This document shows positions 1-50,420 of a stretch of DNA of 50,420 bases, piece by piece. The notes under the pieces are model-generated. The model was not told where the DNA came from and did not search any database. It saw only the letters and a program-made list of their open reading frames with translations. Position numbers and translations under genes: made by a program. Location: positions 1 through 50,420 of the forward strand of contig JBKPDU010000018.1 of the NCBI GenBank assembly GCA_046728055.1. The letters run 5' to 3'. Positions within the stretch are counted from its first letter, which is position 1, and every line of letters begins with the position of its first letter. Source of the DNA: Actinomycetota bacterium (lineage in GTDB: Bacteria; Actinomycetota; UBA4738; HRBIN12).

Positions 1-1273
1 CCTTTACATGAACCACGAGTTCACGCAGTCAACGATCTCCCAGCCGGTCGTGGGTGGGCCGGAGTATCGAGGCGCCTACGTCTCGAAATGGATTCTGGAC
101 GCCAACGGGAACCCAATCTCCGGCGAGCGCGCCTTCGACACGGTGTGGAATGAGAACACGCTAGTCGGTCCCGCGGCGGAGGTCGGCAACACAACCCCCG
201 CGTTCGCCCGGTTCTGCTCCGGATACCTGGCCGGGCCCAAGAACGGCTTCGACCAGCACATCTATCTCACGAACGAGGAGGAGCTCAGCCCGAACACCTT
301 CGACGGGATTGGTGGCTTGTCCGTCGCCATCTTCGACAACGAGGCCCACACGCTCCCGAATCTCGGCCGCTACTCCAAGGAGAACACCGTCGTCCAGCCA
401 ACGCCTGGCGCACGGACGGTGATCTTCTCGACCGAGGACGGCCCGGCGACGCTGGACAACCAGCTGTACATGTACGTCGGGACGAAGGATCCCTCCTCGA
501 GCTCAGTGTTGGGACGAAACGGCCTGGACGACGGCAAGCTCTATGTCTTCCGTTCGCTCGACCCAGATCGAAGCAGTGAGCGGACGTTCGTCACGGGGTC
601 GGTGAGCGGCAAATGGATCGAGATCCCGGGCGCGGATGCCATGACGGACGTGCAACTGGAAGCGGCGAGCGACGCAGCGAACGCCATGACCTTCGTCCGT
701 CCGGAGGATGGCGCCTTCAACCCGAACAATCCGAACGAGTTCTTCTTCGTCACGACGGGTTCCTCGAGCGGCGCAGACAACGGGGTGAACGAGCTCGGAC
801 GGTTGTACTCGCTCCGACTCAATCCCGTCGATCCGATCCGGCCGGCGACACTAAGGATCGTCTACAACGCCGACCTCGTCGTGGCCGCCGGGGGCGACAT
901 CGCCATCAGCCCCGACAATATCGACGCGAGCGGCCGGTACCTGATGATCAACGAGGACGGCACCACGGAGAGCCGCCTGGTGATGGCCGCGAAGGGCCGC
1001 GACGGATCGGTCTGGCGATTCGACCTGACCGGTCGGGTCAGCGGGCTGGGCGTCGACGTCTCGACCGCGACGCGGATCGCGCAGCTCGACCCGCCCGGTC
1101 GCGACGGCACCCCCGTCGGCCCGGGGGTCTGGGAAACGAGCGGCATCATCGACACGTCGCTGCTCTTCGGAGCGAACAGTTGGCTCTCCGACGTCCAGGC
1201 GCATCCGCCCACGACAGCGCCTTCGGCGGGGACCGTGGAGGACGGCCAGCTGTTCCTGCTGACGCCGGCTTGA
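1..1273 (+). CDS. PhoX/DUF839-like secreted phosphatase-family protein, C-terminal part (5' end probably cut by the window edge)
   Basis: Track ORF 8..1273 stays open back to base 2 (..LYMNHEF..), so the ATG at 8 is probably internal. It has an NHE motif and repeat-like segments (NQLYMYVGTK, GKLYVF, SGIIDTS) reminiscent of PhoX-type beta-propeller proteins, and high GC3. The family call comes from memory of motifs, not a search. Confidence 0.5.
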   Translation, partial: LYMNHEFTQSTISQPVVGGPEYRGAYVSKWILDANGNPISGERAFDTVWNENTLVGPAAEVGNTTPAFARFCSGYLAGPKNGFDQHIYLTNEEELSPNTFDGIGGLSVAIFDNEAHTLPNLGRYSKENTVVQPTPGARTVIFSTEDGPATLDNQLYMYVGTKDPSSSSVLGRNGLDDGKLYVFRSLDPDRSSERTFVTGSVSGKWIEIPGADAMTDVQLEAASDAANAMTFVRPEDGAFNPNNPNEFFFVTTGSSSGADNGVNELGRLYSLRLNPVDPIRPATLRIVYNADLVVAAGGDIAISPDNIDASGRYLMINEDGTTESRLVMAAKGRDGSVWRFDLTGRVSGLGVDVSTATRIAQLDPPGRDGTPVGPGVWETSGIIDTSLLFGANSWLSDVQAHPPTTAPSAGTVEDGQLFLLTPA

Positions 1274-1332
1274 GGAGGAGCCCAAGGACGCAGGCCTGAG
1301 GGGTCGCTCCGCCACGTCGATGCTCGAGAGTG

Positions 1333-1362
1333 CTCGGCCTGCTCTCGCTAGAGCAGGCCGAG
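1333..1362. terminator. Perfect 13-bp hairpin between convergent gene ends (possible bidirectional terminator)
   Basis: CTCGGCCTGCTCT-cgct-AGAGCAGGCCGAG. The right arm overlaps the last codons of kbl. There is no U-tract. Confidence 0.3.
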
Positions 1363-2529
1363 CTCGGTTCCCACCCGCCGGAATGCCTCCAGGGCCTCCT
1401 TGAGGTCCTCCTCCGAGTGGTCCGCGGTCACGATCGTGCGGACCCTGGCCCGACCCTTGGCCACCGTCGGAAAGACGATGGCCGGTGTGAACACTCCATC
1501 ATCGAACAGCCGTCTCGCGAACTCCTGTGTCTTCTCCTCGTCCCCGGTGATCACCGGTGTGATGGGGGTCTCGCTCTCGCCGGTGTCGAACCCCAGGGCC
1601 TCCAGCCCGTCCTTGAACAGGCTCGTGTTGGCCCACAGGCGCTCCAGGCGCTCGGGCTCCTGGGCGATGATGTCCAGAGCGGCCATGCACGCCGCGATGA
1701 CCGAGGGGGGAGCGCTCGTGGAGAACAGGTAGGGGCGGCCTCGGTTCTGCAACCACTCGATCAGGTGCGTGGGCCCGGCGATGAACCCACCGAGCACCCC
1801 GATGGCCTTCGACAGCGTCCCAACCTGAACGTCCACCCGGCCGTGGAGGCCGAAGTGGTCGACGGTCCCCGCGCCCCCCGTGCCCAAGACCCCGGAGGCA
1901 TGAGCGTCGTCCACCATCATGATCGCGCCGTGCTGCTCGGCCACCTGGACCAGGTCCGGGAGCGGCGCGATGTCTCCGTCCATGGAGAAGACGCCGTCGG
2001 TGATCAGCAGCTGCCGGCGGCCCGGCAACTTCGTCTGCCCGAGCAAGTCGTCGGCCGCGCCGACGTCCTTGTGGGGGAACACCTTGATCTCGGCCCGAGA
2101 CAGGCGCGCACCGTCGATGATCGACGCGTGGTTCAACTGATCGGAGACGATCACGTCCTCCTTGTCCAGGATGGCCGCCACGGTTCCCGCATTCGCGTTG
2201 AACCCCGACTGGAACATCAGCGCGTCCTGCGCATGCTTGAACGCCGCGAAGCGCCGCTCCAGATCCCGATGCATCGTCATCGTGCCGGCGATCGTGCGAA
2301 CCGCGCCCGTCCCCGCCCCGTGGGTCGACGCGGCGCGCGCGGCCGCCTCGTTCATCCTGGGGTGGTTGGCCAAGCCCAGGTAGTTGTTCGACGCCAGGTT
2401 GATGACCTCCCGGCCGTCGAATCGGGCTCGGGCACCCGTCGGGCCCTCGAGGACCCGTTCGTGCAGGAGCAGCCCCTGTGTTCGGAGCTCCTCCAGCCGA
2501 TCTCGGAGGTAGTCCAGCGCGCCCGCCAT
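1348..2529 (-). CDS. kbl: Glycine C-acetyltransferase (2-amino-3-ketobutyrate CoA ligase), PLP-dependent alpha-oxoamine synthase family
   Basis: 393 aa. Contains NNYLGLANHP, SGFNANAG and the PLP-lysine context GTLSKAIG. Lies next to threonine dehydrogenase. Confidence 0.85.
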   Translation of the reverse strand: MAGALDYLRDRLEELRTQGLLLHERVLEGPTGARARFDGREVINLASNNYLGLANHPRMNEAAARAASTHGAGTGAVRTIAGTMTMHRDLERRFAAFKHAQDALMFQSGFNANAGTVAAILDKEDVIVSDQLNHASIIDGARLSRAEIKVFPHKDVGAADDLLGQTKLPGRRQLLITDGVFSMDGDIAPLPDLVQVAEQHGAIMMVDDAHASGVLGTGGAGTVDHFGLHGRVDVQVGTLSKAIGVLGGFIAGPTHLIEWLQNRGRPYLFSTSAPPSVIAACMAALDIIAQEPERLERLWANTSLFKDGLEALGFDTGESETPITPVITGDEEKTQEFARRLFDDGVFTPAIVFPTVAKGRARVRTIVTADHSEEDLKEALEAFRRVGTELGLL

Positions 2530-2591
2530 CGGCCGCAGACGCTATCGCATTAGGCTGGGAGCAGAGCGGCCTGCGGACACGAGGTGACGAC

Positions 2592-3077
2592 GTGACCTCA
2601 ATCGAGGTGGACGGCTTTCTCGCGGACTCGGTCGTCACGTCCGAGGGGAAGCTGTACGTGCAGGGAGCGGGATGGAACCGGATCTCCGCTTCGTCGTTCC
2701 CGGTGGTGCACGATCGGATCGGGATCGGGCTGCTCTTCCGATTCGAGGCCGATGGAGGGACGCAGCCTCATCGGTTCGAGCTCCGACTCGAGGACTCGAA
2801 CGGGAACCAGATGCCGTTCGGTGACGCGCCTCCCGGCTCGCAGTCACCGGGCAAGATCACTCGGATCGGCGGGGCCTTGGGGGCCGGACCGGTGGCGCAG
2901 GGGGCCGAAGGGATCGTGCCGATCGCCATCAACGTGAACGGCATGACGTTCGATGGCCCGAACACGTTCCGCTTCGTCGTCTCCGTGGACGGCGTCGACA
3001 TGAAGGCGCTTGCTTTCCGAGTCGAGCGATCCGCACCCCAGCGGCCACAGGTCACCGGCGGAGGCGGCTACCTCTGA
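2592..3077 (+). CDS. Conserved hypothetical protein (about 161 aa)
   Basis: In-frame GTG at 2592 is preceded by GAGG at 2581-2584. The upstream part of track ORF 2478..3077 overlaps the kbl start and looks non-coding. The sequence is balanced and beta-rich (KLYVQGAGWNRISASSFPVVHDRIGIGLLFRFEA) with high GC3. Confidence 0.55.
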   Translation: MTSIEVDGFLADSVVTSEGKLYVQGAGWNRISASSFPVVHDRIGIGLLFRFEADGGTQPHRFELRLEDSNGNQMPFGDAPPGSQSPGKITRIGGALGAGPVAQGAEGIVPIAINVNGMTFDGPNTFRFVVSVDGVDMKALAFRVERSAPQRPQVTGGGGYL

Positions 3078-3080
3078 CGG

Positions 3081-4139
3081 TCAGTCGCCCGGGAACATGA
3101 TGACCTTGGCCGAGTGGCCCGAGGCCGTTGTCTCGAACGCCTGCTCGAACCGGTCCATCGGCAACCGGTGCGTGATCACCGGCGTCACGTCCACCCGACC
3201 GGTCGAGAGAAGTGTCGTGGTCTGTTGCCACGTCCGGAACATCTCGCGGCCGGTGATGCCCTGGATACGCGCTTCCTTGAAGATCACCTGGTCGTTCAAG
3301 TCCAGGGTCACCGGCCGGTCGGGAAGGCCGAGGAGCGACATCCGTCCGCCGCGGGCGAGCATCCTGGTGCCCTGGTCGATCGCCGACGCGTTCCCGGACA
3401 TCTCCAGCACGACCTCGGCGCCAGTCCCGTTGGTGGCCTCCAACACCACCCGGACCGGATCCTCCTCCTTCGGGTCGACCAGCACGTCGGCGCCCATCTT
3501 CGCGGCGAGCGCCCGCCGCTCGTCGTTCGGCTCGATGGCGATGACCTTCCAAGCCCCGGCGGCCCGGGCGATGGCCACGGAGAACAACCCGATCGGGCCG
3601 CAGCCGATCACGACGACCGGGTTGGTGACCAGGTCCTCGCCCCCCTCCGTACCGAACGTGGCATGCACGGCGTTTCCGAACGGCTCCATGATCGACGCCG
3701 CATCGGGATCGATCCCCTCGCCGACGATCCACGCGTTCTGGGCCGGGATCACCACGTATTCCGCGAAGGCGCCGTCGGTATCCACGCCGAGGATGCGCAG
3801 GTTCTCGCAGATGTGGGCTCGGCCGGTTCGGCACGTGGAGCAGTGCCCACAGGCGATGTGCGTCTCGGCGGCCACGAAGGCCCCCGGCTGATGGTGGTGC
3901 ACCTCGGGACCCACGGCGGCGACGTGGCCCGCCAGCTCGTGCCCGAAGGTCATGGGCGTCCGGATCCGGGCCGCGGCCCACTCGTTCCAGTCGTAGATGT
4001 GCAGGTCGGTCCCGCACACCGAAGCGGCGTGGACCCGAACGAGGATCTCTCCTTCCGCCGGCTCGGGGACCGGGACCTCGACGAGCTCGGCGCCGGGGCC
4101 CGGACGGACCTTGCGAAGCGCACGCATCGTTGCGGACAT
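3081..4139 (-). CDS. tdh: L-threonine 3-dehydrogenase (Zn-dependent MDR family)
   Basis: 352 aa. Contains CGTDLHIY, GHELAGHV and the structural-Zn Cys cluster CGHCSTCRTGRAHIC. Neighbour of kbl. Confidence 0.85.
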   Translation of the reverse strand: MSATMRALRKVRPGPGAELVEVPVPEPAEGEILVRVHAASVCGTDLHIYDWNEWAAARIRTPMTFGHELAGHVAAVGPEVHHHQPGAFVAAETHIACGHCSTCRTGRAHICENLRILGVDTDGAFAEYVVIPAQNAWIVGEGIDPDAASIMEPFGNAVHATFGTEGGEDLVTNPVVVIGCGPIGLFSVAIARAAGAWKVIAIEPNDERRALAAKMGADVLVDPKEEDPVRVVLEATNGTGAEVVLEMSGNASAIDQGTRMLARGGRMSLLGLPDRPVTLDLNDQVIFKEARIQGITGREMFRTWQQTTTLLSTGRVDVTPVITHRLPMDRFEQAFETTASGHSAKVIMFPGD

Positions 4140-4255
4140 CGTTTGGAGCGTACTCCAGCGTTGATCGATGCAGCCATCCGGGTGTCGCGTGTCGGTCAGT
4201 GTCCGGATCGGGGCGTGGAACGAAGTGGCCCTTCGGTGGCGTCGAAGGGCGGACG

Positions 4256-5131
4256 ATGACCTCGAGGAAGCTTTCGACCATGAGGACCCGCCCGCTCGCC
4301 GCTTGGCTCGTCGCGCTCTCCCTGCTGGTCGCAGGGTGCGGGGGGCTGACCACGCCGGGAAGCGGAGGGATCGATCATCCGACCGGCCCGGCCGAGCTCG
4401 TTCTGCGGATGGACGTGGGTGGGGGATTCGTGGCGCCAGCGTACGAGCTGCGACGGATCCCGACGTGGTCTCTGTACGGCGACGGTCGGATCATCACCGA
4501 GGGACCGCAGATCGAGATCTATCCCGGGCCGGCCCTCCCGAGCGTCCAGGTCCAGACGGTTACCGAGGGGGGCATCCAGGCCATCCTGGAGGCGGCGGAG
4601 GCCGCGGGCCTCCTTGGACCGGATCGCACATACGGTCAGGACTGCATCGCCGACGCCCCCACCACCACCTTCACCGTTCACGCCGACGGCACCAGACACG
4701 TCATCAGCGCATACGCGCTCGGTCTGGCACCCGGTTCCTGCCCCGGCGAGGACACCGAGGCCCTGGCGAAGCTCGCCAGGTTCTCCGCCAAGCTGGGCGG
4801 CCTGGCCGAGTGGCTGCCCACCGATTCCCTCGGTGAGCAGGTTCAGTTCGAGTTCTCGAAGATGCGGGTCTATGTCCAGCCGTACACCGCATCACGAGAG
4901 CCGGGCCTCCAGCAGATCGAATTCGACTGGCCCCTCTCGGACCCGTTGCCAACGTTCGGGGAAGCCGACGCCACCCACGGCGACGTCCGGTGCGGCGTCG
5001 TCCGCGGGACCGATCTGGCGAAGCTCGTGCCCGACGCGCAGCGGGCGAACGAGCTCACTCCATGGCGAAGCGGCGGGGCCGTCTACTCGTTGATCTTCCG
5101 CCCCTTGCTCCCAGACGAACCCGCCTGCTGA
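4256..5131 (+). CDS. Hypothetical lipoprotein
   Basis: Signal peptide with lipobox (MRTRPLAAWLVALSLLVAGC). ATG at 4256, or ATG at 4280 which has AGGAAG 9 nt upstream. The earlier part of track ORF 4130.. looks non-coding. Confidence 0.6.
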   Translation: MTSRKLSTMRTRPLAAWLVALSLLVAGCGGLTTPGSGGIDHPTGPAELVLRMDVGGGFVAPAYELRRIPTWSLYGDGRIITEGPQIEIYPGPALPSVQVQTVTEGGIQAILEAAEAAGLLGPDRTYGQDCIADAPTTTFTVHADGTRHVISAYALGLAPGSCPGEDTEALAKLARFSAKLGGLAEWLPTDSLGEQVQFEFSKMRVYVQPYTASREPGLQQIEFDWPLSDPLPTFGEADATHGDVRCGVVRGTDLAKLVPDAQRANELTPWRSGGAVYSLIFRPLLPDEPAC

Positions 5132-5231
5132 CGAGCGGCCCGAACGGCCACCTCCATCCGCCCCGTCCATCCCCAAACGGCGGATGACCCTTTGCCGTTC
5201 AAGCCCGCAATGCGCGTCAGCCGATAGGTAG

Positions 5232-7154
5232 ATGCAACGTGGAGAGAAAGGCCATCCCCTGGTGAGGGCCAAACCGAACGCACCCGCCATCGCGTCGCGT
5301 TTCGCGTCGCTCGATACAGTGCGCGATCTCTTGGCGCGTCAAGAGGATCTACCTCAGGGCGCCATCCAAGCGATCCAGGCCCTCTCCGGAGAGCTTCGGC
5401 GGGCCACCGACGAGCTGGGCGAAGCCGACGCGCGCTACCGAGCCGTGGTCGAGCAGATCCCGGCCATCGTCTACACCGACGTCGTGGACGACACCATGGC
5501 CAGCACCTATGTGAGCCCACAGATCGAGGAGTTGCTCGGGATCACTCCAGAGGAGTACATCGCCGATCCGGATCTGTGGGCCAAGCTGTTGCATCCGGAG
5601 GACAAGGAGCAGGCCATCCAGACCTACCTCCATGGACGGATCGCTGGTGAGCCATTCAGCTTCGAGTACCGCCTGCTGGCCAGGGACGGACGGGTCGTGT
5701 GGTTCCGCGACAGCGCGGTGGTGGTGAACGACCGGACGGGCGCCCCCGCATTCGTCCACGGCGTGATGTTCGACATCACCGACCGGAAGAACGCGGAGGA
5801 ACAGGTCGCCTTCCTGGCCTATCACGACAGCCTGACCGGCCTTCCCAACCGGACGATGTTCGAGGAGCTCCTCGATCTCGGCTTGGCCAGGGCCCGCCGT
5901 CACGACCTCTCCGTGGCCGTGCTGTGCATCGATGTCGACGACTTCAAGCTGATCAACGAGAGCCTCGGCTACGAGGCGGGCGACGCCCTGCTGCGCGCCG
6001 TCGCGGATCGTCTCCGTGAGGCGACGCGGGAGACCGACCTTGTAGCCCGGCAGGGTGGGGACGAGTTCCTGTTGCTGCTGGCCGACATCGAGGGTGGCGC
6101 TGTCCCCGGGTTCGAGGGCACGGACGCCGCGATCCTGGTGGTCGAATCGGTCGCCGCGCGAGTCCACGAGTCGCTTCGGGCGCCGTTCAACGTCGCCGGC
6201 ACCGAGCTGTATGTCTCGGCGAGCATCGGCATCAGCATGTTTCCGCACGACGCCGACGATGCCGCCTCCCTCCTGAAGAACGCCGACGCCGCCATGTACC
6301 AGAGCAGGAAGACGGTTCCCGGCAGCTACCTCCTGCACTGGAGGCAGAGCGAGGAGGCGCTGGGCAAGCTGGCCCTCACGACCCGCCTCCGAAAGGCCGT
6401 GGAGAACCAGAACTGGCAGCTCCACTACCAACCGGTCGTCGAGCTGGCGGAGGGGAAGATGGTGGGCGTGGAGGCTCTCATTCGGTGGGCCGACCCCAAC
6501 GGGGGCCTGATCCCTCCCGGCGAGTTCATCCCCCTGGCCGAGGAGATGGGGCTGATCGAGGCCATCGGGGACTGGGTGGTCGAGGAGCTGAGCCGGCAGG
6601 CCGCCGAATGGCGGGCGGAAGGGCTCGAGCTCGAGGTGTCCTTCAACCTCTCACCCCGGCAACTGTGGCAGCCCGAACTGACCGAGAAGATCCTCGATCA
6701 GCTCGCCGCGGCCAAGCTCGACCCCGGGAGCATCATCGTCGAGGTGACGGAGTCGGCGGCGATGGCGGACCCGGAACGGACCCTGCGGATCCTCCGGGAC
6801 TTGAACGGCCGTGGCCTGCGCCTGGCCCTGGACGACTTCGGCACCGGCTACTCGTCGTTCGCCCGGCTCCGGTACATGCCCGTCGACGTGCTGAAGATCG
6901 ACCGGCTGTTCATCCGGGACGTCGCCAAGGACGCCCAGGCCGCCGACATGGTTCGGGCCATCATCCAGCTGGCGAACGGCCTGGGGATGACCCCGCTCGC
7001 CGAAGGCATCGAGACCGCGGACGAATGGCGGTTCCTGGTGGACCAGGGGTGCCGCCTGGGCCAGGGGTTCTACTTCTGCCGCCCGGCCTCCGCGGAGAAC
7101 ATCCTGGCCCGGTACCGCCGGTCCGGGTTCAAGCTGCTCGGATCGGCCTGCTAG
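5232..7154 (+). CDS. PAS-GGDEF-EAL signalling protein (diguanylate cyclase/phosphodiesterase)
   Basis: 640 aa. Has a PAS-like segment (YRAVVEQIPAIVYTD), a GGDEF motif (ARQGGDEFLLLL), an EAL motif (VEALIRW) and DDFGTGYSS. The exact start is uncertain. Confidence 0.85.
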   Translation: MQRGEKGHPLVRAKPNAPAIASRFASLDTVRDLLARQEDLPQGAIQAIQALSGELRRATDELGEADARYRAVVEQIPAIVYTDVVDDTMASTYVSPQIEELLGITPEEYIADPDLWAKLLHPEDKEQAIQTYLHGRIAGEPFSFEYRLLARDGRVVWFRDSAVVVNDRTGAPAFVHGVMFDITDRKNAEEQVAFLAYHDSLTGLPNRTMFEELLDLGLARARRHDLSVAVLCIDVDDFKLINESLGYEAGDALLRAVADRLREATRETDLVARQGGDEFLLLLADIEGGAVPGFEGTDAAILVVESVAARVHESLRAPFNVAGTELYVSASIGISMFPHDADDAASLLKNADAAMYQSRKTVPGSYLLHWRQSEEALGKLALTTRLRKAVENQNWQLHYQPVVELAEGKMVGVEALIRWADPNGGLIPPGEFIPLAEEMGLIEAIGDWVVEELSRQAAEWRAEGLELEVSFNLSPRQLWQPELTEKILDQLAAAKLDPGSIIVEVTESAAMADPERTLRILRDLNGRGLRLALDDFGTGYSSFARLRYMPVDVLKIDRLFIRDVAKDAQAADMVRAIIQLANGLGMTPLAEGIETADEWRFLVDQGCRLGQGFYFCRPASAENILARYRRSGFKLLGSAC

Positions 7155-7168
7155 CAGCCCGAATCCCG

Positions 7169-8362
7169 TCAGCGGCGCCGTCGGGCGCGGAGCGAGGAAC
7201 GCCGCCCGCGGGACGAGCCAGAGAACACGACGCGAGGCGGCGCCACGGTCATCCCCTCCTCCTCGAACTCTCGATGGAGGTCCAGGCGGGCAGCCATCCG
7301 ACTGATGTCGCTCTGCTGCTCCTCCGTGACCAGGGTGATGCCCATGCCGGTCCGCCCGGCCCGGGCCGTGCGGCCCACTCGGTGCACGTAGCCCTTGTCG
7401 TCGGAGGGTGGATCGAAGTTGACCACGTGACTGATGCGCTCCAGGTCCAGGCCCCGGGCGGCAACATCGGTGGCCACGAGCACGTCGACGTTCCCCGATT
7501 CGAAGCGCTTGAGCGATCGCTGCCGGGCCGGCTGGGTCATGTCGCCGTGGAGGGCCTCGGCTCGCACGCCCTTCGCCTTCAGCTTCTGAACCAGGCGATC
7601 GGCCCCCCGCTTGGTTCGGACGAAGACGAGCGTGAGATCTCGATCCCGCTCGAGCAGTTCGATCAGCGCCTCCACCTTGCCATGCGCCGAGACCGGGACG
7701 AAACGATGGCCAACCTCCTCGACGGTCTTGCCCTCGGATTCGATCTCGTGCCGCCGGGGATCCTGCGTGTACGACGCCGCGAGGTGGCCAACGGCGCCGT
7801 CGAGGGTCGCCGAGAACAGCATGGTCTGTCGAGCCGTGGGGAGATTGCGGACGATCCGATCGACCTGCGGCTGGAAGCCCATGTCGAGCATCCGGTCGGC
7901 CTCGTCGAGCACGAGGATCCTCACCTGGTCGAGCTTCACCAGCCGCCGTTCCACCAGGTCGGCCAGACGGCCCGGTGTGGCGATGAGGATGTTGGCCCGG
8001 CCGACGTCCTTGCCTTGATCGCGGATGGAGATGCCGCCGTAGGCCACCGCGACCCGGACCCCCTTGGCTCCGGCGATCCCGGCGAAATCCTCGGCCACCT
8101 GGGCCGCGAGCTCGCGGGTGGGGGTGAGCACCAGAGCCGCCGGCCTCGGGCCGGCAGGATCCACTCGCTCCACCAGAGGGATGGCGAACGACAGCGTCTT
8201 GCCCGAGCCGGTCTGTGACTTCGCCAGGACGTCGCGCCCGGCGATGGCGTCAGGAAGCACGAGCGACTGGATGGGGAAGGGCGCCGTGACGCCCAGGTCG
8301 GCGAGGGCTCGAACGACAGCCGTGGACGCGCCCAGGTCGATGAAGGATGGTGCGGTTTTCAT
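7169..8362 (-). CDS. DEAD-box ATP-dependent RNA helicase
   Basis: 397 aa. Q-motif (PFPIQ), motif I AKSQTGSGKT, DEAD (VLDEADRML), SAT and HRVGRTARAG, with an Arg-rich C-tail. AAGGAG lies 6 nt before the ATG. Confidence 0.9.
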   Translation of the reverse strand: MKTAPSFIDLGASTAVVRALADLGVTAPFPIQSLVLPDAIAGRDVLAKSQTGSGKTLSFAIPLVERVDPAGPRPAALVLTPTRELAAQVAEDFAGIAGAKGVRVAVAYGGISIRDQGKDVGRANILIATPGRLADLVERRLVKLDQVRILVLDEADRMLDMGFQPQVDRIVRNLPTARQTMLFSATLDGAVGHLAASYTQDPRRHEIESEGKTVEEVGHRFVPVSAHGKVEALIELLERDRDLTLVFVRTKRGADRLVQKLKAKGVRAEALHGDMTQPARQRSLKRFESGNVDVLVATDVAARGLDLERISHVVNFDPPSDDKGYVHRVGRTARAGRTGMGITLVTEEQQSDISRMAARLDLHREFEEEGMTVAPPRVVFSGSSRGRRSSLRARRRR

Positions 8363-8538
8363 GATCCACTCCTTGGCCGCGACGCCAGGTCGCGGATCGG
8401 TCCGGGGAGGTTTGCGACACCCGAGACCGCCAGAGGAGGAACGAGGAAGCGAAACCTCACAGGACGGCGATGGCCGCCCGTTCGCCCGAGCGTACCAGGT
8501 ATCCGCGCCCGGGCCGGGAGGACGGTACCCTGACGCGG

Positions 8539-10260
8539 ATGCGCGGCCCCACCGGCGATCTGGCCCACCGCCTGGCCGTCGCGCGAGGCGACGAGCCCGC
8601 CGACGCCGTCCTGGCGGGAGGTCGCGTGCTGTCGGTGTTCACCGGCGAGCTCCTCGACGCCGACGTCGCCGTGGCCGGCGACCACGTGGCCGGCGTGGGA
8701 CGGTACGAGGGCCGGCGAGCGGTCGATGCGTCGGGGCTCATCCTGCTTCCCGGGTTCATCGACGGGCACATGCACATCGAGTCCACCAAGCTCCCGCCGG
8801 ACGAGTTCGCCCGGGCGGTGCTGCCCTGGGGAACGACCACGGCCATCCTGGATCCTCACGAGATCGCCAATGTGTTCGGGCTCGAGGGCGTTCGCTCGTT
8901 GCTGGAGGCCTCTCGCGGCATCCCGCTCGATCTCTTCGTGATGGTCTCTTCGTGCGTGCCGGCGAGCCCCTTCGAGTCCAGCGGCGCGACGGTGGACGCC
9001 GACGACATCGCCCGGTTCCTGGCCGAAGAGCCCAACGCGCTCGGGCTGGCCGAGATGATGGACGCCCCCGCGGTCATCGAGGGCGAGATGGGAACGTTGG
9101 CCAAGATCGCGGCCTCTCGGGGACGGCACATCGACGGCCATGCCCCGGGGTTATCCGGTCGCCGGCTGAACGCCTACCTCGCAGCCGGCGTCCGGAGCGA
9201 CCACGAGTGCACGACGCTCGACGAAGCGTTGGAGAAGCGCCGGCTGGGCATGACCATCATGATCAGGGAGGGTTCCGCGGCGCGGAACCTCGAGGCACTC
9301 ATCCCCCTGGTCCTGGAGCACGGTCCGGCGAACTGCCTCCTGTGCACGGACGACCGGGAGCCCGATCACCTGCTGGAGGAAGGCCACATCAACGACGTGA
9401 TCCGTCGAGCGGTCGCGCTCGGCTGTTCGCCGGCCGATGCCGTGGCCATGGCAACGCTGAACGCGGCGCGATACCACCGACTCCCCGAGCACGGGGCCGT
9501 CGCGCCCGGGTACCTCGCGGACATCGTGGCGGTCGAGGACCTGCAAAGGTTCCAACCGATCCGCGTGTGGAAGCGAGGCCGCCTGGTGGCCGAGGGCGGG
9601 AGATCCCTCGACGTGCCGCGATCCCCGATGCCCGACTGGATGCGCGGGAGCGTCCGTGTTCCCCACCTGGTCGCCGAGAGCTTCCGGATCCAGGCCACCG
9701 GCAGGGTCCGGGTGATCGGGGTCGAGCCCGGCCAGATCGTGACCAGAGCCCTGATCGAGGACGCAAACATCGTGGACGGTCTGGCGGCGGCCGACCCCTC
9801 ACGCGACCTGGCGAAGATCGCCGTGGTGGAGCGGCACCGGGGCTCCGGACGGATCGGCCTTGGATTCGTCCGGGGCTTCGGCCTGCAACGCGGCGCCATG
9901 GCCTCGACGCACGCCCACGACGCCCACAATGTGGTCGTCGTGGGCGTCGACGACGGCGACATGGCCGCCGCGGTGAACCGCTTGGCGGAGACCGGCGGTG
10001 GCCAGGTCGCCGTGGCCGCCGGGGCCGTCCTTGAAGAGATCCCGTGCCCGTTCGGCGGCCTACTCTCCGATCGGCCGGCGGAGGAGGTGGCCGCCCTCGC
10101 CCGTGCCATGGGCAAGGCCGCCGAGGAGATGGGTGTGAGCCTCGCCTCGCCGTTCATGGCCATGTCGTTCCTGGCGCTGTCGGTGGTTCCCGAGCTGAAG
10201 CTCACCGATCGGGGTCTGGTCGACGTGGAGCGCTTTGAGCTGGTGCCGCTGGAGGTGTAG
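8539..10260 (+). CDS. ade: Adenine deaminase
   Basis: Amidohydrolase metal motif FIDGHMHIES, LDPHEIANV, and full-length similarity in pattern to Ade. Start is ATG 8539 (MRGPTGDL..); the alternative is ATG 8470 from the track. Confidence 0.8.
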   Translation: MRGPTGDLAHRLAVARGDEPADAVLAGGRVLSVFTGELLDADVAVAGDHVAGVGRYEGRRAVDASGLILLPGFIDGHMHIESTKLPPDEFARAVLPWGTTTAILDPHEIANVFGLEGVRSLLEASRGIPLDLFVMVSSCVPASPFESSGATVDADDIARFLAEEPNALGLAEMMDAPAVIEGEMGTLAKIAASRGRHIDGHAPGLSGRRLNAYLAAGVRSDHECTTLDEALEKRRLGMTIMIREGSAARNLEALIPLVLEHGPANCLLCTDDREPDHLLEEGHINDVIRRAVALGCSPADAVAMATLNAARYHRLPEHGAVAPGYLADIVAVEDLQRFQPIRVWKRGRLVAEGGRSLDVPRSPMPDWMRGSVRVPHLVAESFRIQATGRVRVIGVEPGQIVTRALIEDANIVDGLAAADPSRDLAKIAVVERHRGSGRIGLGFVRGFGLQRGAMASTHAHDAHNVVVVGVDDGDMAAAVNRLAETGGGQVAVAAGAVLEEIPCPFGGLLSDRPAEEVAALARAMGKAAEEMGVSLASPFMAMSFLALSVVPELKLTDRGLVDVERFELVPLEV

Positions 10261-10266
10261 GAGGAC

Positions 10267-12096
10267 TCAGGCCAGAGCGCCGCGGATCGCGGCCGCGATC
10301 TTCGGCCCGGAGATGCCGGCCCAGTCCCGGAGCTCGTCGGGGGTCCCCGAGCCCGGCATCTCGGTTACTCCCAGCTTGAGCACTCGACCCGAGAGCTCTC
10401 CCTCGCCGGCCAGCGCCTGCAGGACGGCGTCGCCCAGCCCACCGTCGATCCAATGGTCCTCCACCACCACGACGAGCCCCGTCTCGCGAAGGGCGGCGGC
10501 CAGCGTCGTCACGTCGATCGGTTTCACCGAGTACGCGTCGATGACCCGGACCGCCGTGCCGTCGGCCGAGAGCTCGTCGGCCGCTTTCAGGGCCTCGTAG
10601 ACCGTCACGCCCGCTCCAACGATGCTCGCCCGATCGCCGTCGCTCGAGCGAAGGACCTTGCTCCCCCCGATGGGGAACGGCTCGTCCACCTCGTAGAGCT
10701 TCGGCGTCCCCTCCCGGGTCGTGCGGATGTATGCGACGCCCGAAACATCGAACATCGCCGCCGTGAGCTTGGCCGCGGCGTTGCCGTCCGCCGGATACAG
10801 CACCGTGGAGCCATGGACGGCCCGCATCATGGCCAGGTCCTCCAGGGCCATCTGCGACGGACCGTCCTCACCGATCGACACGCCGGCGTGCGACCCCGAG
10901 AGGCGGAGGTTCGCCCGGCTGACCGCGGCCATCCTGATGAAGTCGTAGGCACGGGTCACGAACGCGCCGAACGTCGCCGCGAACGGCGTCTTGCCCAGGA
11001 CCTGGAGGCCGACGGCCGCGGCGACCATGCACTGCTCGGCGATGTACATCTCGAGGAACCGGTCGGGCGCGACCTTCTGGAAGTCCTCGGTGTGCGTGGA
11101 GTTGGACACCTCGCCGTCCAAGACCACCAGGGAAGGGTTGTCGGCCATCGCCGCGAGGGTCTCGCCGAACGCCTTCCGCGTGGCCACGGCGTCGTCGTAG
11201 CCGGGCAGCTCGTACGCGAACGGCGTGGGTGGTTGGGGGATCCGCAGCTCGGGCTTCGGAGGGGTGATCGTGATGTTCCTCGGCCCGCCAAGCTCGGCGA
11301 CCGCCCTCTCCGCCTCCTCCTTCGACAGCGCCTTGCCGTGCCATCCCTCCTTGTTGGCCAGGAAGGAGACGCCGTGGCCTTTCTCGGTCCTGGCCACGAC
11401 GAGCACGGGCCCGTCGGCGTCCTCGGCCTCCCGATAGGCCGCGTCGATGGCCGACACGTCGTGGCCGTCGACCTGGATGGCGTGCCACCCGAACGCCCTG
11501 GCGCGCTCGGCGTAGACGTCCCCGTGCCACTCGAGCATTGTCGGACCGCGCTGCCCCAGCCGGTTCATGTCCAGGATGGCCACCAGGTTGGCCGCGCCGT
11601 GGAACCAGGCGTTGGCCATCGCCTCCCATACCGATCCCTCGGCGGCCTCCGAGTCGCCGAGCAGGACCCACACCCGGGCCGGGCTCTGATCGATCTTCAG
11701 GGCAAGCGCCATGCCCAGGCCGATCGGAAGCCCCTGGCCGAGCGACCCCGTGGCCACGTCGATCCACGGCAGCTCCGGCACCGGCGCCGGGTGCCCCTGC
11801 AGCGGGCTGCCGAACGCGCGGAACGTGAGGAGCTGCTCGTCGGTAATGGCCCCGACGGCCTTCAGCACCGAGTACATGAGGGGCGAGGCGTGGCCCTTGG
11901 ACAGGACGAAGCGGTCATTGGACGGGTTCTTCGGATCGGACACGTCGTATCGAAGGTGGTCCGAGTAGAGCACGGCGAGTAGATGAGCCGCCGACATGGA
12001 GGACGTGGGATGGCCCGATCCGGCCTGCGTCGACGCGCGGATGCTGTCCACCGCGAGCTGCGCGGCGAGCTCGTTCCACTCCTGGACCTCGTTCAT
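10267..12096 (-). CDS. tkt: Transketolase, short (~610 aa) single-chain type
   Basis: GSGHPTSSMSAA, DRFVLSKGHASP, ATGSLGQGL, LLGDSEAAEGSVWEA and ILDMNRLGQ. The pattern closely parallels the mammalian-type short transketolase. Confidence 0.85.
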   Translation of the reverse strand: MNEVQEWNELAAQLAVDSIRASTQAGSGHPTSSMSAAHLLAVLYSDHLRYDVSDPKNPSNDRFVLSKGHASPLMYSVLKAVGAITDEQLLTFRAFGSPLQGHPAPVPELPWIDVATGSLGQGLPIGLGMALALKIDQSPARVWVLLGDSEAAEGSVWEAMANAWFHGAANLVAILDMNRLGQRGPTMLEWHGDVYAERARAFGWHAIQVDGHDVSAIDAAYREAEDADGPVLVVARTEKGHGVSFLANKEGWHGKALSKEEAERAVAELGGPRNITITPPKPELRIPQPPTPFAYELPGYDDAVATRKAFGETLAAMADNPSLVVLDGEVSNSTHTEDFQKVAPDRFLEMYIAEQCMVAAAVGLQVLGKTPFAATFGAFVTRAYDFIRMAAVSRANLRLSGSHAGVSIGEDGPSQMALEDLAMMRAVHGSTVLYPADGNAAAKLTAAMFDVSGVAYIRTTREGTPKLYEVDEPFPIGGSKVLRSSDGDRASIVGAGVTVYEALKAADELSADGTAVRVIDAYSVKPIDVTTLAAALRETGLVVVVEDHWIDGGLGDAVLQALAGEGELSGRVLKLGVTEMPGSGTPDELRDWAGISGPKIAAAIRGALA

Positions 12097-12189
12097 CCCG
12101 CCCCCCCTCGCTGCCCCGTCGCTCGGCTCGTGGGCTTCGACGTGTCCAGCTTATCGACCGGTCGTGGGGAGGTCAGGCAAGATAGCTCC

Positions 12190-13257
12190 ATGCGCCTGCC
12201 GGTCATGCCACCCGTCGCCCCGATGCTCGCCAAGCCCATCGAGCACATCCCGACCGGACCGTTCAGCTTCGAGCCGAAGTGGGACGGCTTCCGCTCGATC
12301 GTCTTCCGTGACGGAGGGGAGGTCGAGATCGGCAGCCGCAACGAGCGGCCAATGACTCGGTACTTCCCCGAGGTCGTCGAGGCGATCAAGGCGAACCTCC
12401 CGGAGCGGAGCGTCGTGGATGGCGAGATCGTCGTCCCGGATCCGTCGGGTCGGCGTCTGGAGTTCGAGACGCTCCAGCAACGGATCCACCCCGCCGACAG
12501 CCGGGTCAGGCTGCTCGCCCAGCAGACGCCGGCACATCTCGTTGCGTTCGACCTTCTGGCCCTGGGAGACCGCGACTACACACGTGAACCGTTCGCCGAG
12601 CGGCGTCGCGCGCTCGTCGAGGCCCTGGCCGGCGCCGGGTCGCCGATCCACGTCACGCCCGCCACCACCGACCACGACGTGGCGGACAGATGGTTCAGCA
12701 CGTTCGAGGGCGCGGGTCTCGACGGCTTGATCGCCAAGCCGCTGGACGGGACGTATCAGCCGGGCAAACGGGTGATGTTCAAGATCAAGCACGTTCGGAC
12801 CGCTGATTGCGTGGTCGCCGGGTACCGGGTCTTCAGGAACGAGGAGCGGGCGATCGGATCGCTGCTCCTCGGCCTGTACGACGAGCACGGTGAGCTTGCC
12901 AACGTGGGCGTCGTCGGCGCGTTCCCCATGGAGATGCGCCGGAGGTTGTTCGGGGAGCTTCAGCCGCTCGTCACGACGTTCGATCGGCATCCCTGGGACT
13001 GGGCCAAGCTCGACACCGGCACTCGGACCCCCCGAAGCGCCGAGACCAGCCGGTGGAGCGCGGGGAAGGACCTCTCGTTCGTCCCGCTGCGACCCGAACG
13101 TGTCGTCGAGGTCCGGTATGACCACATGGAGGGGCCTCGGTTCCGGCACACCACCCAGTTCGTGCGGTGGCGTCCCGACCGCGAACCGCGATCCTGCACC
13201 TTCGCTCAGCTCCAGGAGCCGGTCCGTTTCGACCTCGTGGACATCCTGAGCTCGTGA
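12190..13257 (+). CDS. ligC: ATP-dependent DNA ligase, LigC-like (adenylation + OB domains only)
   Basis: ATG at 12190 (MRLPVMPPVAPMLAKP). Motif I is EPKWDGFR. At 355 aa it has no polymerase or nuclease domains. The part of track ORF 11983.. upstream overlaps the tkt start. Confidence 0.8.
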   Translation: MRLPVMPPVAPMLAKPIEHIPTGPFSFEPKWDGFRSIVFRDGGEVEIGSRNERPMTRYFPEVVEAIKANLPERSVVDGEIVVPDPSGRRLEFETLQQRIHPADSRVRLLAQQTPAHLVAFDLLALGDRDYTREPFAERRRALVEALAGAGSPIHVTPATTDHDVADRWFSTFEGAGLDGLIAKPLDGTYQPGKRVMFKIKHVRTADCVVAGYRVFRNEERAIGSLLLGLYDEHGELANVGVVGAFPMEMRRRLFGELQPLVTTFDRHPWDWAKLDTGTRTPRSAETSRWSAGKDLSFVPLRPERVVEVRYDHMEGPRFRHTTQFVRWRPDREPRSCTFAQLQEPVRFDLVDILSS

Positions 13258-13286
13258 CGCTCCGGGCCCCTGCTACCCTGTGCGCC

Positions 13287-13778
13287 ATGGCCGAGTACAA
13301 GGAAGTTCGGGTCGAGCGCCTGTTCGTGAAGGTCCCGAACACCGACAAGCTTCGCAAGACCGCCGCGGGCCGCCATCGCCATCTCCTGGCCACTGGGTGG
13401 CGCGAGCTGGAACGCAAGCTGGAGTTCGATCACGTGAGGGTCCGCTACGAGCGGACGGGGCACACCCCGCTCAAGTCCCGCCTGCCCAAGCCCGAGGCCG
13501 AGGTCCCACGAATGGATCGGCGACCCCGCGGTCAGTTCGGCGGGAGCGGCCGGGGCTTCGGGGGACGCGGCGGCGCACGGGGGGGTCCTCGGGGAGGAGC
13601 CGGCGGCCCCGGTGGACGGGGTGGTCCGGGCGCCGGGCGTGGAGCCACGGGGCGCGGTGCCACGACATCCCCGACATCCCCGACATCCCCTCAGCCCGGC
13701 GGGGGGCCCGCGGAACGCCCCCGGCCCGACGCCACCCCGCCCTCGTCGGCCCCGCCGCCAGGACCGGCTCGGACCTAG
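13287..13778 (+). CDS. Hypothetical protein with a globular N-terminal ~75 aa and an RGG/Gly-Arg-rich, then Pro/Ser/Thr-rich, disordered tail
   Basis: ATG 13287 lies inside track ORF 13167..13778. N-terminus is MAEYKEVRVERLFVKVPNTDKLRK.., followed by GGSGRGFGGRGGARGGPRGGAGGPGGRGGPGAGRG and TSPTSPTSP. One frame stays open throughout. Confidence 0.55.
   Translation: MAEYKEVRVERLFVKVPNTDKLRKTAAGRHRHLLATGWRELERKLEFDHVRVRYERTGHTPLKSRLPKPEAEVPRMDRRPRGQFGGSGRGFGGRGGARGGPRGGAGGPGGRGGPGAGRGATGRGATTSPTSPTSPQPGGGPAERPRPDATPPSSAPPPGPART
13664..13690 (+). repeat. Perfect 3 x 9-bp tandem repeat (GACATCCCC) inside the RGG-protein gene
   Basis: Read directly: gacatcccc gacatcccc gacatcccc. It is in frame and encodes the (TSP)3 stretch. 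Confidence 0.9.
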
Positions 13779-13898
13779 TCCCCTCACCGAAGTTCCTTCG
13801 GCCAATGGCCCTGGAGACCGAACAGAACCTCCCTTGGGTAAGATTGACTTTCGTTCCGTTCGTAGCTCCAGTGTTCCTGAGAGCGACTGAGGATAGAG

Positions 13899-15320
13899 AT
13901 GAAGGGAGGTCGGGTGAGCGAGGACCACGGCGCAGAGCGGCCCAGGCACGACTCGGGCAGGGCACACGCCGCCGAGCAGCCGTTCCCCTATCCGTTGAAG
14001 CGCGAGTTCGTGGAGCCCGATTGGACCCGCCTCCCGGCCTATGCCCGGGTCACCAGGAAGGAATGGGAGAGCGCCCAATGGCAGCGCGCCCACACGGTGA
14101 AGAACCTGGCCGAGTTCAGACGGGCACTGGGCGATCACCTCGACGACGAACTGCTCGCCGACATCGAGCGGGACCAGCAGGAGCGGGCCACGATGTCGAT
14201 GCTGATCCCCCCGCAGATGATCAACACGATGGATGAACGCGACCTGCGTGGCGACCCGGTCCGTAGGTACATGGCGCCGACCTATTCCGACCGGCACCCC
14301 GAGTGGACCTCCCACCCCATGGCAACGCGCGATAGCCTCCACGAGGCCGACATGTGGGCCGTCGAGGGTCTCACCCATCGCTATCCGACGAAGGTCCTGG
14401 CCGAGATGATCTCGACGTGCCCGCAGTACTGCGGCCACTGCACCCGGATGGACCTGGTGGGAAACGATACGGCACAGATCCTGAAGTACAAGTTCGAGGC
14501 GAAGCAGCAGGAGCGATGGAACGCCATGCTGGAGTACCTGCGGCGGACCCCTTCGGTGCGAGACGTCGTGGTCTCCGGCGGCGACGTGGCGAACATCCCG
14601 GTCAAGCGGCTCGAGGAGTTCGTCCTCGGCCTACTCGACATCCCGAACATCCGCGACATCCGGCTGGCCACGAAGGGGCTGATGGGCCTGCCGCAGCACT
14701 TCCTCCAGGACGACGTGCTGAAGGGCTACGAGGTGATGGCCACGCGCGCCCGCGAGCGCCATGTCGACATCGCCATCCACACGCATATCAACGCGGCTCA
14801 GCAGGTCACGCCGCTCGTGGCCAGGGCCGTGGGCGAGCTCCTGGACATGGGGTATCGGGACGTTCGGAACCAGGGGGTCCTGCTTCGTGGAGTGAACACC
14901 ACGCCCGATGCGCTCCTCGACCTCTGCTTCACCCTCATCGACCATGGAAAGGTCATGCCGTACTACTTCTACATGTGCGACATGATCCCCAACTCGGAGC
15001 ACTGGCGGACCTCCCTTGCTGAGGCCCAGGACCTCCAGTACGCCTTGCTCGGCTACCTGCCGGGTTTCGCAACGCCACGCGTCGTCTGTGACGTGCCGTT
15101 CGTGGGGAAGCGCTGGGTCCACATGGCAAAGAGCTACGACCGCACCCACGGCATCTCCACCTGGACGAAGAACTACCGCACGGGGATCGAGTTCAGCGAC
15201 CCGGATGCCCTCTCGCGCGAGTATCCGTACTACGACCCCATCTACACTCTTCCCGAGGAGGGGCAGCAGTACTGGCGCGACCACATCCGCAAGACCCGGC
15301 GCGAGCTCCAGCCCGTCTGA
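13899..15320 (+). CDS. kamA: KamA-family radical SAM aminomutase (lysine 2,3-aminomutase-like)
   Basis: 473 aa. Radical-SAM CPQYCGHC, SGGD, and a PLP-Lys context VCDVPFVGK. Asp residues in CDMIP and CDVP align with those I recall binding the lysine epsilon-amino group in clostridial KAM. An alternative GTG start at 13914 follows GGGAGG. Confidence 0.8.
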   Translation: MKGGRVSEDHGAERPRHDSGRAHAAEQPFPYPLKREFVEPDWTRLPAYARVTRKEWESAQWQRAHTVKNLAEFRRALGDHLDDELLADIERDQQERATMSMLIPPQMINTMDERDLRGDPVRRYMAPTYSDRHPEWTSHPMATRDSLHEADMWAVEGLTHRYPTKVLAEMISTCPQYCGHCTRMDLVGNDTAQILKYKFEAKQQERWNAMLEYLRRTPSVRDVVVSGGDVANIPVKRLEEFVLGLLDIPNIRDIRLATKGLMGLPQHFLQDDVLKGYEVMATRARERHVDIAIHTHINAAQQVTPLVARAVGELLDMGYRDVRNQGVLLRGVNTTPDALLDLCFTLIDHGKVMPYYFYMCDMIPNSEHWRTSLAEAQDLQYALLGYLPGFATPRVVCDVPFVGKRWVHMAKSYDRTHGISTWTKNYRTGIEFSDPDALSREYPYYDPIYTLPEEGQQYWRDHIRKTRRELQPV

Positions 15321-15331
15321 CCACTCAGCCC

Positions 15332-16771
15332 TCAGAGCGAGGTCAGCTCGTAGACGAGCCACCCTTCGGGCTCTGAGACGGCCGTCAGCGACGCGAGCGG
15401 AGAGCTCGCGGGCGGCGGCTCGGCGAGCACTACGAACACCCGACCATTCGGAGCCACGGACCCGTGGATCGCGGCCAACGACGACGCGTCGGTGTCCTCC
15501 AGGCCCCGCCCGGCGCATCCCGACGCAAACGCCAGCTGAGGAAATGCGGCGCCGGCGACCACGCACGGCCGGCCTGCGGCGAGCCCGCGCACCTCGTCTC
15601 CGAGGAAGGCGACCGTCTCCCGCGCGACCGCTGCGTTCCTCCCGATCGCGCGAGCCGTCCCGAGCTGCCACACGGTCAGCCCGACCAGAACGGCCGCTGC
15701 GGCAGCGCCGGCGATCCGATGAACGGTCCGTCCGGTGAGGAGCGAGATCAGGCCAGCGGCTGCCGGGAGCGAGAGCAGGGCGTAGGCGGGGAGGAGGAAC
15801 CGAGGCGCCAGGCCCGACACGAGCACGACGTACTCGGCGGCGAGGGCCGAGCCGGCCATGACGGCGCACAGGATGGGGCCTCGCCTCGCGGACGGTGTCC
15901 GTACCACCGCGACGATCGCGAGGGCCGCCGTGATCCCCCACCACAGAACGCCGGCGAGTGGCACGTGCGGGTGCGCCTCGGGTCCGATGGTCGGCCCGTT
16001 CGTGAGGGCGAGGTTCTGGACCACCCGATCGCCGACGCCCAGCGCGGTCACATGGCCGAGTGCGGCGGCATCGCGCATCGCCCGGACCGGACCGCCGAAC
16101 CGCACCGACATCTCGACCAGCCAGGCCCCACACCCCAGGGCAAGCCCGCCGCCCAGCGGCACCAGTGAGCGGCTGCACGACCGCCGGAACAGCAGGACGT
16201 AGACCGCCAACGCTCCGCTCAACACCAGGGCGTCCGCCGGCCGAACCAGGGCCATCAGGAAGACCAACCCCGCGGCGCCGACCGCGGCCCACTGCTCGCC
16301 GGCCTCCACCCGGCGAACCAACGCTCCAGCGGTCGCTACGGCCAGGACGGCGGCCCACAGGTTGGGCATGACCTCCGATCCGTAGAACAGCCCGACCCAG
16401 GTGAACCCGAAGGCGGACGCCGCGATCGGTGCCCCCAGGCCGAGGGACGGGACCCATAGGAGAAGGCTGGCGACGACAGCGAGCGACGACAGGGCGGTCA
16501 GGAACAGGCGGACCATGGAGACCGATCCTCCGGCCATGGTGACCGGGGCAACCAGGAACGACACGCCGCGCGCGCGTGAAGGGGCGAACGCGATCGGCTG
16601 CACGCCAGGTGTCACCTGCGAGAGGTAGATCGCCTCATCCCACGCTGGGGCCCGGTTGGGGGAGAACAGCACGAGCTGCGCAACCAGGTAGGCCGCACCC
16701 ACGACCACCAGGAGACCGCGAGCCATCCGCCCGTTCCAGGGCCCCGCGGGGCCGGCCATCCGCTCGTTCAT
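15332..16771 (-). CDS. Polytopic membrane protein, GT-C-type glycosyltransferase-like (ArnT/PMT family)
   Basis: 479 aa with at least 10 hydrophobic helices. An early-loop motif APAWDEAIYL resembles the DE/DExxY motif of GT-C enzymes. Confidence 0.55.
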   Translation of the reverse strand: MNERMAGPAGPWNGRMARGLLVVVGAAYLVAQLVLFSPNRAPAWDEAIYLSQVTPGVQPIAFAPSRARGVSFLVAPVTMAGGSVSMVRLFLTALSSLAVVASLLLWVPSLGLGAPIAASAFGFTWVGLFYGSEVMPNLWAAVLAVATAGALVRRVEAGEQWAAVGAAGLVFLMALVRPADALVLSGALAVYVLLFRRSCSRSLVPLGGGLALGCGAWLVEMSVRFGGPVRAMRDAAALGHVTALGVGDRVVQNLALTNGPTIGPEAHPHVPLAGVLWWGITAALAIVAVVRTPSARRGPILCAVMAGSALAAEYVVLVSGLAPRFLLPAYALLSLPAAAGLISLLTGRTVHRIAGAAAAAVLVGLTVWQLGTARAIGRNAAVARETVAFLGDEVRGLAAGRPCVVAGAAFPQLAFASGCAGRGLEDTDASSLAAIHGSVAPNGRVFVVLAEPPPASSPLASLTAVSEPEGWLVYELTSL

Positions 16772-16836
16772 GCCCGACCCCGAAGCGCGGGGCCGGGCGG
16801 CCGTGGCCGAGGGTCGTCATGAGATAGGTTCCCCGG

Positions 16837-18222
16837 ATGCGAAGTGACCCACGTCGACCGGACAGACGACGCCCGTCCGGCGGCGTGATCTCCGCGGTTT
16901 CCTTGGTCGTGGCGATGGCGTGTTCCAGCGGCGCACCGGACTGGAAACCCTTGCCCCCCATCGATCTCGGGACGCGCCCCACCCACGTCGACACGAGCTC
17001 GTTCCCCACCCGATGGCCCATCAAGCATGTCGTGTTCATCATCAAGGAGAACCGGACCTTCGATAACCTCTTCGGCCGGTTCCCAGGGGCCGATGGCGCG
17101 ACCTCGGGGTTGGATCGCGGTACCGAGCGTCCGCTGACGCAGGCCCTCGACCGGATCCCCGTCGACATCGTGCACTGCTACCGATGCGCGCTCCAGGCGT
17201 GGAACGGCGGGAAGATGGACGGGTTCGCTTCGGTCAGCGCGCCGGCCGACCGGTACGCCTACACGCAGTTCGGACCGAGGGATCTGCCCGCCTATTGGCA
17301 CTGGGCGAAACGGTTCGTCCTGGGGGACAACTTCTTCGCCTCGGCCCACGGCCCGTCGTTCCCCAACCATCTGTACACGATCGCCGCGCAGTCCGGCGGC
17401 GCGCACGACAATCCCATCCAGGACCTCGAGCAGCTCCGGGAGCGGCACCGAACGACGGGGCTGTACAAGGCGTGGGGGTGCGACTCGCTCGAGGAGGCCT
17501 ACGTTCCGATCGAGGACCGCGAGGGCAAGCAGGTGAACGTGCCGCCGTGCTTCGACTTCCTGACCGAGGGCGACCTCCTGCTCCGCGCGGGGATCCCGTG
17601 GGCCTACTACTCGGCGACGAACACGCAGAACGGGTATCTGTGGTCCGCGTACGATGCCGTGCGTCACATCCGCCGGGACACCGAGTTGTGGCAGTCGCAC
17701 GTGTTCCCGGTGGACGGGGTGGTACGTGACATCAGGGACGATCGACTGCCTCCGGTCACCTGGGTCACACCACGCTTCGAGCTCTCCGAGCACCCCGAGT
17801 ACAGCTTCTGCTGGGGTCAGAGCTGGACCACCCGGGTCGTGAACGCCATCATGGCCAGCCCCATGTGGAAGGACACGGCCATCTTCATCACCTGGGACGA
17901 CTACGGTGGGTTCTACGACCACGTCCCGCCTCCGCAGATCGATCGATTCGGCTTTGGGATCCGGGTCCCGCTGTTGCTCATCTCGCCGTACGCGAAGGCC
18001 GGGTACGTCGACCATACCCTCGGGGAGTTCTCCTCGGTCCTTCGGTTCATCGAGGACAACTGGGGCCTGACGCAGCTCACCCACCGCGACCGGGATGCCC
18101 ACAACCTCTCCGAGGCGTTCGACTTCGCGCAGGAGCCCAGGGAGCCCGACCCCCAGCCGGTGCGGACCGACTGCCCGGGCCGGAAGTTCCCGGATGATCC
18201 GGTCCCCTCAGTCCAGGGGTGA
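16837..18222 (+). CDS. Phosphoesterase-family protein (phospholipase C / AcpA acid phosphatase family), exported and possibly a lipoprotein
   Basis: [26 protein letters not shown] is the family signature, plus [15 protein letters not shown]-terminal Arg-rich signal region with AMAC. Confidence 0.8.
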
Positions 18223-19806
18223 GCCGATCGTTCGGGCGAAGGGCCAGCTCGGGGCGAGCTGAGCGAACGTCGTGCCGTACGGGCAGTCCCGTCGCAGTGG
18301 GAGCACCAGCTTCTTGAACCTCGGGTGCTCGAAGTCGAACGCGCCGGAGAGCGGGTCGGCATTCGCGTCCCGTTCGGTCATCGGATCGAGCCCGAACACG
18401 AGCTCGATGAACCGAAGGACGCTGGAGAACTCGTAGACGGTGGGATCGACCGCCCCCCCGTTCGGGTTCGTGCCCGCCACCGTGAACGGCGAGATGATCA
18501 GCGCAGGCGTCCGCGGTCCCAGCCCCATGTGGTCGATGTGTGGAGGGGCGACCGGGTCGAAGAACCCGCCGAAGTCGTCCCAGACCACCACGATGACCGT
18601 GGACCGCCAGAACTCGCTCCTCATGATGCTGTTGACCAGGTTCACGGTCCAGTTCTCGCCGGCGCACACGCTCTTCCCGTTGCCGGGATGTTCGTTGTAC
18701 GACTCGGGGGGGATGACCCACGACACGGCGGGAAGGAGGCCCCGTCGCACGTCGGAGGTGAAGTCGCCCGGCGGCCGGACGTGCCGCCACATCGAGCCGA
18801 ACCGGACGTGCCGGATCATCTGGAGCGCGTTCATCCACGCGTTCTCCTCCGCGTAGTACCTCCATGAGATGCCTTCCGCCCGGAGCTGGTCGGGCAGGAC
18901 CGGGATGTCGAAGCACAGCCGGATCTGGTCCCAGTACTCGCCGAGCGCGTACGTGTTGTCGCCGTTCGCGTCGATCCGCTCTTCCAGGATCATGATGTCG
19001 GCGATCTCCTTCCGCGACAGTCTCGGGCGAAAGCGCGTCGCGTACTCGGTGGGATCGTCGCAGTAGCTACCGACGTGATCGGTGGTGCTCTTGTTGTCCA
19101 CGATGTCCTTGGCTTGCGCCGCAACCGTATACAGGTGCTCGGGCAGCGTGGGGCCGTACATCGAGGTGAAGAAGTGGTCGGCGAGGACGAAGCGGTCGGC
19201 GTAGGCCCAGTAGTTCGGGATCCCCTTGCGGGTGAAGTACGTGTACCCGGACAGGTCGTGGCCGAACAGCGTGGCCCGTTCGGCGTCCATGGGGATCGGC
19301 CCGTTCATCCAGTTGAACCCGTTCATCTTGCCACCGTTGATCGCGGTGAGGGCACATCGAAAGCAATGGGTGAGGTCGTGGGCCTGGACGTCCCGGGCCC
19401 GGTGCAGCTCGACGGTTCGGCCGTCCCGACATCCGTCCGGCGAGCACCGGATGGTGCCACCCGACGTGGCTCCGGTCGCTCCCGGGTAGGTAGCGAAGTA
19501 GTTGTTGAACGTCCGATTCTCCTTGACCACGAACACCACGTGCCTCACGGGTGTGGACCCGGTGTCGATGCTCGGGGTCGATGTGGGGGAGGTGCCCGAG
19601 GGCGAAGCAGAAGGCGCACCCTGGGCCCGAGGAGAGCCTGCGTCCTCGCCGGGTTCGCCCTCACCCCCCCGGCCCGTCCAGGCGAGCACCCCGATGATGA
19701 GTGCGACCGTCAGGAGGAATCCGACGTACGCACGCCGTCGGCGGAACAACCGGCCGAACGACCCGGAACGGGACGGAGGCAGATCGGGTCCGGGCGAGTC
19801 CTCCAC
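18208..19806 (-). CDS. Phosphoesterase-family protein (PLC/AcpA family) paralog, N-terminal membrane anchor or signal
   Basis: [26 protein letters not shown] and [17 protein letters not shown] start at 19806. Hydrophobic segment [17 protein letters not shown]. The 3' end overlaps the convergent paralog by 15 bp. Confidence 0.8.
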
Positions 19807-19859
19807 AGCCGAACGCTAGCAGCAACCTCCGGGTTGGGCGGGGCTCGGTCGTTCCGAGC

Positions 19860-21266
19860 TCAACCCGCGCGAAGGGCGGCGAGCCGCGCAGCCAGCCGGG
19901 CGCGCATCACGGCGTAGCGAGGGTCGGCGGCTCGGTTCTCGAGCTGGTACGGGTCGGGAGCGCCGATCACCCCGGTCAGGTCGTACAGTTCCGTCTCGCC
20001 GGTCGCCAGCTCCACGTAGGCGAAGTCCTCGGTCCGCACCTGCCACCACGCCGGTACCTTGTCGTCGCCGACGTATTCGGTCAGAAGTCCCATGCGCCAC
20101 GACGCGGAGGGTCGCTCCTCGAGCAGCGGGACGAGGCTCCTCCCGTCCACCGGTGAGGGCGGCTCGATTCCGGCGACTTCGGCGAACGTCGGCGCGAGGT
20201 CGACGTTGGAAACGAGCCGAGGGTTCACGTGAGCTGATGCGCCCGGGAAGCGCACGATGAACGGCGTGCGGACGCACTCGTCGTATGGACACGTCTTGCC
20301 CACCCACCGGTGCTCACCGAACGAGAAGCCGTTGTCGGTCATGAACACGACGAGCGTGTTCGCGAGGGCACCCCGAACCTGCAGTGCCCGGATGACCTCG
20401 GCGATCAGGTCGTCAACGGACAGGAGCGTCTCGAAGCATCGCCGGTGGATCGCCCGGAGCTGTGCCCGCCGCGCCTCGTCCAGCGGGCGGAGCCGCTGGA
20501 CCCACATCGGCTTGTCGGACACGTCCTCCTCACCCAGGCTGGGGGGCGCGGTGATGGGGACCCCGGTCAACGCCCCGATGTCTCGGGCAGCCTCCGTCCA
20601 CGGACGGTGGGGCGCCGTGGGAGCCACTTCCAGGAAGAACGGGCGCCCCGGAGGTGCCGATCGGATGAACGCTGCGGCCGCGTCGGCGAGGACATCGGTC
20701 GAGTAGTTCCCCGGCCCATCCCCCCGGTAGTGCGGGAACCCCTGGTCGACGAGGACGTACCGGTAGTACGCCGTGGACTGGGCGCCTTGCCGCTTGACCA
20801 GCCAGCGATCCCACCCCGCCGGGACGTACGAGTTCGGGCCGAACGGATACCCGTTCACGTACTTGCCGATCAGGCCAGTGTGGTACCCGGCTGCGTGCAA
20901 CCAGGCGCCGATGGTCGAGGACTCGTCGAGGAGGTCGCCGTCGTAATTCGTCCGAACCCCGGTTCGGTGCGAGTACCTCCCGGTGAGGATCGAGGCCCTG
21001 GACGGACAGCACAGCGGGGTGTTCACGAAGGCGTTGGAGAACGTGATCCAGTGATCAGACGGATCCCGGATCATCGATTGGAGCTGGGGCATCACCGGCG
21101 GATCGTGCGGCAGCGAGTCGAGCGGCTGGTCGTCGGTCAGGATCAAGACGATGTTGGGCCGCCCGTCCGGTCGTGGCGGCGAGGAGGGCACGAACCCCGC
21201 GACGAGCAGCACGACGAGCGAGAGGACCGCAGCCGCCACGGTCCTGCCCACTGGGCGTTTGCCCAT
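19860..21266 (-). CDS. Sulfatase (Cys-type, formylglycine-dependent), secreted
   Basis: 468 aa with a signal peptide. NIVLILTDDQ and the C-x-P-S-R motif PLCCPSRASILTGR. Confidence 0.85.
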   Translation of the reverse strand: MGKRPVGRTVAAAVLSLVVLLVAGFVPSSPPRPDGRPNIVLILTDDQPLDSLPHDPPVMPQLQSMIRDPSDHWITFSNAFVNTPLCCPSRASILTGRYSHRTGVRTNYDGDLLDESSTIGAWLHAAGYHTGLIGKYVNGYPFGPNSYVPAGWDRWLVKRQGAQSTAYYRYVLVDQGFPHYRGDGPGNYSTDVLADAAAAFIRSAPPGRPFFLEVAPTAPHRPWTEAARDIGALTGVPITAPPSLGEEDVSDKPMWVQRLRPLDEARRAQLRAIHRRCFETLLSVDDLIAEVIRALQVRGALANTLVVFMTDNGFSFGEHRWVGKTCPYDECVRTPFIVRFPGASAHVNPRLVSNVDLAPTFAEVAGIEPPSPVDGRSLVPLLEERPSASWRMGLLTEYVGDDKVPAWWQVRTEDFAYVELATGETELYDLTGVIGAPDPYQLENRAADPRYAVMRARLAARLAALRAG

Positions 21267-22028
21267 CTACCGAGGCTTCCGCAGCTTCCAGATGTTCTCG
21301 CCGGGCCACCTGCGGGCCCACCCGATCTCGGCGTAGTCGAGGTAGGTGGACCGGGCGTTGGCTGCCGGTCGAGGCTCGATCAGGTCCTCGAGCTCAAGAC
21401 CGGTCGAGCGGAACAGGCGGATCCACTCACCGTACGGGAGCATGAAGTTGACCGACTCATCGTCCTCCCACTTGTGCATCCCGAAGTAGTCGAGGTGGAG
21501 GCGGTCGTCCACCGTCTCCTTCTCGTCGTTCCAGCACACGAAGTGGATAGGGCTCTCGATGTTGAACGCGAACAGCCCGCCGGGTCGGAGCAGTCGGGCG
21601 ACCTCGGGGATGGCGTGGTAGGGGTCGGAGAAGGTCGTGGCGCCGTGGTCGCAGAACACGATGTCGAAGCTCTCGTCGGCGAACGGGGTCCGCTCGGCAT
21701 CGGCGTTCACGAGCGGGAACGACACGCCTGCCCGAGCCATCAGCTCCTTGGCGTGCTCGAGCTGTCGAGCCGACAGATCCATGCCCACCGGGTGGGCCCC
21801 CATCCGGGCCAGGGTGATGGACCACTGCGCGGCGCCGCATCCGAACTCCAGGAGCCGCTTGCTCTGCACGTCGCCGAGGACGTTGAGCTTGGACTCGGGG
21901 GTTCCCCACGTCCCCCATGCGAGCCGGTCCCACCGGTTCAGCTGCGAAGCGTGCTCGCGCTGGTACTCGGCGCTCGTACGGTCCCAGTCTCGCCGGTTCT
22001 TGCGAACGTGGCGCCGGGTGCCGGTCAC
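21267..22028 (-). CDS. Class I SAM-dependent methyltransferase
   Basis: GTG at 22028 overlaps the upstream TGA (GTGA). 253 aa with motif I LLEFGCGAAQW and LRPGGLFAF. Its TAG stop abuts the sulfatase ATG directly. Only the 3' third of track ORF 21267..23261 is real. Confidence 0.8.
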   Translation of the reverse strand: MTGTRRHVRKNRRDWDRTSAEYQREHASQLNRWDRLAWGTWGTPESKLNVLGDVQSKRLLEFGCGAAQWSITLARMGAHPVGMDLSARQLEHAKELMARAGVSFPLVNADAERTPFADESFDIVFCDHGATTFSDPYHAIPEVARLLRPGGLFAFNIESPIHFVCWNDEKETVDDRLHLDYFGMHKWEDDESVNFMLPYGEWIRLFRSTGLELEDLIEPRPAANARSTYLDYAEIGWARRWPGENIWKLRKPR

Positions 22029-23254
22029 GGCCGGTCCATCCACCCTGCGTCTCGCCCGTGCTCCGCCGCCACGAGGCCTGCGGCGATCGAGAGCGCGATC
22101 TCCTCCGGCCGACGGCCCCCGAGGTCCAGACCGACCGGCGACCGGATCCTGCCCAGGTCCTCGTTGGAGAACCCCATGGCCCGCAGGTCCTGGAGGTAGG
22201 GCGCCACATGGCGGTGGCTCCCCATCACGCCGATGAACCGGACCGGCGAACGGAGCGCTTCGCCCAGCATCTCGGCGACCCCTGGAGCGTCGTGGTCGGT
22301 GAACACGAGGGCGGTCCGGTCGTCGAGCAGATCGTCGAGCGAGGACGCCAGGCCGCCCGCGGCGCTCGCGTCCTGGGGCGTGACGCGCTCCCGCCTCGTC
22401 TCGACCAGGACCGTCCGGTAGCCGAGCTGCGCGGCGAGCCTGCGGAGCTCGCGTGCCACATCGGTCGCCGAAACGACCACCAACCGCTTCGGTGGAAGGT
22501 GCGGCTCGAAGAACACCTCGACATCGCCGAGGTCGTGATGGAGCGTGCGGGTCTGCGGTTGTCCCGACGCCACCACATCGGCGGCATCGGCGATGGCCTG
22601 CTCGTCGAACTCCGCGCACCCGAGCGTCCCGCTCACCGGTCCACCGGGCACAACCGTTAACCGGTTCCCGATTCGGCAGGGCGGCGAACCGATGAGCTTG
22701 ACCGCCCGGGCCTCGACCCAGACCCGATCTGCATCCTGCTTGTGCGCGGGCTCCGCGTGGCCGGTGGGATGAGGCCCGGTCGCGCCGGCCAGGAGCTCGA
22801 GCGCGTGCGGCACCACCGACAGCACGGCCTCCAGGCTCTCGCGAACGCCCGCGGGGCTCCCCGGCAGGTTCAGGATCAGCGTCCCACCGAGACTGCCGGC
22901 CACCGCTCGCGACAGCGCAGCCATCGGCGTCGTCTCCAGGCCCGCCGCGCGCATCAGCTCGGCGAGCCCGGGGGACTCCCGGTCGATCACCGCCCTTGTG
23001 GCCTCCGGCGTCACGTCGCGGGGACCGAAGCCCGTCCCGCCCGTAGTGACGACAAGGCCGATGCCCTGGGCGACGAGCGCCTTCAGGCGAGTTTCGATGG
23101 CCGACCGCTCGTCCGGCACGGACGAGCGGTCGGTCACGGCGAAGCCCGCTCCTCGGAGAATGTCCTCGGCGGCCTGACCCGACTCGTCCGCGCGGGTGCC
23201 CGCCGTGACCCCGTCGGACACCGTGACCACGGCCGCGCGGAACGCCTCGCCCAT
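22025..23254 (-). CDS. Fusion protein: MogA/MoaB molybdopterin adenylyltransferase domain + XdhC/CoxI-family Moco-insertion accessory domains
   Basis: ATG 23254 (MGEAFRAAVVTVSDG). Residues ~1-160 have LVVTTGGTGFGPRD and NLPGSP. Residues ~176-409 have an XdhC N-domain (SPPCRIGNRLTV, SGTLGC) plus a Rossmann-like part (KRLVVVSATDVARELRRLAAQLGY). Confidence 0.75.
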   Translation of the reverse strand: MGEAFRAAVVTVSDGVTAGTRADESGQAAEDILRGAGFAVTDRSSVPDERSAIETRLKALVAQGIGLVVTTGGTGFGPRDVTPEATRAVIDRESPGLAELMRAAGLETTPMAALSRAVAGSLGGTLILNLPGSPAGVRESLEAVLSVVPHALELLAGATGPHPTGHAEPAHKQDADRVWVEARAVKLIGSPPCRIGNRLTVVPGGPVSGTLGCAEFDEQAIADAADVVASGQPQTRTLHHDLGDVEVFFEPHLPPKRLVVVSATDVARELRRLAAQLGYRTVLVETRRERVTPQDASAAGGLASSLDDLLDDRTALVFTDHDAPGVAEMLGEALRSPVRFIGVMGSHRHVAPYLQDLRAMGFSNEDLGRIRSPVGLDLGGRRPEEIALSIAAGLVAAEHGRDAGWMDRP

Positions 23255-23299
23255 GCGCCATATCCTGCCAGACGGAACCGGCGGACCGGGAGGAGACCG

Positions 23300-23557
23300 A
23301 TGGAAGCCTGGATCGATCAGCTGGCCGAGGCGCTGGGCGAGGACACCCTGAGTTCTCGGGAGACGGCGGAGCTCCTGCAGGTGGCCCGGGACGTTGCCCA
23401 TCGCGCCGAACGCCGCATCACGCCGCTCGCCACGTTCCTCGTCGGCTCGGCCGTAGGGCGGGGACTCGCCGGCGGCGCCTCCCGAGCCGACATGGTTCAG
23501 GCAGCCCTCGACACGGTCCGGTCCCTCCTGCCGGAAGGCCCACCCGCGGAACCCTGA
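23300..23557 (+). CDS. Small DUF6457-like protein (Moco-cluster associated)
   Basis: 85 aa: MEAWIDQLAEALGED..ETAELLQVARDVAHRAERRITPLATFLVGSAVG. GGGAGGAG lies 5-12 nt upstream of ATG 23300. Sits beside moaA. The family name is from memory. Confidence 0.6.
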   Translation: MEAWIDQLAEALGEDTLSSRETAELLQVARDVAHRAERRITPLATFLVGSAVGRGLAGGASRADMVQAALDTVRSLLPEGPPAEP

Positions 23558-23609
23558 ACGCCACGCCTGGCCGGTTCACCGCCGCCGGAGTAGCCTGGAG
23601 GTTCGACCG

Positions 23610-24635
23610 ATGGACACCTGGCAGCCCCCGCAGACCGCCCCGCCCGCCGAGGGCCCGCTCGTCGACACCTTCGGCCGGGTCGCGGACGACCTGCGCATCT
23701 CGGTCACGGACCGCTGCAACTTCCGCTGCGTGTTCTGCATGCCGGCGGAAGGGCTGCAGTGGCTGCCCAGGCACGAGATCCTCACGTTCGAGGAGCTCAC
23801 CCGGCTCCTCGGGATCTTCGTGTCGCTCGGCGTTCGCTCCATCAAGGTGACCGGGGGCGAGCCGACCGTCAGGGCGGATCTCCCCACGCTCGTCTCCATG
23901 TTCCGGGAGGTCGGACCGCAGCTGGACATGTCGATGACCACGAACGGCATCCTCCTCGATCGCCTGGCCGAGCCCCTTGCCCGGGCCGGCCTCGACAGGG
24001 TCACCGTGTCGTGCCATTCGCTGATGCCGCACCGCTTCGAGGGAATGACCCGTCGCGATGCGTTGGACAAGGTGTTCGCCGGCTTGCGGGCGGCCGAGAA
24101 GGCCGGGCTCACCCCCATCAAGATCAACTGCGTCGTGATCGGGGGCGAGAACCAGGACGAGGTGGTGGACTTCGCGGCGTGGGCCAGACGGACCGGATAC
24201 ATCATCCGATTCATCGAGTACATGCCGCTCGACGCCGAGCACGCGTGGGAGCGGGCCAAGGTGGTTCCGTCGCGCGGGATCGTCGAGGCCATCGATCGCG
24301 TGTTCCCGCTGGCGTCCGAGGGACCGGACCACGAGCCTGCCGCCTCCTATCGGTTCGCCGACGGCGCGCCCGGCGGGATCGGGGTCATCCCCTCGGTCAC
24401 CGAGCCGTTCTGCGAGACGTGCAATCGGCTGCGCCTGACCGCCGAGGGCCAGGTCCGCTCGTGCCTGTTCGCGCTGGAGGAGCTGGACCTTCGAGAGCCG
24501 CTTCGAAGCGGCGCCACCGACGACGAGCTTGCTTCGATCATCCGGACCGCCGTGTGGCGCAAGTGGTCGGGGCACCGCATCAATCACCCCGACTTTGTCC
24601 AGCCCGAGCGCAGCATGTCGATGATCGGGGGCTGA
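23610..24635 (+). CDS. moaA: GTP 3',8-cyclase MoaA (radical SAM)
   Basis: 341 aa. CNFRCVFC cluster motif, a C-terminal second-cluster Cys (FCETCNRLRLTAEG) and a terminal GG. Confidence 0.9.
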   Translation: MDTWQPPQTAPPAEGPLVDTFGRVADDLRISVTDRCNFRCVFCMPAEGLQWLPRHEILTFEELTRLLGIFVSLGVRSIKVTGGEPTVRADLPTLVSMFREVGPQLDMSMTTNGILLDRLAEPLARAGLDRVTVSCHSLMPHRFEGMTRRDALDKVFAGLRAAEKAGLTPIKINCVVIGGENQDEVVDFAAWARRTGYIIRFIEYMPLDAEHAWERAKVVPSRGIVEAIDRVFPLASEGPDHEPAASYRFADGAPGGIGVIPSVTEPFCETCNRLRLTAEGQVRSCLFALEELDLREPLRSGATDDELASIIRTAVWRKWSGHRINHPDFVQPERSMSMIGG

Positions 24636-24650
24636 GCCCCGGCTGCGGGG

Positions 24651-25379
24651 TCAGAGCCCGGCCAGGCGCGCCAGTCCCGAGATCTTTCGCAGGACGAACC
24701 GCCGGCCGTCGCGCTCGACCAGTCCCCGTCGCTGGAAGTCCGACAGGATCCTGGTCACGTTCTCCCGACTGCCGCCGCACAGGCTGGCCAGGTCGGCGTG
24801 TGTCACGATGGCCGGCAGGATCGCGCCGTCGTCGGGAAGCTCGTCGAGGCTCGGGGACACCAGCTGGAGAAGGCGTTTGGCCACCCGACCCTTCAGGTCC
24901 AGGAACAGCAGGTCGTCCACGAAGGCCTCGTGGGCACTGACCTGACGCGCCAGTGCGCGGAGCAGGGCCAGCGAGGCCGTCGGCTGTCGGGTCAGGAACG
25001 ACTGGAAGGCCTCCCCCGGTGTGACCCAGACCTCGGTCTCCTCCAGAGCCAGCGCCGCCGCGGTCCTGGGCATCCCCCCCAACAGGCCGAGCTCCCCGAA
25101 GAACTGCGGCTGGTCGATCGTGGTGTGCAGCATCCGCTGCCCGCTGGCCGAGAGTGAGCTGATCTCCACCCGCCCCTCCATAAGGAAATGGATCTCGTGC
25201 GAGGGGTCGCCCTGATGGAACAGGTAGGTGTTCCGCCGGTAGTGACGGAGCGTCCCGGTCGAGGCAAGCTCATGGATGGCGCGGGGGTCGATCCCCTCGA
25301 ACAGCGGCATCCTGGCCATCTGCTCCTCGATCGTCGCCCGAGATCGCATCGTTCGTACCATCAGGCGAAGCGTACCCAC
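24651..25379 (-). CDS. crp: Crp/Fnr-family transcriptional regulator (cNMP-binding domain + HTH)
   Basis: 242 aa. cNMP motif FGELGLLGGMPRTAAA. The HTH recognition helix GGSRENVTRIL has the R-E-x-x-x-R pattern of E. coli CRP (RETVGR). The track start is GTG 25379; internal ATGs (25361, 25349, 25319, 25310) are possible starts. Confidence 0.85.
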   Translation of the reverse strand: MGTLRLMVRTMRSRATIEEQMARMPLFEGIDPRAIHELASTGTLRHYRRNTYLFHQGDPSHEIHFLMEGRVEISSLSASGQRMLHTTIDQPQFFGELGLLGGMPRTAAALALEETEVWVTPGEAFQSFLTRQPTASLALLRALARQVSAHEAFVDDLLFLDLKGRVAKRLLQLVSPSLDELPDDGAILPAIVTHADLASLCGGSRENVTRILSDFQRRGLVERDGRRFVLRKISGLARLAGL

Positions 25380-25411
25380 TCGCTCCGCCGCCGGGCTAGC
25401 CGGAAAATGAG

Positions 25412-25444
25412 GGACGGGCCCGGCGCTTGGCGCCGGGCCCGTCC
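25412..25444 (-). terminator. Perfect 15-bp GC hairpin followed by UUUU on the minus strand (intrinsic terminator or attenuator)
   Basis: GGACGGGCCCGGCGC-ttg-GCGCCGGGCCCGTCC. On the minus strand it is followed by CTCATTTTCC. It lies 24 nt after the small ORF stop and 33 nt before the crp GTG. Confidence 0.6.
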
Positions 25445-25467
25445 GAGGGAATCGCGGTTCGGTGGGA

Positions 25468-25587
25468 CTACGACTTCTTGAGCTTCTTCATCCCCTTCTT
25501 CCGCGTCACGCGCGTCGCAGCCTGCTTGGAGCTCGCCGTGGTCTTCTTGGCCGCTGGCTTCTTCGGGGAGACCTTCTTCGCCGCCAC
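25468..25587 (-). CDS. Unlisted 39-aa Lys/Ala-rich highly basic small protein
   Basis: GGGAGGAGG lies 7 nt before GTG 25587. Translation is VAAKKVSPKKPAAKKTTASSKQAATRVTRKKGMKKLKKS*. All 14 Lys codons are AAG, and 36 of 38 third positions after the start codon are G/C. A hairpin terminator follows. It is below the 60-aa cutoff of the ORF track. Confidence 0.7.
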   Translation of the reverse strand: MAAKKVSPKKPAAKKTTASSKQAATRVTRKKGMKKLKKS

Positions 25588-25667
25588 CCGATTCACCTCC
25601 TCCCCATCTCGTCAGCGCTTCATCGGCATCGGTTGGACCGATCCTGAAGCTCACCCACCGGGGAAGG

Positions 25668-25683
25668 CGTGTCGTCCGTCACC
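25668..25683. promoter_or_regulatory. Degenerate CRP-type box (7/10), in phase with two stronger boxes
   Basis: CGTGTCGTCCGTCACC. Its centre is 24 bp from the next box. Confidence 0.3.
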
Positions 25684-25691
25684 GACCCCAG

Positions 25692-25707
25692 GGTGATGTC
25701 GGTCACA
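25692..25707. promoter_or_regulatory. CRP-type box (9/10 match to TGTGA-N6-TCACA)
   Basis: GGTGATGTCGGTCACA. Its centre is 24 bp from the perfect box. Confidence 0.5.
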
Positions 25708-25715
25708 GCGAAGGT

Positions 25716-25731
25716 TGTGACGCCCGTCACA
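25716..25731. promoter_or_regulatory. CRP-type box, perfect TGTGA-N6-TCACA palindrome
   Basis: TGTGACGCCCGTCACA. It lies 15 nt after the Cys-rich ORF stop, with its centre about 136 nt upstream of the 39-aa ORF start. The Crp/Fnr gene is about 340 bp away. Confidence 0.6.
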
Positions 25732-25746
25732 CGACGGAGATCGAGG

Positions 25747-25956
25747 TCAGTCCAGCTCCGGGAGGTCGAGGGGATCCGGTCGGGGCCTGCACGCCCCGCA
25801 GTACAGAGCGTCCTCGACGACGAGCGCCCTGGTGACGTCGCCTCCTCGAAACAGCTCGAGCACGAACGGGAGGGTCTCGACGTGGTCCTCGCAGATCCCA
25901 CGGCCACAGAAGCGGCACGCTCCCACCGCCGTCCTGCGACAGTGCCAGCAATCCAT
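25747..25956 (-). CDS. Small Cys-rich zinc-ribbon protein (DUF2180-like)
   Basis: 69 aa: MDCWHCRRTAVGACRFCGRGICEDH....YCGAC, with three CxxC pairs plus Cys/His. GGGAG lies 7 nt before the ATG, which is 24 nt downstream of the M50 gene. The family name is from memory. Confidence 0.65.
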   Translation of the reverse strand: MDCWHCRRTAVGACRFCGRGICEDHVETLPFVLELFRGGDVTRALVVEDALYCGACRPRPDPLDLPELD

Positions 25957-25980
25957 CCGCTCACTCCCTCGAGGTCGGGG

Positions 25981-28149
25981 CTAATGCTGCCACGTTCGGT
26001 CCACGCTCGATGACGGCTTCAACGTCCCCTTGCGGAACGCCCCCGCCATCAGCCCGTCGAACCCGTCCCGGTCCAGACGGAACGCCCGCACGGGGGTCCT
26101 GGCCACCACGCTCGCGGTCCGAGGGACCTTCCGCAAGAGCGCGATCTCACCGAAGTGGGCTCCTGGACCCAGGGTCCGTACGAGCGTGCCGTCCTGGAGC
26201 ACCTCGACCTGCCCGGAGCCGATGGCGTAGAACGCGTCGCCGGCCTCGCCCTGCTCCAGGATCGCTTCGCCGGGAGCCACGTTCACCCATCGACCGTGCT
26301 CGAGGATCTCGGACAGCTCGTCGGGCTCGAGCGCAGCGAAGGCGGGCAGCGTGCGGAGCTCGGCCACGGCTTCGAGCGTCGGAGCGAACGCCGGGACGTG
26401 GACCATGTCGGCGAGCAGGCGCTCGAACGTGCTCTTGTCGATCTCGAATACCTGGGCGTCCTCGATGACCTCGACCGTGGCCGTTCTCGGCGCCGCCTCC
26501 GCCAGTCCGAGCTCGCCGAAGGACTCGCCGGGGCCAAGGACCCGGAGGACCCTTCGGTCTCCAGTTGCACGATCCTCCTCCACGACTTGGAGTGTGCCCC
26601 GGCGAACGACGTAGAAGGCCTGGGCTCGGTCCCCCTGTCGGACCACGGGCTTGCCCGCCGGAAACGCATGGAGCCGGACACGTCCTGCGAGGTCGGAGAG
26701 CACGTCCTCGGGCAGCTCCTCGAGGATCGGGAGCCGGTCGATGAGGTTGGCCGCCTCGACCCTCCACGACGTCTCCAGGCGAAACCGGACCTGCTCCCAC
26801 ACACCACGGAGCCTCCGAAAAAGCGCACGCGCCAGTGCGATCAGGCCCCGCAGGAGAGGACCGGTGACGAAGACCATAAGGGCAAGCAGCAGGACGCGGC
26901 CCACGACCCCGCCGTTCCACAGTTTGCCTACCAGGCCGCCGAAGATCTCCCGCCAGAAGTAGAAGGAGGTCGCGAAGGCGAAGATCGAGAACGCCACGCC
27001 GAGCGTCCCGTACAGGCCCAGACCGGCCTCCTGTTTGGAGAACCGCTCCCGTGCCCGGAGCTTCCGCCACAGGTCGTACCGGATGAACTGGAGCGACATC
27101 GGCCGAAGGTCGGGCACCTGGATCAGGTCGGACAGGATCCAGTACCCGTCGAGCTCCAAAAGTGGAACCAGGTTGAGGAAGATCACGAAGTAGTTCAGGA
27201 GGGCGAACTTGTACAGAACCGGCGCCACGATCGACCCGGGGAACGCCCACACGATCGCTGCCGCCGCACCGGCGATGATGAGCTCAGCATAGGGACCGGC
27301 GAACGACTGCACGATCCTGTGGCGGCGCTCCATCATCAGCCCGTCGGAGGAATCGACGAAGAAGGCCGGCGCACCGAAGTAGATCATGAAGCCGGCGCTC
27401 TTCACCCGCCGTCCGTAGTGCACCAGGACGGTGGCGTGGGCCAGCTCGTGGGTGAACGTGAGGAAGTAGTTCAGGGCCAGGATGATGAGCGAGGCCGCCG
27501 CCGCCGACTGGGCGCCGATGCCGAACCGGCCGGAGCGGTACACGGCGATGAACGCGACGAATCCGACGATCGCGATCAATCCCACCGGCACAGCCACCCA
27601 CCCCTTGAAGAACCATCGCAGCCCGTTCCGGTAGCTCCAGTCCACCATCCGATGAGCCCCGGCCCACTCCACCGACAGGGTCCGGACGAACTGCTGGGCC
27701 TTTCGCCGGCCGGTCGACGACGGCTTCAGCGCCCGCCGGACGATCGCGTCGGAATCGACGAACCTCGTCTCCAGGAAGTTGCCCACCCGCAATTGGCGCA
27801 CGAGGTCGATGACGCCGGAGAGCTCCAGGTCGCCCGACTCCCGGAACCGTTCGACCACGATCTCCCGTACGGTCCTCGACCCGTCCATGAGCGACAGCAG
27901 CTCGACCTCACCCGGCTCCAGTCGGTAGTGCAGCAGGTCCCTGGGGTTGGCCACGATCGCATAGTCGTTCCCCCATCGAAGGCGGAACTGCTTGACCTCC
28001 ACGTCCGCGGCAAGCTTGGGACGAAACTCCGCCGGATCGAGCTTCTCCGCCAGGTCGTCCCAAAATCCTCCTTCCCCATCCGAGGGGTGCACGGCCAGAC
28101 GATCGGAGACGGTCCGCCACAGGCCGCTCGGGGACCGGACGGTCGTCAC
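25981..28149 (-). CDS. Membrane M50 (site-2 protease) metalloprotease fused to an N-terminal PqqD/RRE-like domain and two C-terminal cyclic-nucleotide-binding domains
   Basis: 722 aa. HELAH at aa 234-238 within a TM helix, and NLVPLLELDG at aa 326-335 (S2P signature). About 7 hydrophobic helices between aa 185 and 440. cNMP motifs FGELGLAEAAPRTATV and FGEIALLRKVPRTASV. aa ~45-127 (AIVANPRDLLHYRLEPGEVELLSLMDGSRTVREIV...VIDLVRQLRVGNFLE) fit the PqqD pattern. The GTG start overlaps the upstream TGA. Confidence 0.8.
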   Translation of the reverse strand: MTTVRSPSGLWRTVSDRLAVHPSDGEGGFWDDLAEKLDPAEFRPKLAADVEVKQFRLRWGNDYAIVANPRDLLHYRLEPGEVELLSLMDGSRTVREIVVERFRESGDLELSGVIDLVRQLRVGNFLETRFVDSDAIVRRALKPSSTGRRKAQQFVRTLSVEWAGAHRMVDWSYRNGLRWFFKGWVAVPVGLIAIVGFVAFIAVYRSGRFGIGAQSAAAASLIILALNYFLTFTHELAHATVLVHYGRRVKSAGFMIYFGAPAFFVDSSDGLMMERRHRIVQSFAGPYAELIIAGAAAAIVWAFPGSIVAPVLYKFALLNYFVIFLNLVPLLELDGYWILSDLIQVPDLRPMSLQFIRYDLWRKLRARERFSKQEAGLGLYGTLGVAFSIFAFATSFYFWREIFGGLVGKLWNGGVVGRVLLLALMVFVTGPLLRGLIALARALFRRLRGVWEQVRFRLETSWRVEAANLIDRLPILEELPEDVLSDLAGRVRLHAFPAGKPVVRQGDRAQAFYVVRRGTLQVVEEDRATGDRRVLRVLGPGESFGELGLAEAAPRTATVEVIEDAQVFEIDKSTFERLLADMVHVPAFAPTLEAVAELRTLPAFAALEPDELSEILEHGRWVNVAPGEAILEQGEAGDAFYAIGSGQVEVLQDGTLVRTLGPGAHFGEIALLRKVPRTASVVARTPVRAFRLDRDGFDGLMAGAFRKGTLKPSSSVDRTWQH

Positions 28150-28865
28150 GGAGCGGGGCTCTGGGCCTGGCGCTCCTCGTCGATCCGTCGCTGGATGGAG
28201 GAGTACACGGACAAGCGAAGCGGCGGCCGCCGGCTGGAGGCGAACAGGTTCCCCAGGAACGCCCCACCGAGCAGCGCGATGCAGACCGTGGCGATCACCG
28301 TCCCCCAGGAAACGCCGCCACCGTCCTTCGGGACCTGGAGCGAACGGGTCACGGATGCCGTGAGCCCCCGATCATCGGTGGCGGCGAACCGGAACCGCGC
28401 GTCGGAAGGGATCGAGCGCAGGACGTCGGCCGTCGCGGCAAGCGACAGGTTCGCGCCCCCCGTCGTCACGACGACCTCGGCCCCGCTCATCTGGAGGTAG
28501 GAGCCGGCCACCAGGCCCCCGGTCCCGGCGAGGACTTCCTGGTCGCCGATGGCCAGTTTCTGGTCCTCGACGTCGTACGTGACGGTCTCGACCGCTTGAC
28601 CTCCGATGAGCAAAGAGAGGTCGAGTTCGTGCAGTCCCAGCCACCCACCGACCTCGGCCGCGTCGATCCGAAGCACCAGCCGGGATCCGAGTGCGAGGGC
28701 CCCGGAGGCGCTTCCTCCGACCGTGGGGCCCTCCGTCACCGCTCCTGCCGGTGCACCAGCCACGCCGAGCGCGATGGCGGATCCCATCAACGCTGCTGCG
28801 GCCCGAGCCCCTCGCTTCCACTTCACGGCCGGGCCATCTTCGTTCCGCTCACCTGGCCATGGCAA
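28146..28865 (-). CDS. Exported protein with N-terminal signal peptide and C-terminal transmembrane anchor plus a basic cytoplasmic tail
   Basis: 239 aa. Signal region KWKRGARAAAALMGSAIALGVAGAPAGA, a Gly/Val/Thr-rich beta-like ectodomain, TM WGTVIATVCIALLGGAFLGNLF, and tail ASSRRPPLRLSVYSSIQRRIDEERQ. Its stop overlaps the M50 gene start (GTGA). Confidence 0.6.
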   Translation of the reverse strand: MPWPGERNEDGPAVKWKRGARAAAALMGSAIALGVAGAPAGAVTEGPTVGGSASGALALGSRLVLRIDAAEVGGWLGLHELDLSLLIGGQAVETVTYDVEDQKLAIGDQEVLAGTGGLVAGSYLQMSGAEVVVTTGGANLSLAATADVLRSIPSDARFRFAATDDRGLTASVTRSLQVPKDGGGVSWGTVIATVCIALLGGAFLGNLFASSRRPPLRLSVYSSIQRRIDEERQAQSPAP

Positions 28866-28897
28866 CAGGTCGTCCAGAACCCAACCCGCCCCCGAGA

Positions 28898-28913
28898 CGT
28901 GACGGATGGCACA
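28898..28913. promoter_or_regulatory. CRP-like box (8/10) in the divergent region upstream of the M50 operon
   Basis: CGTGACGGATGGCACA. It lies 33-48 nt upstream of the first possible start of the 28865 gene and about 92-107 nt upstream of the divergent 29005 ORF. Confidence 0.35.
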
Positions 28914-29004
28914 GGAGGTCGGTGGCTCCGGTCACCGAAGTGTTCCCGGCTCATCCCCTAGCCTTCGTCCGTCCGGAAGCAACGACACGCAGGAGGCGAT
29001 CGAG

Positions 29005-29175
29005 ATGCTGACGGGAGAGATGGCGAAGTACCGGATCGACGATCGGGTCCGCGCAGCCCAGGCGGACCGGCTGGCCAGGTCGACCCGGGCGGGCCGGGCC
29101 GCAAACGCCAGAGGTGGCGTCAGGCGCATCGGGACCGCGATCGCGGCCGCGCTCATGTGGCCGATCAGGCACTGA
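29005..29175 (+). CDS. Small hypothetical protein (56 aa), Arg/Ala-rich with a short hydrophobic C-terminus
   Basis: AGGAGG lies 8 nt before ATG 29005. Sequence is MLTGEMAKYRIDDRVRAAQADRLARSTRAG..IGTAIAAALMWPIRH. The upstream part of track ORF 28906.. is unlikely to be coding. Confidence 0.45.
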   Translation: MLTGEMAKYRIDDRVRAAQADRLARSTRAGRAANARGGVRRIGTAIAAALMWPIRH

Positions 29176-29217
29176 GAGGCGACAGCGGACCCCCTGGTAT
29201 GTCGGCGCGAAGGCTCC

Positions 29218-30084
29218 TCACCGCCTGCCCACTACCACCCGAGTCACCTTGAGCTCGCCGCCGGCGGTGCTCCGCACGTCGCGCAGGCCGCGCCGGCGGA
29301 CCACGGTGGCTGCGGCTCGCGCCCGATCCGGGCTCACCTCGATCAGCAGCCACCCGCCCGGCTTCAACCACTCCCCGGCTTCGGCGGCGGCGCGATCGAT
29401 CAGTCCCAGCCCGTCGAGGCTGTTGTCGGTGAGCGTGTGTGCGGGCTCGAACCGCCGGATCTCATCGGGAAGCTCTCGGAGCTCCCGCCGTCCCACGTAC
29501 GGCGGATGAAAGGTGATGACGTCGACCTTGCCCTTGATCTCCCTGGGCAGGCCGCCGAACAGGTCGCCGGTCAGGAACGTCGCTCGAAGCTTCAACCGGG
29601 CGGCGTTCTGCCTGGCAATGCGGATGGCCCGCGCCGACAGGTCGGTGCCGAACACCTTCACGCCGCGCGTCTCGTTGGCCACCGCGAGGGCCACCGTTCC
29701 ACCACCCGTGGCCAGGTCCACGGCGATCGCTCGTCGGCGACCTCGCAACCGTCGAACGGCTTGCTCCGCAAGGAACTCGGTGGAGTCGCGAGGGACGAAC
29801 ACGCCGGGTTTGGCGATCAGTTGGATCCCCCGAAACTCCGCGAATCCCTCGATGAACTGGATCGGCTCGCCCGTGCCCCGTCGAGCCACCATCGCCCGGA
29901 ACCGCGTGGCGGCCCGCGCCGGGACCTCGTCCTCGGGATCGAGGTCGTCGACATCGACGCCCATGGCGAACGCCAGCAGCTCCTCGGATTCGATCTCTTC
30001 GCGGTCGCTCTGCCAGTGGTCGATGGCCGGCGACGCCTTGAGGGTCTTCACCGCCCGGTCCAGGAGTTCCTTCGCCTTGGCCAT
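29218..30084 (-). CDS. HemK/PrmC-related (glutamine-N5-type) methyltransferase with an atypical HPPY motif
   Basis: 288 aa. SAM motif AVDLATGGGTVALAVA; motif IV reads DVITFHPPYV instead of NPPY; a PrmC-like downstream segment EPAHTLTDNSLDGLGLI....LKPGGWLLIE. Confidence 0.65.
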   Translation of the reverse strand: MAKAKELLDRAVKTLKASPAIDHWQSDREEIESEELLAFAMGVDVDDLDPEDEVPARAATRFRAMVARRGTGEPIQFIEGFAEFRGIQLIAKPGVFVPRDSTEFLAEQAVRRLRGRRRAIAVDLATGGGTVALAVANETRGVKVFGTDLSARAIRIARQNAARLKLRATFLTGDLFGGLPREIKGKVDVITFHPPYVGRRELRELPDEIRRFEPAHTLTDNSLDGLGLIDRAAAEAGEWLKPGGWLLIEVSPDRARAAATVVRRRGLRDVRSTAGGELKVTRVVVGRR

Positions 30085-30114
30085 CGCCGACGCATCCTAC
30101 CCACCGCGCTGTGC

Positions 30115-30143
30115 ACTGACCGGCGACACTCGGCGGCTACAAT
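30115..30143 (+). promoter_or_regulatory. Putative sigma-70-type promoter giving a near-leaderless transcript for the Cpn10-like gene
   Basis: ACTGAC (-35-like), a 17-nt spacer, then TACAAT at 30138-30143. The ATG at 30153 is only 9 nt after the hexamer, and no SD is present. Confidence 0.35.
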
Positions 30144-30152
30144 CGCGTCGAG

Positions 30153-30518
30153 ATGCCCCGCCAGGCCAGCCCCCCCTCCGTGCGCAGGAAGAAGCGGTCG
30201 CCGAAGGAGGACGTCCGGCTCACGGGGGATCGGATCGTCGTCCGCAACCCCGATGACGCCGAGCGCCAGACTCGCGCGGGCCTGTTGATCCCGGCCACGG
30301 CCGTCCCCGCCCCCAAGCGTTGCCTGTGGTCCTCGGTCGTCCTGGTCGGGCCCGACGTTCGGGCGGTCAAGGCCGGCGACCGCATCCTGTTCCTCCCGCA
30401 GTCCGGCTTGGAGGTCGAGCTGAACGGCGAGGAGTTCCTCCTGCTTCGGGAACGCGACGTTCAGGCCGTGGCCTCGCCCATGGACGGCCAGGAGCGCACC
30501 CCCGGGCAGTACCTGTAG
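30153..30518 (+). CDS. Divergent Cpn10/GroES-family protein with a basic N-terminal extension
   Basis: 121 aa. LTGDRIVVRNPDDAERQTRAGLLIPATA....VVLVGPDVRAVKAGDRILF...EVELNGEEFLLLRERDVQAV follows the GroES pattern (hxPLxDRVhV...GhhhP). It is not adjacent to groEL. Confidence 0.6.
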   Translation: MPRQASPPSVRRKKRSPKEDVRLTGDRIVVRNPDDAERQTRAGLLIPATAVPAPKRCLWSSVVLVGPDVRAVKAGDRILFLPQSGLEVELNGEEFLLLRERDVQAVASPMDGQERTPGQYL

Positions 30519-30548
30519 ACACTCAGGAGGAGCGCGCCGACCCGTTTG

Positions 30549-30959
30549 CTATGCTGGGAGGACCGCGACCCGCACGTGGCGTCGATCGTTGTCCCGGTTC
30601 GGATCCACGATCACGATGCTCTGCCACGTTCCCAGCACCAGCTCACCGCGGTCGACCGGCAGCACCAATGACGGGGAGACGAGCGCGGGCAGGAGGTGGT
30701 CGCCTCCGTGCCCTCGCGCTCCGTGCCGGTGCGTGTACCGCTCGTCCTTGGGGAGGACCCGTTCGAGCAACTCTTCGAGATCGGCCTCAGAGCCCGAGCC
30801 CGTCTCCATCAGGGCCAGGCCCGCCGTCGCGTGCGGCAGGAAGACGTGGGCCAGGCCGCTCTCGCTGCCCTCCGCGACGAACCCCCGGACACGCGAGGTG
30901 ATGTCCAGGATCAGCCTCCCTCCTGTGTCGACCTCGAACTCCGTGACTCGCATGCTCAA
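30549..30959 (-). CDS. yjbQ: YjbQ/UPF0047-family protein (secondary thiamine-phosphate synthase family)
   Basis: 136 aa. LDITSRVRGFV, HATAGLALMET, HGGDHLLPAL and LGTWQSIVIVD. Confidence 0.75.
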   Translation of the reverse strand: MSMRVTEFEVDTGGRLILDITSRVRGFVAEGSESGLAHVFLPHATAGLALMETGSGSEADLEELLERVLPKDERYTHRHGARGHGGDHLLPALVSPSLVLPVDRGELVLGTWQSIVIVDPNRDNDRRHVRVAVLPA

Positions 30960-31027
30960 GCGGCCCAGGCGAGCGTGGTCATCGCCCCCTCTTGACGATT
31001 ACCTGTAATCCTGTAATCATCGGCCTC

Positions 31028-31555
31028 ATGCGAGGCTCAGCGCACGCTTCAGAAGAGGAATTGACGGGCTGGTTCGCCGGGCGGCTGCCCGCTGAGTGGT
31101 TCGCGGAGCCACCCGAGGTGTCCACCGATCGGGAGGAGATCCTGGTGGTGGGGACGCTCTCCGAGCCCGCGTTGGCGGAAGACGCGACTCCCGAGGCGGT
31201 GGGCGCAGCTCGGGCCGCCAGGATCGACGGCTTTCGCGAGGACACGCGGGCCCAGCGGATGCGGATCGCCGACGAGGCGCAGGGCCGGTTCGGCCGACGG
31301 GTCTCGTGGGGCTCGCGATGCGGCGACCTGACCAGGCTGTTCACCACGGTCTCGGTCCCGGCGATGACCCGGCTTCGGATGCCGGAGCGACGGGTCCTGG
31401 ACACGCTGGTGGATGCGGGCGTGGCTCGTTCGCGCAGCCACGCGCTGGCCTGGTGCGTGCGCCTGGTGTCCGAGAAGCAGGACGATTGGTTGAAGGACCT
31501 TCGACAGGCCCTCACCGAGGTGGAGAAGGTTCGTTCGGAGGGCCCGAAGACCTGA
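31028..31555 (+). CDS. Hypothetical protein with a possible C-terminal ribbon-helix-helix-like segment
   Basis: ATG 31028 (MRGSAHASEEELTGWFAG..). The C-terminal part is RRVLDTLVDAGVARSRSHALAWCVRLV. Coding-like composition. Confidence 0.5.
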   Translation: MRGSAHASEEELTGWFAGRLPAEWFAEPPEVSTDREEILVVGTLSEPALAEDATPEAVGAARAARIDGFREDTRAQRMRIADEAQGRFGRRVSWGSRCGDLTRLFTTVSVPAMTRLRMPERRVLDTLVDAGVARSRSHALAWCVRLVSEKQDDWLKDLRQALTEVEKVRSEGPKT

Positions 31556-31562
31556 GCACGAG

Positions 31563-31757
31563 TCACTCCTGGCCCAGGCCCATGCGATAGACGCGTTCGC
31601 CGCGGACGTGATCCCGAAGCACGACCTCCTCGACACCGTTCTCATGGAGGTCGCGCCACGCCGTGCTGAGCCATTCCTCGGCCGAATCGGGATCGGGGAA
31701 CGGCTGCGAGTGCCCGAGCTCGCCGCCGCTCGCGTCGATGTAGATCCACTGGAACAT
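31563..31757 (-). CDS. Small hypothetical protein (64 aa)
   Basis: MFQWIYIDASGGELGHSQPFPDPDSAEEWLSTAWRDLHENGVEEVVLRD... Balanced acidic composition and high GC3. Confidence 0.5.
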   Translation of the reverse strand: MFQWIYIDASGGELGHSQPFPDPDSAEEWLSTAWRDLHENGVEEVVLRDHVRGERVYRMGLGQE

Positions 31758-31806
31758 CCGGGCGAAGCCTAGTGCACGCCGGCTCGCGGATGCCGCGAGG
31801 TCCGGT

Positions 31807-32211
31807 CTATCCGGCGGTCACGTCGAGTTCGCGTTCCAGTGCCGCTCGCTCTTCGTCGGTGAGCGGACGAGACGTGCCGGTCGACGGGTCCCTGGCCACC
31901 ACCACCGATCGGGCCTCCGCGGACACGGTCCCATCGAGCTTGGCCACGACCTCCTGGGTCCTCACGCTCGCTCGTCCGATCGAATCCAGGCGGCAGCTCA
32001 CCAGGACCTCAGCGTCGTCCTGCGTGAGCTCGGCCCGGTAGTCGATGGCCACCCGAGCAAGAACGAAGTCCCACGTGTTGGTGATCGGCCCCAGCACCTT
32101 CTGCACCAGCGCGTCGCGGGCTTCCTCGAGGTAGTTCAGGTACACGGCGTTGTTCAAGTGGCCGTACGCATCCATGTCTCGCCACCGGATCCTGATCCGC
32201 ACCTCGTGCAT
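31807..32211 (-). CDS. Acyl-CoA thioesterase, hotdog fold (4HBT/YbgC-like)
   Basis: ATG 32211 (MHEVRIRIRWRDMDAYGHLNNAVYLNYLEEAR), the typical 4HBT N-terminus. The start shares one base with the upstream TGA. Confidence 0.75.
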   Translation of the reverse strand: MHEVRIRIRWRDMDAYGHLNNAVYLNYLEEARDALVQKVLGPITNTWDFVLARVAIDYRAELTQDDAEVLVSCRLDSIGRASVRTQEVVAKLDGTVSAEARSVVVARDPSTGTSRPLTDEERAALERELDVTAG

Positions 32212-32438
32212 CAGGAGCCCTCGATCCGGTCGACCTGCACGCCCTGCTCGGCCAACCAGCTCACGGCCCCGGCCAAGGACTCCTCGCTCCCCTCGATCTC
32301 CAGGATCACCCACGCATGACCCTCATCGATGTTGGCCCGTCGGATGTTGGTGACCAGATCGAACTCCATGCCCATCCGATGGATGATGGGCTCGTCGATC
32401 AGTCGCTCGGGGAAGGTCAGGTGGAGCTTCGCCCTCAC
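32211..32438 (-). CDS. NIL-domain (ferredoxin-fold) small protein
   Basis: 75 aa: HLTFPERLIDEPIIHRMGMEFDLVTNIRRANIDEGHAWVILEIEG resembles the NIL domain of MetN C-termini. The GTG start overlaps the larE TGA. Confidence 0.6.
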   Translation of the reverse strand: MRAKLHLTFPERLIDEPIIHRMGMEFDLVTNIRRANIDEGHAWVILEIEGSEESLAGAVSWLAEQGVQVDRIEGS

Positions 32439-33271
32439 GCCGTGCCCTCCGGGTTCATGCTGCCGGAGCGGAACCCCTCGAGGTCCAGGGTCACGAAGCG
32501 ATATCCAAGGGCCTTCAGGCCCTCAACGACGTGTTCTCGGATGCCCGGCTGAGCCAGGCGGAGGACATCGTCCGGCTCGACCTCCACCCGGGCGACGTCT
32601 CCGTGCACCCGGACCCGACACTGGGCGAAGCCGAGGTCCTTCAACAACCGTTCCGCGCGTCCCACCTTCGACAGCTCCTCCACGCTGATCCTCACCCCGA
32701 ACGCGATCCTCGACGACAGGCAGGCCGACGCGGGCTTGTCCCACGTCGGGATGCCAAGGTTCCGAGCGGCCTCACGGACCTCCGCCTTGGTGAACCCCAC
32801 CTCGACCAGGGGATGGCGGATGCCGTGCTCCGCGGCCGCCCGCAGGCCCGGCCGGTAGTCCTTCAGGTCGTCGAGGTTCGCCCCCGATACGACCACGGAA
32901 GCGCCGGCGACCTCGGCCACCCGGCCGAGGACGCCATACAGCTCGGACTTGCAGTGGTAGCAGCGGTCCACGCCGTTGGCCAGATACGCCTCATCATCGG
33001 TCTCGCGGGTTCGAACGGAGCGGTGGCGGACGCCGATGACGCCTGCCACCCGGCGGGCCTCGGCGAGCTCCCCCGGCGGAAGCGACGGCGAGACCGCGGT
33101 GACCGCCAGGGCCCGGTCCCCCAAGCTCCACGCCGCGGCCGCGGCCACCAGGGTCGAGTCCGTTCCTCCCGAGTAAGCCACCACCACGCCGGGCAGCGGC
33201 TCGAACCACCGTCGGAGCCGGACCAGGTTGGTCGGGACGTTCCGATCCACCATGCGCGAGGATTGTGGCAC
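32435..33271 (-). CDS. larE: LarE-family PP-loop ATP-dependent sulfur transferase (three-Cys type)
   Basis: 278 aa. PP-loop VAYSGGTDS, CxxC in DRCYHCKSEL, and the conserved PASACLSSRI Cys. Confidence 0.75.
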   Translation of the reverse strand: MPQSSRMVDRNVPTNLVRLRRWFEPLPGVVVAYSGGTDSTLVAAAAAWSLGDRALAVTAVSPSLPPGELAEARRVAGVIGVRHRSVRTRETDDEAYLANGVDRCYHCKSELYGVLGRVAEVAGASVVVSGANLDDLKDYRPGLRAAAEHGIRHPLVEVGFTKAEVREAARNLGIPTWDKPASACLSSRIAFGVRISVEELSKVGRAERLLKDLGFAQCRVRVHGDVARVEVEPDDVLRLAQPGIREHVVEGLKALGYRFVTLDLEGFRSGSMNPEGTA

Positions 33272-33301
33272 GCGCGCCGGTTCCGAAGGGTCGCGGAGAT
33301 G

Positions 33302-33337
33302 GGACGGGCCCCGGGACCGAGGTCCCGGGGCCCGTCC
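33302..33337 (-). terminator. Perfect 17-bp GC hairpin about 80 nt downstream of groEL
   Basis: GGACGGGCCCCGGGACC-ga-GGTCCCGGGGCCCGTCC. No clear U-tract. It separates groEL from larE. Confidence 0.5.
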
Positions 33338-33418
33338 GCCGGAGAGAGGGGTTCCTGGTGTTCTTCGCCGGAGCCCCTCGATCGGTTCGAACGCCGTTCG
33401 TTGTGGTTCTGTGGCGGC

Positions 33419-35041
<1,623 letters not shown>

Positions 35042-35115
35042 CGCTTCCTCCTCCTCCTCGCTCGTGCCGCTTCGTCCGCGCGGCACCACGTCCTTGCAGT
35101 CGGGGACGCCGACCG

Positions 35116-35142
35116 CTAGCACTCTACCTTCTGGAGTGCTAA
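35116..35142. promoter_or_regulatory. CIRCE element (HrcA operator)
   Basis: CTAGCACTC-N9-GAGTGCTAA compared with consensus TTAGCACTC-N9-GAGTGCTAA. It lies 75-101 nt upstream of the groEL ATG. Confidence 0.85.
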
Positions 35143-35145
35143 CGC

Positions 35146-35176
35146 ATTGTAGCGACTGGAACGGGGGTGGTGGCAA
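35146..35176 (-). promoter_or_regulatory. Putative groEL promoter (-10 TACAAT, possible -35 TTGCCA)
   Basis: On the minus strand: TTGCCA, a 19-nt spacer, TACAAT, then 3 nt to CIRCE. The -35 spacing is long, so only the -10 is convincing. Confidence 0.45.
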
Positions 35177-35227
35177 GGGGGAAGGCCCACGAGCATCGAC
35201 CCCGAACGAGTTCGGCCGCCGGGCTCC

Positions 35228-37192
<1,965 letters not shown>

Positions 37193-37263
37193 GTCCTCTC
37201 GACCCCCTCGAGGCCCGTCGGTACCCGAATCGTATGCGGGACGGGCGGAGTCCGGCGACCTCG

Positions 37264-37317
37264 ATCCGTGCCCGCCAGGTACTTGCATCCGTGCCTGGGA
37301 AAGGGCAGCATCGTGCC
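37264..37317. repeat. Three direct repeats ATC(C)GTGCC at 23-bp spacing in the acs/DUF5679-like divergent region
   Basis: ATCCGTGCC at 37264 and 37287, and ATCGTGCC at 37310. Each end of the array is about 72 nt from the nearer flanking start codon (acs 37192; small ORF 37389). Confidence 0.4.
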
Positions 37318-37349
37318 TGCGAGGCCGCCGGTAGGGCGGCCTCGCAGGC
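37315..37349. other. Perfect 15-bp stem / 5-nt loop hairpin in the intergenic region
   Basis: GCCTGCGAGGCCGCC-ggtag-GGCGGCCTCGCAGGC. It lies 40 nt upstream of the GTG at 37389. Confidence 0.5.
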
Positions 37350-37388
37350 TAGTCGGGCCCAGGTCGATCTGCCAGAAGGAGGCCAGGA

Positions 37389-37541
37389 GTGGCCAAGTAC
37401 GAGGCGTACTGCGTGAAGTGCCGGGCCAAGCGTGAGTTCGAGGGCACGGAAGTGACGCTCAAGAATGGGCGCCGGGCGGCGCAGGGCACCTGCCCGGTGT
37501 GCGGCACCAAGGTCATGCGGATCCTGGGGAAGGCCTCCTAG
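37389..37541 (+). CDS. Unlisted 50-aa zinc-ribbon protein (DUF5679-like)
   Basis: AAGGAGG lies 6 nt before GTG 37389. Translation is VAKYEAYCVKCRAKREFEGTEVTLKNGRRAAQGTCPVCGTKVMRILGKAS*. Two CxxC pairs and high GC3. Below the track cutoff. The family name is from memory. Confidence 0.7.
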   Translation: MAKYEAYCVKCRAKREFEGTEVTLKNGRRAAQGTCPVCGTKVMRILGKAS

Positions 37542-37587
37542 CAGGCGGAAACGACGGGGGAGGGATCCACGAGGGCCGGCGGTCGAG

Positions 37588-38061
37588 CTACGGCAGCCGG
37601 CTGAGCAGCTCGTCGGAGGAGAACACCGGGCGGGTGGGCGCCATCCGCCGGTGGCGGTCGGTCAGGTCGGCCACGGTGGTTTCCTCGAACACCGTCTGGA
37701 TGGCTCGGGCCACGTCGCCCCAGAATCCCTGGAGGCCGCACATCGAGTCCTGGAAGCACGTGTGATCCGTAGGCTCCAGGCAGAACATGGGGAACAGCTG
37801 GCCCTCGATCGCGTCGGCGATGTCGGCCACCCTGATCTGGGCGGGATCCTTGGCCAGGCGGCACCCGCCACCCGCCCCGCGGAAGCTCTCCACCAGCCCC
37901 GCCTTGTGCAGCGCGCCGAGCTGCTGCTCGAGGAACCGCAGGGGAACCTGCTGTGCCGTGGCGATCTCCCGAGCGGGGACCAGGCCGCCGTCCTCTCGGC
38001 GGAGCGCAAGCTCGATCATGGCCCGCATGGCGTATTCGAGCTTCTGGGAGATCTTGAGCAC
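37588..38061 (-). CDS. Rrf2-family transcriptional regulator with a three-Cys putative Fe-S site
   Basis: 157 aa: MLKISQKLEYAMRAMIELA.., wHTH, and a Cys cluster FCLEPTDHTCFQDSMCG. GTG start has AGGAG 6 nt upstream. Confidence 0.85.
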   Translation of the reverse strand: MLKISQKLEYAMRAMIELALRREDGGLVPAREIATAQQVPLRFLEQQLGALHKAGLVESFRGAGGGCRLAKDPAQIRVADIADAIEGQLFPMFCLEPTDHTCFQDSMCGLQGFWGDVARAIQTVFEETTVADLTDRHRRMAPTRPVFSSDELLSRLP

Positions 38062-38232
38062 GACCCACTCCTACCTGCTCTTTCGGCCAATGTAGGTTTC
38101 GGGTTTGGCACTGTCAACGCGTCCCCCCGACGCGACATCCGATGGAACTCCCCCACGCCGAATCGCGATTCGCCCGCTCGGGGTATGAAGAAACGCCTCT
38201 CCTGTGCCGAGAATCTGGTCGAGGAGGAACCC

Positions 38233-38661
38233 GTGCGGGTCCTGGTGATCGACGACGAGCCCGACATCCTGTTGCTGTGTCGGGTAAACCTGGGGTTCGC
38301 CGGCCATGAGGTGCTCGAAGCCCCGGATGGAGAACGGGGCATGGAGCTGGCGCTCCGCTCCCTTCCGGACCTGATCGTCCTGGACGTGATGCTGCCCGAG
38401 CTCGACGGCCTGTCGGTCCTTCGGATGCTGCGGAAGCGCCCCGAGACCTCCCAGACGCCGGTGATCCTCCTCACCGCCAGGGCCCAGCTCGCCGACCAGA
38501 CACGAGGATGGGAGGCGGGGTGTGCCGAGTACGTGACCAAACCCTTCTCGCCAACGGAGCTCACCAGCATCGTGGCCCGGGCTCGCGAGATGACCCCTCA
38601 GGATCGGCGGCGCCGACGGGATCAGGCCCTGGCCGATCTGGCTCGCGCGTCGAACTTCTGA
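38233..38661 (+). CDS. Stand-alone receiver-domain response regulator (CheY-like, no output domain)
   Basis: GAGGAGG lies 5 nt before GTG 38233 (VRVLVIDDEPDILLL..). Contains LDVMLPELDG, LLTAR and KPF, with a short Arg-rich tail. The alternative start is ATG 38185. Confidence 0.8.
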   Translation: MRVLVIDDEPDILLLCRVNLGFAGHEVLEAPDGERGMELALRSLPDLIVLDVMLPELDGLSVLRMLRKRPETSQTPVILLTARAQLADQTRGWEAGCAEYVTKPFSPTELTSIVARAREMTPQDRRRRRDQALADLARASNF

Positions 38662-38695
38662 GCCGGCGCGGGACCAGCCGCTAGACTGCGTTTTC

Positions 38696-39937
38696 ATGCT
38701 CCCCACGGTGCCGCTGGCGGACAAGCACGTCGACGAATATGCCGCTCCTGCCGGCGAGGAGGCGGTGGAACGCCTTCGCAAGGCGGCCAAGCCCTTCGCG
38801 GGGGCCAGCATGCTGCACGTCAATAGCACGGCGTATGGGGGCGGCGTGGCCGAGCTCCTCCAGTCGCAGCTCCCGTTGCTGAACGATCTGGGCATCCAGG
38901 TCACCTGGGCATTGGTTCAGGGATCCGATGACTACTACGTGGTCACCAAGAGCGTGCACAACGCGTTGCAGGGAGCCGAGGTCCCGTGGACCGAGGAGAT
39001 GCGGAGCGCCTACTGGGACAGGATCCGGGCCAACACAGAAGAGTTCACGGAACGCTACGACTACGTGTTCGTGCACGACCCCCAGCCAGCCGCCCTGCTC
39101 CCGTTGCTCGAGGAGCAGGGCATGCGCTCAGGGCGATGGATCTGGCGATGCCATATCGACCTGTCGACCCCGTTTCGTCCCGTCTGGGAGTTCTTCGAAC
39201 CGATCGTCAACCGCTACGACGCAGCGATCTTCACCATGGAGGACTTCGCCCAGCCCGGAGTGACCGATCCCATCCACGCATACATCCCCCCATCGATCGA
39301 CCCTTGTTCGACCAAGAACCTGGACCTACCCGACGACACCATCGCCCACCTGTTGCACACGTACGGGGTCGACCCCGACCGGCCGATCGTCGTGCAGGTC
39401 TCCCGGTTCGACCCGTGGAAGGACCCTCTCGGGGTGATCGACGCCTTCCGGCTGGCCCGAAAGTCGGTTCCCGACCTCCAGCTCATCCTGGCCGGATCCA
39501 TGGCACACGACGATCCCGAGGGCATGCGGTTCCTCGACCTCACCGAGGAGCACCGAGCGGGCGATCCCGACATTCACCTCCTCACCAACGTTCACAACGT
39601 CGGGAACCTGGAGATCAATGCGTTCCAGCGAGCCTCGACGGTCGTGATCCAGAAGTCCATCCGCGAGGGGTTCGGCCTGGTGGTGGCGGAGGGCATGTGG
39701 AAGGACAAGCCGGTGATCGGGGGCAACGTCGGAGGGATCCGCCTGCAGATCACCGACGGGGAGACCGGCTTCCTCGTGGACTCGGTGGAGGGGTGCGCGG
39801 AGCGGATCGTCCAGTTGGTGGAGGACCCGGAGCTGCAACGGTCGATCGGTCGCGCGGCGCGGGAGTGCGTCCGCGATCAGTTCCTCACTTGTCGAGAGCT
39901 CGAGGACTACCTGGGGCTGATGACCTCGCTGCGATGA
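38696..39937 (+). CDS. treT: GT4 glycosyltransferase, TreT-like trehalose synthase
   Basis: 413 aa. HVNSTAYGGGVAELLQS, WRCHIDLS, VSRFDPWKDP and the GT4 C-terminal EGFGLVVAEGMWK. No obvious SD. The TreT assignment is from pattern memory. Confidence 0.6.
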   Translation: MLPTVPLADKHVDEYAAPAGEEAVERLRKAAKPFAGASMLHVNSTAYGGGVAELLQSQLPLLNDLGIQVTWALVQGSDDYYVVTKSVHNALQGAEVPWTEEMRSAYWDRIRANTEEFTERYDYVFVHDPQPAALLPLLEEQGMRSGRWIWRCHIDLSTPFRPVWEFFEPIVNRYDAAIFTMEDFAQPGVTDPIHAYIPPSIDPCSTKNLDLPDDTIAHLLHTYGVDPDRPIVVQVSRFDPWKDPLGVIDAFRLARKSVPDLQLILAGSMAHDDPEGMRFLDLTEEHRAGDPDIHLLTNVHNVGNLEINAFQRASTVVIQKSIREGFGLVVAEGMWKDKPVIGGNVGGIRLQITDGETGFLVDSVEGCAERIVQLVEDPELQRSIGRAARECVRDQFLTCRELEDYLGLMTSLR

Positions 39938-41421
39938 GCACGCTCGAGGCCCCGCTCATCGTGGCGTCCAACCGTGGGCCAGTGACGTTCGAGAGGGGCG
40001 ATACGGGCGAGCTGGTCCCTCGCCGAGGTTCGGGAGGGTTGGTGACCGCCTTGGTGGGAGCCCTCCAGGCCTCCCGAGGGCTGTGGGTGGCCGCCGCGAT
40101 GTCCGAAGGTGACCGGGAGGTCGTGGCCAGGGACGGCCGAGGGTTGGTGGATCTGGAGGCCTACGGGTCGCCCTATCGCGTTCGGTACCTTCACATTCCG
40201 CAGGCCACCTACGACGCGTACTACAACGACGTCTCGAACGGCATCCTGTGGTTCGTCCACCACTACCTGTGGGACACCGTTCGCTCACCGTCCTTCGATG
40301 ACGAGACCCTCCGGGCCTGGAGCGAGTACGTCGATGTGAACCGCACCTTCGCCCAGGCGCTGGCGGAGGAGGGCGACCAACAGCGGTCGCAGCCCGTATT
40401 CCTAGTCCAGGACTACCACCTCTCGCTGGTTCCCCGGTTCCTCCGGGAACTTCGGCCCGACGCGCTCATCGCGCACTTCTCGCACACCTCATTCGCCGGG
40501 GCGACGTACCTGCGGACCCTGCCGGGCGCGCTTCGGGAGGGGATCATCCGCGGGCTCCTCGGCGCCGACGTGCTGGGGTTCCACTCCCAGGCCTGGGCGG
40601 AGAACTTCATGATGTCCGCCCGCCCACTGCATGGGGTTCGAGTCGACCTGGCGAGGTCCAGGATCCTGGTCGAGGGGCGCGAAGTCCTGGTCCGGATCCA
40701 CCCCATCTCGATCGACGTCGGGCCGATGCGGGAGGTTGCCGCCAGCCCCGAGGTCCGAGCGCTCCGCCGAGACCTGAACCGGTGGCGAGGGAACACGCGA
40801 CTCATCGTCCGGGTCGACCGCTTCGAACTCACGAAGAACATCGCTCGAGGGTTTCGAGCCTTCGGCATGTTCCTCCGGCGGCACCCGGAGTGGCGAGAGC
40901 GCGTGCGGTTCCTGGCCATCCTCTCGCCGTCGCGAACCGAGGTGCCCGAGTATCGAGCCTATGCGGAGGAATGCCTGGCCGAGGCGGCCCTGGTCAACCG
41001 GGAGTTCGGCAACGAGCGATGGCAACCCATCGACGTTCGGGTCAAGGACGACTACCTCGGGGCGATCGCCGCCTACGGCCTGTACGACGTTCTTCTGGTC
41101 AACTCGATCTACGACGGCATGAACCTGGTCGCCATGGAGGGTCCGGTCCTGAACCGGCGCCACGGAATCCTCGTGTTGTCCAGGAACGCCGGAGCCTATT
41201 GGCGCCTGGGACGGTACGCGCTGGCGGTGAACCCGTTCGACGTCGGCGAGATGGCCGACATGATCGCCACCGCACTGGAGATGCCGGTGGACGAGCGGGC
41301 CCGTCGGGCTCGCGGCTTGTCCAGGCTGGTGCTTTCCAATCCGCCGCAGCGGTGGGTCGGGGCGCAGCTCGACGACCTGGAACGGGTTCGCCGGCGGAGA
41401 GTCGGCGTTCAGACCAGCTGA
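39934..41421 (+). CDS. otsA: Trehalose-6-phosphate synthase (GT20)
   Basis: ATG 39934 overlaps the treT TGA (ATGA). 495 aa with VASNRGP, GGLVTAL, VQDYHL, VDRFELTKN and DGMNLVAMEG. The first ~316 aa of track ORF 38986.. are an out-of-frame artefact. Confidence 0.85.
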   Translation: MSTLEAPLIVASNRGPVTFERGDTGELVPRRGSGGLVTALVGALQASRGLWVAAAMSEGDREVVARDGRGLVDLEAYGSPYRVRYLHIPQATYDAYYNDVSNGILWFVHHYLWDTVRSPSFDDETLRAWSEYVDVNRTFAQALAEEGDQQRSQPVFLVQDYHLSLVPRFLRELRPDALIAHFSHTSFAGATYLRTLPGALREGIIRGLLGADVLGFHSQAWAENFMMSARPLHGVRVDLARSRILVEGREVLVRIHPISIDVGPMREVAASPEVRALRRDLNRWRGNTRLIVRVDRFELTKNIARGFRAFGMFLRRHPEWRERVRFLAILSPSRTEVPEYRAYAEECLAEAALVNREFGNERWQPIDVRVKDDYLGAIAAYGLYDVLLVNSIYDGMNLVAMEGPVLNRRHGILVLSRNAGAYWRLGRYALAVNPFDVGEMADMIATALEMPVDERARRARGLSRLVLSNPPQRWVGAQLDDLERVRRRRVGVQTS

Positions 41422-41457
41422 CGGAGCAGCTCCGCCAACCTGCCCGGCCGGCGGAGG

Positions 41458-42003
41458 TTAGTCGGCTTGCGCGCTGGCGTAGTCGTCGCCGAGATAGACC
41501 GCGACTTGCACCCTCCTCTCAACGTTCGTCGCGGTTTCCGGCAGGCGGGAGATCTCCACGTCGATCCCGGAGAAGAAGTTCTCCGCCAGCGTCTCGGCCT
41601 CGATCCGGTCGCCGGCGACCCGGTAGTAGACCGTCGTCACGTCGACAGCGGACGGCGCGTCGGTGACCTGCGCGGGCACGTACCCGTAGTCCTTCTCGAG
41701 CGTTGCCGCGGTGTCCGCGGCGAGGCCCGTGACGCCGGCGCCGTTGAACACGCCGATTCGCACGCCCACGATCTGGGGGCTTGGCTTTTCCTTCGGCGAG
41801 GCCTTGGGGCTGGGGCTGGGCGAGGGCGACGAGTTCGCATCCCGGGGAGAAGGCGGCGCCGCGGTCCCACCCTGGGGAAAGGCCTGGTCGATCAACACGA
41901 TCCCTCCCACCACGAGGGCGACGATGAGGGCGAATCGAAGCGTGCTGGTGGCCAACGAGAAGTAGAAGCTCCTGTTGCTCGGGGGTTCGTGCCTGCCGGA
42001 CAT
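41458..42003 (-). CDS. LytR_C-domain membrane-anchored protein
   Basis: ATG 42003. Has a TM segment (FALIVALVVGGIVLI), a Pro/Ser-rich linker, then VRIGVFNGAGVTGLAADTAATL typical of LytR_C domains. Confidence 0.7.
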   Translation of the reverse strand: MSGRHEPPSNRSFYFSLATSTLRFALIVALVVGGIVLIDQAFPQGGTAAPPSPRDANSSPSPSPSPKASPKEKPSPQIVGVRIGVFNGAGVTGLAADTAATLEKDYGYVPAQVTDAPSAVDVTTVYYRVAGDRIEAETLAENFFSGIDVEISRLPETATNVERRVQVAVYLGDDYASAQAD

Positions 42004-42035
42004 CCTATCCCGTTCCTCTCGAGCCCGCGGGGCGC

Positions 42036-42314
42036 CTAGCGCTCGAAGCCGAGTTGGCGGGCGAACCGTTTGCGCCGCCGGCTCTCCCGCAGGCGACGGA
42101 GCCTGCGCACCAGCATAGGGTCGTACGCCAGGGCCTCGGGCCGGTCGATCGCCCGATTGAGAAGGTGGTGATAGCGAGCCAGGGAGATCCCGAATCGCTC
42201 GCGGATCTGGCGTTCCTTTGGGCCGGGCTGCTTCCACCACCCGCGCTCGAAGTCGAGCACTTGTCGCAGGCGCGATTCGAGCTCCGGGGCGGCCTCGGGG
42301 GGCGGGGCGCTCAC
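42036..42314 (-). CDS. DUF3263-domain protein
   Basis: 92 aa: LDFERGWWKQPGPKERQIRERFGISLARYHHLLNRAIDRPEALAYDPMLVRRLRR. Usually paired with a LytR_C gene in actinobacteria. Confidence 0.7.
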   Translation of the reverse strand: MSAPPPEAAPELESRLRQVLDFERGWWKQPGPKERQIRERFGISLARYHHLLNRAIDRPEALAYDPMLVRRLRRLRESRRRKRFARQLGFER

Positions 42315-42369
42315 GCCCGGAGGCTAACAAGCCCCGCCGACGGTTCAAGCACCCGGGCTTGGCCGGAAC

Positions 42370-45300
42370 TCAGGAAGCCAGGGCGCGGATCTTTCGGAGG
42401 GCGACGGTCACGGCAGCCAGGTCGTTCGCGTCCTCCAGGGCCATCCCCCGCATGAACCTGGACAGGCGGTCGAAGGCCTCGGACCGGTCGTCCAGGAACG
42501 CAGCCACCCCTTCCTCCACCGGGCGGCCGCCCGCCTCCTCCAGGACCTTCTCCGCGATCAGGCGGCGGATCAAGAGCAGATCGTCCTGGACGGACTGGAT
42601 GGCCCATCGATGCCACTTGCTGGGGGTCGGGAGCCCGGCCAGCCGGCCCTCGAGCCAGTCGATGAACAGCGACGCCCCGACGGCGAAGAACGCCCGGGCC
42701 ACCTCCGGAACGGACCTCCCGGTTCGCTCGGCCACCTCGATGACATTCGGCCCGTGCACCAGTCCCGCCTGGAAGGCGTGCCGTCGGGCCGTCTCCTCGG
42801 GGACCCCCTGGTCGACCAGCCGCCACGCGTAGCGCTCGCGCTCTTGACGCGATGACTCCGTGACCACGTCCGGCAGGGCCTCGGACAGCTCGCGGAACGG
42901 CTCGCGATGGGCCTCGATGGCCCGGCCGAGACGATCCGGCACGTTCGCCAGATACCAGCGCGAGGTGAGCTCCACCAGTCGATCTACCCCAACCAGAAGG
43001 TCGGCGAGGATGGACGGCTCGACGCGCCCCACGAGGGCTTCGATCGCCTCCCATCGCCCGACGGCGCCGGTCACGTCCCGCGCCACGCGGTAGGCCCGAA
43101 CAACATCGGCAGCCTCCGCACCGGTCTCGTTCGACAGCCGGGTGACGAACGTGATCCCTTGCGAGTTCACTACGTCGTTCGCAACGATCGTGGCGATGAG
43201 CTCGCGGCGCAGCGGGTGCTCCGGGAGCAGCTGTCCGAACCGCTCCACCACCTGGGGAGGGAAGTAGCCTCGGAGGTCCTGCTCGAGGTACCGCGAGTCC
43301 GGGAGGGTCGAGGCCAGCACCGCAGCCGCCAAGCTCTTCTTCGCGTAGGCCAGGAGCACGGCGAGCTCTGGTCGGGCCAGGCCGCGCCCGGTCCGCCGGC
43401 GCTCGCCCAGCTCGTCCGTGCCCGGGAGGGCCTCGAGCTCGCGGTCCAGGACCCCTTCGCGCTCCAGCGCCTGCATCAGATCCTCGAACGCCTCGGTCCG
43501 AGAGGTGGACTGGTCCACCTCCTGGGACAGGATCTGGGCCTGCAAGAAGTTGTCGTACAGCACGTGCCGCACCACGTCCTGCTCGACCAGTGGCAGCAGC
43601 TGGTTCCGTTCCCCGAGCGAGAGCTCGCCCCGTTGCATCGCCAGGCCCAGGAGGATCTTCAGGTTCACCTCGTGATCGGAGCAGTCCACGCCAGCCGAGT
43701 TGTCGATGAAGTCGGTGTTGATTCGGCCGCCGGCGAACGCGTACTCGATTCGGCCTCGCTGCGTGAATCCGAGGTTCCCGCCCTCGGCCACCACGCGGCA
43801 CCGCAGGTCCTTTCCATCGACGCGCACGTTGTCGTTCACCCGGTCGCCGACGTCCGCGCGGGTTTCGGTGGAGCCCTTCACGAATGTGCCGATCCCGCCG
43901 TTCCACAGCAGGTCCACGGGCGCCCGGAGGATGGCCTTGACCACCTCGTCCGGGGTCAGCGCCTCGCCGTCGACGCCGAGCGCCCCCCTGGCCTCCGGCG
44001 AGAAGGGGATCCGCTTCTGCGTCCGCGGCCACACTCCGCCTCCCTGCGAGATCTTCGACCGGTCGTAGTCGTCCCACGACGAGCCGGGGAGCTCGAACAG
44101 GCGCTTGCGCTCGGCGTACCCGGCGGCGGGGTTGGGATTGGGGTCGATGAAGACGTGGCGGTGGTCGAACGCCGCGACCATGCACAGCTGGTTCGACATC
44201 AACATCCCGTTGCCGAACACATCGCCCGACATGTCGCCGATGCCGACCACCGTGATCGGTTGGGTCTGCGGGTTCGTCCCCATCTCGCGGAAGTGGCGCT
44301 TGACCGACTCCCAGGCGCCGCGGGCGGTGATCCCGAGCTTCTTGTGGTCGTAGCCCGTCGACCCGCCGGAAGCGAACGCGTCCCCCAGCCAGAATCCGTA
44401 CTCCTCCGCCACCTGGTTCGCGATGTCCGACAAGGTCGCCGTTCCCTTGTCCGCCGCCACGACCAGGTACTGGTCCTCCTCGTCGTGGACCACCACGTCG
44501 GTGGGGTGCACGACCTTGCTGTCCACCAGGTTGTCGGTGAGGTCCAAGAGGCCGCGCATGAACCGGATGTACTGCCGGCGGACCTCCTCCCGAAGGGCCT
44601 CGGCGTCCTGGGGCACTCGCTTCAGGACGAACCCGCCCTTGGACCCAGTGGGCACGATCACTGCGTTCTTCACCATCTGTGCCTTCATCAGGCCCAAGAC
44701 CTCGGTCCGGAAGTCCTGTCGCCTGTCGGACCACCGGATGCCGCCGCGTGCCACCCGGCCACCACGGAGATGGATCGCCTCGACCTCCGTGGAGTACACC
44801 CAGATCTCGAACAGAGGCCTCGGCTTGGGGATCTCCGGCACCATGGCCGAGCGGAACTTGAAGGCGATCGACTCGGCGGCGGGCCGGTAGGCATTCGTCC
44901 GAACGGTCGCATCCACCAACCCCAGATGGTTGCGAAGGATCCGGTCCTGTTCGAGCGAGCGAACCGCGTCGAGATCCCCCAGGATCTCTGCCCGGAGCGC
45001 CTCCACGGCCTGCGGATCCTGGAGCCCGGCGGGATCGAACTTCAATTCGAACAGTCGAATGAGCTTGGCCCCGATGTGCGGGTAGGCCGCGAACGCATCG
45101 TTCTTGTACTCGGCCGTGAAGCCCGCATTCACCCGATGGTGGTATTTGCGGTAGGCCCGCAAAATCTCGACCTCTCGCCAGTTCAGCCCCCCGGTCACCA
45201 CCAGGCGGTTCAGCGAGTCCGACTCCGCCTCGCCCCGCCACACCGCCGAGATGGCCTGGGCGATCCGGGCTCCGGACTCGGCTACGTCGAGCGGCTGGCC

Positions 45301-47169
45301 GTCCGAGCCGAGGACGCCGAAGTCGTGCAGGAACCGCTCGTCGGCCTCGCCGACCAGATGCGTGGGAACCTCCTCGACCACGCGTAATCCGAGGCCTTCG
45401 AGCGTCGGGACGAAATCGGACAGTTCGATCTTGCCCCCGACCTTGTACAGGCGCGCTCGGGTCAGCGTTTCGCCTCCACTGGTCTCGTTCACCAGTCCCA
45501 CCACGAACGCTTGACCGTCCGCCTCGAGCTCCTCGAATCGTTCGATGTCAAAGGCGGCGATATCCACGTCGGTGGAAGACTTGTAGTAGTCGGGAAACCG
45601 GGGAACCCATCGATCGAACAGCTCGGGCCCACGCTCCGGCCCGTGAAGCTCGAGCAGACGCTCGCGGAGTCGGTCGTCCCACGTCTGCGTGAGCCGGACC
45701 ACTTCCTCTTCGAGCTCGGCGACCGAGACGTCTGGTATCTGTCCGAAGCTCACGTGGACGGTGAAGTGCATCCCGGCAAGCTGGCTCTCGCCGAGCGAGA
45801 GGTGATAGTCCACGCTCGAGCCCTTGAACCGCCGGACGAACAGCTCCTGGAGCTGTCTGCGGAGCTCGGCATTGAACCGATCCCGGGGCAGGGCCACGAG
45901 GATCCAGACGCTCCGCCCGTACAGATCGCGCCGGATGAACAGCCGGACCTGGCGCTGCTCCTGAAGGTGCAGGAGCCCGATGACGGACGTCCGGAGCTCC
46001 TCGGCCGACGCGGCGAACAGTTCGTCCTTGGGGAAGCTGTCGAAGATCGTGACCACGGTCTTGTAGTCGTGCGAGCCCTCGATGAGGTCCTCGGCCTCCA
46101 GGATCTGCTTCAGCTTTCGGTGCAGGAGCGGGGTCTTGGCGGCCGGCTCCAGGTACGCCTTCGATGTGAACAGGCCGACCATCCGCAGCTCGCCGACGAT
46201 GCGGCCCTCCGGCGAGACCCGCCGGACGCCGATGTAGTCCATCCTGGCCCTGCGGTGCACGGTCGAGGGCCGGTTCGTCTTCGAGTAGATGAGCAGGTCT
46301 CCGCCCTCGATCCGAGACCGCAGGTTGGGCTCGATCCGAGACAGCGGCACGGGTGTGTCGTACGAGGACCAGCGTGGCTTGGACAGGATCCCCAGACCGG
46401 ACTCCGGAACGACGTGCAGCGCACGGCCTTCGGGCGTCTCGATCAACTCGTACTCGCGGTATCCGAGGAACACGAAGTTGTCCTGGAGCAGCCACTCGAG
46501 GAACGCGACGGTCTCCGAGACCTCTCCGTCGCTGTACAGCACCGCAGCGGCCTTCGCCGTGTCCACCATCCGCCCCAGGCGGTCCTGCATCGCCCGGAAG
46601 TCTCGGACAGCCAGACGCACGTCGCCCAGGACGCTGCGGACCGCATCTTCCAGCTCGACCAGCTCCCCCCGTTCCAGGCGATGGTCAACCTCCCAATGCA
46701 TCACCGATTCGGCTGTGGGGGATTCGCGGACGTGCATGATCCGTTGGATACGGCCCTGCGCATCGCGCTCGACCCCCATGACCGGGTGGATGACGCGGCG
46801 GACCGACAGCCCTCGGGCCCGTAGTTCCTCGTTCACCGAGTCGAACAGGAACGGTGAGTCCTCCGTGTTGGTCTCGACGACCGAGCCGGGAGTGTGGTAA
46901 CCATCCTGTTCGATCGTCGGGTTGAAGGCCCGGACGGCGACCTCCTGCGATCCTCGAGCGTCGGCAAGTTCGAACGCGCCCAGCACCTGTCTGAGGAGCT
47001 CGTCGGCGCCGATCTCTGCGAGATCCTCGGGTGACAGCCGACGCGTGTATCGTCGGGCGAATTCCCGCACCGCCTCCGTCCGCTGCGGAGCGACGGCGCC
47101 CTCGACCTTCGCCAGGACCTCCTTGACGAGTGGACCCTCGTCGGTCGTCGTCTGGTCGGTGATGCTCAC
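42370..47169 (-). CDS. gdh: Large NAD-specific glutamate dehydrogenase (~180 kDa class)
   Basis: 1599 aa in a single ORF with coding-like composition throughout. The central catalytic region has GGIRWSDR, KGGFV, AADKGTA and GGSTGYDHK motifs. Confidence 0.9.
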   Translation of the reverse strand: MSITDQTTTDEGPLVKEVLAKVEGAVAPQRTEAVREFARRYTRRLSPEDLAEIGADELLRQVLGAFELADARGSQEVAVRAFNPTIEQDGYHTPGSVVETNTEDSPFLFDSVNEELRARGLSVRRVIHPVMGVERDAQGRIQRIMHVRESPTAESVMHWEVDHRLERGELVELEDAVRSVLGDVRLAVRDFRAMQDRLGRMVDTAKAAAVLYSDGEVSETVAFLEWLLQDNFVFLGYREYELIETPEGRALHVVPESGLGILSKPRWSSYDTPVPLSRIEPNLRSRIEGGDLLIYSKTNRPSTVHRRARMDYIGVRRVSPEGRIVGELRMVGLFTSKAYLEPAAKTPLLHRKLKQILEAEDLIEGSHDYKTVVTIFDSFPKDELFAASAEELRTSVIGLLHLQEQRQVRLFIRRDLYGRSVWILVALPRDRFNAELRRQLQELFVRRFKGSSVDYHLSLGESQLAGMHFTVHVSFGQIPDVSVAELEEEVVRLTQTWDDRLRERLLELHGPERGPELFDRWVPRFPDYYKSSTDVDIAAFDIERFEELEADGQAFVVGLVNETSGGETLTRARLYKVGGKIELSDFVPTLEGLGLRVVEEVPTHLVGEADERFLHDFGVLGSDGQPLDVAESGARIAQAISAVWRGEAESDSLNRLVVTGGLNWREVEILRAYRKYHHRVNAGFTAEYKNDAFAAYPHIGAKLIRLFELKFDPAGLQDPQAVEALRAEILGDLDAVRSLEQDRILRNHLGLVDATVRTNAYRPAAESIAFKFRSAMVPEIPKPRPLFEIWVYSTEVEAIHLRGGRVARGGIRWSDRRQDFRTEVLGLMKAQMVKNAVIVPTGSKGGFVLKRVPQDAEALREEVRRQYIRFMRGLLDLTDNLVDSKVVHPTDVVVHDEEDQYLVVAADKGTATLSDIANQVAEEYGFWLGDAFASGGSTGYDHKKLGITARGAWESVKRHFREMGTNPQTQPITVVGIGDMSGDVFGNGMLMSNQLCMVAAFDHRHVFIDPNPNPAAGYAERKRLFELPGSSWDDYDRSKISQGGGVWPRTQKRIPFSPEARGALGVDGEALTPDEVVKAILRAPVDLLWNGGIGTFVKGSTETRADVGDRVNDNVRVDGKDLRCRVVAEGGNLGFTQRGRIEYAFAGGRINTDFIDNSAGVDCSDHEVNLKILLGLAMQRGELSLGERNQLLPLVEQDVVRHVLYDNFLQAQILSQEVDQSTSRTEAFEDLMQALEREGVLDRELEALPGTDELGERRRTGRGLARPELAVLLAYAKKSLAAAVLASTLPDSRYLEQDLRGYFPPQVVERFGQLLPEHPLRRELIATIVANDVVNSQGITFVTRLSNETGAEAADVVRAYRVARDVTGAVGRWEAIEALVGRVEPSILADLLVGVDRLVELTSRWYLANVPDRLGRAIEAHREPFRELSEALPDVVTESSRQERERYAWRLVDQGVPEETARRHAFQAGLVHGPNVIEVAERTGRSVPEVARAFFAVGASLFIDWLEGRLAGLPTPSKWHRWAIQSVQDDLLLIRRLIAEKVLEEAGGRPVEEGVAAFLDDRSEAFDRLSRFMRGMALEDANDLAAVTVALRKIRALAS

Positions 47170-47215
47170 GGAGACATCGTACCGGCGGGCAGGGCGCAGA
47201 CAGCGCGCAGTCGCC

Positions 47216-47674
47216 CTACGGGCAGCTCGCTCGGGCGCTGTCGAGATCGACCATGCAGGAAGAGGCGTCCACCGCTTCGAATGCGGACGCCGGCACGGTC
47301 TTCAGCTGGTCCAGCAGGGCGTTTCGCCATCGCCGGTCCCGGGTTCCCTGGAAGTACCAGTCGGAGCCGTTGTCGGCGAGGATCAGCCCGTACCGTTTCA
47401 TCGCCCGGAGCACGACCCGGGCCTTGGGGGTGAATCGAGACAGATCGAACCCGGCCTTCAGCCGGAACCTGGCGCCCATGGACGGACACCGTTGGTCGGA
47501 TGTTCCCGCGTGGTGGCGGGCCGGCCAGACGTGCCGGTCCCGCGTGCACTGGGCGGTGAACCGGGCGAGCACGCATCCGACCGCCAGCCGGTTGCTCACG
47601 GTACAGGTCATCGGCATGGGGGCCGGAGGAGCTTGACCGAGTGTCGCCTGTCCGGCCCACCCGCGTTCCCCCAT
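47216..47674 (-). CDS. Hypothetical protein, possibly a 5'-truncated remnant of a larger conserved secreted-protein family
   Basis: The C-terminal ~130 aa (RFTAQCTRDRHVWPARHHAG....MGARFRLKAGFDLSRFTPKARVVLRAMKRYGLILADNGSDWYFQG..) look like the C-terminal part of longer actinobacterial proteins I recall. No signal peptide and no room for the N-terminal part before the tRNA. The start is uncertain (ATG 47674, 47617 or 47611). Confidence 0.4.
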   Translation of the reverse strand: MGERGWAGQATLGQAPPAPMPMTCTVSNRLAVGCVLARFTAQCTRDRHVWPARHHAGTSDQRCPSMGARFRLKAGFDLSRFTPKARVVLRAMKRYGLILADNGSDWYFQGTRDRRWRNALLDQLKTVPASAFEAVDASSCMVDLDSARASCP

Positions 47675-47741
47675 CTTGGCTCCGGTAACCAGGGCTTGAC
47701 GCAAATTGGGCTCTTCCGCCAGACTTGACGCAAGGCAGGCG

Positions 47742-47960
47742 ATGGTTGACGTAGCAGCTCCTCCCAAGCTGTTCGTGCACTGGCCCGATGATCTGCGTCG
47801 GGAGGATGGAACGCGGGACGTCCTGCTGGCGGCGGCCAGGCGGCAGGTGCCGGGCGTGGAGGACATCCTCGTGCTGCCGGACGGCGACTCGGAGGCTGGG
47901 CAGTTCGTCTACCTGAAGTTCGCCGACAAGATCCTCAGATACGCGCTCGAATGGGTGTGA
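47742..47960 (+). CDS. Small hypothetical protein (72 aa)
   Basis: ATG 47742. Sequence MVDVAAPPKLFVHWPDDLRREDGTRDVLLAAARRQVPGVEDILVLPDGDSEAGQFVYLKFADKILRYALEWV is plausible in composition. A TTGACG...CAGACT promoter-like pair lies upstream. Confidence 0.4.
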   Translation: MVDVAAPPKLFVHWPDDLRREDGTRDVLLAAARRQVPGVEDILVLPDGDSEAGQFVYLKFADKILRYALEWV

Positions 47961-47973
47961 GGCGAGGACCAGA

Positions 47974-48045
47974 GCTGGCGGTCGGATTCGAACCGACGAC
48001 CTGCTGTTTACAAGACAGCTGCTCTGCCAACTGAGCTACGCCAGC
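47974..48045 (-). tRNA. tRNA-Thr (anticodon UGU)
   Basis: The reverse complement folds as a cloverleaf: GCTGGCG-TA-GCTC-AGTTGGCA-GAGC-A-GCTGT-CTTGTAA-ACAGC-AGGTC-GTCGG-TTCGAAT-CCGAC-CGCCAGC. 72 nt, with CCA not encoded. Confidence 0.93.
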
Positions 48046-48064
48046 CTGCGGCCGAGTGTACCGC

Positions 48065-48859
48065 TCAGATCCGGCGCGACGGCAGGACGTAGGCGTACAG
48101 TACGGCTGCCAGCGAGGCCGCGGCGTTCAGCGAGGCCACCCGCCCGCGCATGGGCAGCCGGACCAGGGCGTCGCACGCCTCGCGCGTAAGCCGGGAGAGC
48201 CCCTCCCCCTCGGATCCGACGGCGATCGCCAGCCGGCCGGCCGGGCACGGGCGGTCGTACACCGTGGCCTCGGCGCCCTCGTCGAGCCCCACGACGGAGA
48301 ACCCCCCGTCCTTCAGCCGCTCGAGGGCTCGGGCGATGTTGGCCACCCGAGCACGAGGCAGGTGGAGCAGGGCACCGGCCGAGGCCTTCACCGCGGCGGG
48401 CGTGACGGGCGCGGCGCGCCTGATCCTGGTCACCAGCATGACCGCCCCGGCCCCCTCGGCCGCGCGTGCGGCAGCGCCGAGGTTCTGGGGGTCGGAGATG
48501 CCGTCGAGGACCACCACCAGGTCGTCGTCCCCGAACGCCCAGGAAGCAAGATCCCGCTCCCCGAGCTCGGGCGTGGCCTCGACCAGCGCCACCACCCCGT
48601 GGTGGTCGCGATCGAACCCGTCGAGCTCACGGCGTGAGGCGTCCCGAACCTGGACCCCCACCTCCCTCGCTGCATCGAGCACGTCCTGGAGCGCAGACGT
48701 GGACCGGGATCCTCGGGCGATCAGGATCTCCCGAGCCCGGCCGGCCCGGACCGCCTCCAGCGTGGCCCGTCGGCCGGCCACCACGCCACGGCCGGCGGGC
48801 TCCATTCGCCGGCTCCCGTGCGAGCCCTTCGTGTGCCGATCCCCGTGCGAGGAGCTCAT
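48065..48859 (-). CDS. rlmB: SpoU/TrmH-family RNA 2'-O-methyltransferase (RlmB-like)
   Basis: 264 aa. LDGISDPQNLGAAARAAEGAG, GSEGEGLS and SLNAAASLAAVLY. The start overlaps the ispF stop (ATGA). Confidence 0.8.
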   Translation of the reverse strand: MSSSHGDRHTKGSHGSRRMEPAGRGVVAGRRATLEAVRAGRAREILIARGSRSTSALQDVLDAAREVGVQVRDASRRELDGFDRDHHGVVALVEATPELGERDLASWAFGDDDLVVVLDGISDPQNLGAAARAAEGAGAVMLVTRIRRAAPVTPAAVKASAGALLHLPRARVANIARALERLKDGGFSVVGLDEGAEATVYDRPCPAGRLAIAVGSEGEGLSRLTREACDALVRLPMRGRVASLNAAASLAAVLYAYVLPSRRI

Positions 48860-49347
48860 CCCGCGGTCAGCACGGCGAGCGCGAGGCAGCCGACCCCGTC
48901 GCCGCTCAGGCCCAGGCCCTCGGGCCTGGTGGCCTTGACCGACACCCGGTCCACGCCGATCCGCAGCGTCGCCGCCACGTTTCGCCGCATCTCCTGGCGA
49001 GCGGGCGCGATCGCCGGCCGCTCGGCGATGACGGTGACGTCAGCCGAGTGTGGGGTGAGATCCCGACCTCGAACTAGTCCCACGGTTCGCGCCAGCAGGT
49101 CCAGGCCGGCGATCCCGGCCACCGCCGGATCGGTCTGGGGGAAATGCTCTCCGAGATCCCCCAGCGCCGCCGCGCCGAGGAGCGCGTCGGCGAGGGCATG
49201 ACACACGACGTCGCCGTCCGAGTGCCCGAGGAGACCCGGTTCTCCCGGGAACCGCACCCCACCGAGGAACAGGTCGCGGCCCACATCGGCTCGGTGCACG
49301 TCGAACCCCAGGCCCGGCAGGAACGCAGCCACGGCCCCCTCACTCAT
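48856..49347 (-). CDS. ispF: 2-C-methyl-D-erythritol 2,4-cyclodiphosphate synthase
   Basis: 163 aa. GLGFDVHR, GHSDGDVVCHAL and KATRPEGLG. Confidence 0.9.
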   Translation of the reverse strand: MSEGAVAAFLPGLGFDVHRADVGRDLFLGGVRFPGEPGLLGHSDGDVVCHALADALLGAAALGDLGEHFPQTDPAVAGIAGLDLLARTVGLVRGRDLTPHSADVTVIAERPAIAPARQEMRRNVAATLRIGVDRVSVKATRPEGLGLSGDGVGCLALAVLTAG

Positions 49348-49355
49348 CCGCTCGT

Positions 49356-50054
49356 TCAGCCACGTGCTCGTTCCGCCGCGAAGAGCTCCGCGAGCGCGAG
49401 TTCCTCGGGCGTGGTGATCTTGAAGTTGTCCGGGTCACCGGCCACGGCGGCCACGCGGTATCCGGCCCACTCCAGGGCTGCCGCGTCGTCGCTGAACTCC
49501 CGCCCGGCCTGCGCGGCCCGTCCATGGGCGTCGCGGAGGGCAGCGCCGCGGAAGGCCTGTGGGGTCTGGGCCAACGCCAGCTCCTCCCGGGAGCCCTCCG
49601 TCCGAACGACGAACCCGCCGCGAACCCGCTTCACCGTGTCCGCCACGGGCACGACCGGGATGGCACCGGCCGCCTCGGGCGTCACCTCCAGCGCTCCCAA
49701 TACGAGGACGAACAGCTGCGGAGAGGCGAAGGGACGCGCGGCGTCGTGACACACCACGAAGGGGACACTGTCGGGAACCACCGCCAGGGCGGCACGCACC
49801 GATCCGTGGCGCGATCGGCCGCCGGGGACCACGACCACCGGCTTTCCCGGCGCCACGATCGTCCGGGCGGTCCGCTCGAGGCCCATCGGGACCGTCACGA
49901 CCAGGGACCGGACGGCCGGGCAGGCGGCGGCGGCCTCCGCGGCACGCACGACCATCGGCGTGCCCCCGACCTCGATGAACGCCTTGGGCTCGGCCCGTCC
50001 GAGTCGCTCGCCCGCCCCGCCGGCCAGCACGATCGCCACGGCCCCGCCCGTCAC
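49356..50054 (-). CDS. ispD: 2-C-methyl-D-erythritol 4-phosphate cytidylyltransferase
   Basis: 232 aa. IVLAGGAGERLG...PKAF, VCHDAARPF, and a position directly upstream of ispF. Confidence 0.88.
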   Translation of the reverse strand: MTGGAVAIVLAGGAGERLGRAEPKAFIEVGGTPMVVRAAEAAAACPAVRSLVVTVPMGLERTARTIVAPGKPVVVVPGGRSRHGSVRAALAVVPDSVPFVVCHDAARPFASPQLFVLVLGALEVTPEAAGAIPVVPVADTVKRVRGGFVVRTEGSREELALAQTPQAFRGAALRDAHGRAAQAGREFSDDAAALEWAGYRVAAVAGDPDNFKITTPEELALAELFAAERARG

Positions 50055-50420
50055 GGGCCGGTCGACTCCTGGAGGTTGGCGAACACCATCCGGCCGGTCA
50101 CCGTGGTGATGACGTTTCGAGCCACCACCGGGACCTCCGAGCCGATGCGGTCGGTGGCGTTCTCCACGACGACCATGGTCCCGTCCTCCATGTACCCGAC
50201 CGCCTGGCCGTGCTCCCGTCCGTGCTTGACCAGCTCGATGGTGAGCTCGTCACCCGGACCAACGGGCACTCGGAACGCCGCAGCCAGCTCGTTCATACGG
50301 GGAACCCTCACCGAGAGCGCCTCGGCGATCTTCGCCAGGTTGTGATCCGTGGTGAGCAGGGAGGCGCCGCGCTCGCGCGCCAGGCGCACGAGCGCGGCGT
50401 CGACGTCGGGCACGCTGGAC
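50051..50420 (-). CDS. PIN/TRAM-domain protein (YacL-like), C-terminal part; 5' end lies beyond the window
   Basis: LLTTDHNLAKIAEALSVRV (PIN end) followed by a TRAM-like GDELTIELVKHGREHGQAVGYMEDGTMVVVE. The stop overlaps the ispD GTG. The ORF is open to the window edge. Confidence 0.65.
   Translation of the reverse strand, partial: SSVPDVDAALVRLARERGASLLTTDHNLAKIAEALSVRVPRMNELAAAFRVPVGPGDELTIELVKHGREHGQAVGYMEDGTMVVVENATDRIGSEVPVVARNVITTVTGRMVFANLQESTGP

Follow-up and report, generated by a model that had tools for sequence, protein, structure and literature searches.

Two described systems bear on the locus considered here. The first is MpaP, described as an RRE-dependent intramembrane leader peptidase (10.1101/2023.03.08.531785). 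Daptide MpaP is a site-2 protease (S2P) fused to an RRE domain, an architecture apparently shared by the protease described below, in which a tandem cNMP module is an addition. The second is the SpoIVFB/BofA/SpoIVFA system, a precedent in which an S2P carries a ligand-binding domain at its C-terminus and has inhibitory partners in the membrane (PMC9042235, PMC11486902). In S2Ps of the SpoIVFB type, CBS domains and the interdomain linker have been proposed as the gate, where the present protease has a cNMP module and a long helical linker between its M50/S2P core and cNMP domain A.

A sequence-only reading of the window (the whole 50,420-nucleotide stretch of DNA that was analysed) had listed seven items and joined them into a self-contained cyclic-nucleotide circuit. 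All seven are present (Table 1), comprising five genes, a 4-nt gene overlap, a terminator hairpin and three CRP boxes in 24-bp phase. That reading knew of no characterised system of such composition, and our literature search found neither one nor a second-messenger-linked protease of this kind. Sequence and comparison show the parts and their conservation, motifs for catalysis and nucleotide binding that are intact, and the geometry of operators and promoters; on this basis, we judge it somewhat likelier right than wrong that the locus is a self-regulating second-messenger module built on an RRE-type S2P. The proposed circuit is supported in part, by gene linkage, cNMP cassette residues, the R-E-x-x-x-R helix of the regulator and the operators; CRP control at the protease operon appears to be clade-specific.

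Table 1. Positions of the genes, domains and regulatory elements of the locus.
Feature	Position	Strand	Remarks
Crp-family transcription factor	24651..25379	-	longest ORF, 242 aa
Intrinsic-terminator-like hairpin, small ORF/crp gap	25412..25444	-	15 pairs (14 GC), loop 3, T-tract tail CTCATTTTCC
Polybasic protein, 39 aa	25468..25587	-	MAAKKVSPKKPAAKKTTASSKQAATRVTRKKGMKKLKKS
Shine-Dalgarno of small ORF	25595..25604	-	GGGGAGGAGG; read from sequence; conserved across loci
-10-like hexamer, small-ORF/crp promoter	25641..25646	-	cAGGAT
CRP box 3 (proximal)	25668..25683	.	GGTGAcggacgACACG; 3 mismatches; centred near -41.5
CRP box 2	25692..25707	.	TGTGAccgacaTCACC; 1 mismatch
CRP box 1 (distal)	25716..25731	.	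TGTGAcgggcgTCACA; perfect consensus match
Cys-rich zinc-binding-type protein, 69 aa	25747..25956	-	weak DUF2180/C5HCH resemblance
Intramembrane metalloprotease, 722 aa	25981..28149	-	Pfam and NCBIfam matches
Protease cNMP domain B	26032-26352	-	aa ~600-706
Protease cNMP domain A	26380-26712	-	aa ~480-590
Protease M50/S2P core	26815-27621	-	aa ~177-445; HELAH at aa 234-238
Protease RRE/PqqD-like domain	27775-28017	-	aa ~45-125
Signal-peptide protein with C-terminal TM anchor	28146..28826	-	longest ORF to 28865
Putative promoter, anchor-protease-Cys69 operon	28836..28865	-	read from sequence
-10-like element, operon promoter	28836-28841	-	GAAGAT
-35-like element, operon promoter	28860-28865	-	TTGCCA; 18-nt spacer to -10
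CRP-like box	28898..28913	.	TGTGCcatccgTCACG; 2 mismatches to TGTGA-N6-TCACA
Weaker CRP-like box	28921..28936	.	GGTGAccggagCCACC; 23 bp upstream of the preceding box; read from sequence
Accessory 56-aa ORF	29005..29175	+	MLTGEMAKYRIDDRVRAAQADRL...; divergently transcribed

A conserved module around a putative RRE-type protease

More than 80 related loci were compared, and a conserved, co-inherited module recurs in them, made up of the protease, the Cys-rich protein of 69 aa, the small ORF for a polybasic protein and the regulator Crp. Protease, Cys-rich protein and Crp occur in all of the approximately 80 loci whose contig reaches far enough, even those without the moaA/prmC flanks, and all four core genes are kept, in inverted order, at 41% protease identity. 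The four stay linked despite flank change and gene-order rearrangement, and their adjacency is not a matter of chance. The cluster is conserved in uncultured soil Actinomycetota, lying among housekeeping genes and vertically conserved in the syntenic loci inspected. An HtrA-like trypsin-PDZ protease is inserted into the module in L041 and L043, and an M16 peptidase adjoins it in L086. The accessory ORF, which had no match in a family search, is kept at its position in many near-clade loci and is recognisable in L086 beside a protease of 36% identity.

The protease answers to its earlier description as an M50/S2P enzyme with two cNMP domains, with a Peptidase_M50 match, two cNMP_binding matches and intact HExxH and NxxPxxxLDG motifs. 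Its invariant residues are H234, E235, H238, N326, P329 and D334, together with G545, E546, R555, G667, E668 and R677; the phosphate-binding-cassette Gly-Glu and Arg-Thr/Ser are thus invariant in both cNMP domains, and the tandem resembles PKA regulatory subunits (E 1e-19). The N-terminal/M50 part (aa 59-440) matches nearly the whole length of the daptide model NF041824 at E 8e-47, although its 160 bits fall below the family cut-off of 300; it also matches the YydH/LiaK model (1e-11). A further, weak match was to cyc_nuc_ocin (TIGR03896), in NCBIfam a "bacteriocin-type transport-associated protein." A generic S2P identity was rejected, since the NF041824 match points to the RRE-fused leader-removal clade. 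Judged by these matches, the protease is related to the leader peptidases of RiPP pathways in which an S2P is fused to an RRE, and it has gained a tandem cNMP module of PKA-R-like type. The PqqD/RRE-like N-domain of the sequence-only reading is borne out in part: PqqD-type matches among members are weak (ScmD in 12/15, best E 6e-4) and a PDB sequence search for this assignment gave nothing, but three strands followed by three helices (beta3-alpha3) are predicted in a medium-confidence AF2 model (pLDDT 76 for the protease).

The Cys-rich protein is present as a zinc-ribbon-type sequence with 7 Cys and 1 His, arranged as CxxC-x7-CxxC-x4-C-x2-H ... CxxC before an acidic tail, PRPDPxDLPELD. These residues are invariant across homologues save C53, which is nearly so. 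Its identity across loci is 72-96% where that of the protease is 53-92%, which by this measure makes it the most conserved component of the module, and it still adjoins the protease or crp at 36-41% protease identity. Its AF2 model shows N-terminal knuckles and a long beta-hairpin, with no significant match in the PDB.

The anchored protein, whose true start is probably the GTG at 28826, has the predicted signal-like N-terminal hydrophobic stretch and a C-terminal TM at residues 182-211, beyond which lies a basic tail, and its stop overlaps the protease start by 4 nt (GTGA), in keeping with the translational coupling proposed. Besides an extracytoplasmic domain it has WGTVIATVCIALLGGAFLGNLF as its TM helix and, on the cytoplasmic side, the conserved tail RRPPLRLSVYSSIQRRIDEE. 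The helix, with its helix-destabilising GG/GN residues, and the tail (RLSVY..IQRRxDEE) are conserved in sequence, still so down to ~30% identity. In L001, L002, L019 and the L063-L082 clade, the TM and tail alone are left, joined to the N-terminus of the protease as an in-frame fusion. Since many lineages have this fusion and no ectodomain, a role as subunit or plug suits the protein better than one as substrate; it behaves, on this comparative evidence, as a fused/split partner of the protease rather than an obvious substrate.

The same observations weigh on classical regulated intramembrane proteolysis, in which the ectodomain would take an extracytoplasmic signal or site-1 cut, the S2P would cut the glycine-rich TM with cNMP binding as a cytoplasmic checkpoint, and the conserved tail or a held protein, such as the Cys-rich one, would be released. 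Translational coupling, the GG/GN residues and the conserved TM and tail agree with this account, as does the HtrA-like protease of L041 and L043. Against it, the frequent loss of the ectodomain is joined by topology, as canonical S2P substrates have the orientation opposite to the anchor's N-out/C-in. A Pfam scan of 25 window ORFs, covering all but a few small ORFs and 39.9-42.0 kb, gave no sigma or anti-sigma factor, as the earlier reading held for the window, and this too speaks against the classical scheme. Two more distant relatives do adjoin ECF sigma/ZAS anti-sigma genes, which take the anchor position there; they favour the classical scheme and tell against the module reading preferred here. 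On balance we consider it unlikely, if the strongest of the alternatives.

CRP operators and the regulator

The three boxes downstream of the Cys-rich gene do lie in exact 24-bp phase (25668-25731). Of all matches in 50 kb, box 1 alone is perfect, and only it and box 2 have at most one mismatch. In the same spacer, 71 of 72 related loci have a box with at most one mismatch, 67 have at least two boxes and 50 have a perfect box at the box-1 position; the arrays are phased, more than 100-fold enriched and spaced at 22-24 bp or multiples, and the proximal box keeps the same degenerate form, GGTGAcgNNcgRCACA, from locus to locus. It stands 22 nt away from the second -10 position, and nANGAT is conserved 22-23 nt past it in 33 of the 39 loci measured. 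As a 22-bp distance from box to second -10 position is a class II hallmark (PMC10187061), the array appears to sit on a class-II-type promoter, and the small-ORF/crp unit is predicted to be under CRP control throughout the family, with operators in nearly every locus. Cooperative binding on one face is not obvious, because 24 bp is a non-integral number of helical turns; in the far clade, where the last box-like element overlaps a -10-like sequence, repression is possible.

At the anchor operon, the geometry TTGC-N(~20)-A.GAT is conserved across loci, and the mRNA would be nearly leaderless because the start codon lies ~10 nt past the -10-like element. The upstream CRP-like box was found as described, but singly it is not above chance (6 window matches with at most two mismatches vs. 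10.6 expected). A box is nevertheless present at the orthologous promoter in 26 of 35 loci with a full-length anchor gene, often abutting the -35, and close loci conserve the pattern cGGTGAccggNgCCACCga at the weaker box. These boxes are missing in about half of the family, and the protease operon is predicted to be under CRP control in one clade only.

The regulator, which may in fact begin a few codons further in, is a Crp/Fnr protein as called (cNMP_binding 1e-22, HTH_Crp_2 5e-15). Among solved proteins, M. tuberculosis CRP and C. glutamicum GlxR match it best (~1e-30). The recognition helix SRENVTR, with the base-contacting R-E-x-x-x-R of CRP, occurs in 71 of 73 loci, and the Gly-Glu and Arg-Thr cassette residues in all. 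That kinship with global actinobacterial CRPs, and the generic CRP consensus of the boxes, would suit an ordinary CRP-regulon neighbourhood, in which a global CRP (perhaps this gene) serves the boxes and no dedicated nucleotide-gated proteolysis exists, the cNMP-like domains of the protease being structural or binding another ligand, as in the nucleoside-bound "cAMP-independent" trypanosome PKA-R PDB entries. We hold this to be improbable, given a linkage that survives rearrangement and flank turnover, an invariant cassette in both protease domains and strong boxes confined, within 50 kb, to the module.

The polybasic protein and a candidate circuit

The 39-aa polybasic ORF, called earlier as strongly SD-driven with its own hairpin, has GGAGG 8 nt upstream and the hairpin after it. 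Homologues occupy the same position in ~70 loci, a Shine-Dalgarno-like sequence precedes the ORF in 67 of 72, and an equivalent strong hairpin of different sequence follows it in 72 of 72 examined. Conservation is concentrated in the N-terminal M-A-E/D-K-K-I/V-S/T-P-K and central AATRV(T/S)K, while the tail consists of basic, low-complexity repeats that are lineage-specific and hypervariable. The exact protein is found in public protein sets. Codon entropy in AATRVT is 1.40 at third vs. 0.13 at second positions, which marks a real gene under protein-level selection. As in RiPP precursors that MpaP or YydH cleaves, a conserved, leader-like N-part precedes a hypervariable C-part, and our best guess by this analogy is that it is the protease substrate. 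It is predicted to be soluble and, unlike typical S2P substrates, has no hydrophobic segment.

That likeness also raises the prospect of a minimal ribosomal-peptide (bacteriocin- or signal-like) locus, in which the RRE-S2P removes the leader of the polybasic precursor, the released cationic peptide acts outside or on membranes, and CRP and cNMP merely time production. The clade of the protease, the leader-like and core-like parts of the ORF, the weak TIGR03896 match and the M16 peptidase in L086 speak for it. However, neither the window nor any syntenic locus inspected holds a RiPP-modifying enzyme, exporter or immunity gene, the module is vertically conserved among housekeeping genes, and the tails are repeats with no defined cores, making such a locus improbable and slightly less credible than a plain CRP regulon. 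A cyclic-nucleotide-activated anti-phage effector of Pycsar or CBASS type is very improbable: Pycsar effector models in PADLOC cross-match (E 1e-21 to 1e-23) but only over the cNMP domain, and the locus has a CRP regulator, housekeeping flanks in a stable chromosomal core and no cyclase partner, the same Pfam scan of 25 window ORFs having yielded none.

Returning to the self-regulating second-messenger module, we propose that a Crp dimer would be activated by a cyclic nucleotide, most likely cAMP from cyclases encoded elsewhere, and would fill the perfect distal box first and then the weaker boxes phased at 23-24 bp, ending with the proximal one. With the latter at the -35 place, 22 nt from the second -10 base, this would give class-II-type activation with a thresholded response. 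The internal promoter would drive the strongly translated polybasic protein, and the hairpin would limit read-through into crp, yielding attenuated positive autoregulation; in the window's clade, further boxes would couple the anchor-protease-Cys69 operon to Crp. The same nucleotide may bind the PKA-R-like tandem, which through the long helical linker would gate the entry of substrate to the HExxH/LDG site in the membrane, while the cytoplasmic RRE-like domain would dock a short peptide motif. The TM-plus-tail protein may serve as a stoichiometric partner in the role of plug or sensor arm, and the Cys-rich protein as an obligate cofactor. If the polybasic protein is indeed the substrate, as we would guess, the nucleotide would govern how it is made as well as how it is processed or removed.

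Gene order and conservation of the module

Each element that the sequence-only reading had described, namely the genes, their order, the overlap, the hairpin and the phased boxes, is present on the window sequence, the starts of the three CRP boxes lying exactly 24 bp apart. Its interpretation is borne out in part and is refined on four points: the protease is probably of the RRE type, the anchored protein appears to be a partner of the protease, the promoter has the geometry of class II, and both mini-proteins prove to be conserved.

Features of the candidate module in the order of the minus strand
Feature	Position	Strand	Sequence	Remarks
Anchored protein (anchor)	28146-28865, probable start GTG 28826	-		signal-like N-terminus, extracytoplasmic part, one C-terminal TM helix, basic tail
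Protease, 722 aa	25981-28149	-		GTG start overlaps upstream TGA stop by 4 nt
Cys-rich protein, 69 aa (Cys69)	25747-25956	-		ORF read from sequence
Spacer, 160 nt	Cys-rich gene to small ORF			contains CRP boxes
CRP box 1 (distal)	25716-25731		TGTGAcgggcgTCACA	perfect
CRP box 2 (middle)	25692-25707		TGTGAccgacaTCACC	1 mismatch
CRP box 3 (proximal)	25668-25683		GGTGAcggacgACACG	3 mismatches
Polybasic ORF, 39 aa (small ORF)	25468-25587	-		preceded by GGAGG Shine-Dalgarno sequence
Hairpin, 15-bp GC, with T-tract	25412-25444			between small ORF and crp
Crp-family gene	24651-25379	-		cNMP_binding + HTH_Crp_2 (Pfam)

Close homologues of the protease number more than 1,400, essentially all of them from uncultured Actinomycetota (one is labelled Solirubrobacterales). 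For comparison, 80 loci from species-representative genomes, with protease identities of 53-92%, and several metagenome contigs were gathered, and synteny was scored by tblastn across the fetched loci. The Cys-rich gene directly follows the protease gene in all loci, and the Crp gene was found in every locus with a contig reaching far enough. This linkage is kept also where the flanking moaA and prmC give way to unrelated genes. The locus L085, with 41% protease identity, keeps all four core genes (5001-9389); there a CRP box comes directly after the protease, then a basic ORF of 55 aa that contains STR/NTR repeats, and Cys69 and crp are inverted, forming their own operon on the opposite strand. 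At 36-37% identity, the loci L084 and L086 retain the protease-Cys69 pair. The gene linkage thus persists despite flank turnover and rearrangement, and this synteny, distant relatives included, marks the module as real and co-inherited.

Several further features were noted around these genes. A stand-alone 141-aa cNMP-binding protein and a response regulator adjoin the module in L085. In L041 (8369-9794), and likewise in L043, the Cys-rich gene and the CRP-box array are separated by a 1.5-kb insertion, which encodes an HTH regulator of the HxlR type on the minus strand and also an HtrA-like protease (trypsin-like, with a PDZ domain); the array and small ORF are intact downstream. A divergently transcribed 56-aa ORF without a family match (29005-29175, plus strand; MLTGEMAKYRIDDRVRAAQ…) uses a promoter region in common with the protease operon and is kept in many loci, its homologue being recognisable even in L086. 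Farther away in the window, the minus strand at 42370-47301 encodes a large NAD-specific glutamate dehydrogenase of 1643 aa (Bac_GDH_CD), which includes ACT and helical-motif domains. Two convergent paralogous Phosphoesterase-family genes (PLC/acid-phosphatase-like; 16828-18222, plus, and 18208-19815, minus) adjoin a sulfatase gene at 19860-21266; together with a PhoX-like fragment at 2-1273, this region looks like a phosphate- or sulfate-scavenging neighbourhood.

The protease and its probable membrane partner

Pfam recognises a Peptidase_M50 domain and two cNMP_binding domains in the protease, the former at 28.6 bits against a cut-off of 27.2. Both catalytic motifs, HELAH (residues 234-238) and NLVPLLELDG (residues 326-335), are intact; H234, E235, H238, N326, P329 and D334 are invariant among 39 homologues, and predicted helices cover both motifs in the AF2 model (pLDDT 76). 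The protein has the predicted marks of a Peptidase M50/site-2 protease (S2P), that is, an HExxH motif in a transmembrane (TM) helix and an NxxPxxxLDG-type motif in a later TM helix. Residues 59-440 align to almost the whole of the NCBIfam model for the daptide intramembrane metalloprotease, NF041824 (E 8e-47; model positions 13-376 of 379), at 160 bits against a curated cut-off of 300; the protease is a relative, not a member, of this equivalog. The NCBIfam model of the YydH/LiaK epipeptide proteases is matched as well.

The putative PqqD/RRE-like N-domain proposed from the sequence has some support from a predicted beta3-alpha3 order and from weak, consistent profile matches. In the AF2 model, strands at 51-55, 63-68 and 73-77 are followed by helices at 79-85, 94-105 and 110-122, and members of the N-domain alignment match the PqqD-type models ScmD (PqqD-related; 12/15, best E 6e-4) and PqqD (5/15). 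The N-domain profile gave no meaningful match to PDB sequences. After the TM core, the model has two very long helices (372-412 and 414-471) and then two beta-barrel domains. Pfam cNMP_binding is matched here at 1.9e-44 over two copies, with the cassettes FGELGLAEAAPRTAT and FGEIALLRKVPRTAS; the cassette residues G545, E546, R555, G667, E668 and R677 are invariant. In a Foldseek search with the full protease model, this C-terminal tandem matched PKA/PKG regulatory subunits (E 1e-19); no matches beyond the tandem came up, so that the search says nothing on the N-domain or core. These are predicted cyclic-nucleotide-binding (CNB) domains with the cassette F-G-E ... R-[TS]-A, and the protease is best described as a putative RRE-S2P plus an appended PKA-R-like sensor.

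The architecture of an M50 core with two cNMP domains has 877 cluster representatives at 50% identity scoring below 1e-30, a count that includes some multi-cNMP proteins without an M50 core; some variants add an FHA or a peroxiredoxin domain, others an insert of 400 aa. Literature searches returned no description of an M50/S2P protease combined with cyclic-nucleotide domains, in agreement with the sequence-only reading, which knew of no characterised system of this composition. A 1073-aa variant with about 35% identity in its N-terminal half (loci L087, 5001-8222, and L088, 1912-5133) has no Cys69, Crp or small ORF nearby and adjoins ABC-2 transporter genes, and therefore probably belongs to a separate system.

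The TM helix (…GGAFLGNLF…) and tail (RRPPLRLSVYSSIQRRIDEE) of the anchored protein are conserved to about 30% identity. In three loci (L001, L002 and L019) the ectodomain is gone and what is left of the anchor, TM plus tail, continues in frame into the protease N-terminus, a clade of more distant loci (L063-L082) has a more diverged TM-plus-basic segment, again without ectodomain, in frame at the same place, and L033 has a separate mini-anchor ORF whose stop overlaps the protease start. Such fusion and fission argues for the anchor being a stoichiometric partner of the protease, perhaps a plug, scaffold or sensor arm, and against its being a canonical S2P substrate. The N-out/C-in topology predicted for the anchor, which is atypical for S2P substrates, also argues against the latter. 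The anchor may be likened to SpoIVFA/BofA, partners whose TM segment can occupy the active-site cleft of SpoIVFB (PMC9042235; PMC11486902).

The Crp regulator, its putative operators and two mini-proteins

The best solved relatives of the Crp protein are M. tuberculosis CRP and C. glutamicum GlxR (about 1e-30). Its recognition helix, SRENVTR, is invariant in 71/73 orthologues; the three residues with which E. coli CRP contacts bases (RETVGR; contacts described in PMC10187061) are retained in it. No locus has lost the Gly-Glu and Arg-Thr residues of the cassette. Sequence inspection found no Cys cluster at its N-terminus. The protein is classed as a predicted CRP-type, not FNR-type, transcription factor (CNB plus HTH_Crp, with the R-E-x-x-x-R helix).

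Boxes 1 and 2 are the only matches with at most one mismatch in the 50-kb window, where the background is 6 boxes with at most two mismatches per 50 kb. The spacer 3' of the Cys-rich gene contains a box with at most one mismatch in 71/72 loci, a perfect box in 50/72, and two to five boxes with at most two mismatches in 67/72. Distances between neighbouring boxes are 22-24 bp in 98 of 129 cases, and a further 27 (46-48, 69-71 or 91-93 bp) are multiples of this spacing. The motif derived from the boxes is nGTGAC(G)nn(C)GTCACa. Because a sigma-70 consensus scan returned no promoter, as expected at the GC content here, promoters were deduced from cross-locus conservation; an Rfam scan of 24000-29500 gave sub-threshold chance matches only. 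Downstream of the last box, the small-ORF promoter has a conserved -10-like nANGAT, with 22-23 nt from box end to its A in 33 of the 39 loci measured (22 nt in the window) and no -35-like hexamer at its place. According to a recent review (PMC10187061), only class II promoters have 22 bp between the CAP site and the second -10 position. From this spacing and the missing hexamer we infer that activation is of the class II type and proceeds from the proximal box, the weakest, the stronger ones lying upstream; transcription is predicted to start near 25634. The putative operators conform to the TGTGA-N6-TCACA palindrome of CRP operators and to the class II arrangement of a -35-overlapping site about 22 bp from the second -10 position.

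The promoter of the protease operon is marked by a conserved TTGCnn-N17/18-nA.GAT with the start codon within about 7-10 nt, so that its mRNA, with a predicted start at about 28829 in the window, would be nearly leaderless. The CRP-like box reported earlier at 28898-28913, ahead of this operon, has two mismatches and is not significant alone, but it is borne out by conservation: a box abuts or precedes the -35 in 26/35 loci with a full-length anchor, versus 5/38 others. With this distribution, the putative CRP control at the protease-operon promoter is a clade-specific layer. The far clade L063-L083 has no CRP boxes at the protease promoter. It has instead a strongly conserved GCTAGCAACGTTGCGT element about 100-150 nt 5' of the protease start, whose palindromic CAACGTTG core overlaps a -35-like TTGCGT followed by cAGGAT, and which may be a different operator.

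Cys69 is 72-96% identical across loci with 53-92% protease identity (tblastn), and is thus the most constrained part of the module. Its seven Cys and single His show little or no variation (CxxC-x7-CxxC-x4-C-x2-H … CxxC) and are followed by an acidic, proline-rich invariant tail. Pfam gives weak matches to DUF2180 and C5HCH and no others, and a Foldseek search with the Cys69 model found nothing below E 2, so no fold is assigned.

The small ORF recurs in about 70 loci with the layout M-A-E/D-K-K-I/V-S/T-P-K, 10-12 variable residues, AATRV(T/S)K and a basic tandem-repeat tail, which is lineage-specific (repeats such as KVQ, KKLSH, TKRQ, KS and STRAK); its median length is 44 aa and its K+R content 34%. 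A 42-aa version used as query found only 3 homologous proteins, and the family was therefore traced by position and motif in the loci; the 39-aa form occurs in public protein sets. The codons of AATRVT have a third-position entropy of 1.40 versus 0.13 at the second position, and a Shine-Dalgarno-like sequence precedes 67/72 copies, which together indicate a translated gene under selection. A strong hairpin, differing in sequence between loci, lies 3' of the small ORF in every locus.

Relation to known systems and significance

MpaP (DapP), in which an RRE domain is N-terminally fused to an S2P, removes a leader peptide (daptide paper, 10.1101/2023.03.08.531785). MpaP and the YydH/LiaK epipeptide proteases resemble the module protease in architecture, with an M50 core behind a PqqD/RRE-like domain (a putative one in the module protease) at the N-terminus, and the MpaP locus likewise encodes a small peptide nearby with a conserved N-part and a variable C-part. 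However, the module protease has about 280 extra C-terminal residues with two cNMP domains, its locus is linked to Crp and operator arrays, and its daptide-family score is below cut-off. Modification genes of the MpaB (DUF-RRE), MpaC (dehydrogenase), MpaD (aminotransferase) and MpaM (methyltransferase) types and a transporter, all expected of a daptide/RiPP cluster, are absent from the window neighbourhood and the syntenic loci, and the locus is not a daptide/RiPP biosynthetic gene cluster. The adjacent radical-SAM gene is MoaA (Mob_synth_C) and is unlinked in distant loci. We propose, purely by analogy, that the small-ORF product may be a substrate of the protease, because its conserved N-part and hypervariable C-part have the leader/core layout of RRE-enzyme peptides.

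SpoIVFB of Bacillus subtilis is also an S2P whose cytoplasmic C-terminal domain binds a small molecule, as is predicted for the module protease; in both, a linker joins this domain to the rest, and in SpoIVFB it is functionally important (PMC9042235; PMC11486902). Directly upstream, within the operon, each has a gene for a membrane partner (a probable one in the module). The module protease differs in having a tandem cNMP module instead of CBS and an additional putative RRE domain; the anchor, unlike the SpoIVFB partners, is predicted to be N-out/C-in and is fused to the protease in some lineages; and whereas SpoIVFB has a pro-sigma substrate, none is known for the module protease.

The M50 catalytic core is likewise common to the anti-sigma-cleaving S2Ps of the RseP/RasP/Rip1 type, but the module protease has no PDZ domains, and its regulatory domains are cytoplasmic, not periplasmic. 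In line with the sequence-only reading, Pfam scans of 25 window ORFs, which cover the window except for a few small ORFs and the stretch at 39.9-42.0 kb, found neither a class III cyclase nor any sigma or anti-sigma factor. With no sigma/anti-sigma pair among these ORFs, the module does not classify as a sigma/anti-sigma RIP cascade. Such genes, reminiscent of the RseP/RasP/Rip1-type context, were seen solely beside the distant protease relatives in L084 and L086. In L084 (145-3437), an operon encodes an ECF sigma factor, a 128-aa protein with a ZAS-type HxxxCxxC motif, the protease (37% identity) and a Cys69 homologue. A weak match (E 9e-5, below cut-off) connects the C-terminal half of the 128-aa protein with Frankia_peptide (PF14407), a family of RiPP precursors, and the protein could be an anti-sigma factor carrying a leader tag that the RRE domain recognises. 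In L086 (208-5646), the divergent 56-aa-ORF homologue lies beside the protease (36% identity). Downstream are genes for a Cys69 homologue, a PqqF-like peptidase of family M16 and an ECF sigma factor, and the beginning of one for a ZAS anti-sigma factor. These neighbours, the Frankia_peptide match and the M16 peptidase hint at RRE-type recognition being applied to regulatory proteins in the wider family. As regards nucleotide enzymes, a 1637-aa ORF upstream of the module in locus L054, considered as a class III cyclase, is by Pfam a STAND NTPase with WD40 repeats, no cyclase family being listed; the only nucleotide-second-messenger enzyme seen in the window is a PAS-GGDEF-EAL protein (c-di-GMP turnover; 5232-7154, plus strand), 18 kb from the module.

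The Crp protein, though only distantly similar to Rv3676 and GlxR, has in common with these actinobacterial CRPs the fold, the RE-x-x-x-R helix and the TGTGA-N6-TCACA operator, and its promoter has the 22-bp site-to--10 spacing of class II CRP promoters; in contrast to actinobacterial CRP promoters and genes, the sites form arrays of 2-5 at 23-24-bp phase, and crp sits behind the small ORF and its terminator hairpin. PKA/PKG regulatory subunits, too, have canonical cassettes in two cNMP domains that follow each other, and the protease weakly matches TIGR03896 (cyc_nuc_ocin); unlike these, it carries the cNMP module covalently on a membrane protease, not with a kinase-inhibitory segment or as a stand-alone protein. 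A Pycsar/CBASS defence role was rejected, since the PADLOC matches are cross-matches confined to the cNMP domains, no cyclase was found among the window ORFs scanned and the context is conserved and housekeeping.

By analogy, the module would work like a combination of an RRE-dependent S2P leader peptidase, an S2P of the SpoIVFB kind, whose membrane partner is encoded in its operon and whose cytoplasmic domain binds a ligand, and a class II CRP autoregulatory promoter. On a joint reading, the cNMP-bound tandem CNB would open the RRE-equipped S2P, which would process the polybasic mini-protein, itself induced by CRP and bearing a leader; the zinc protein (Cys69) would serve as cofactor and the TM partner as plug. 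We offer this reading tentatively, as a possible one that is on balance unlikely. If true, it would describe a nucleotide-controlled peptide-processing switch in which RiPP recognition machinery is reused for intracellular regulation, for example to turn on or off a protamine-like nucleic-acid or membrane binder. Site-2 proteases are controlled by upstream cleavage, PDZ or CBS domains and inhibitory partners, and we know of no characterised case of direct control by a cyclic nucleotide. As the M50-plus-tandem-cNMP architecture is common in environmental sequence, with its 877 representatives, elucidating how this module works would serve to annotate a large family that is so far uncharacterised. 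The occurrence of a putative RRE domain outside any recognisable RiPP pathway bears on RRE-based genome mining, and the promoter would be a compact natural case of a phased multi-operator CRP switch. Finally, the module adds two conserved, uncharacterised mini-proteins to the cAMP field in Actinomycetota.

What the first reader, a model, noticed from the sequence alone, without database searches (positions are those of the whole stretch)
25668..25731. Three CRP-type boxes in strict 24-bp phase next to a crp gene
The boxes are TGTGACGCCCGTCACA (25716-25731, 10/10 to TGTGA-N6-TCACA), GGTGATGTCGGTCACA (25692-25707, 9/10) and CGTGTCGTCCGTCACC (25668-25683, 7/10). Their centres are exactly 24 bp apart. 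In DNA this poor in A/T, an exact box is expected far less than once per 50 kb; this is a rough estimate from composition, not a computation. The adjacent regulator keeps the R-E-x-x-x-R recognition-helix pattern (SRENVTR) that reads TGTGA in E. coli CRP. An array of phased sites is unusual for CRP-type promoters and suggests cooperative or higher-order binding. A further 8/10 box sits at 28898-28913.
Basis: partly seen in the sequence, partly recalled or inferred. Interest (0 to 1): 0.6.

Follow-up and report, generated by a model that had tools for sequence, protein, structure and literature searches.

The report
Close-packed Crp-box array before peptide gene
Three evenly spaced docking sites for a cyclic-nucleotide-sensing (Crp-type) regulator are real and conserved in over 100 uncultured soil actinobacterial genomes, and they appear to form the activator-dependent promoter of a tiny, very basic peptide gene rather than of the crp gene itself.

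Summary
The boxes lie at 25716-25731 (10/10), 25692-25707 (9/10) and 25668-25683 (7/10), with centres exactly 24 bp apart. They hold the two best matches to the box model in this 2.3-Mb genome.

All genes here are on the minus strand. The array therefore lies upstream of a 39-aa polybasic ORF (25468-25587), not directly upstream of crp (24651-25379).

In 87 non-redundant related loci:
- Arrays have 2-5 boxes at 22-24 bp pitch (24 bp in 113 cases, 23 in 36, 22 in 11).
- An nAnnnT hexamer (here CAGGAT, 25641-25646) starts 38-39 nt from the last box in 71 of 87 loci.
- That puts the box centres at about -41.5, -65.5 and -89.5. No -35 element is present.
- Boxes match the consensus better with distance from the promoter. 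The proximal box is never exact (0/70). The distal box is exact in 29/55.

A strict two-box pattern occurs in 113 of 201 genomes of the order. A reversed control pattern occurs in none. The pattern tracks the adjacent Crp paralog (105/142 with it, 8/59 without).

Best reading: a cooperative class II/III-type promoter activated by a Crp-family regulator. Binding, ligand and transcription start are untested.

The scan has already found this architecture in other genomes (e1-1468756, e1-5243498, e1-4608065, e1-5217344). It is a new variant of a known kind.

The parts
25716..25731 (.). Box 1, promoter-distal: TGTGACGCCCGTCACA, an exact palindromic Crp-type box. Predicted centre about -89.5.
   Evidence: Best weight-matrix hit in the genome at 25.9 bits. 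The distal position is exact in 29/55 related arrays.
25692..25707 (.). Box 2, middle: GGTGATGTCGGTCACA, 1 mismatch. Predicted centre about -65.5.
   Evidence: Second-best hit in the genome at 19.2 bits. Conserved within the genus alignment.
25668..25683 (.). Box 3, promoter-proximal: CGTGTCGTCCGTCACC, read GGTGACGGACGACACG on the minus strand; 3 mismatches. Predicted centre about -41.5.
   Evidence: 13.6 bits. The proximal box is never exact in relatives (0/70). Position 12, a T in the consensus, is A or G in 53/70.
25641..25646 (-). Predicted -10 hexamer CAGGAT. No -35 element is present.
   Evidence: An nAnnnT hexamer starts 38-39 nt from position 1 of the last box in 71/87 non-redundant loci; other offsets mostly score 0-7. 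CAGGAT is the commonest form. It is conserved in the genus alignment. The consensus scan finds no sigma-70-type -35/-10 pair.
25634..25634 (-). Predicted transcription start (within about 2 nt), giving a 5' leader of about 47 nt.
   Evidence: Inferred only: it is placed 7 nt after the -10 hexamer.
25596..25603 (-). Ribosome-binding site GGAGGAGG, 8 nt before the GTG start codon.
   Evidence: A purine-rich Shine-Dalgarno motif precedes the small ORF in all 100 loci where that ORF was recognised. The motif was one of the search criteria.
25468..25587 (-). 39-aa polybasic ORF (MAAKKVSPKKPAAKKTTASSKQAATRVTRKKGMKKLKKS). This is the gene directly served by the array.
   Evidence: An ORF of this family was recognised in 100/108 loci. 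It has a conserved head, MAEKKI(S/T)PKAP...AATRVTK, and a hypervariable tail of basic repeats. It has no Pfam or NCBIfam family, and database relatives are only named 'hypothetical protein'.
25412..25444 (-). 15-bp GC-rich hairpin followed by a T-run, acting as terminator or attenuator between the small ORF and crp.
   Evidence: A hairpin of -12 kcal/mol or stronger follows the small ORF in 81/87 loci, with differing stem sequences. Only 18 of those have a run of 3 or more T.
24651..25379 (-). Crp/Fnr-family regulator (cNMP_binding plus HTH_Crp_2 domains; recognition helix GGSRENVTR). It is the candidate binder. The true start is more likely the ATG at 25349 than the GTG at 25379.
   Evidence: Pfam E-values 1.3e-22 and 5.2e-15. 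Best solved relatives are M. tuberculosis CRP and C. glutamicum GlxR, E 4e-30. The helix is invariant in 105 orthologs. The start is judged from the alignment to M. tuberculosis CRP.
28898..28936 (.). Second, weaker phased pair: 28898-28913 (2 mismatches) and 28921-28936 (3 mismatches), centres 23 bp apart. It lies upstream of the p239-protease-zinc-ribbon operon.
   Evidence: A box sits at the same place in 9 of 24 evaluable relatives (4 of the 28 loci have truncated upstream flanks), often with weaker boxes at about 23 bp pitch as read by eye.
25747..28149 (-). Upstream module genes: a 69-aa Cys-rich protein (25747-25956) and a 722-aa M50-type membrane protease with two cNMP-binding domains (25981-28149).
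   Evidence: Pfam. NCBIfam daptide_HExxH scores 160 bits, below the 300-bit cut-off. Gene order is kept across the order: the Cys-rich gene follows the protease in 28 of 29 loci, and crp lies just downstream in every locus with enough flank except G039.

Best explanation
The three boxes form a conserved operator array for a Crp/Fnr-family regulator. The binder is most likely the paralog encoded 89 bp downstream of the small ORF. The array makes up the upstream half of an activator-dependent, -35-less promoter for a 39-aa polybasic peptide gene.

Shown:
- The boxes, their 22-24 bp pitch and their order are conserved across an order of uncultured soil Actinomycetota.
- The array is rigidly spaced from a -10-like hexamer.
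- Boxes match the consensus better the further they lie from the promoter.
- The array stays with the small ORF and crp when gene order changes, and it duplicates together with the small ORF.

Inferred:
- The cyclic-nucleotide-bound regulator fills the strong distal site (about -89.5) first.
- Neighbour contacts between close-packed dimers then help fill the middle site (about -65.5) and the weak proximal site (about -41.5).
- The proximal dimer activates RNA polymerase as at class II CRP/FNR promoters. This would give a threshold-like response.
- Read-through of the hairpin may feed back on crp.
For: 1. Phylogenetic footprint. Arrays are present in 26/27 relatives found through the protease. 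They are present in essentially all of 80 further loci found through crp.

2. Architecture in 87 non-redundant loci:
- Boxes per locus: 48 loci have 3, 17 have 2, 18 have 4.
- Spacing: 24 bp in 113 cases, 23 bp in 36, 22 bp in 11.

3. Extended consensus TGTGACG-N2-CGTCACA. Positions 6/11 and 7/10 were not used to select the boxes, yet they are 90% and 81% conserved.

4. Promoter geometry.
- An nAnnnT hexamer lies 38-39 nt from the last box in 71/87 loci.
- This leaves 22 bp between the site and the second -10 position. A CRP review describes that spacing as exclusive to class II promoters (PMC10187061).
- There is no -35 element.

5. Consensus match by position: mean mismatches are 2.10 proximal, 1.45 middle and 0.67 distal.

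6. Specificity. A strict two-box pattern hits 113/201 genomes of the order, usually at one locus each. The reversed control hits 0/201.

7. Link to the regulator.
- The pattern is present in 105/142 genomes with a crp242 ortholog and in 8/59 without one (cross-tabulated by hand).
- In G039 a gene inserted after the Cys-rich gene leaves the array with the small ORF and crp.
- In G151 two small ORFs each carry their own array.
- G016 has a 56%-identical Crp homolog but no protease, no small ORF and no array.
- The recognition helix GGSRENVTR is invariant.

8. Precedent. At M. tuberculosis whiB1, two CRP sites 21 bp apart bind cooperatively (PMC2844151).
Against: - No binding, ligand or transcript data exist. 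The transcription start is predicted from a hexamer only.
- A second Crp paralog (G000:C113:9091-9738, helix RETVNR) scores higher against M. tuberculosis CRP, 120 against 108 bits. It could read the same GTGA core.
- A 24-bp pitch rotates neighbouring dimers by about 100 degrees. The upstream sites (-65.5, -89.5) are therefore not at the classical class I positions (-61.5, -71.5, -82.5, -92.5).
- At whiB1 the weaker promoter-proximal site is repressive.
- 37 genomes with the ortholog fail the strict pattern. Some have degenerate arrays and others may lack one.
- The genomes are related, so counts overstate independent support.
Confidence: 0.6

Rival explanations
1. The architecture is the same, but the binder is the genome's other Crp paralog (G000:C113, helix RETVNR, the likely counterpart of M. 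tuberculosis CRP and GlxR). The small ORF would then belong to a global cAMP regulon, and the adjacent paralog would do something else.
For: The C113 paralog is the closer relative of M. tuberculosis CRP and GlxR, at 120 against 108 bits. Those proteins bind TGTGA-N6-TCACA-type sites (PMC4117774). The genome has other exact boxes in intergenic DNA.
Against: - Arrays are essentially one per genome and lie 300-450 bp upstream of the crp242 ortholog.
- The strict pattern is 74% present with the ortholog and 14% without it.
- Array boxes share an inner CG/CG signature that the other four exact boxes in the genome lack.
- No box lies upstream of the C113 gene.
Confidence: 0.2
2. The array acts negatively or in two phases. 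In one version the distal sites activate and the weak proximal site shuts the promoter off at high regulator or ligand levels, as at whiB1. In another version the bound array blocks read-through from the protease operon that ends 15 nt upstream.
For: At M. tuberculosis whiB1 the lower-affinity proximal site (-37.5) represses and the upstream site activates (PMC2844151). No terminator is evident between the Cys-rich gene's stop (25747) and box 1. Many relatives carry a further GGTGAC half-site one phase closer to the -10 (positions 24-30).
Against: - The whiB1 promoter has its own -35 element under the repressing site. Here no -35 exists, so basal activity without an activator should be poor.
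- The centre-to-hexamer distance is the class II activating one (-41.5), not -37.5.
- The array keeps its position relative to the -10 even when the upstream gene differs (G039; G151).
Confidence: 0.15
3. The boxes are operators of another protein that reads TGTGA-type palindromes, for example the redox repressor Rex. The genome encodes a Rex homolog.
For: A Rex homolog is present at G000:C54:2817-2960. Several other boxes in the genome are of the TGTGAA...TTCACA type.
Against: From my own knowledge, not checked here, Rex operators have A at position 6, T at position 11 and T before the core. In array boxes position 6 is C in 90% and never A, position 11 is G, and the flanking T occurs in only 6%. 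The position at the -35 site of a -35-less promoter fits an activator, not a repressor.
Confidence: 0.03

Closest known systems
Class II and class III CRP/FNR-dependent promoters (E. coli CRP paradigm)
   Same: - The operator is a 16-bp TGTGA-N6-TCACA palindrome.
- The proximal site is predicted at -41.5 and takes the place of the -35 element.
- There are 22 bp between the site and the second -10 position (PMC10187061).
- Additional upstream sites are present, as in class III promoters.
   Different: - There are 2-5 sites close-packed at 22-24 bp, not sites at class I positions on one face of the helix.
- Consensus match improves away from the promoter, with the weakest site where the polymerase docks.
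- The inner CG/CG signature (TGTGACG-N2-CGTCACA) is distinctive.
- The regulator scores 85 bits against the E. coli CRP equivalog model, whose cut-off is 266.
Tandem CRP sites of the Mycobacterium tuberculosis whiB1 promoter (PMC2844151)
   Same: - It is an actinobacterial Crp.
- Adjacent sites lie about two helical turns apart (21 bp).
- The upstream site is stronger, and its occupation improves occupation of the weaker proximal site.
   Different: - whiB1 has two sites, at -58.5 and -37.5.
- It has its own -35 element, and the proximal site represses.
- Here there are three sites (2-5 in relatives) at 24 bp, no -35 element, and the proximal centre at -41.5.
E. coli mtl operon control region with five CRP sites (PMC13421365)
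   Same: It is a many-site CRP array upstream of one promoter, and an architectural or cooperative role has been proposed for it.
   Different: The sites are 43-73 bp apart (-262.5 to -58.5), not close-packed. None overlaps the -35 region.

Membership tests
Crp/Fnr family regulator (adjacent gene 24651-25379) | N-terminal cyclic-nucleotide-binding fold plus C-terminal Crp-type helix-turn-helix | tested here: met
   PF00027 E 1.3e-22, PF13545 E 5.2e-15 and PF00325 E 1.1e-7. Full-length alignment to M. tuberculosis CRP structures 3i54 and 3d0s, E 4e-30.
Crp/Fnr family regulator (adjacent gene 24651-25379) | Recognition-helix residues R-E-x-x-x-R/K, which read the GTGA core | tested here: met
   The helix reads SRENVTR and aligns with M. 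tuberculosis SRETVNK. It is invariant in 105 orthologs. The meaning of these contacts comes from E. coli CRP (my own knowledge, not checked here).
Crp/Fnr family regulator (adjacent gene 24651-25379) | Functional equivalence to the cAMP-activated global regulator CRP, including cAMP binding | tested here: inconclusive
   NCBIfam CRP equivalog NF008732 scores 85 bits against a cut-off of 266. The phosphate-binding cassette G-E...R-T/S-A is kept. The C-helix pair that contacts adenine (T-S in E. coli, T-N in M. tuberculosis) is H/Q/T-E here. Ligand binding cannot be tested with these tools.
Class II CRP/FNR-dependent promoter | Activator site centred near -41.5 and overlapping or replacing the -35 element | tested here: inconclusive
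   The distance from the box to the -10-like hexamer fits -41.5/-42.5 in 71/87 loci, and no -35 element is present.
Class II CRP/FNR-dependent promoter | Transcription depends on the bound activator | not testable with these tools
   This needs a reporter assay or in vitro transcription.
Class III (tandem-site) CRP promoter | Two or more activator sites serving one promoter | tested here: met
   There are three boxes here and 2-5 in 84/87 non-redundant relatives.
Rex operator (ROP) | TTGTGAA-N4-TTCACAA, with A at position 6 and T at position 11 of the 16-mer | tested here: not met
   Across array boxes, position 6 is C in 90% and A in 0%, and position 11 is G in 90%. The Rex consensus is from my own knowledge, not checked here.

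The most novel reading that the evidence does not exclude
The array is a nucleation-and-spreading device. One strong distal site seeds a close-packed filament of Crp dimers at 24-bp pitch, and the filament reaches the polymerase-contacting site only above a sharp cyclic-nucleotide threshold.

The array switches on a leader/core-type polybasic precursor peptide. That peptide is then cut by the neighbouring membrane protease, which itself carries two cyclic-nucleotide sensor domains. The same second messenger would thus gate both synthesis and processing of a secreted or membrane-active cationic peptide.

The second, weaker array in front of the protease operon would tie the two steps together.
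Probability: 0.2. Interest if true: 0.75.

Novelty: new variant of a known kind. Interest (0 to 1): 0.5.

Why it matters
Crp-family activation is one of the best-understood gene switches. Even so, textbook promoters use one or two sites placed on one face of the helix.

This lineage of uncultured soil Actinomycetota instead keeps 2-5 abutting sites, with the weakest one where polymerase docks. That layout should turn a graded cyclic-nucleotide signal into a threshold response.

The system is compact and easy to test: one 120-bp fragment and one 25-kDa protein. It could show how cooperativity can be built from operator layout alone.

It is also the only clue to when a widespread, unannotated family of tiny polybasic peptides is made. 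Those peptides sit in a module with a cyclic-nucleotide-sensing membrane protease.

Against this, it is a variation on a known mechanism, it rests on sequence alone, and this scan has already met it in several sister genomes.

Tried and rejected
- Tandem Repeats Finder found no repeat. The array is not a recent tandem duplication. Only the boxes are alike, not the linkers between them.
- My first reading frame for the small ORF (25472-25591) was wrong. It gave a spurious acidic peptide, and the first Pfam search on it was meaningless. The frame was corrected to 25468-25587 by third-position G+C content and the ribosome-binding site.
- Enrichment of exact TGTGA-N6-TCACA boxes genome-wide (5 found, about 0.5 expected from base composition) cannot be credited to Crp alone. 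Some are Rex-type boxes and a Rex gene is present. One-mismatch sites are not enriched: 11 found, about 20 expected from base composition (my estimate).
- I looked for a hidden -35 element inside the proximal box (GACACA). The spacer to the -10 would be 23 nt, so I rejected it.
A 44-aa ortholog found only 'hypothetical protein' entries.
- Six second loci matching the two-box pattern in other genomes lie next to unrelated genes. They do not define a shared second target.
- No box lies upstream of the other Crp paralog.

Full report
**Observation**

The window is a whole 50,420-bp contig (C18) of a 2.31-Mb, 68% GC metagenome-assembled genome. Related records are labelled as uncultured soil Actinomycetota.

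The three boxes are exactly as described:
- TGTGACGCCCGTCACA at 25716-25731, 0 mismatches to TGTGA-N6-TCACA.
- GGTGATGTCGGTCACA at 25692-25707, 1 mismatch.
- CGTGTCGTCCGTCACC at 25668-25683, 3 mismatches.
- Their centres are 24 bp apart.

Counting boxes in the window is not impressive by itself. Sites with at most 1 mismatch number 2 against 0.56 expected. Sites with at most 2 mismatches number 6 against 10.6 expected.

The clustering is what stands out. The genome has only 5 exact and 11 one-mismatch sites. The only other pair in the genome with a combined 3 mismatches or fewer lies inside a gene. With a weight matrix derived from related arrays, boxes 1 and 2 are the two best hits in the genome. 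Tandem Repeats Finder sees no repeat.

**Local anatomy**

Every gene in this stretch is on the minus strand. Read in the direction of transcription, the order is:
- A 239-aa signal-peptide protein (28146-28865).
- A 722-aa M50-type membrane protease with two cNMP-binding domains (25981-28149).
- A 69-aa Cys-rich protein (25747-25956).
- The three boxes, starting 15 nt after that gene's stop codon.
- A GGAGGAGG ribosome-binding site and a 39-aa polybasic ORF (25468-25587, GTG start).
- A 15-bp GC hairpin with a T-tail (25412-25444).
- The Crp-family gene (24651-25379).

The array is therefore the upstream region of the small ORF. It is not the immediate upstream region of crp.

My first frame for the small ORF was wrong. 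I corrected it using third-position G+C content and the ribosome-binding site.

**Phylogenetic footprinting**

I searched 40 relatives with the protease. The Cys-rich gene follows the protease in 28 of 29 loci, and crp lies just downstream in every locus with enough flank except G039. Of the 27 relatives examined, 26 have 2-5 boxes at this position. A search with the Crp protein in species-representative genomes added 80 loci, with the same result.

After removing near-duplicates, 87 loci remain:
- Boxes per locus: 3 loci have 1, 17 have 2, 48 have 3, 18 have 4, and 1 has 5.
- Centre-to-centre spacing: 24 bp in 113 cases, 23 bp in 36, 22 bp in 11. Eight cases at 47-48 bp probably hide a box that was missed.

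Positions that were not used to pick the boxes are also conserved. Position 6 is C and position 11 is G in 90%. Positions 7 and 10 are G and C in 81%. The motif is therefore TGTGACG-N2-CGTCACA. Flanks and linkers carry almost no information at the order level. Within the genus, the boxes and the -10 region stand out from a variable background.

As a specificity control I searched 201 genomes of the order with a strict two-box pattern. It matched in 113 genomes, nearly always at one locus. The same pattern read backwards matched in none.

**Promoter geometry**

I anchored the 87 loci on the last detected box. An nAnnnT hexamer then starts at position 38 in 49 loci and at position 39 in 22 loci. 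Most other offsets score 0-7. CAGGAT is the commonest form, followed by CATGAT, CACGAT, GAGGAT and GAAGAT.

In the window this hexamer is CAGGAT at 25646-25641 on the minus strand. Taking it as -12 to -7 puts the box centres at -41.5, -65.5 and -89.5.

[quoted passage not shown] A review of CRP proteins describes that spacing as exclusive to class II promoters (PMC10187061).

No -35 element is conserved. The consensus scan finds no sigma-70-type promoter in 25300-25800.

The transcription start itself is inferred.

**Consensus match improves away from the promoter**

In 70 loci with the hexamer in place:
- The proximal box is never exact. It has a mean of 2.10 mismatches. Position 1 is usually G, and position 12 is A or G instead of T in 53/70.
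- The next box has a mean of 1.45 mismatches.
- The third box has a mean of 0.67 mismatches and is exact in 29/55.

The window follows this rule, with 3, 1 and 0 mismatches. A weak site at the polymerase-contacting position fed by strong distal sites is the arrangement expected for cooperative, threshold-type loading. I use match to the consensus as a stand-in for affinity. That is an inference, not a measurement.

**Which protein binds**

The adjacent regulator has a cNMP-binding domain and a Crp-type helix-turn-helix. Its closest solved relatives are M. tuberculosis CRP and C. glutamicum GlxR, at E 4e-30.

Its recognition helix GGSRENVTR is invariant in 105 orthologs that are otherwise 53-93% identical. 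The phosphate-binding cassette is kept. The two C-helix residues that contact the adenine base in E. coli (T-S) and M. tuberculosis (T-N) are H/Q/T-E here, so cAMP is an assumption.

The genome has 19 class III cyclase domains. It also has a second Crp paralog on contig C113, with helix RETVNR, which is slightly closer to M. tuberculosis CRP.

Four lines of evidence favour the adjacent paralog:
- Cross-tabulating by hand, the strict pattern is present in 105 of 142 genomes with the ortholog and in 8 of 59 without it. Several of those 8 have the array at a contig end.
- In G039, a gene inserted after the Cys-rich gene leaves a four-box array with the small ORF and crp.
- In G151, two tandem small ORFs each carry their own array.
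- G016 has a 56%-identical homolog next to rplS, with no protease, no small ORF and no array.

The genomes are related, so these counts overstate independence. The identity of the binder remains an inference.

A Rex homolog exists, and some other boxes in the genome look Rex-like (TGTGAA...TTCACA). The array boxes never have A at position 6, so Rex is unlikely.

**What the array controls**

An ORF of the small-ORF family was recognised in 100 of 108 loci. It has a conserved head, MAEKKI(S/T)PKAP...AATRVTK. Its tail is hypervariable and made of basic repeats, with KRV, TKRQ, SATR, KAVRAT, QKV, SK or NAR units.

It matches no Pfam or NCBIfam family. Database relatives are only named 'hypothetical protein'.

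A strong hairpin follows it in 81/87 loci, with differing stem sequences, but usually without a U-tract. The hairpin may terminate or attenuate transcription before crp.

The protease matches the daptide-type RiPP leader-peptidase model below its cut-off, at 160 against 300 bits. The head-and-tail layout of the small ORF makes a precursor-and-protease relationship conceivable. I did not test it.

**The further box at 28898-28913**

This box is real. It has a weaker partner at 28921-28936, 23 bp away.

A box sits at the same place, upstream of the first gene of the protease operon, in 9 of 24 evaluable relatives. Four of the 28 loci have truncated upstream flanks. Read by eye, one or two weaker boxes often lie at about 23 bp pitch.

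The geometry relative to the promoter is not fixed. In this genus the promoter has its own -35 and -10: TTGCCA at 28860-28865, an 18-nt spacer, then GAAGAT at 28836-28841. This is a plausible second operator, less well supported than the main array.

**Comparison with known systems**

Tandem CRP sites are established:
- M. tuberculosis whiB1 has two sites 21 bp apart. The upstream site helps fill the weaker proximal one, which represses (PMC2844151).
- M. tuberculosis ChIP-seq found more than one motif copy at 14 of 191 binding sites (PMC4117774).
- E. coli mtl has five sites 43-73 bp apart (PMC13421365).

In two literature searches I found no description of close-packed arrays of 2-5 sites locked to a -35-less -10 element, with consensus match improving away from the promoter. 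That is not proof that none exists.

This scan has met the same architecture in sister genomes before (e1-1468756, e1-5243498, e1-4608065, e1-5217344). Those notes agree with my reading, but they are not independent evidence.

**Verdict**

The feature is a conserved operator array that is very probably functional, and it is best read as a cooperative class II/III-type Crp promoter for a polybasic peptide gene. It is a new variant of a known kind. I rate interest at 0.5 and confidence in the full mechanistic statement at 0.6.

Noticed in passing
window 28824-28936: There is a second phased pair of Crp-type boxes (28898-28913 and 28921-28936, 23 bp apart) upstream of the protease operon. Downstream lie TTGCCA (28860-28865), an 18-nt spacer and GAAGAT (28836-28841). 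A GTG at 28824-28826 follows only about 9 nt after the -10. The first gene is therefore probably leaderless and about 226 aa, not 239.
   Followed up: partly
window 25468-25587; L122 (G151:C6:1121500-1124500); L014, L015: The small polybasic ORF family has a conserved 25-30-aa head and a hypervariable basic-repeat tail, like a leader plus core. In G151 two copies lie in tandem, each with its own box array. L014 and L015 also appear to carry a second copy, judged from a ribosome-binding site and the start of an ORF only.
   Followed up: partly
G000:C54:2817-2960; G000:C143:7880-7895; C165:13915; C7:10120: The genome encodes a Rex homolog. Several TGTGAA...TTCACA-type boxes look like Rex operators rather than Crp sites. 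One is an exact box between a CcdA-like cytochrome-biogenesis gene and a small membrane-protein gene.
   Followed up: partly
G000, whole genome: There are 19 class III nucleotide-cyclase domains in a 2.3-Mb genome, together with many cNMP-binding proteins. That is an unusually dense cyclic-nucleotide signalling repertoire for so small a genome.
   Followed up: no
window 24651-25379 (residues about 148-153 of the regulator): In the C-helix, the pair that contacts the adenine base in E. coli CRP (T127, S128) and M. tuberculosis CRP (T, N) is H-E here. It is H/Q/T-E in orthologs. The nucleotide specificity of this paralog may therefore differ from cAMP.
   Followed up: partly
G000:C13:11269-11284; G000:C171:18200-18215: Two other exact TGTGA-N6-TCACA boxes are single and intergenic. 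One lies upstream of a gene that looks ComEA-like and the other upstream of a gene that looks like a CpaB/Flp-pilus assembly gene, as read by eye from the translated sequences. They are candidate targets of the other Crp paralog.
   Followed up: no
L116-L121 (G054, G091, G082, G199, G019, G184): A few relatives have a second locus matching the two-box pattern. These lie next to unrelated genes that look, by eye, like a TetR-type regulator, a Pup-ligase-like gene and a decarboxylase-like gene. One lies inside a gene. No common second target emerged.
   Followed up: partly

Follow-up and report, generated by a model that had tools for sequence, protein, structure and literature searches.

A putative intramembrane protease with an RRE-like domain and tandem cNMP-binding domains in a conserved, Crp-linked gene module of Actinomycetota

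We analyzed a 50,420-nucleotide stretch of Actinomycetota DNA (hereafter, the window) and found a gene whose product is best explained as a six-helix site-2-type intramembrane zinc metalloprotease, a putative activity. The protease sits in a conserved, uncharacterised gene module together with a zinc-finger protein and a CRP-type regulator. We propose, with moderate confidence, that it is a cNMP-gated, RRE-guided intramembrane peptidase within a Crp-linked cAMP module. The RRE ligand, the substrate and the output considered below are those that we infer from sequence. The protein and its parts are as follows.

25981..28149 (-): RRE-S2P-CNB2 protein, GTG start, 722 aa (open reading frame and translation, Pfam and NCBIfam matches)
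27769..28017 (-): N-terminal PqqD/RRE-like winged-helix domain, predicted to be cytoplasmic, aa ~45-127 (AF2 and Foldseek)
26830..27600 (-): six-TM M50/site-2-protease core, aa ~184-440 (hydropathy, AF2 and core profile)
27436..27450 (-): HELAH zinc-binding/catalytic motif, aa 234-238 (read in the sequence)
27145..27174 (-): NLVPLLELDG motif with the Asp that is the third zinc ligand, aa 326-335 (read in the sequence)
26395..26748 (-): cNMP-binding (CNB) domain A, aa ~468-585, phosphate-binding cassette 544-FGELGLAEAAPRTATV (PF00027)
26035..26382 (-): CNB domain B, aa ~590-705, phosphate-binding cassette 666-FGEIALLRKVPRTASV (PF00027)

The open reading frame spans exactly 25981..28149 on the minus strand, and the plus-strand frame at the same positions is full of stops. 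Its codon-position GC (0.69/0.45/0.87) is as expected for a genuine gene where the window has ~68% GC. The start call is probably right, because the GTG overlaps the stop of the upstream open reading frame (GTGA) and homologues of 719-725 aa align with the protease from residue 1. The original prediction had described a three-part fusion of a PqqD/RRE-like domain, an M50 core and tandem cNMP domains, and all three assignments were borne out. The motifs on which it relied are present: HELAH (234-238), NLVPLLELDG (326-335), LMDG (87-90), NFLE (124-127), FGELGL..PRTAT (544-558) and FGEIAL..PRTAS (666-680). All residues of these motifs are invariant or at least 90% conserved among 57 homologues. 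A homologue search found the same architecture in more than 1400 proteins, and among the 147 closest metagenome clusters at 50% identity, at least 60 have the three-part form. Public annotation names such proteins cNMP-binding protein or Zn-dependent protease.

Hydropathy and the distribution of Lys and Arg predict six TM helices with an N-in/C-in topology. The K/R-rich segments are the N-side and loops 241-282, 336-375 and 441-470; the RRE, the active site and the CNB domains are therefore predicted to lie on the cytoplasmic side. HELAH sits within the hydrophobic segment 215-238. Its residues H234, E235 and H238 do not vary across an alignment of 58 sequences, nor do N326, P329, D334 and G335 of the second motif. 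When the core profile was compared with PDB sequences, mjS2P (3b4r, chain 3b4r_A) was the sole credible match (E 0.007), with HELAH aligned to HELGH and NLVPLLELDG to NLIPAFPMDG. The match to Pfam Peptidase_M50 (PF02163) is marginal, at 28.6 bits for a gathering cut-off of 27.2. The AF2 model contains the expected six helices and a beta-hairpin (249-268) after the HExxH helix. Foldseek with the model of aa 1-460 returned RRE-type matches only, with S2P chains absent at E up to 10.

An RRE fold is supported for the N-terminal domain by its predicted structure. In the AF2 model, with pLDDT >90 across aa 41-100, the topology is beta3-alpha3 (strands 51-55, 63-68 and 73-77; helices 79-85, 94-105 and 110-122). 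The original prediction was to fall if this domain failed to match PqqD/RRE folds; the comparison was run, and the fold was matched in the AF2 model and by Foldseek. The best PDB matches were TbiB1, PqqD and lasso B1, with TigE and SkfB also among the top ones. TbiB1 with its leader peptide (5v1u/5v1v) matched with a TM of 0.66-0.69 and a probability of 1.0. PqqD (5sxy) and lasso B1 (6jx3) were also matched with a probability of 1.0, and the target-normalised TM of the best matches ranged over 0.58-0.69 with modest E-values of 0.01-0.05. Searched in isolation, the domain had no Pfam match, PqqD included, even at E up to 10. TIGR04248 (ScmD, PqqD-related) matched aa 61-100 weakly (E 0.12), and a homologue search with aa 1-190 returned gene fragments only, with no distant relatives of the domain.

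Fusion of an RRE to the N-terminus of an intramembrane site-2 protease was the basis of daptide discovery, and removal of the leader by MpaP is proposed to be RRE-dependent (MpaP/DapP; Ren et al. 2023, PMC10036551). The daptide family model NF041824 is the best NCBIfam match of our protease and aligns almost end to end (aa 59-440 to model 13-376 of 379; E 8e-47). This alignment starts at aa 59, and the RRE of the family was called by RRE-Finder (PMC10036551), which lends the N-terminal assignment indirect support. The two proteins share the N-terminal RRE and the M50/site-2 protease; unlike MpaP/DapP, the window protein adds two CNB domains and has a zinc-finger partner absent from the daptide paper (PMC10036551). 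We rejected assignment to the daptide protease equivalog itself, as the score is 160 bits for a cut-off of 300, with no precursor and no tailoring enzyme nearby. The ELExMEAP leader was not found in the window or in 86 loci, and neither C-terminal-Thr daptide precursors nor MpaB/C/D/M-type enzymes occur near the protease.

PF00027 (cNMP_binding) found two complete domains in the C-terminal part (E 1.9e-44), with the phosphate-binding cassettes FGELGLAEAAPRTAT (544-558) and FGEIALLRKVPRTAS (666-680). The Gly-Glu and Arg-Thr/Ser-Ala residues of the cassette are kept in both domains and are at least 90% conserved. A PDB sequence search matched them to the tandem regulatory domains of PKG and PKA (E 1e-29 to 1e-36). 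From these sequence features, we infer that the domains would bind a cNMP and gate the protease. Some cNMP-type domains of the CRP/FNR family bind other effectors, for example those of NtcA and CooA, and no cyclase gene was present among the window ORFs scanned. This leaves room for CNB domains that sense no cyclic nucleotide and have another ligand or a structural or oligomerisation role, with a protease that is constitutive or controlled by the zinc finger alone. We consider this improbable given the retained cassette residues, the genuine cNMP-binding PKG/PKA domains as best PDB matches, the linked Crp gene and CRP boxes described below, and the cyclases beside several relatives. The latter are class III cyclase genes adjoining CNB-bearing relatives in locus L085 and several metagenome loci.

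PADLOC models of Pycsar effectors and cyclases also match (E 1e-16 to 1e-23), as might be seen for a membrane protein that serves as a Pycsar-like anti-phage effector and is switched on by a cyclic nucleotide produced upon infection. However, the matches span the CNB only (aa ~606-701), and the neighbouring Crp has the same ones. No cyclase is adjacent, and in 80 species-level genomes the gene is found among housekeeping genes in conserved chromosomal synteny and not within a defence island. We rejected the Pycsar assignment as homology confined to the CNB domain and regard such a role as very unlikely indeed.

Control of site-2 proteases usually falls to an earlier site-1 cleavage or to PDZ or CBS domains, and the CBS domain of SpoIVFB senses nucleotide (ATP) on the cytoplasmic side. 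The window protein resembles SpoIVFB/Rip3-type proteases (cytoplasmic CBS) and RseP (PDZ) in joining an S2P core to an appended regulatory domain. It differs from them in its sensor, a PKA-R/PKG-like tandem CNB, in having an RRE, and in having no evident anti-sigma or pro-sigma substrate. Membrane M50 proteases also act on ribosomal peptides in the epipeptide and pearlin pathways (EpeP/YydH, TglG and TmoG), for which RRE or CNB domains are not mentioned in the review (PMC10885120). The YydH/LiaK model matches our protease weakly and over the catalytic core only (aa 208-345, E 1e-11; 45 bits for a 225-bit cut-off). Our literature search found no account of an S2P with cNMP domains. The suggestion of a different control logic is right only in part: RRE-S2P fusions are published (PMC10036551) and the three-part form is frequent in public data; the novelty originally claimed was overstated.

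The genes and elements flanking the protease are the following.

28146..28865 (-): upstream membrane protein, translationally coupled to the protease (translation)
25747..25956 (-): 69-aa zinc-finger gene (DUF2180/C5HCH-like), 24 nt beyond the protease stop codon
25692..25731 (.): two CRP-type palindromes, TGTGACGGGCGTCACA at 25716-25731 (perfect) and TGTGACCGACATCACC at 25692-25707 (1 mismatch)
25468..25587 (-): Lys-rich 39-aa micro-ORF (VAAKKVSPKK...AATRVTRKK...), with the ribosome-binding site GGAGGAGG ahead
25412..25444 (-): intrinsic terminator-like hairpin after the micro-ORF, 15-bp stem with 14 G-C pairs, then a T-run
24651..25379 (-): Crp/Fnr-family regulator, cNMP_binding and HTH_Crp_2 (Pfam, NCBIfam)

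The zinc-finger protein carries eight metal ligands, and its tail, PRPDPxDLPELD, is conserved. It matches C5HCH and DUF2180 weakly (Pfam and PDB), and a literature search on DUF2180 found nothing relevant. Of 81 related loci, 80 carry this gene after the protease, with a spacing from its stop codon that is mostly 1-46 nt. The zinc finger is 71-96% identical across these loci, compared with 52-90% for the protease. It also adjoins proteases only 30-37% identical to the window protein. Adjacency in differing gene orders was seen in L082, L083, L085, L087 and L088 (the contig of L086 ends at the locus, making it uninformative), and the zinc finger is present in 37 of 80 diverse metagenome loci. 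Its occurrence beside CNB-less proteases in RiPP clusters argues for an accessory rather than a signalling substrate.

The upstream protein consists of a signal/TM segment, a variable ectodomain, a C-terminal TM and a conserved cytoplasmic tail, GNLxASRRRPPxRLSVYxxIQRRLDxER. Some of these upstream ORFs have only 70-95 aa and comprise the TM and tail alone. An ORF of this kind runs into the start of the protease gene in about 41-46 of 75 loci (~55%). Against our reading, the upstream gene is missing from ~45% of close loci, and the C-terminal TM of its product has a type I orientation, whereas classical S2P substrates are type II.

Downstream of the zinc finger, 71 of 73 loci have a CRP box with at most one mismatch in this position. 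There are 129 such boxes in all of 993 kb, and the majority are these zinc-finger-to-crp boxes. Each of 73 loci has a homologue of the Lys-rich ORF between the boxes and crp, and of the 74 related loci long enough to show it, 73 have the Crp gene downstream; both are also found in L083. The spacer between the zinc finger and crp matches no known RNA (Rfam), the sole match in the window being a tRNA. An 89-aa plus-strand ORF (25427-25696) was set aside as most likely an antisense shadow of the Lys-rich micro-ORF. A further CRP box, with 2 mismatches, lies upstream of the protease operon (28898-28913); it is conserved in only 9 of 68 loci, and we therefore do not claim Crp control of this operon. 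The neighbours of the protease are housekeeping genes in conserved synteny across 52-90% identity. MoaA, Crp and a PrmC-like methyltransferase are among the genes nearby. The protease module is vertically inherited in this Actinomycetota lineage.

The wider family raises the possibility of a RiPP leader peptidase whose RRE binds the Nif11/NHLP-like leader of a PF14407-type precursor elsewhere in the genome, the CNB tying maturation or export to cNMP. Bare relatives of ~30% identity (P0238 and P0256) adjoin PF14407 precursors, YcaO and radical-SAM genes, and the CNB-bearing P0216 lies within a PF14407-type cluster that also has a cyclase. Among 80 diverse loci, at least 25 contain PF14407 precursors, and the protease is CNB-bearing in at least 10 of these. 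The daptide protease model as best NCBIfam match points the same way. Given that relatives, CNB-bearing ones too, are often in Frankia_peptide RiPP clusters, the RRE could still serve an unlinked RiPP precursor. Against this, a protease dedicated to a RiPP is normally encoded in one cluster with its precursor. Neither the window nor any of 80 related loci (among L001-L081) has a Frankia_peptide-like (PF14407) or daptide-like precursor ORF within ~8 kb, no tailoring enzymes occur near the protease, and the housekeeping synteny is stable across 52-90% identity. We judge a RiPP leader peptidase to be rather unlikely here.

The RRE-S2Ps of PF14407 clusters (L085, L088, L089 and metagenome loci) share the RRE and M50 module with the window protein at 30-37% identity. 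The same zinc-finger partner is often present, and some have a tandem CNB and a neighbouring cyclase. Their loci differ in encoding precursors with leaders that end in [D/E]R[L/I]SK, together with YcaO or radical-SAM enzymes. The clade of the window protein is without these and, unlike them, is linked to Crp. A literature search on Franean1_4349 found nothing relevant.

Because RiPP genes are absent nearby and the locus carries the Crp, CRP-box and micro-ORF module, we read the protease as the proteolytic arm of a cAMP response. In a cNMP-gated, RRE-guided peptidase of this kind, the RRE would dock a short, linear stretch of a partner's peptide chain and pass this on to the active site on the cytoplasmic face, in the way proposed for MpaP. 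The tandem CNB would bind cAMP or another cNMP and switch access or activity, in parallel with the nucleotide-binding CBS domain of SpoIVFB. The 69-aa zinc-finger protein may be an obligate accessory or a pseudo-substrate, with its tail, P-x-x-[D/E]-P-hydrophobic-x-hydrophobic, as a candidate docking motif. Candidate RRE-docking tails at the locus would be PRPDPLDLPELD and SRRPPLRLSVY, and candidates for the substrate are the zinc-finger protein and the upstream membrane protein, whose tail is conserved. More tentatively, and with doubts of our own, we suggest that cAMP acts at two levels from one locus, through transcription by Crp and through a gated intramembrane protease, a repurposed RiPP leader peptidase whose RRE captures the tail of the zinc-finger or membrane partner. 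Such a pathway of regulated intramembrane proteolysis gated by a cyclic nucleotide would, if true, be the first of its kind.

The locus offers testable partners in the zinc-finger protein and the membrane protein, each with a conserved tail, and in Crp with its own boxes. The RRE is a known device of RiPP biosynthesis, and its presence in a conserved module without RiPP genes nearby suggests re-use for signalling. The wider family points to uncharacterised Frankia_peptide-type RiPP clusters, some of which appear to put maturation under cNMP control. In this lineage, the protease may connect cAMP signalling with intramembrane proteolysis; direct gating by a cyclic nucleotide, if true, would give that signalling a further output, post-translational and at the level of the membrane.

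The open reading frame at 25981-28149 lies on the minus strand, begins with GTG and encodes the 722-aa three-part fusion described in the original prediction. Its codon-position GC (0.69/0.45/0.87) is that of real genes in this window of ~68% GC, and the plus strand of the interval has stop codons throughout. All the motifs quoted in that prediction were read in the protease sequence:

aa 87-90: LMDG
aa 124-127: NFLE
aa 234-238: HELAH
aa 326-335: NLVPLLELDG
aa 544-558: FGELGL...PRTAT
aa 666-680: FGEIAL...PRTAS

An AlphaFold2 model of aa 1-190 (73 aligned sequences as input) had pLDDT >90 across aa 41-100 and predicted the topology of a RiPP recognition element (RRE), with strands at 51-55, 63-68 and 73-77 followed by helices at 79-85, 94-105 and 110-122. 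The structure search proposed in the original prediction placed RRE/PqqD folds on top. The best PDB matches of this model were the lasso-peptide RRE TbiB1 with bound leader (5v1u/5v1v; probability 1.0, target-normalised TM 0.67-0.69) and also lasso B1 (6jx3), and Foldseek with an aa 1-460 model ranked PqqD (5sxy) first, then TbiB1, TigE, lasso B1 and SkfB, with modest E-values for RRE matches (0.01-0.05). The modelled PqqD/RRE fold is thus well supported by structure, whereas the sequence-family assignment is only indirect, because the Pfam PqqD model did not match this domain and the PqqD relative TIGR04248 (NCBIfam) matched weakly (E 0.12).

The NCBIfam model of the daptide intramembrane metalloprotease aligned nearly end to end with aa 59-440 (E 8e-47), but the score of 160 bits falls under the 300-bit cut-off; the protein belongs to an RRE-S2P (M50/site-2 protease) peptidase family distinct from the daptide equivalog. 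The Pfam Peptidase_M50 match was barely over threshold (28.6 vs 27.2 bits). Against PDB sequences, the aa 170-460 profile gave one credible match, the archetypal site-2 protease MJ0392 (3b4r, E 0.007), aligned from the HExxH to the LDG motif; Foldseek with the aa 1-460 model retrieved no S2P structures for the membrane part. Hydropathy gave six transmembrane (TM) segments (~185-203, 215-238, 285-303, 307-330, 375-398 and 415-438), and K/R-rich stretches lie ahead of TM1, at 241-282 and 336-375, and past TM6. These positions predict a cytoplasmic location for the C-terminal domains, the RRE and the side of the membrane core that holds the active site.

Two cNMP-binding (CNB) domains were identified by Pfam (E 1.9e-44), and aa ~468-705 matched the tandem domains of PKG and PKA-R among PDB sequences (E 1e-29 to 1e-36). 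All three domain assignments were upheld, the RRE by fold and the other two by Pfam and PDB-sequence matches. Each phosphate-binding cassette keeps its Gly-Glu and Arg-Thr-Ala residues with at least 90% conservation among 57 homologues. The identity of the nucleotide bound is not readable from CNB sequence; that these domains do not sense cNMP at all seems improbable. We regard a Pycsar-like defence effector as very improbable, as PADLOC matches were confined to the CNB domain and the neighbouring Crp-family protein scores the same matches.

The same architecture occurs in more than 1400 homologues, and the named ones are all from uncultured Actinomycetota, labelled cNMP-binding protein or Zn-dependent protease. 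When 1.84 billion cluster representatives were scanned in full, 9446 matched the aa 1-460 query (E up to 1e-3). Among the 147 best representatives, 124 had both RRE and M50, with at least two CNB domains in 60, one in 7 and none in 57. Many family members have acquired tandem CNB domains; Solirubrobacterales and Zixibacteria have long forms (~1000-1150 aa). The non-subscription literature searched yielded no publication that describes cNMP domains on an S2P. The novelty originally claimed was overstated given these homologues and the published daptide RRE-S2P peptidase MpaP, for which RRE-dependent leader removal was proposed (PMC10036551). Other M50 proteases act in the epipeptide and pearlin pathways (PMC10885120).

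GTDB species genomes yielded 354 relatives, all uncultured Actinomycetota or unclassified MAGs, and 80 loci (protease identity 52-90%) were compared. The following features flank the protease:

Overlapping the protease start (GTGA): upstream membrane protein, 239 aa
25747-25956: zinc-finger gene, 69 aa, directly downstream of the protease, 24 nt past its stop
25716-25731: perfect CRP palindrome (TGTGA-N6-TCACA), just past the zinc-finger stop
25692-25707: CRP palindrome with one mismatch, past the zinc-finger stop
25468-25587 (-): Lys-rich micro-ORF, 39 aa, with its own strong ribosome-binding site and the CRP palindromes upstream
25412-25444: strong terminator, 15-bp stem, downstream of the micro-ORF
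24651-25379: Crp-family gene, after the terminator

The zinc finger (MDCWHCRRTAVGxCRFCGRGICEDH...ALVVEDALxCGACxPRPDPxDLPELD, with eight conserved Cys/His) was found in 80 of the 81 loci; the one that lacks it stops at a contig edge. Its identity across loci (71-96%) is above that of the protease. It weakly resembles DUF2180, on which the non-subscription literature searched yielded nothing, and the C5HCH finger of NSD3. A CRP box with at most one mismatch occupied the equivalent position in 71/73 loci, and the Crp-family gene was found in 73 of the 74 loci reaching far enough. The micro-ORF (VAAKKVSPKKPAAKK...AATRVTRKKGMKKLKKS) matched no protein family; homologues (MAEKKI[S/T]PK...AATRVTKK...) occur in 73/73 related loci and in the distant locus L083. 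On the opposite strand, an 89-aa ORF (25427-25696 (+)) has a conserved Phe-rich translation, also in L001, and is most likely an antisense shadow of the micro-ORF (AAG/GAA codons read backwards).

The upstream membrane protein occurs in about 41-46 of 75 loci, counting 70-95-aa forms with only TM and tail. A signal/TM segment is followed by an ectodomain that varies between loci, then by a C-terminal TM and a cytoplasmic tail with the conserved sequence GNLxASRRRPPxRLSVYxxIQRRLDxER. Outside the C-terminal TM and tail, identity is 30-50%; the conserved parts, at the ORF end (28146-28320 (-), and the equivalent ORF ends in L002-L079), are this TM helix and the juxtamembrane RRRPPxRLSVYxxIQRRLDxER.

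The zinc finger also adjoins proteases of 30-37% identity, in differing gene orders. It lies upstream of the protease in L082 and L088 (the L088 protease being CNB-less) and downstream of it in L085 and L087, whereas in L083 it shares an operon with Crp that runs divergently from the protease gene. The latter locus (protease 37% identical) also encodes a response regulator and a cNMP-binding protein of 141 aa that stands alone (9566-9991 and 9988-10389), which suggests a larger cNMP signalling neighbourhood. In L085, which has a CNB-bearing protease, a class III cyclase lies beside the zinc finger.

L085, L088 and L089 are RiPP-like clusters that combine radical-SAM, YcaO or PqqD genes with precursors of the Frankia_peptide family PF14407, a predicted Nif11-related leader (PMC12353581, PMC8939145):

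L085: 1043-1270, 1428-1655 and 11775-12002
L088: 6614-6829 and 7050-7265
L089: 1980-2216

Clusters of PF14407 genes with RRE-S2P protease, radical-SAM, YcaO and PqqD genes also occur in many of 80 diverse metagenome loci (L090-L169), where counts are lower bounds since many contigs are short. Here, 51 loci had CNB-bearing proteases (at least 26 with the zinc finger and at least 10 with PF14407 ORFs) and 29 had proteases without detected CNB (at least 11 and at least 15, respectively). Some PF14407 clusters hold both a CNB-bearing protease and a cyclase. The leaders share the end [D/E][D/E]R[L/I/V]SK, and the core behind it is short (6-20 aa); the RLS of the upstream membrane protein's tail faintly resembles this RLSK junction, perhaps by chance. 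These clusters look like an uncharacterised RiPP group, and members of the RRE-S2P family probably process Frankia_peptide-type precursors in many cases and are commonly paired with a dedicated zinc-finger protein.

The protease of the window could likewise be a RiPP leader peptidase whose precursor is unlinked. We consider this possible but doubtful: an HMM built from the found precursors detected no PF14407-type ORFs, and a regular expression no daptide leaders, in the window or L001-L081. No RiPP tailoring enzymes were found among the neighbours, which in conserved synteny include MoaA, MoaB/XdhC, a sulfatase, a PrmC-like methyltransferase, GroES-like, YjbQ, AbmR, GroEL and Acs. The homologue of AbmR, an ATP-binding transcription factor (30992-31555 (+); NF058631, 247 bits vs cut-off 160), lies ~3 kb from the protease and is syntenic in 18/81 loci, many loci being too short to reach it. 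In M. tuberculosis, abmR adjoins the sRNA Mcr11 and an adenylyl cyclase gene; no Mcr11-type RNA was detected by Rfam in the window, where the only gathering-level match was a single tRNA gene (47973-48045 (-)).

In the window lineage, the protease and zinc finger pair is vertically inherited, stands without nearby RiPP genes and is tightly linked to the Crp regulator and CRP boxes. Because the zinc finger accompanies CNB-bearing and CNB-less proteases alike, a role as accessory or pseudo-substrate is more probable for it than one as a lineage-specific substrate. Its conserved tail, acidic with alternating hydrophobics, would plausibly dock on the RRE at its basic beta3/alpha3 face (LHYRL and LSGVIDLVRQLRV); the other candidate ligand is the cytoplasmic tail conserved in the upstream membrane protein. 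We interpret the protease as a cNMP-gated, RRE-guided intramembrane peptidase that may well form the proteolytic arm of a cAMP response, a reading we hold with evenly balanced confidence. What the analysis usefully adds is a set of conserved partners and a locus with CRP boxes, through which this hypothesis becomes directly testable.
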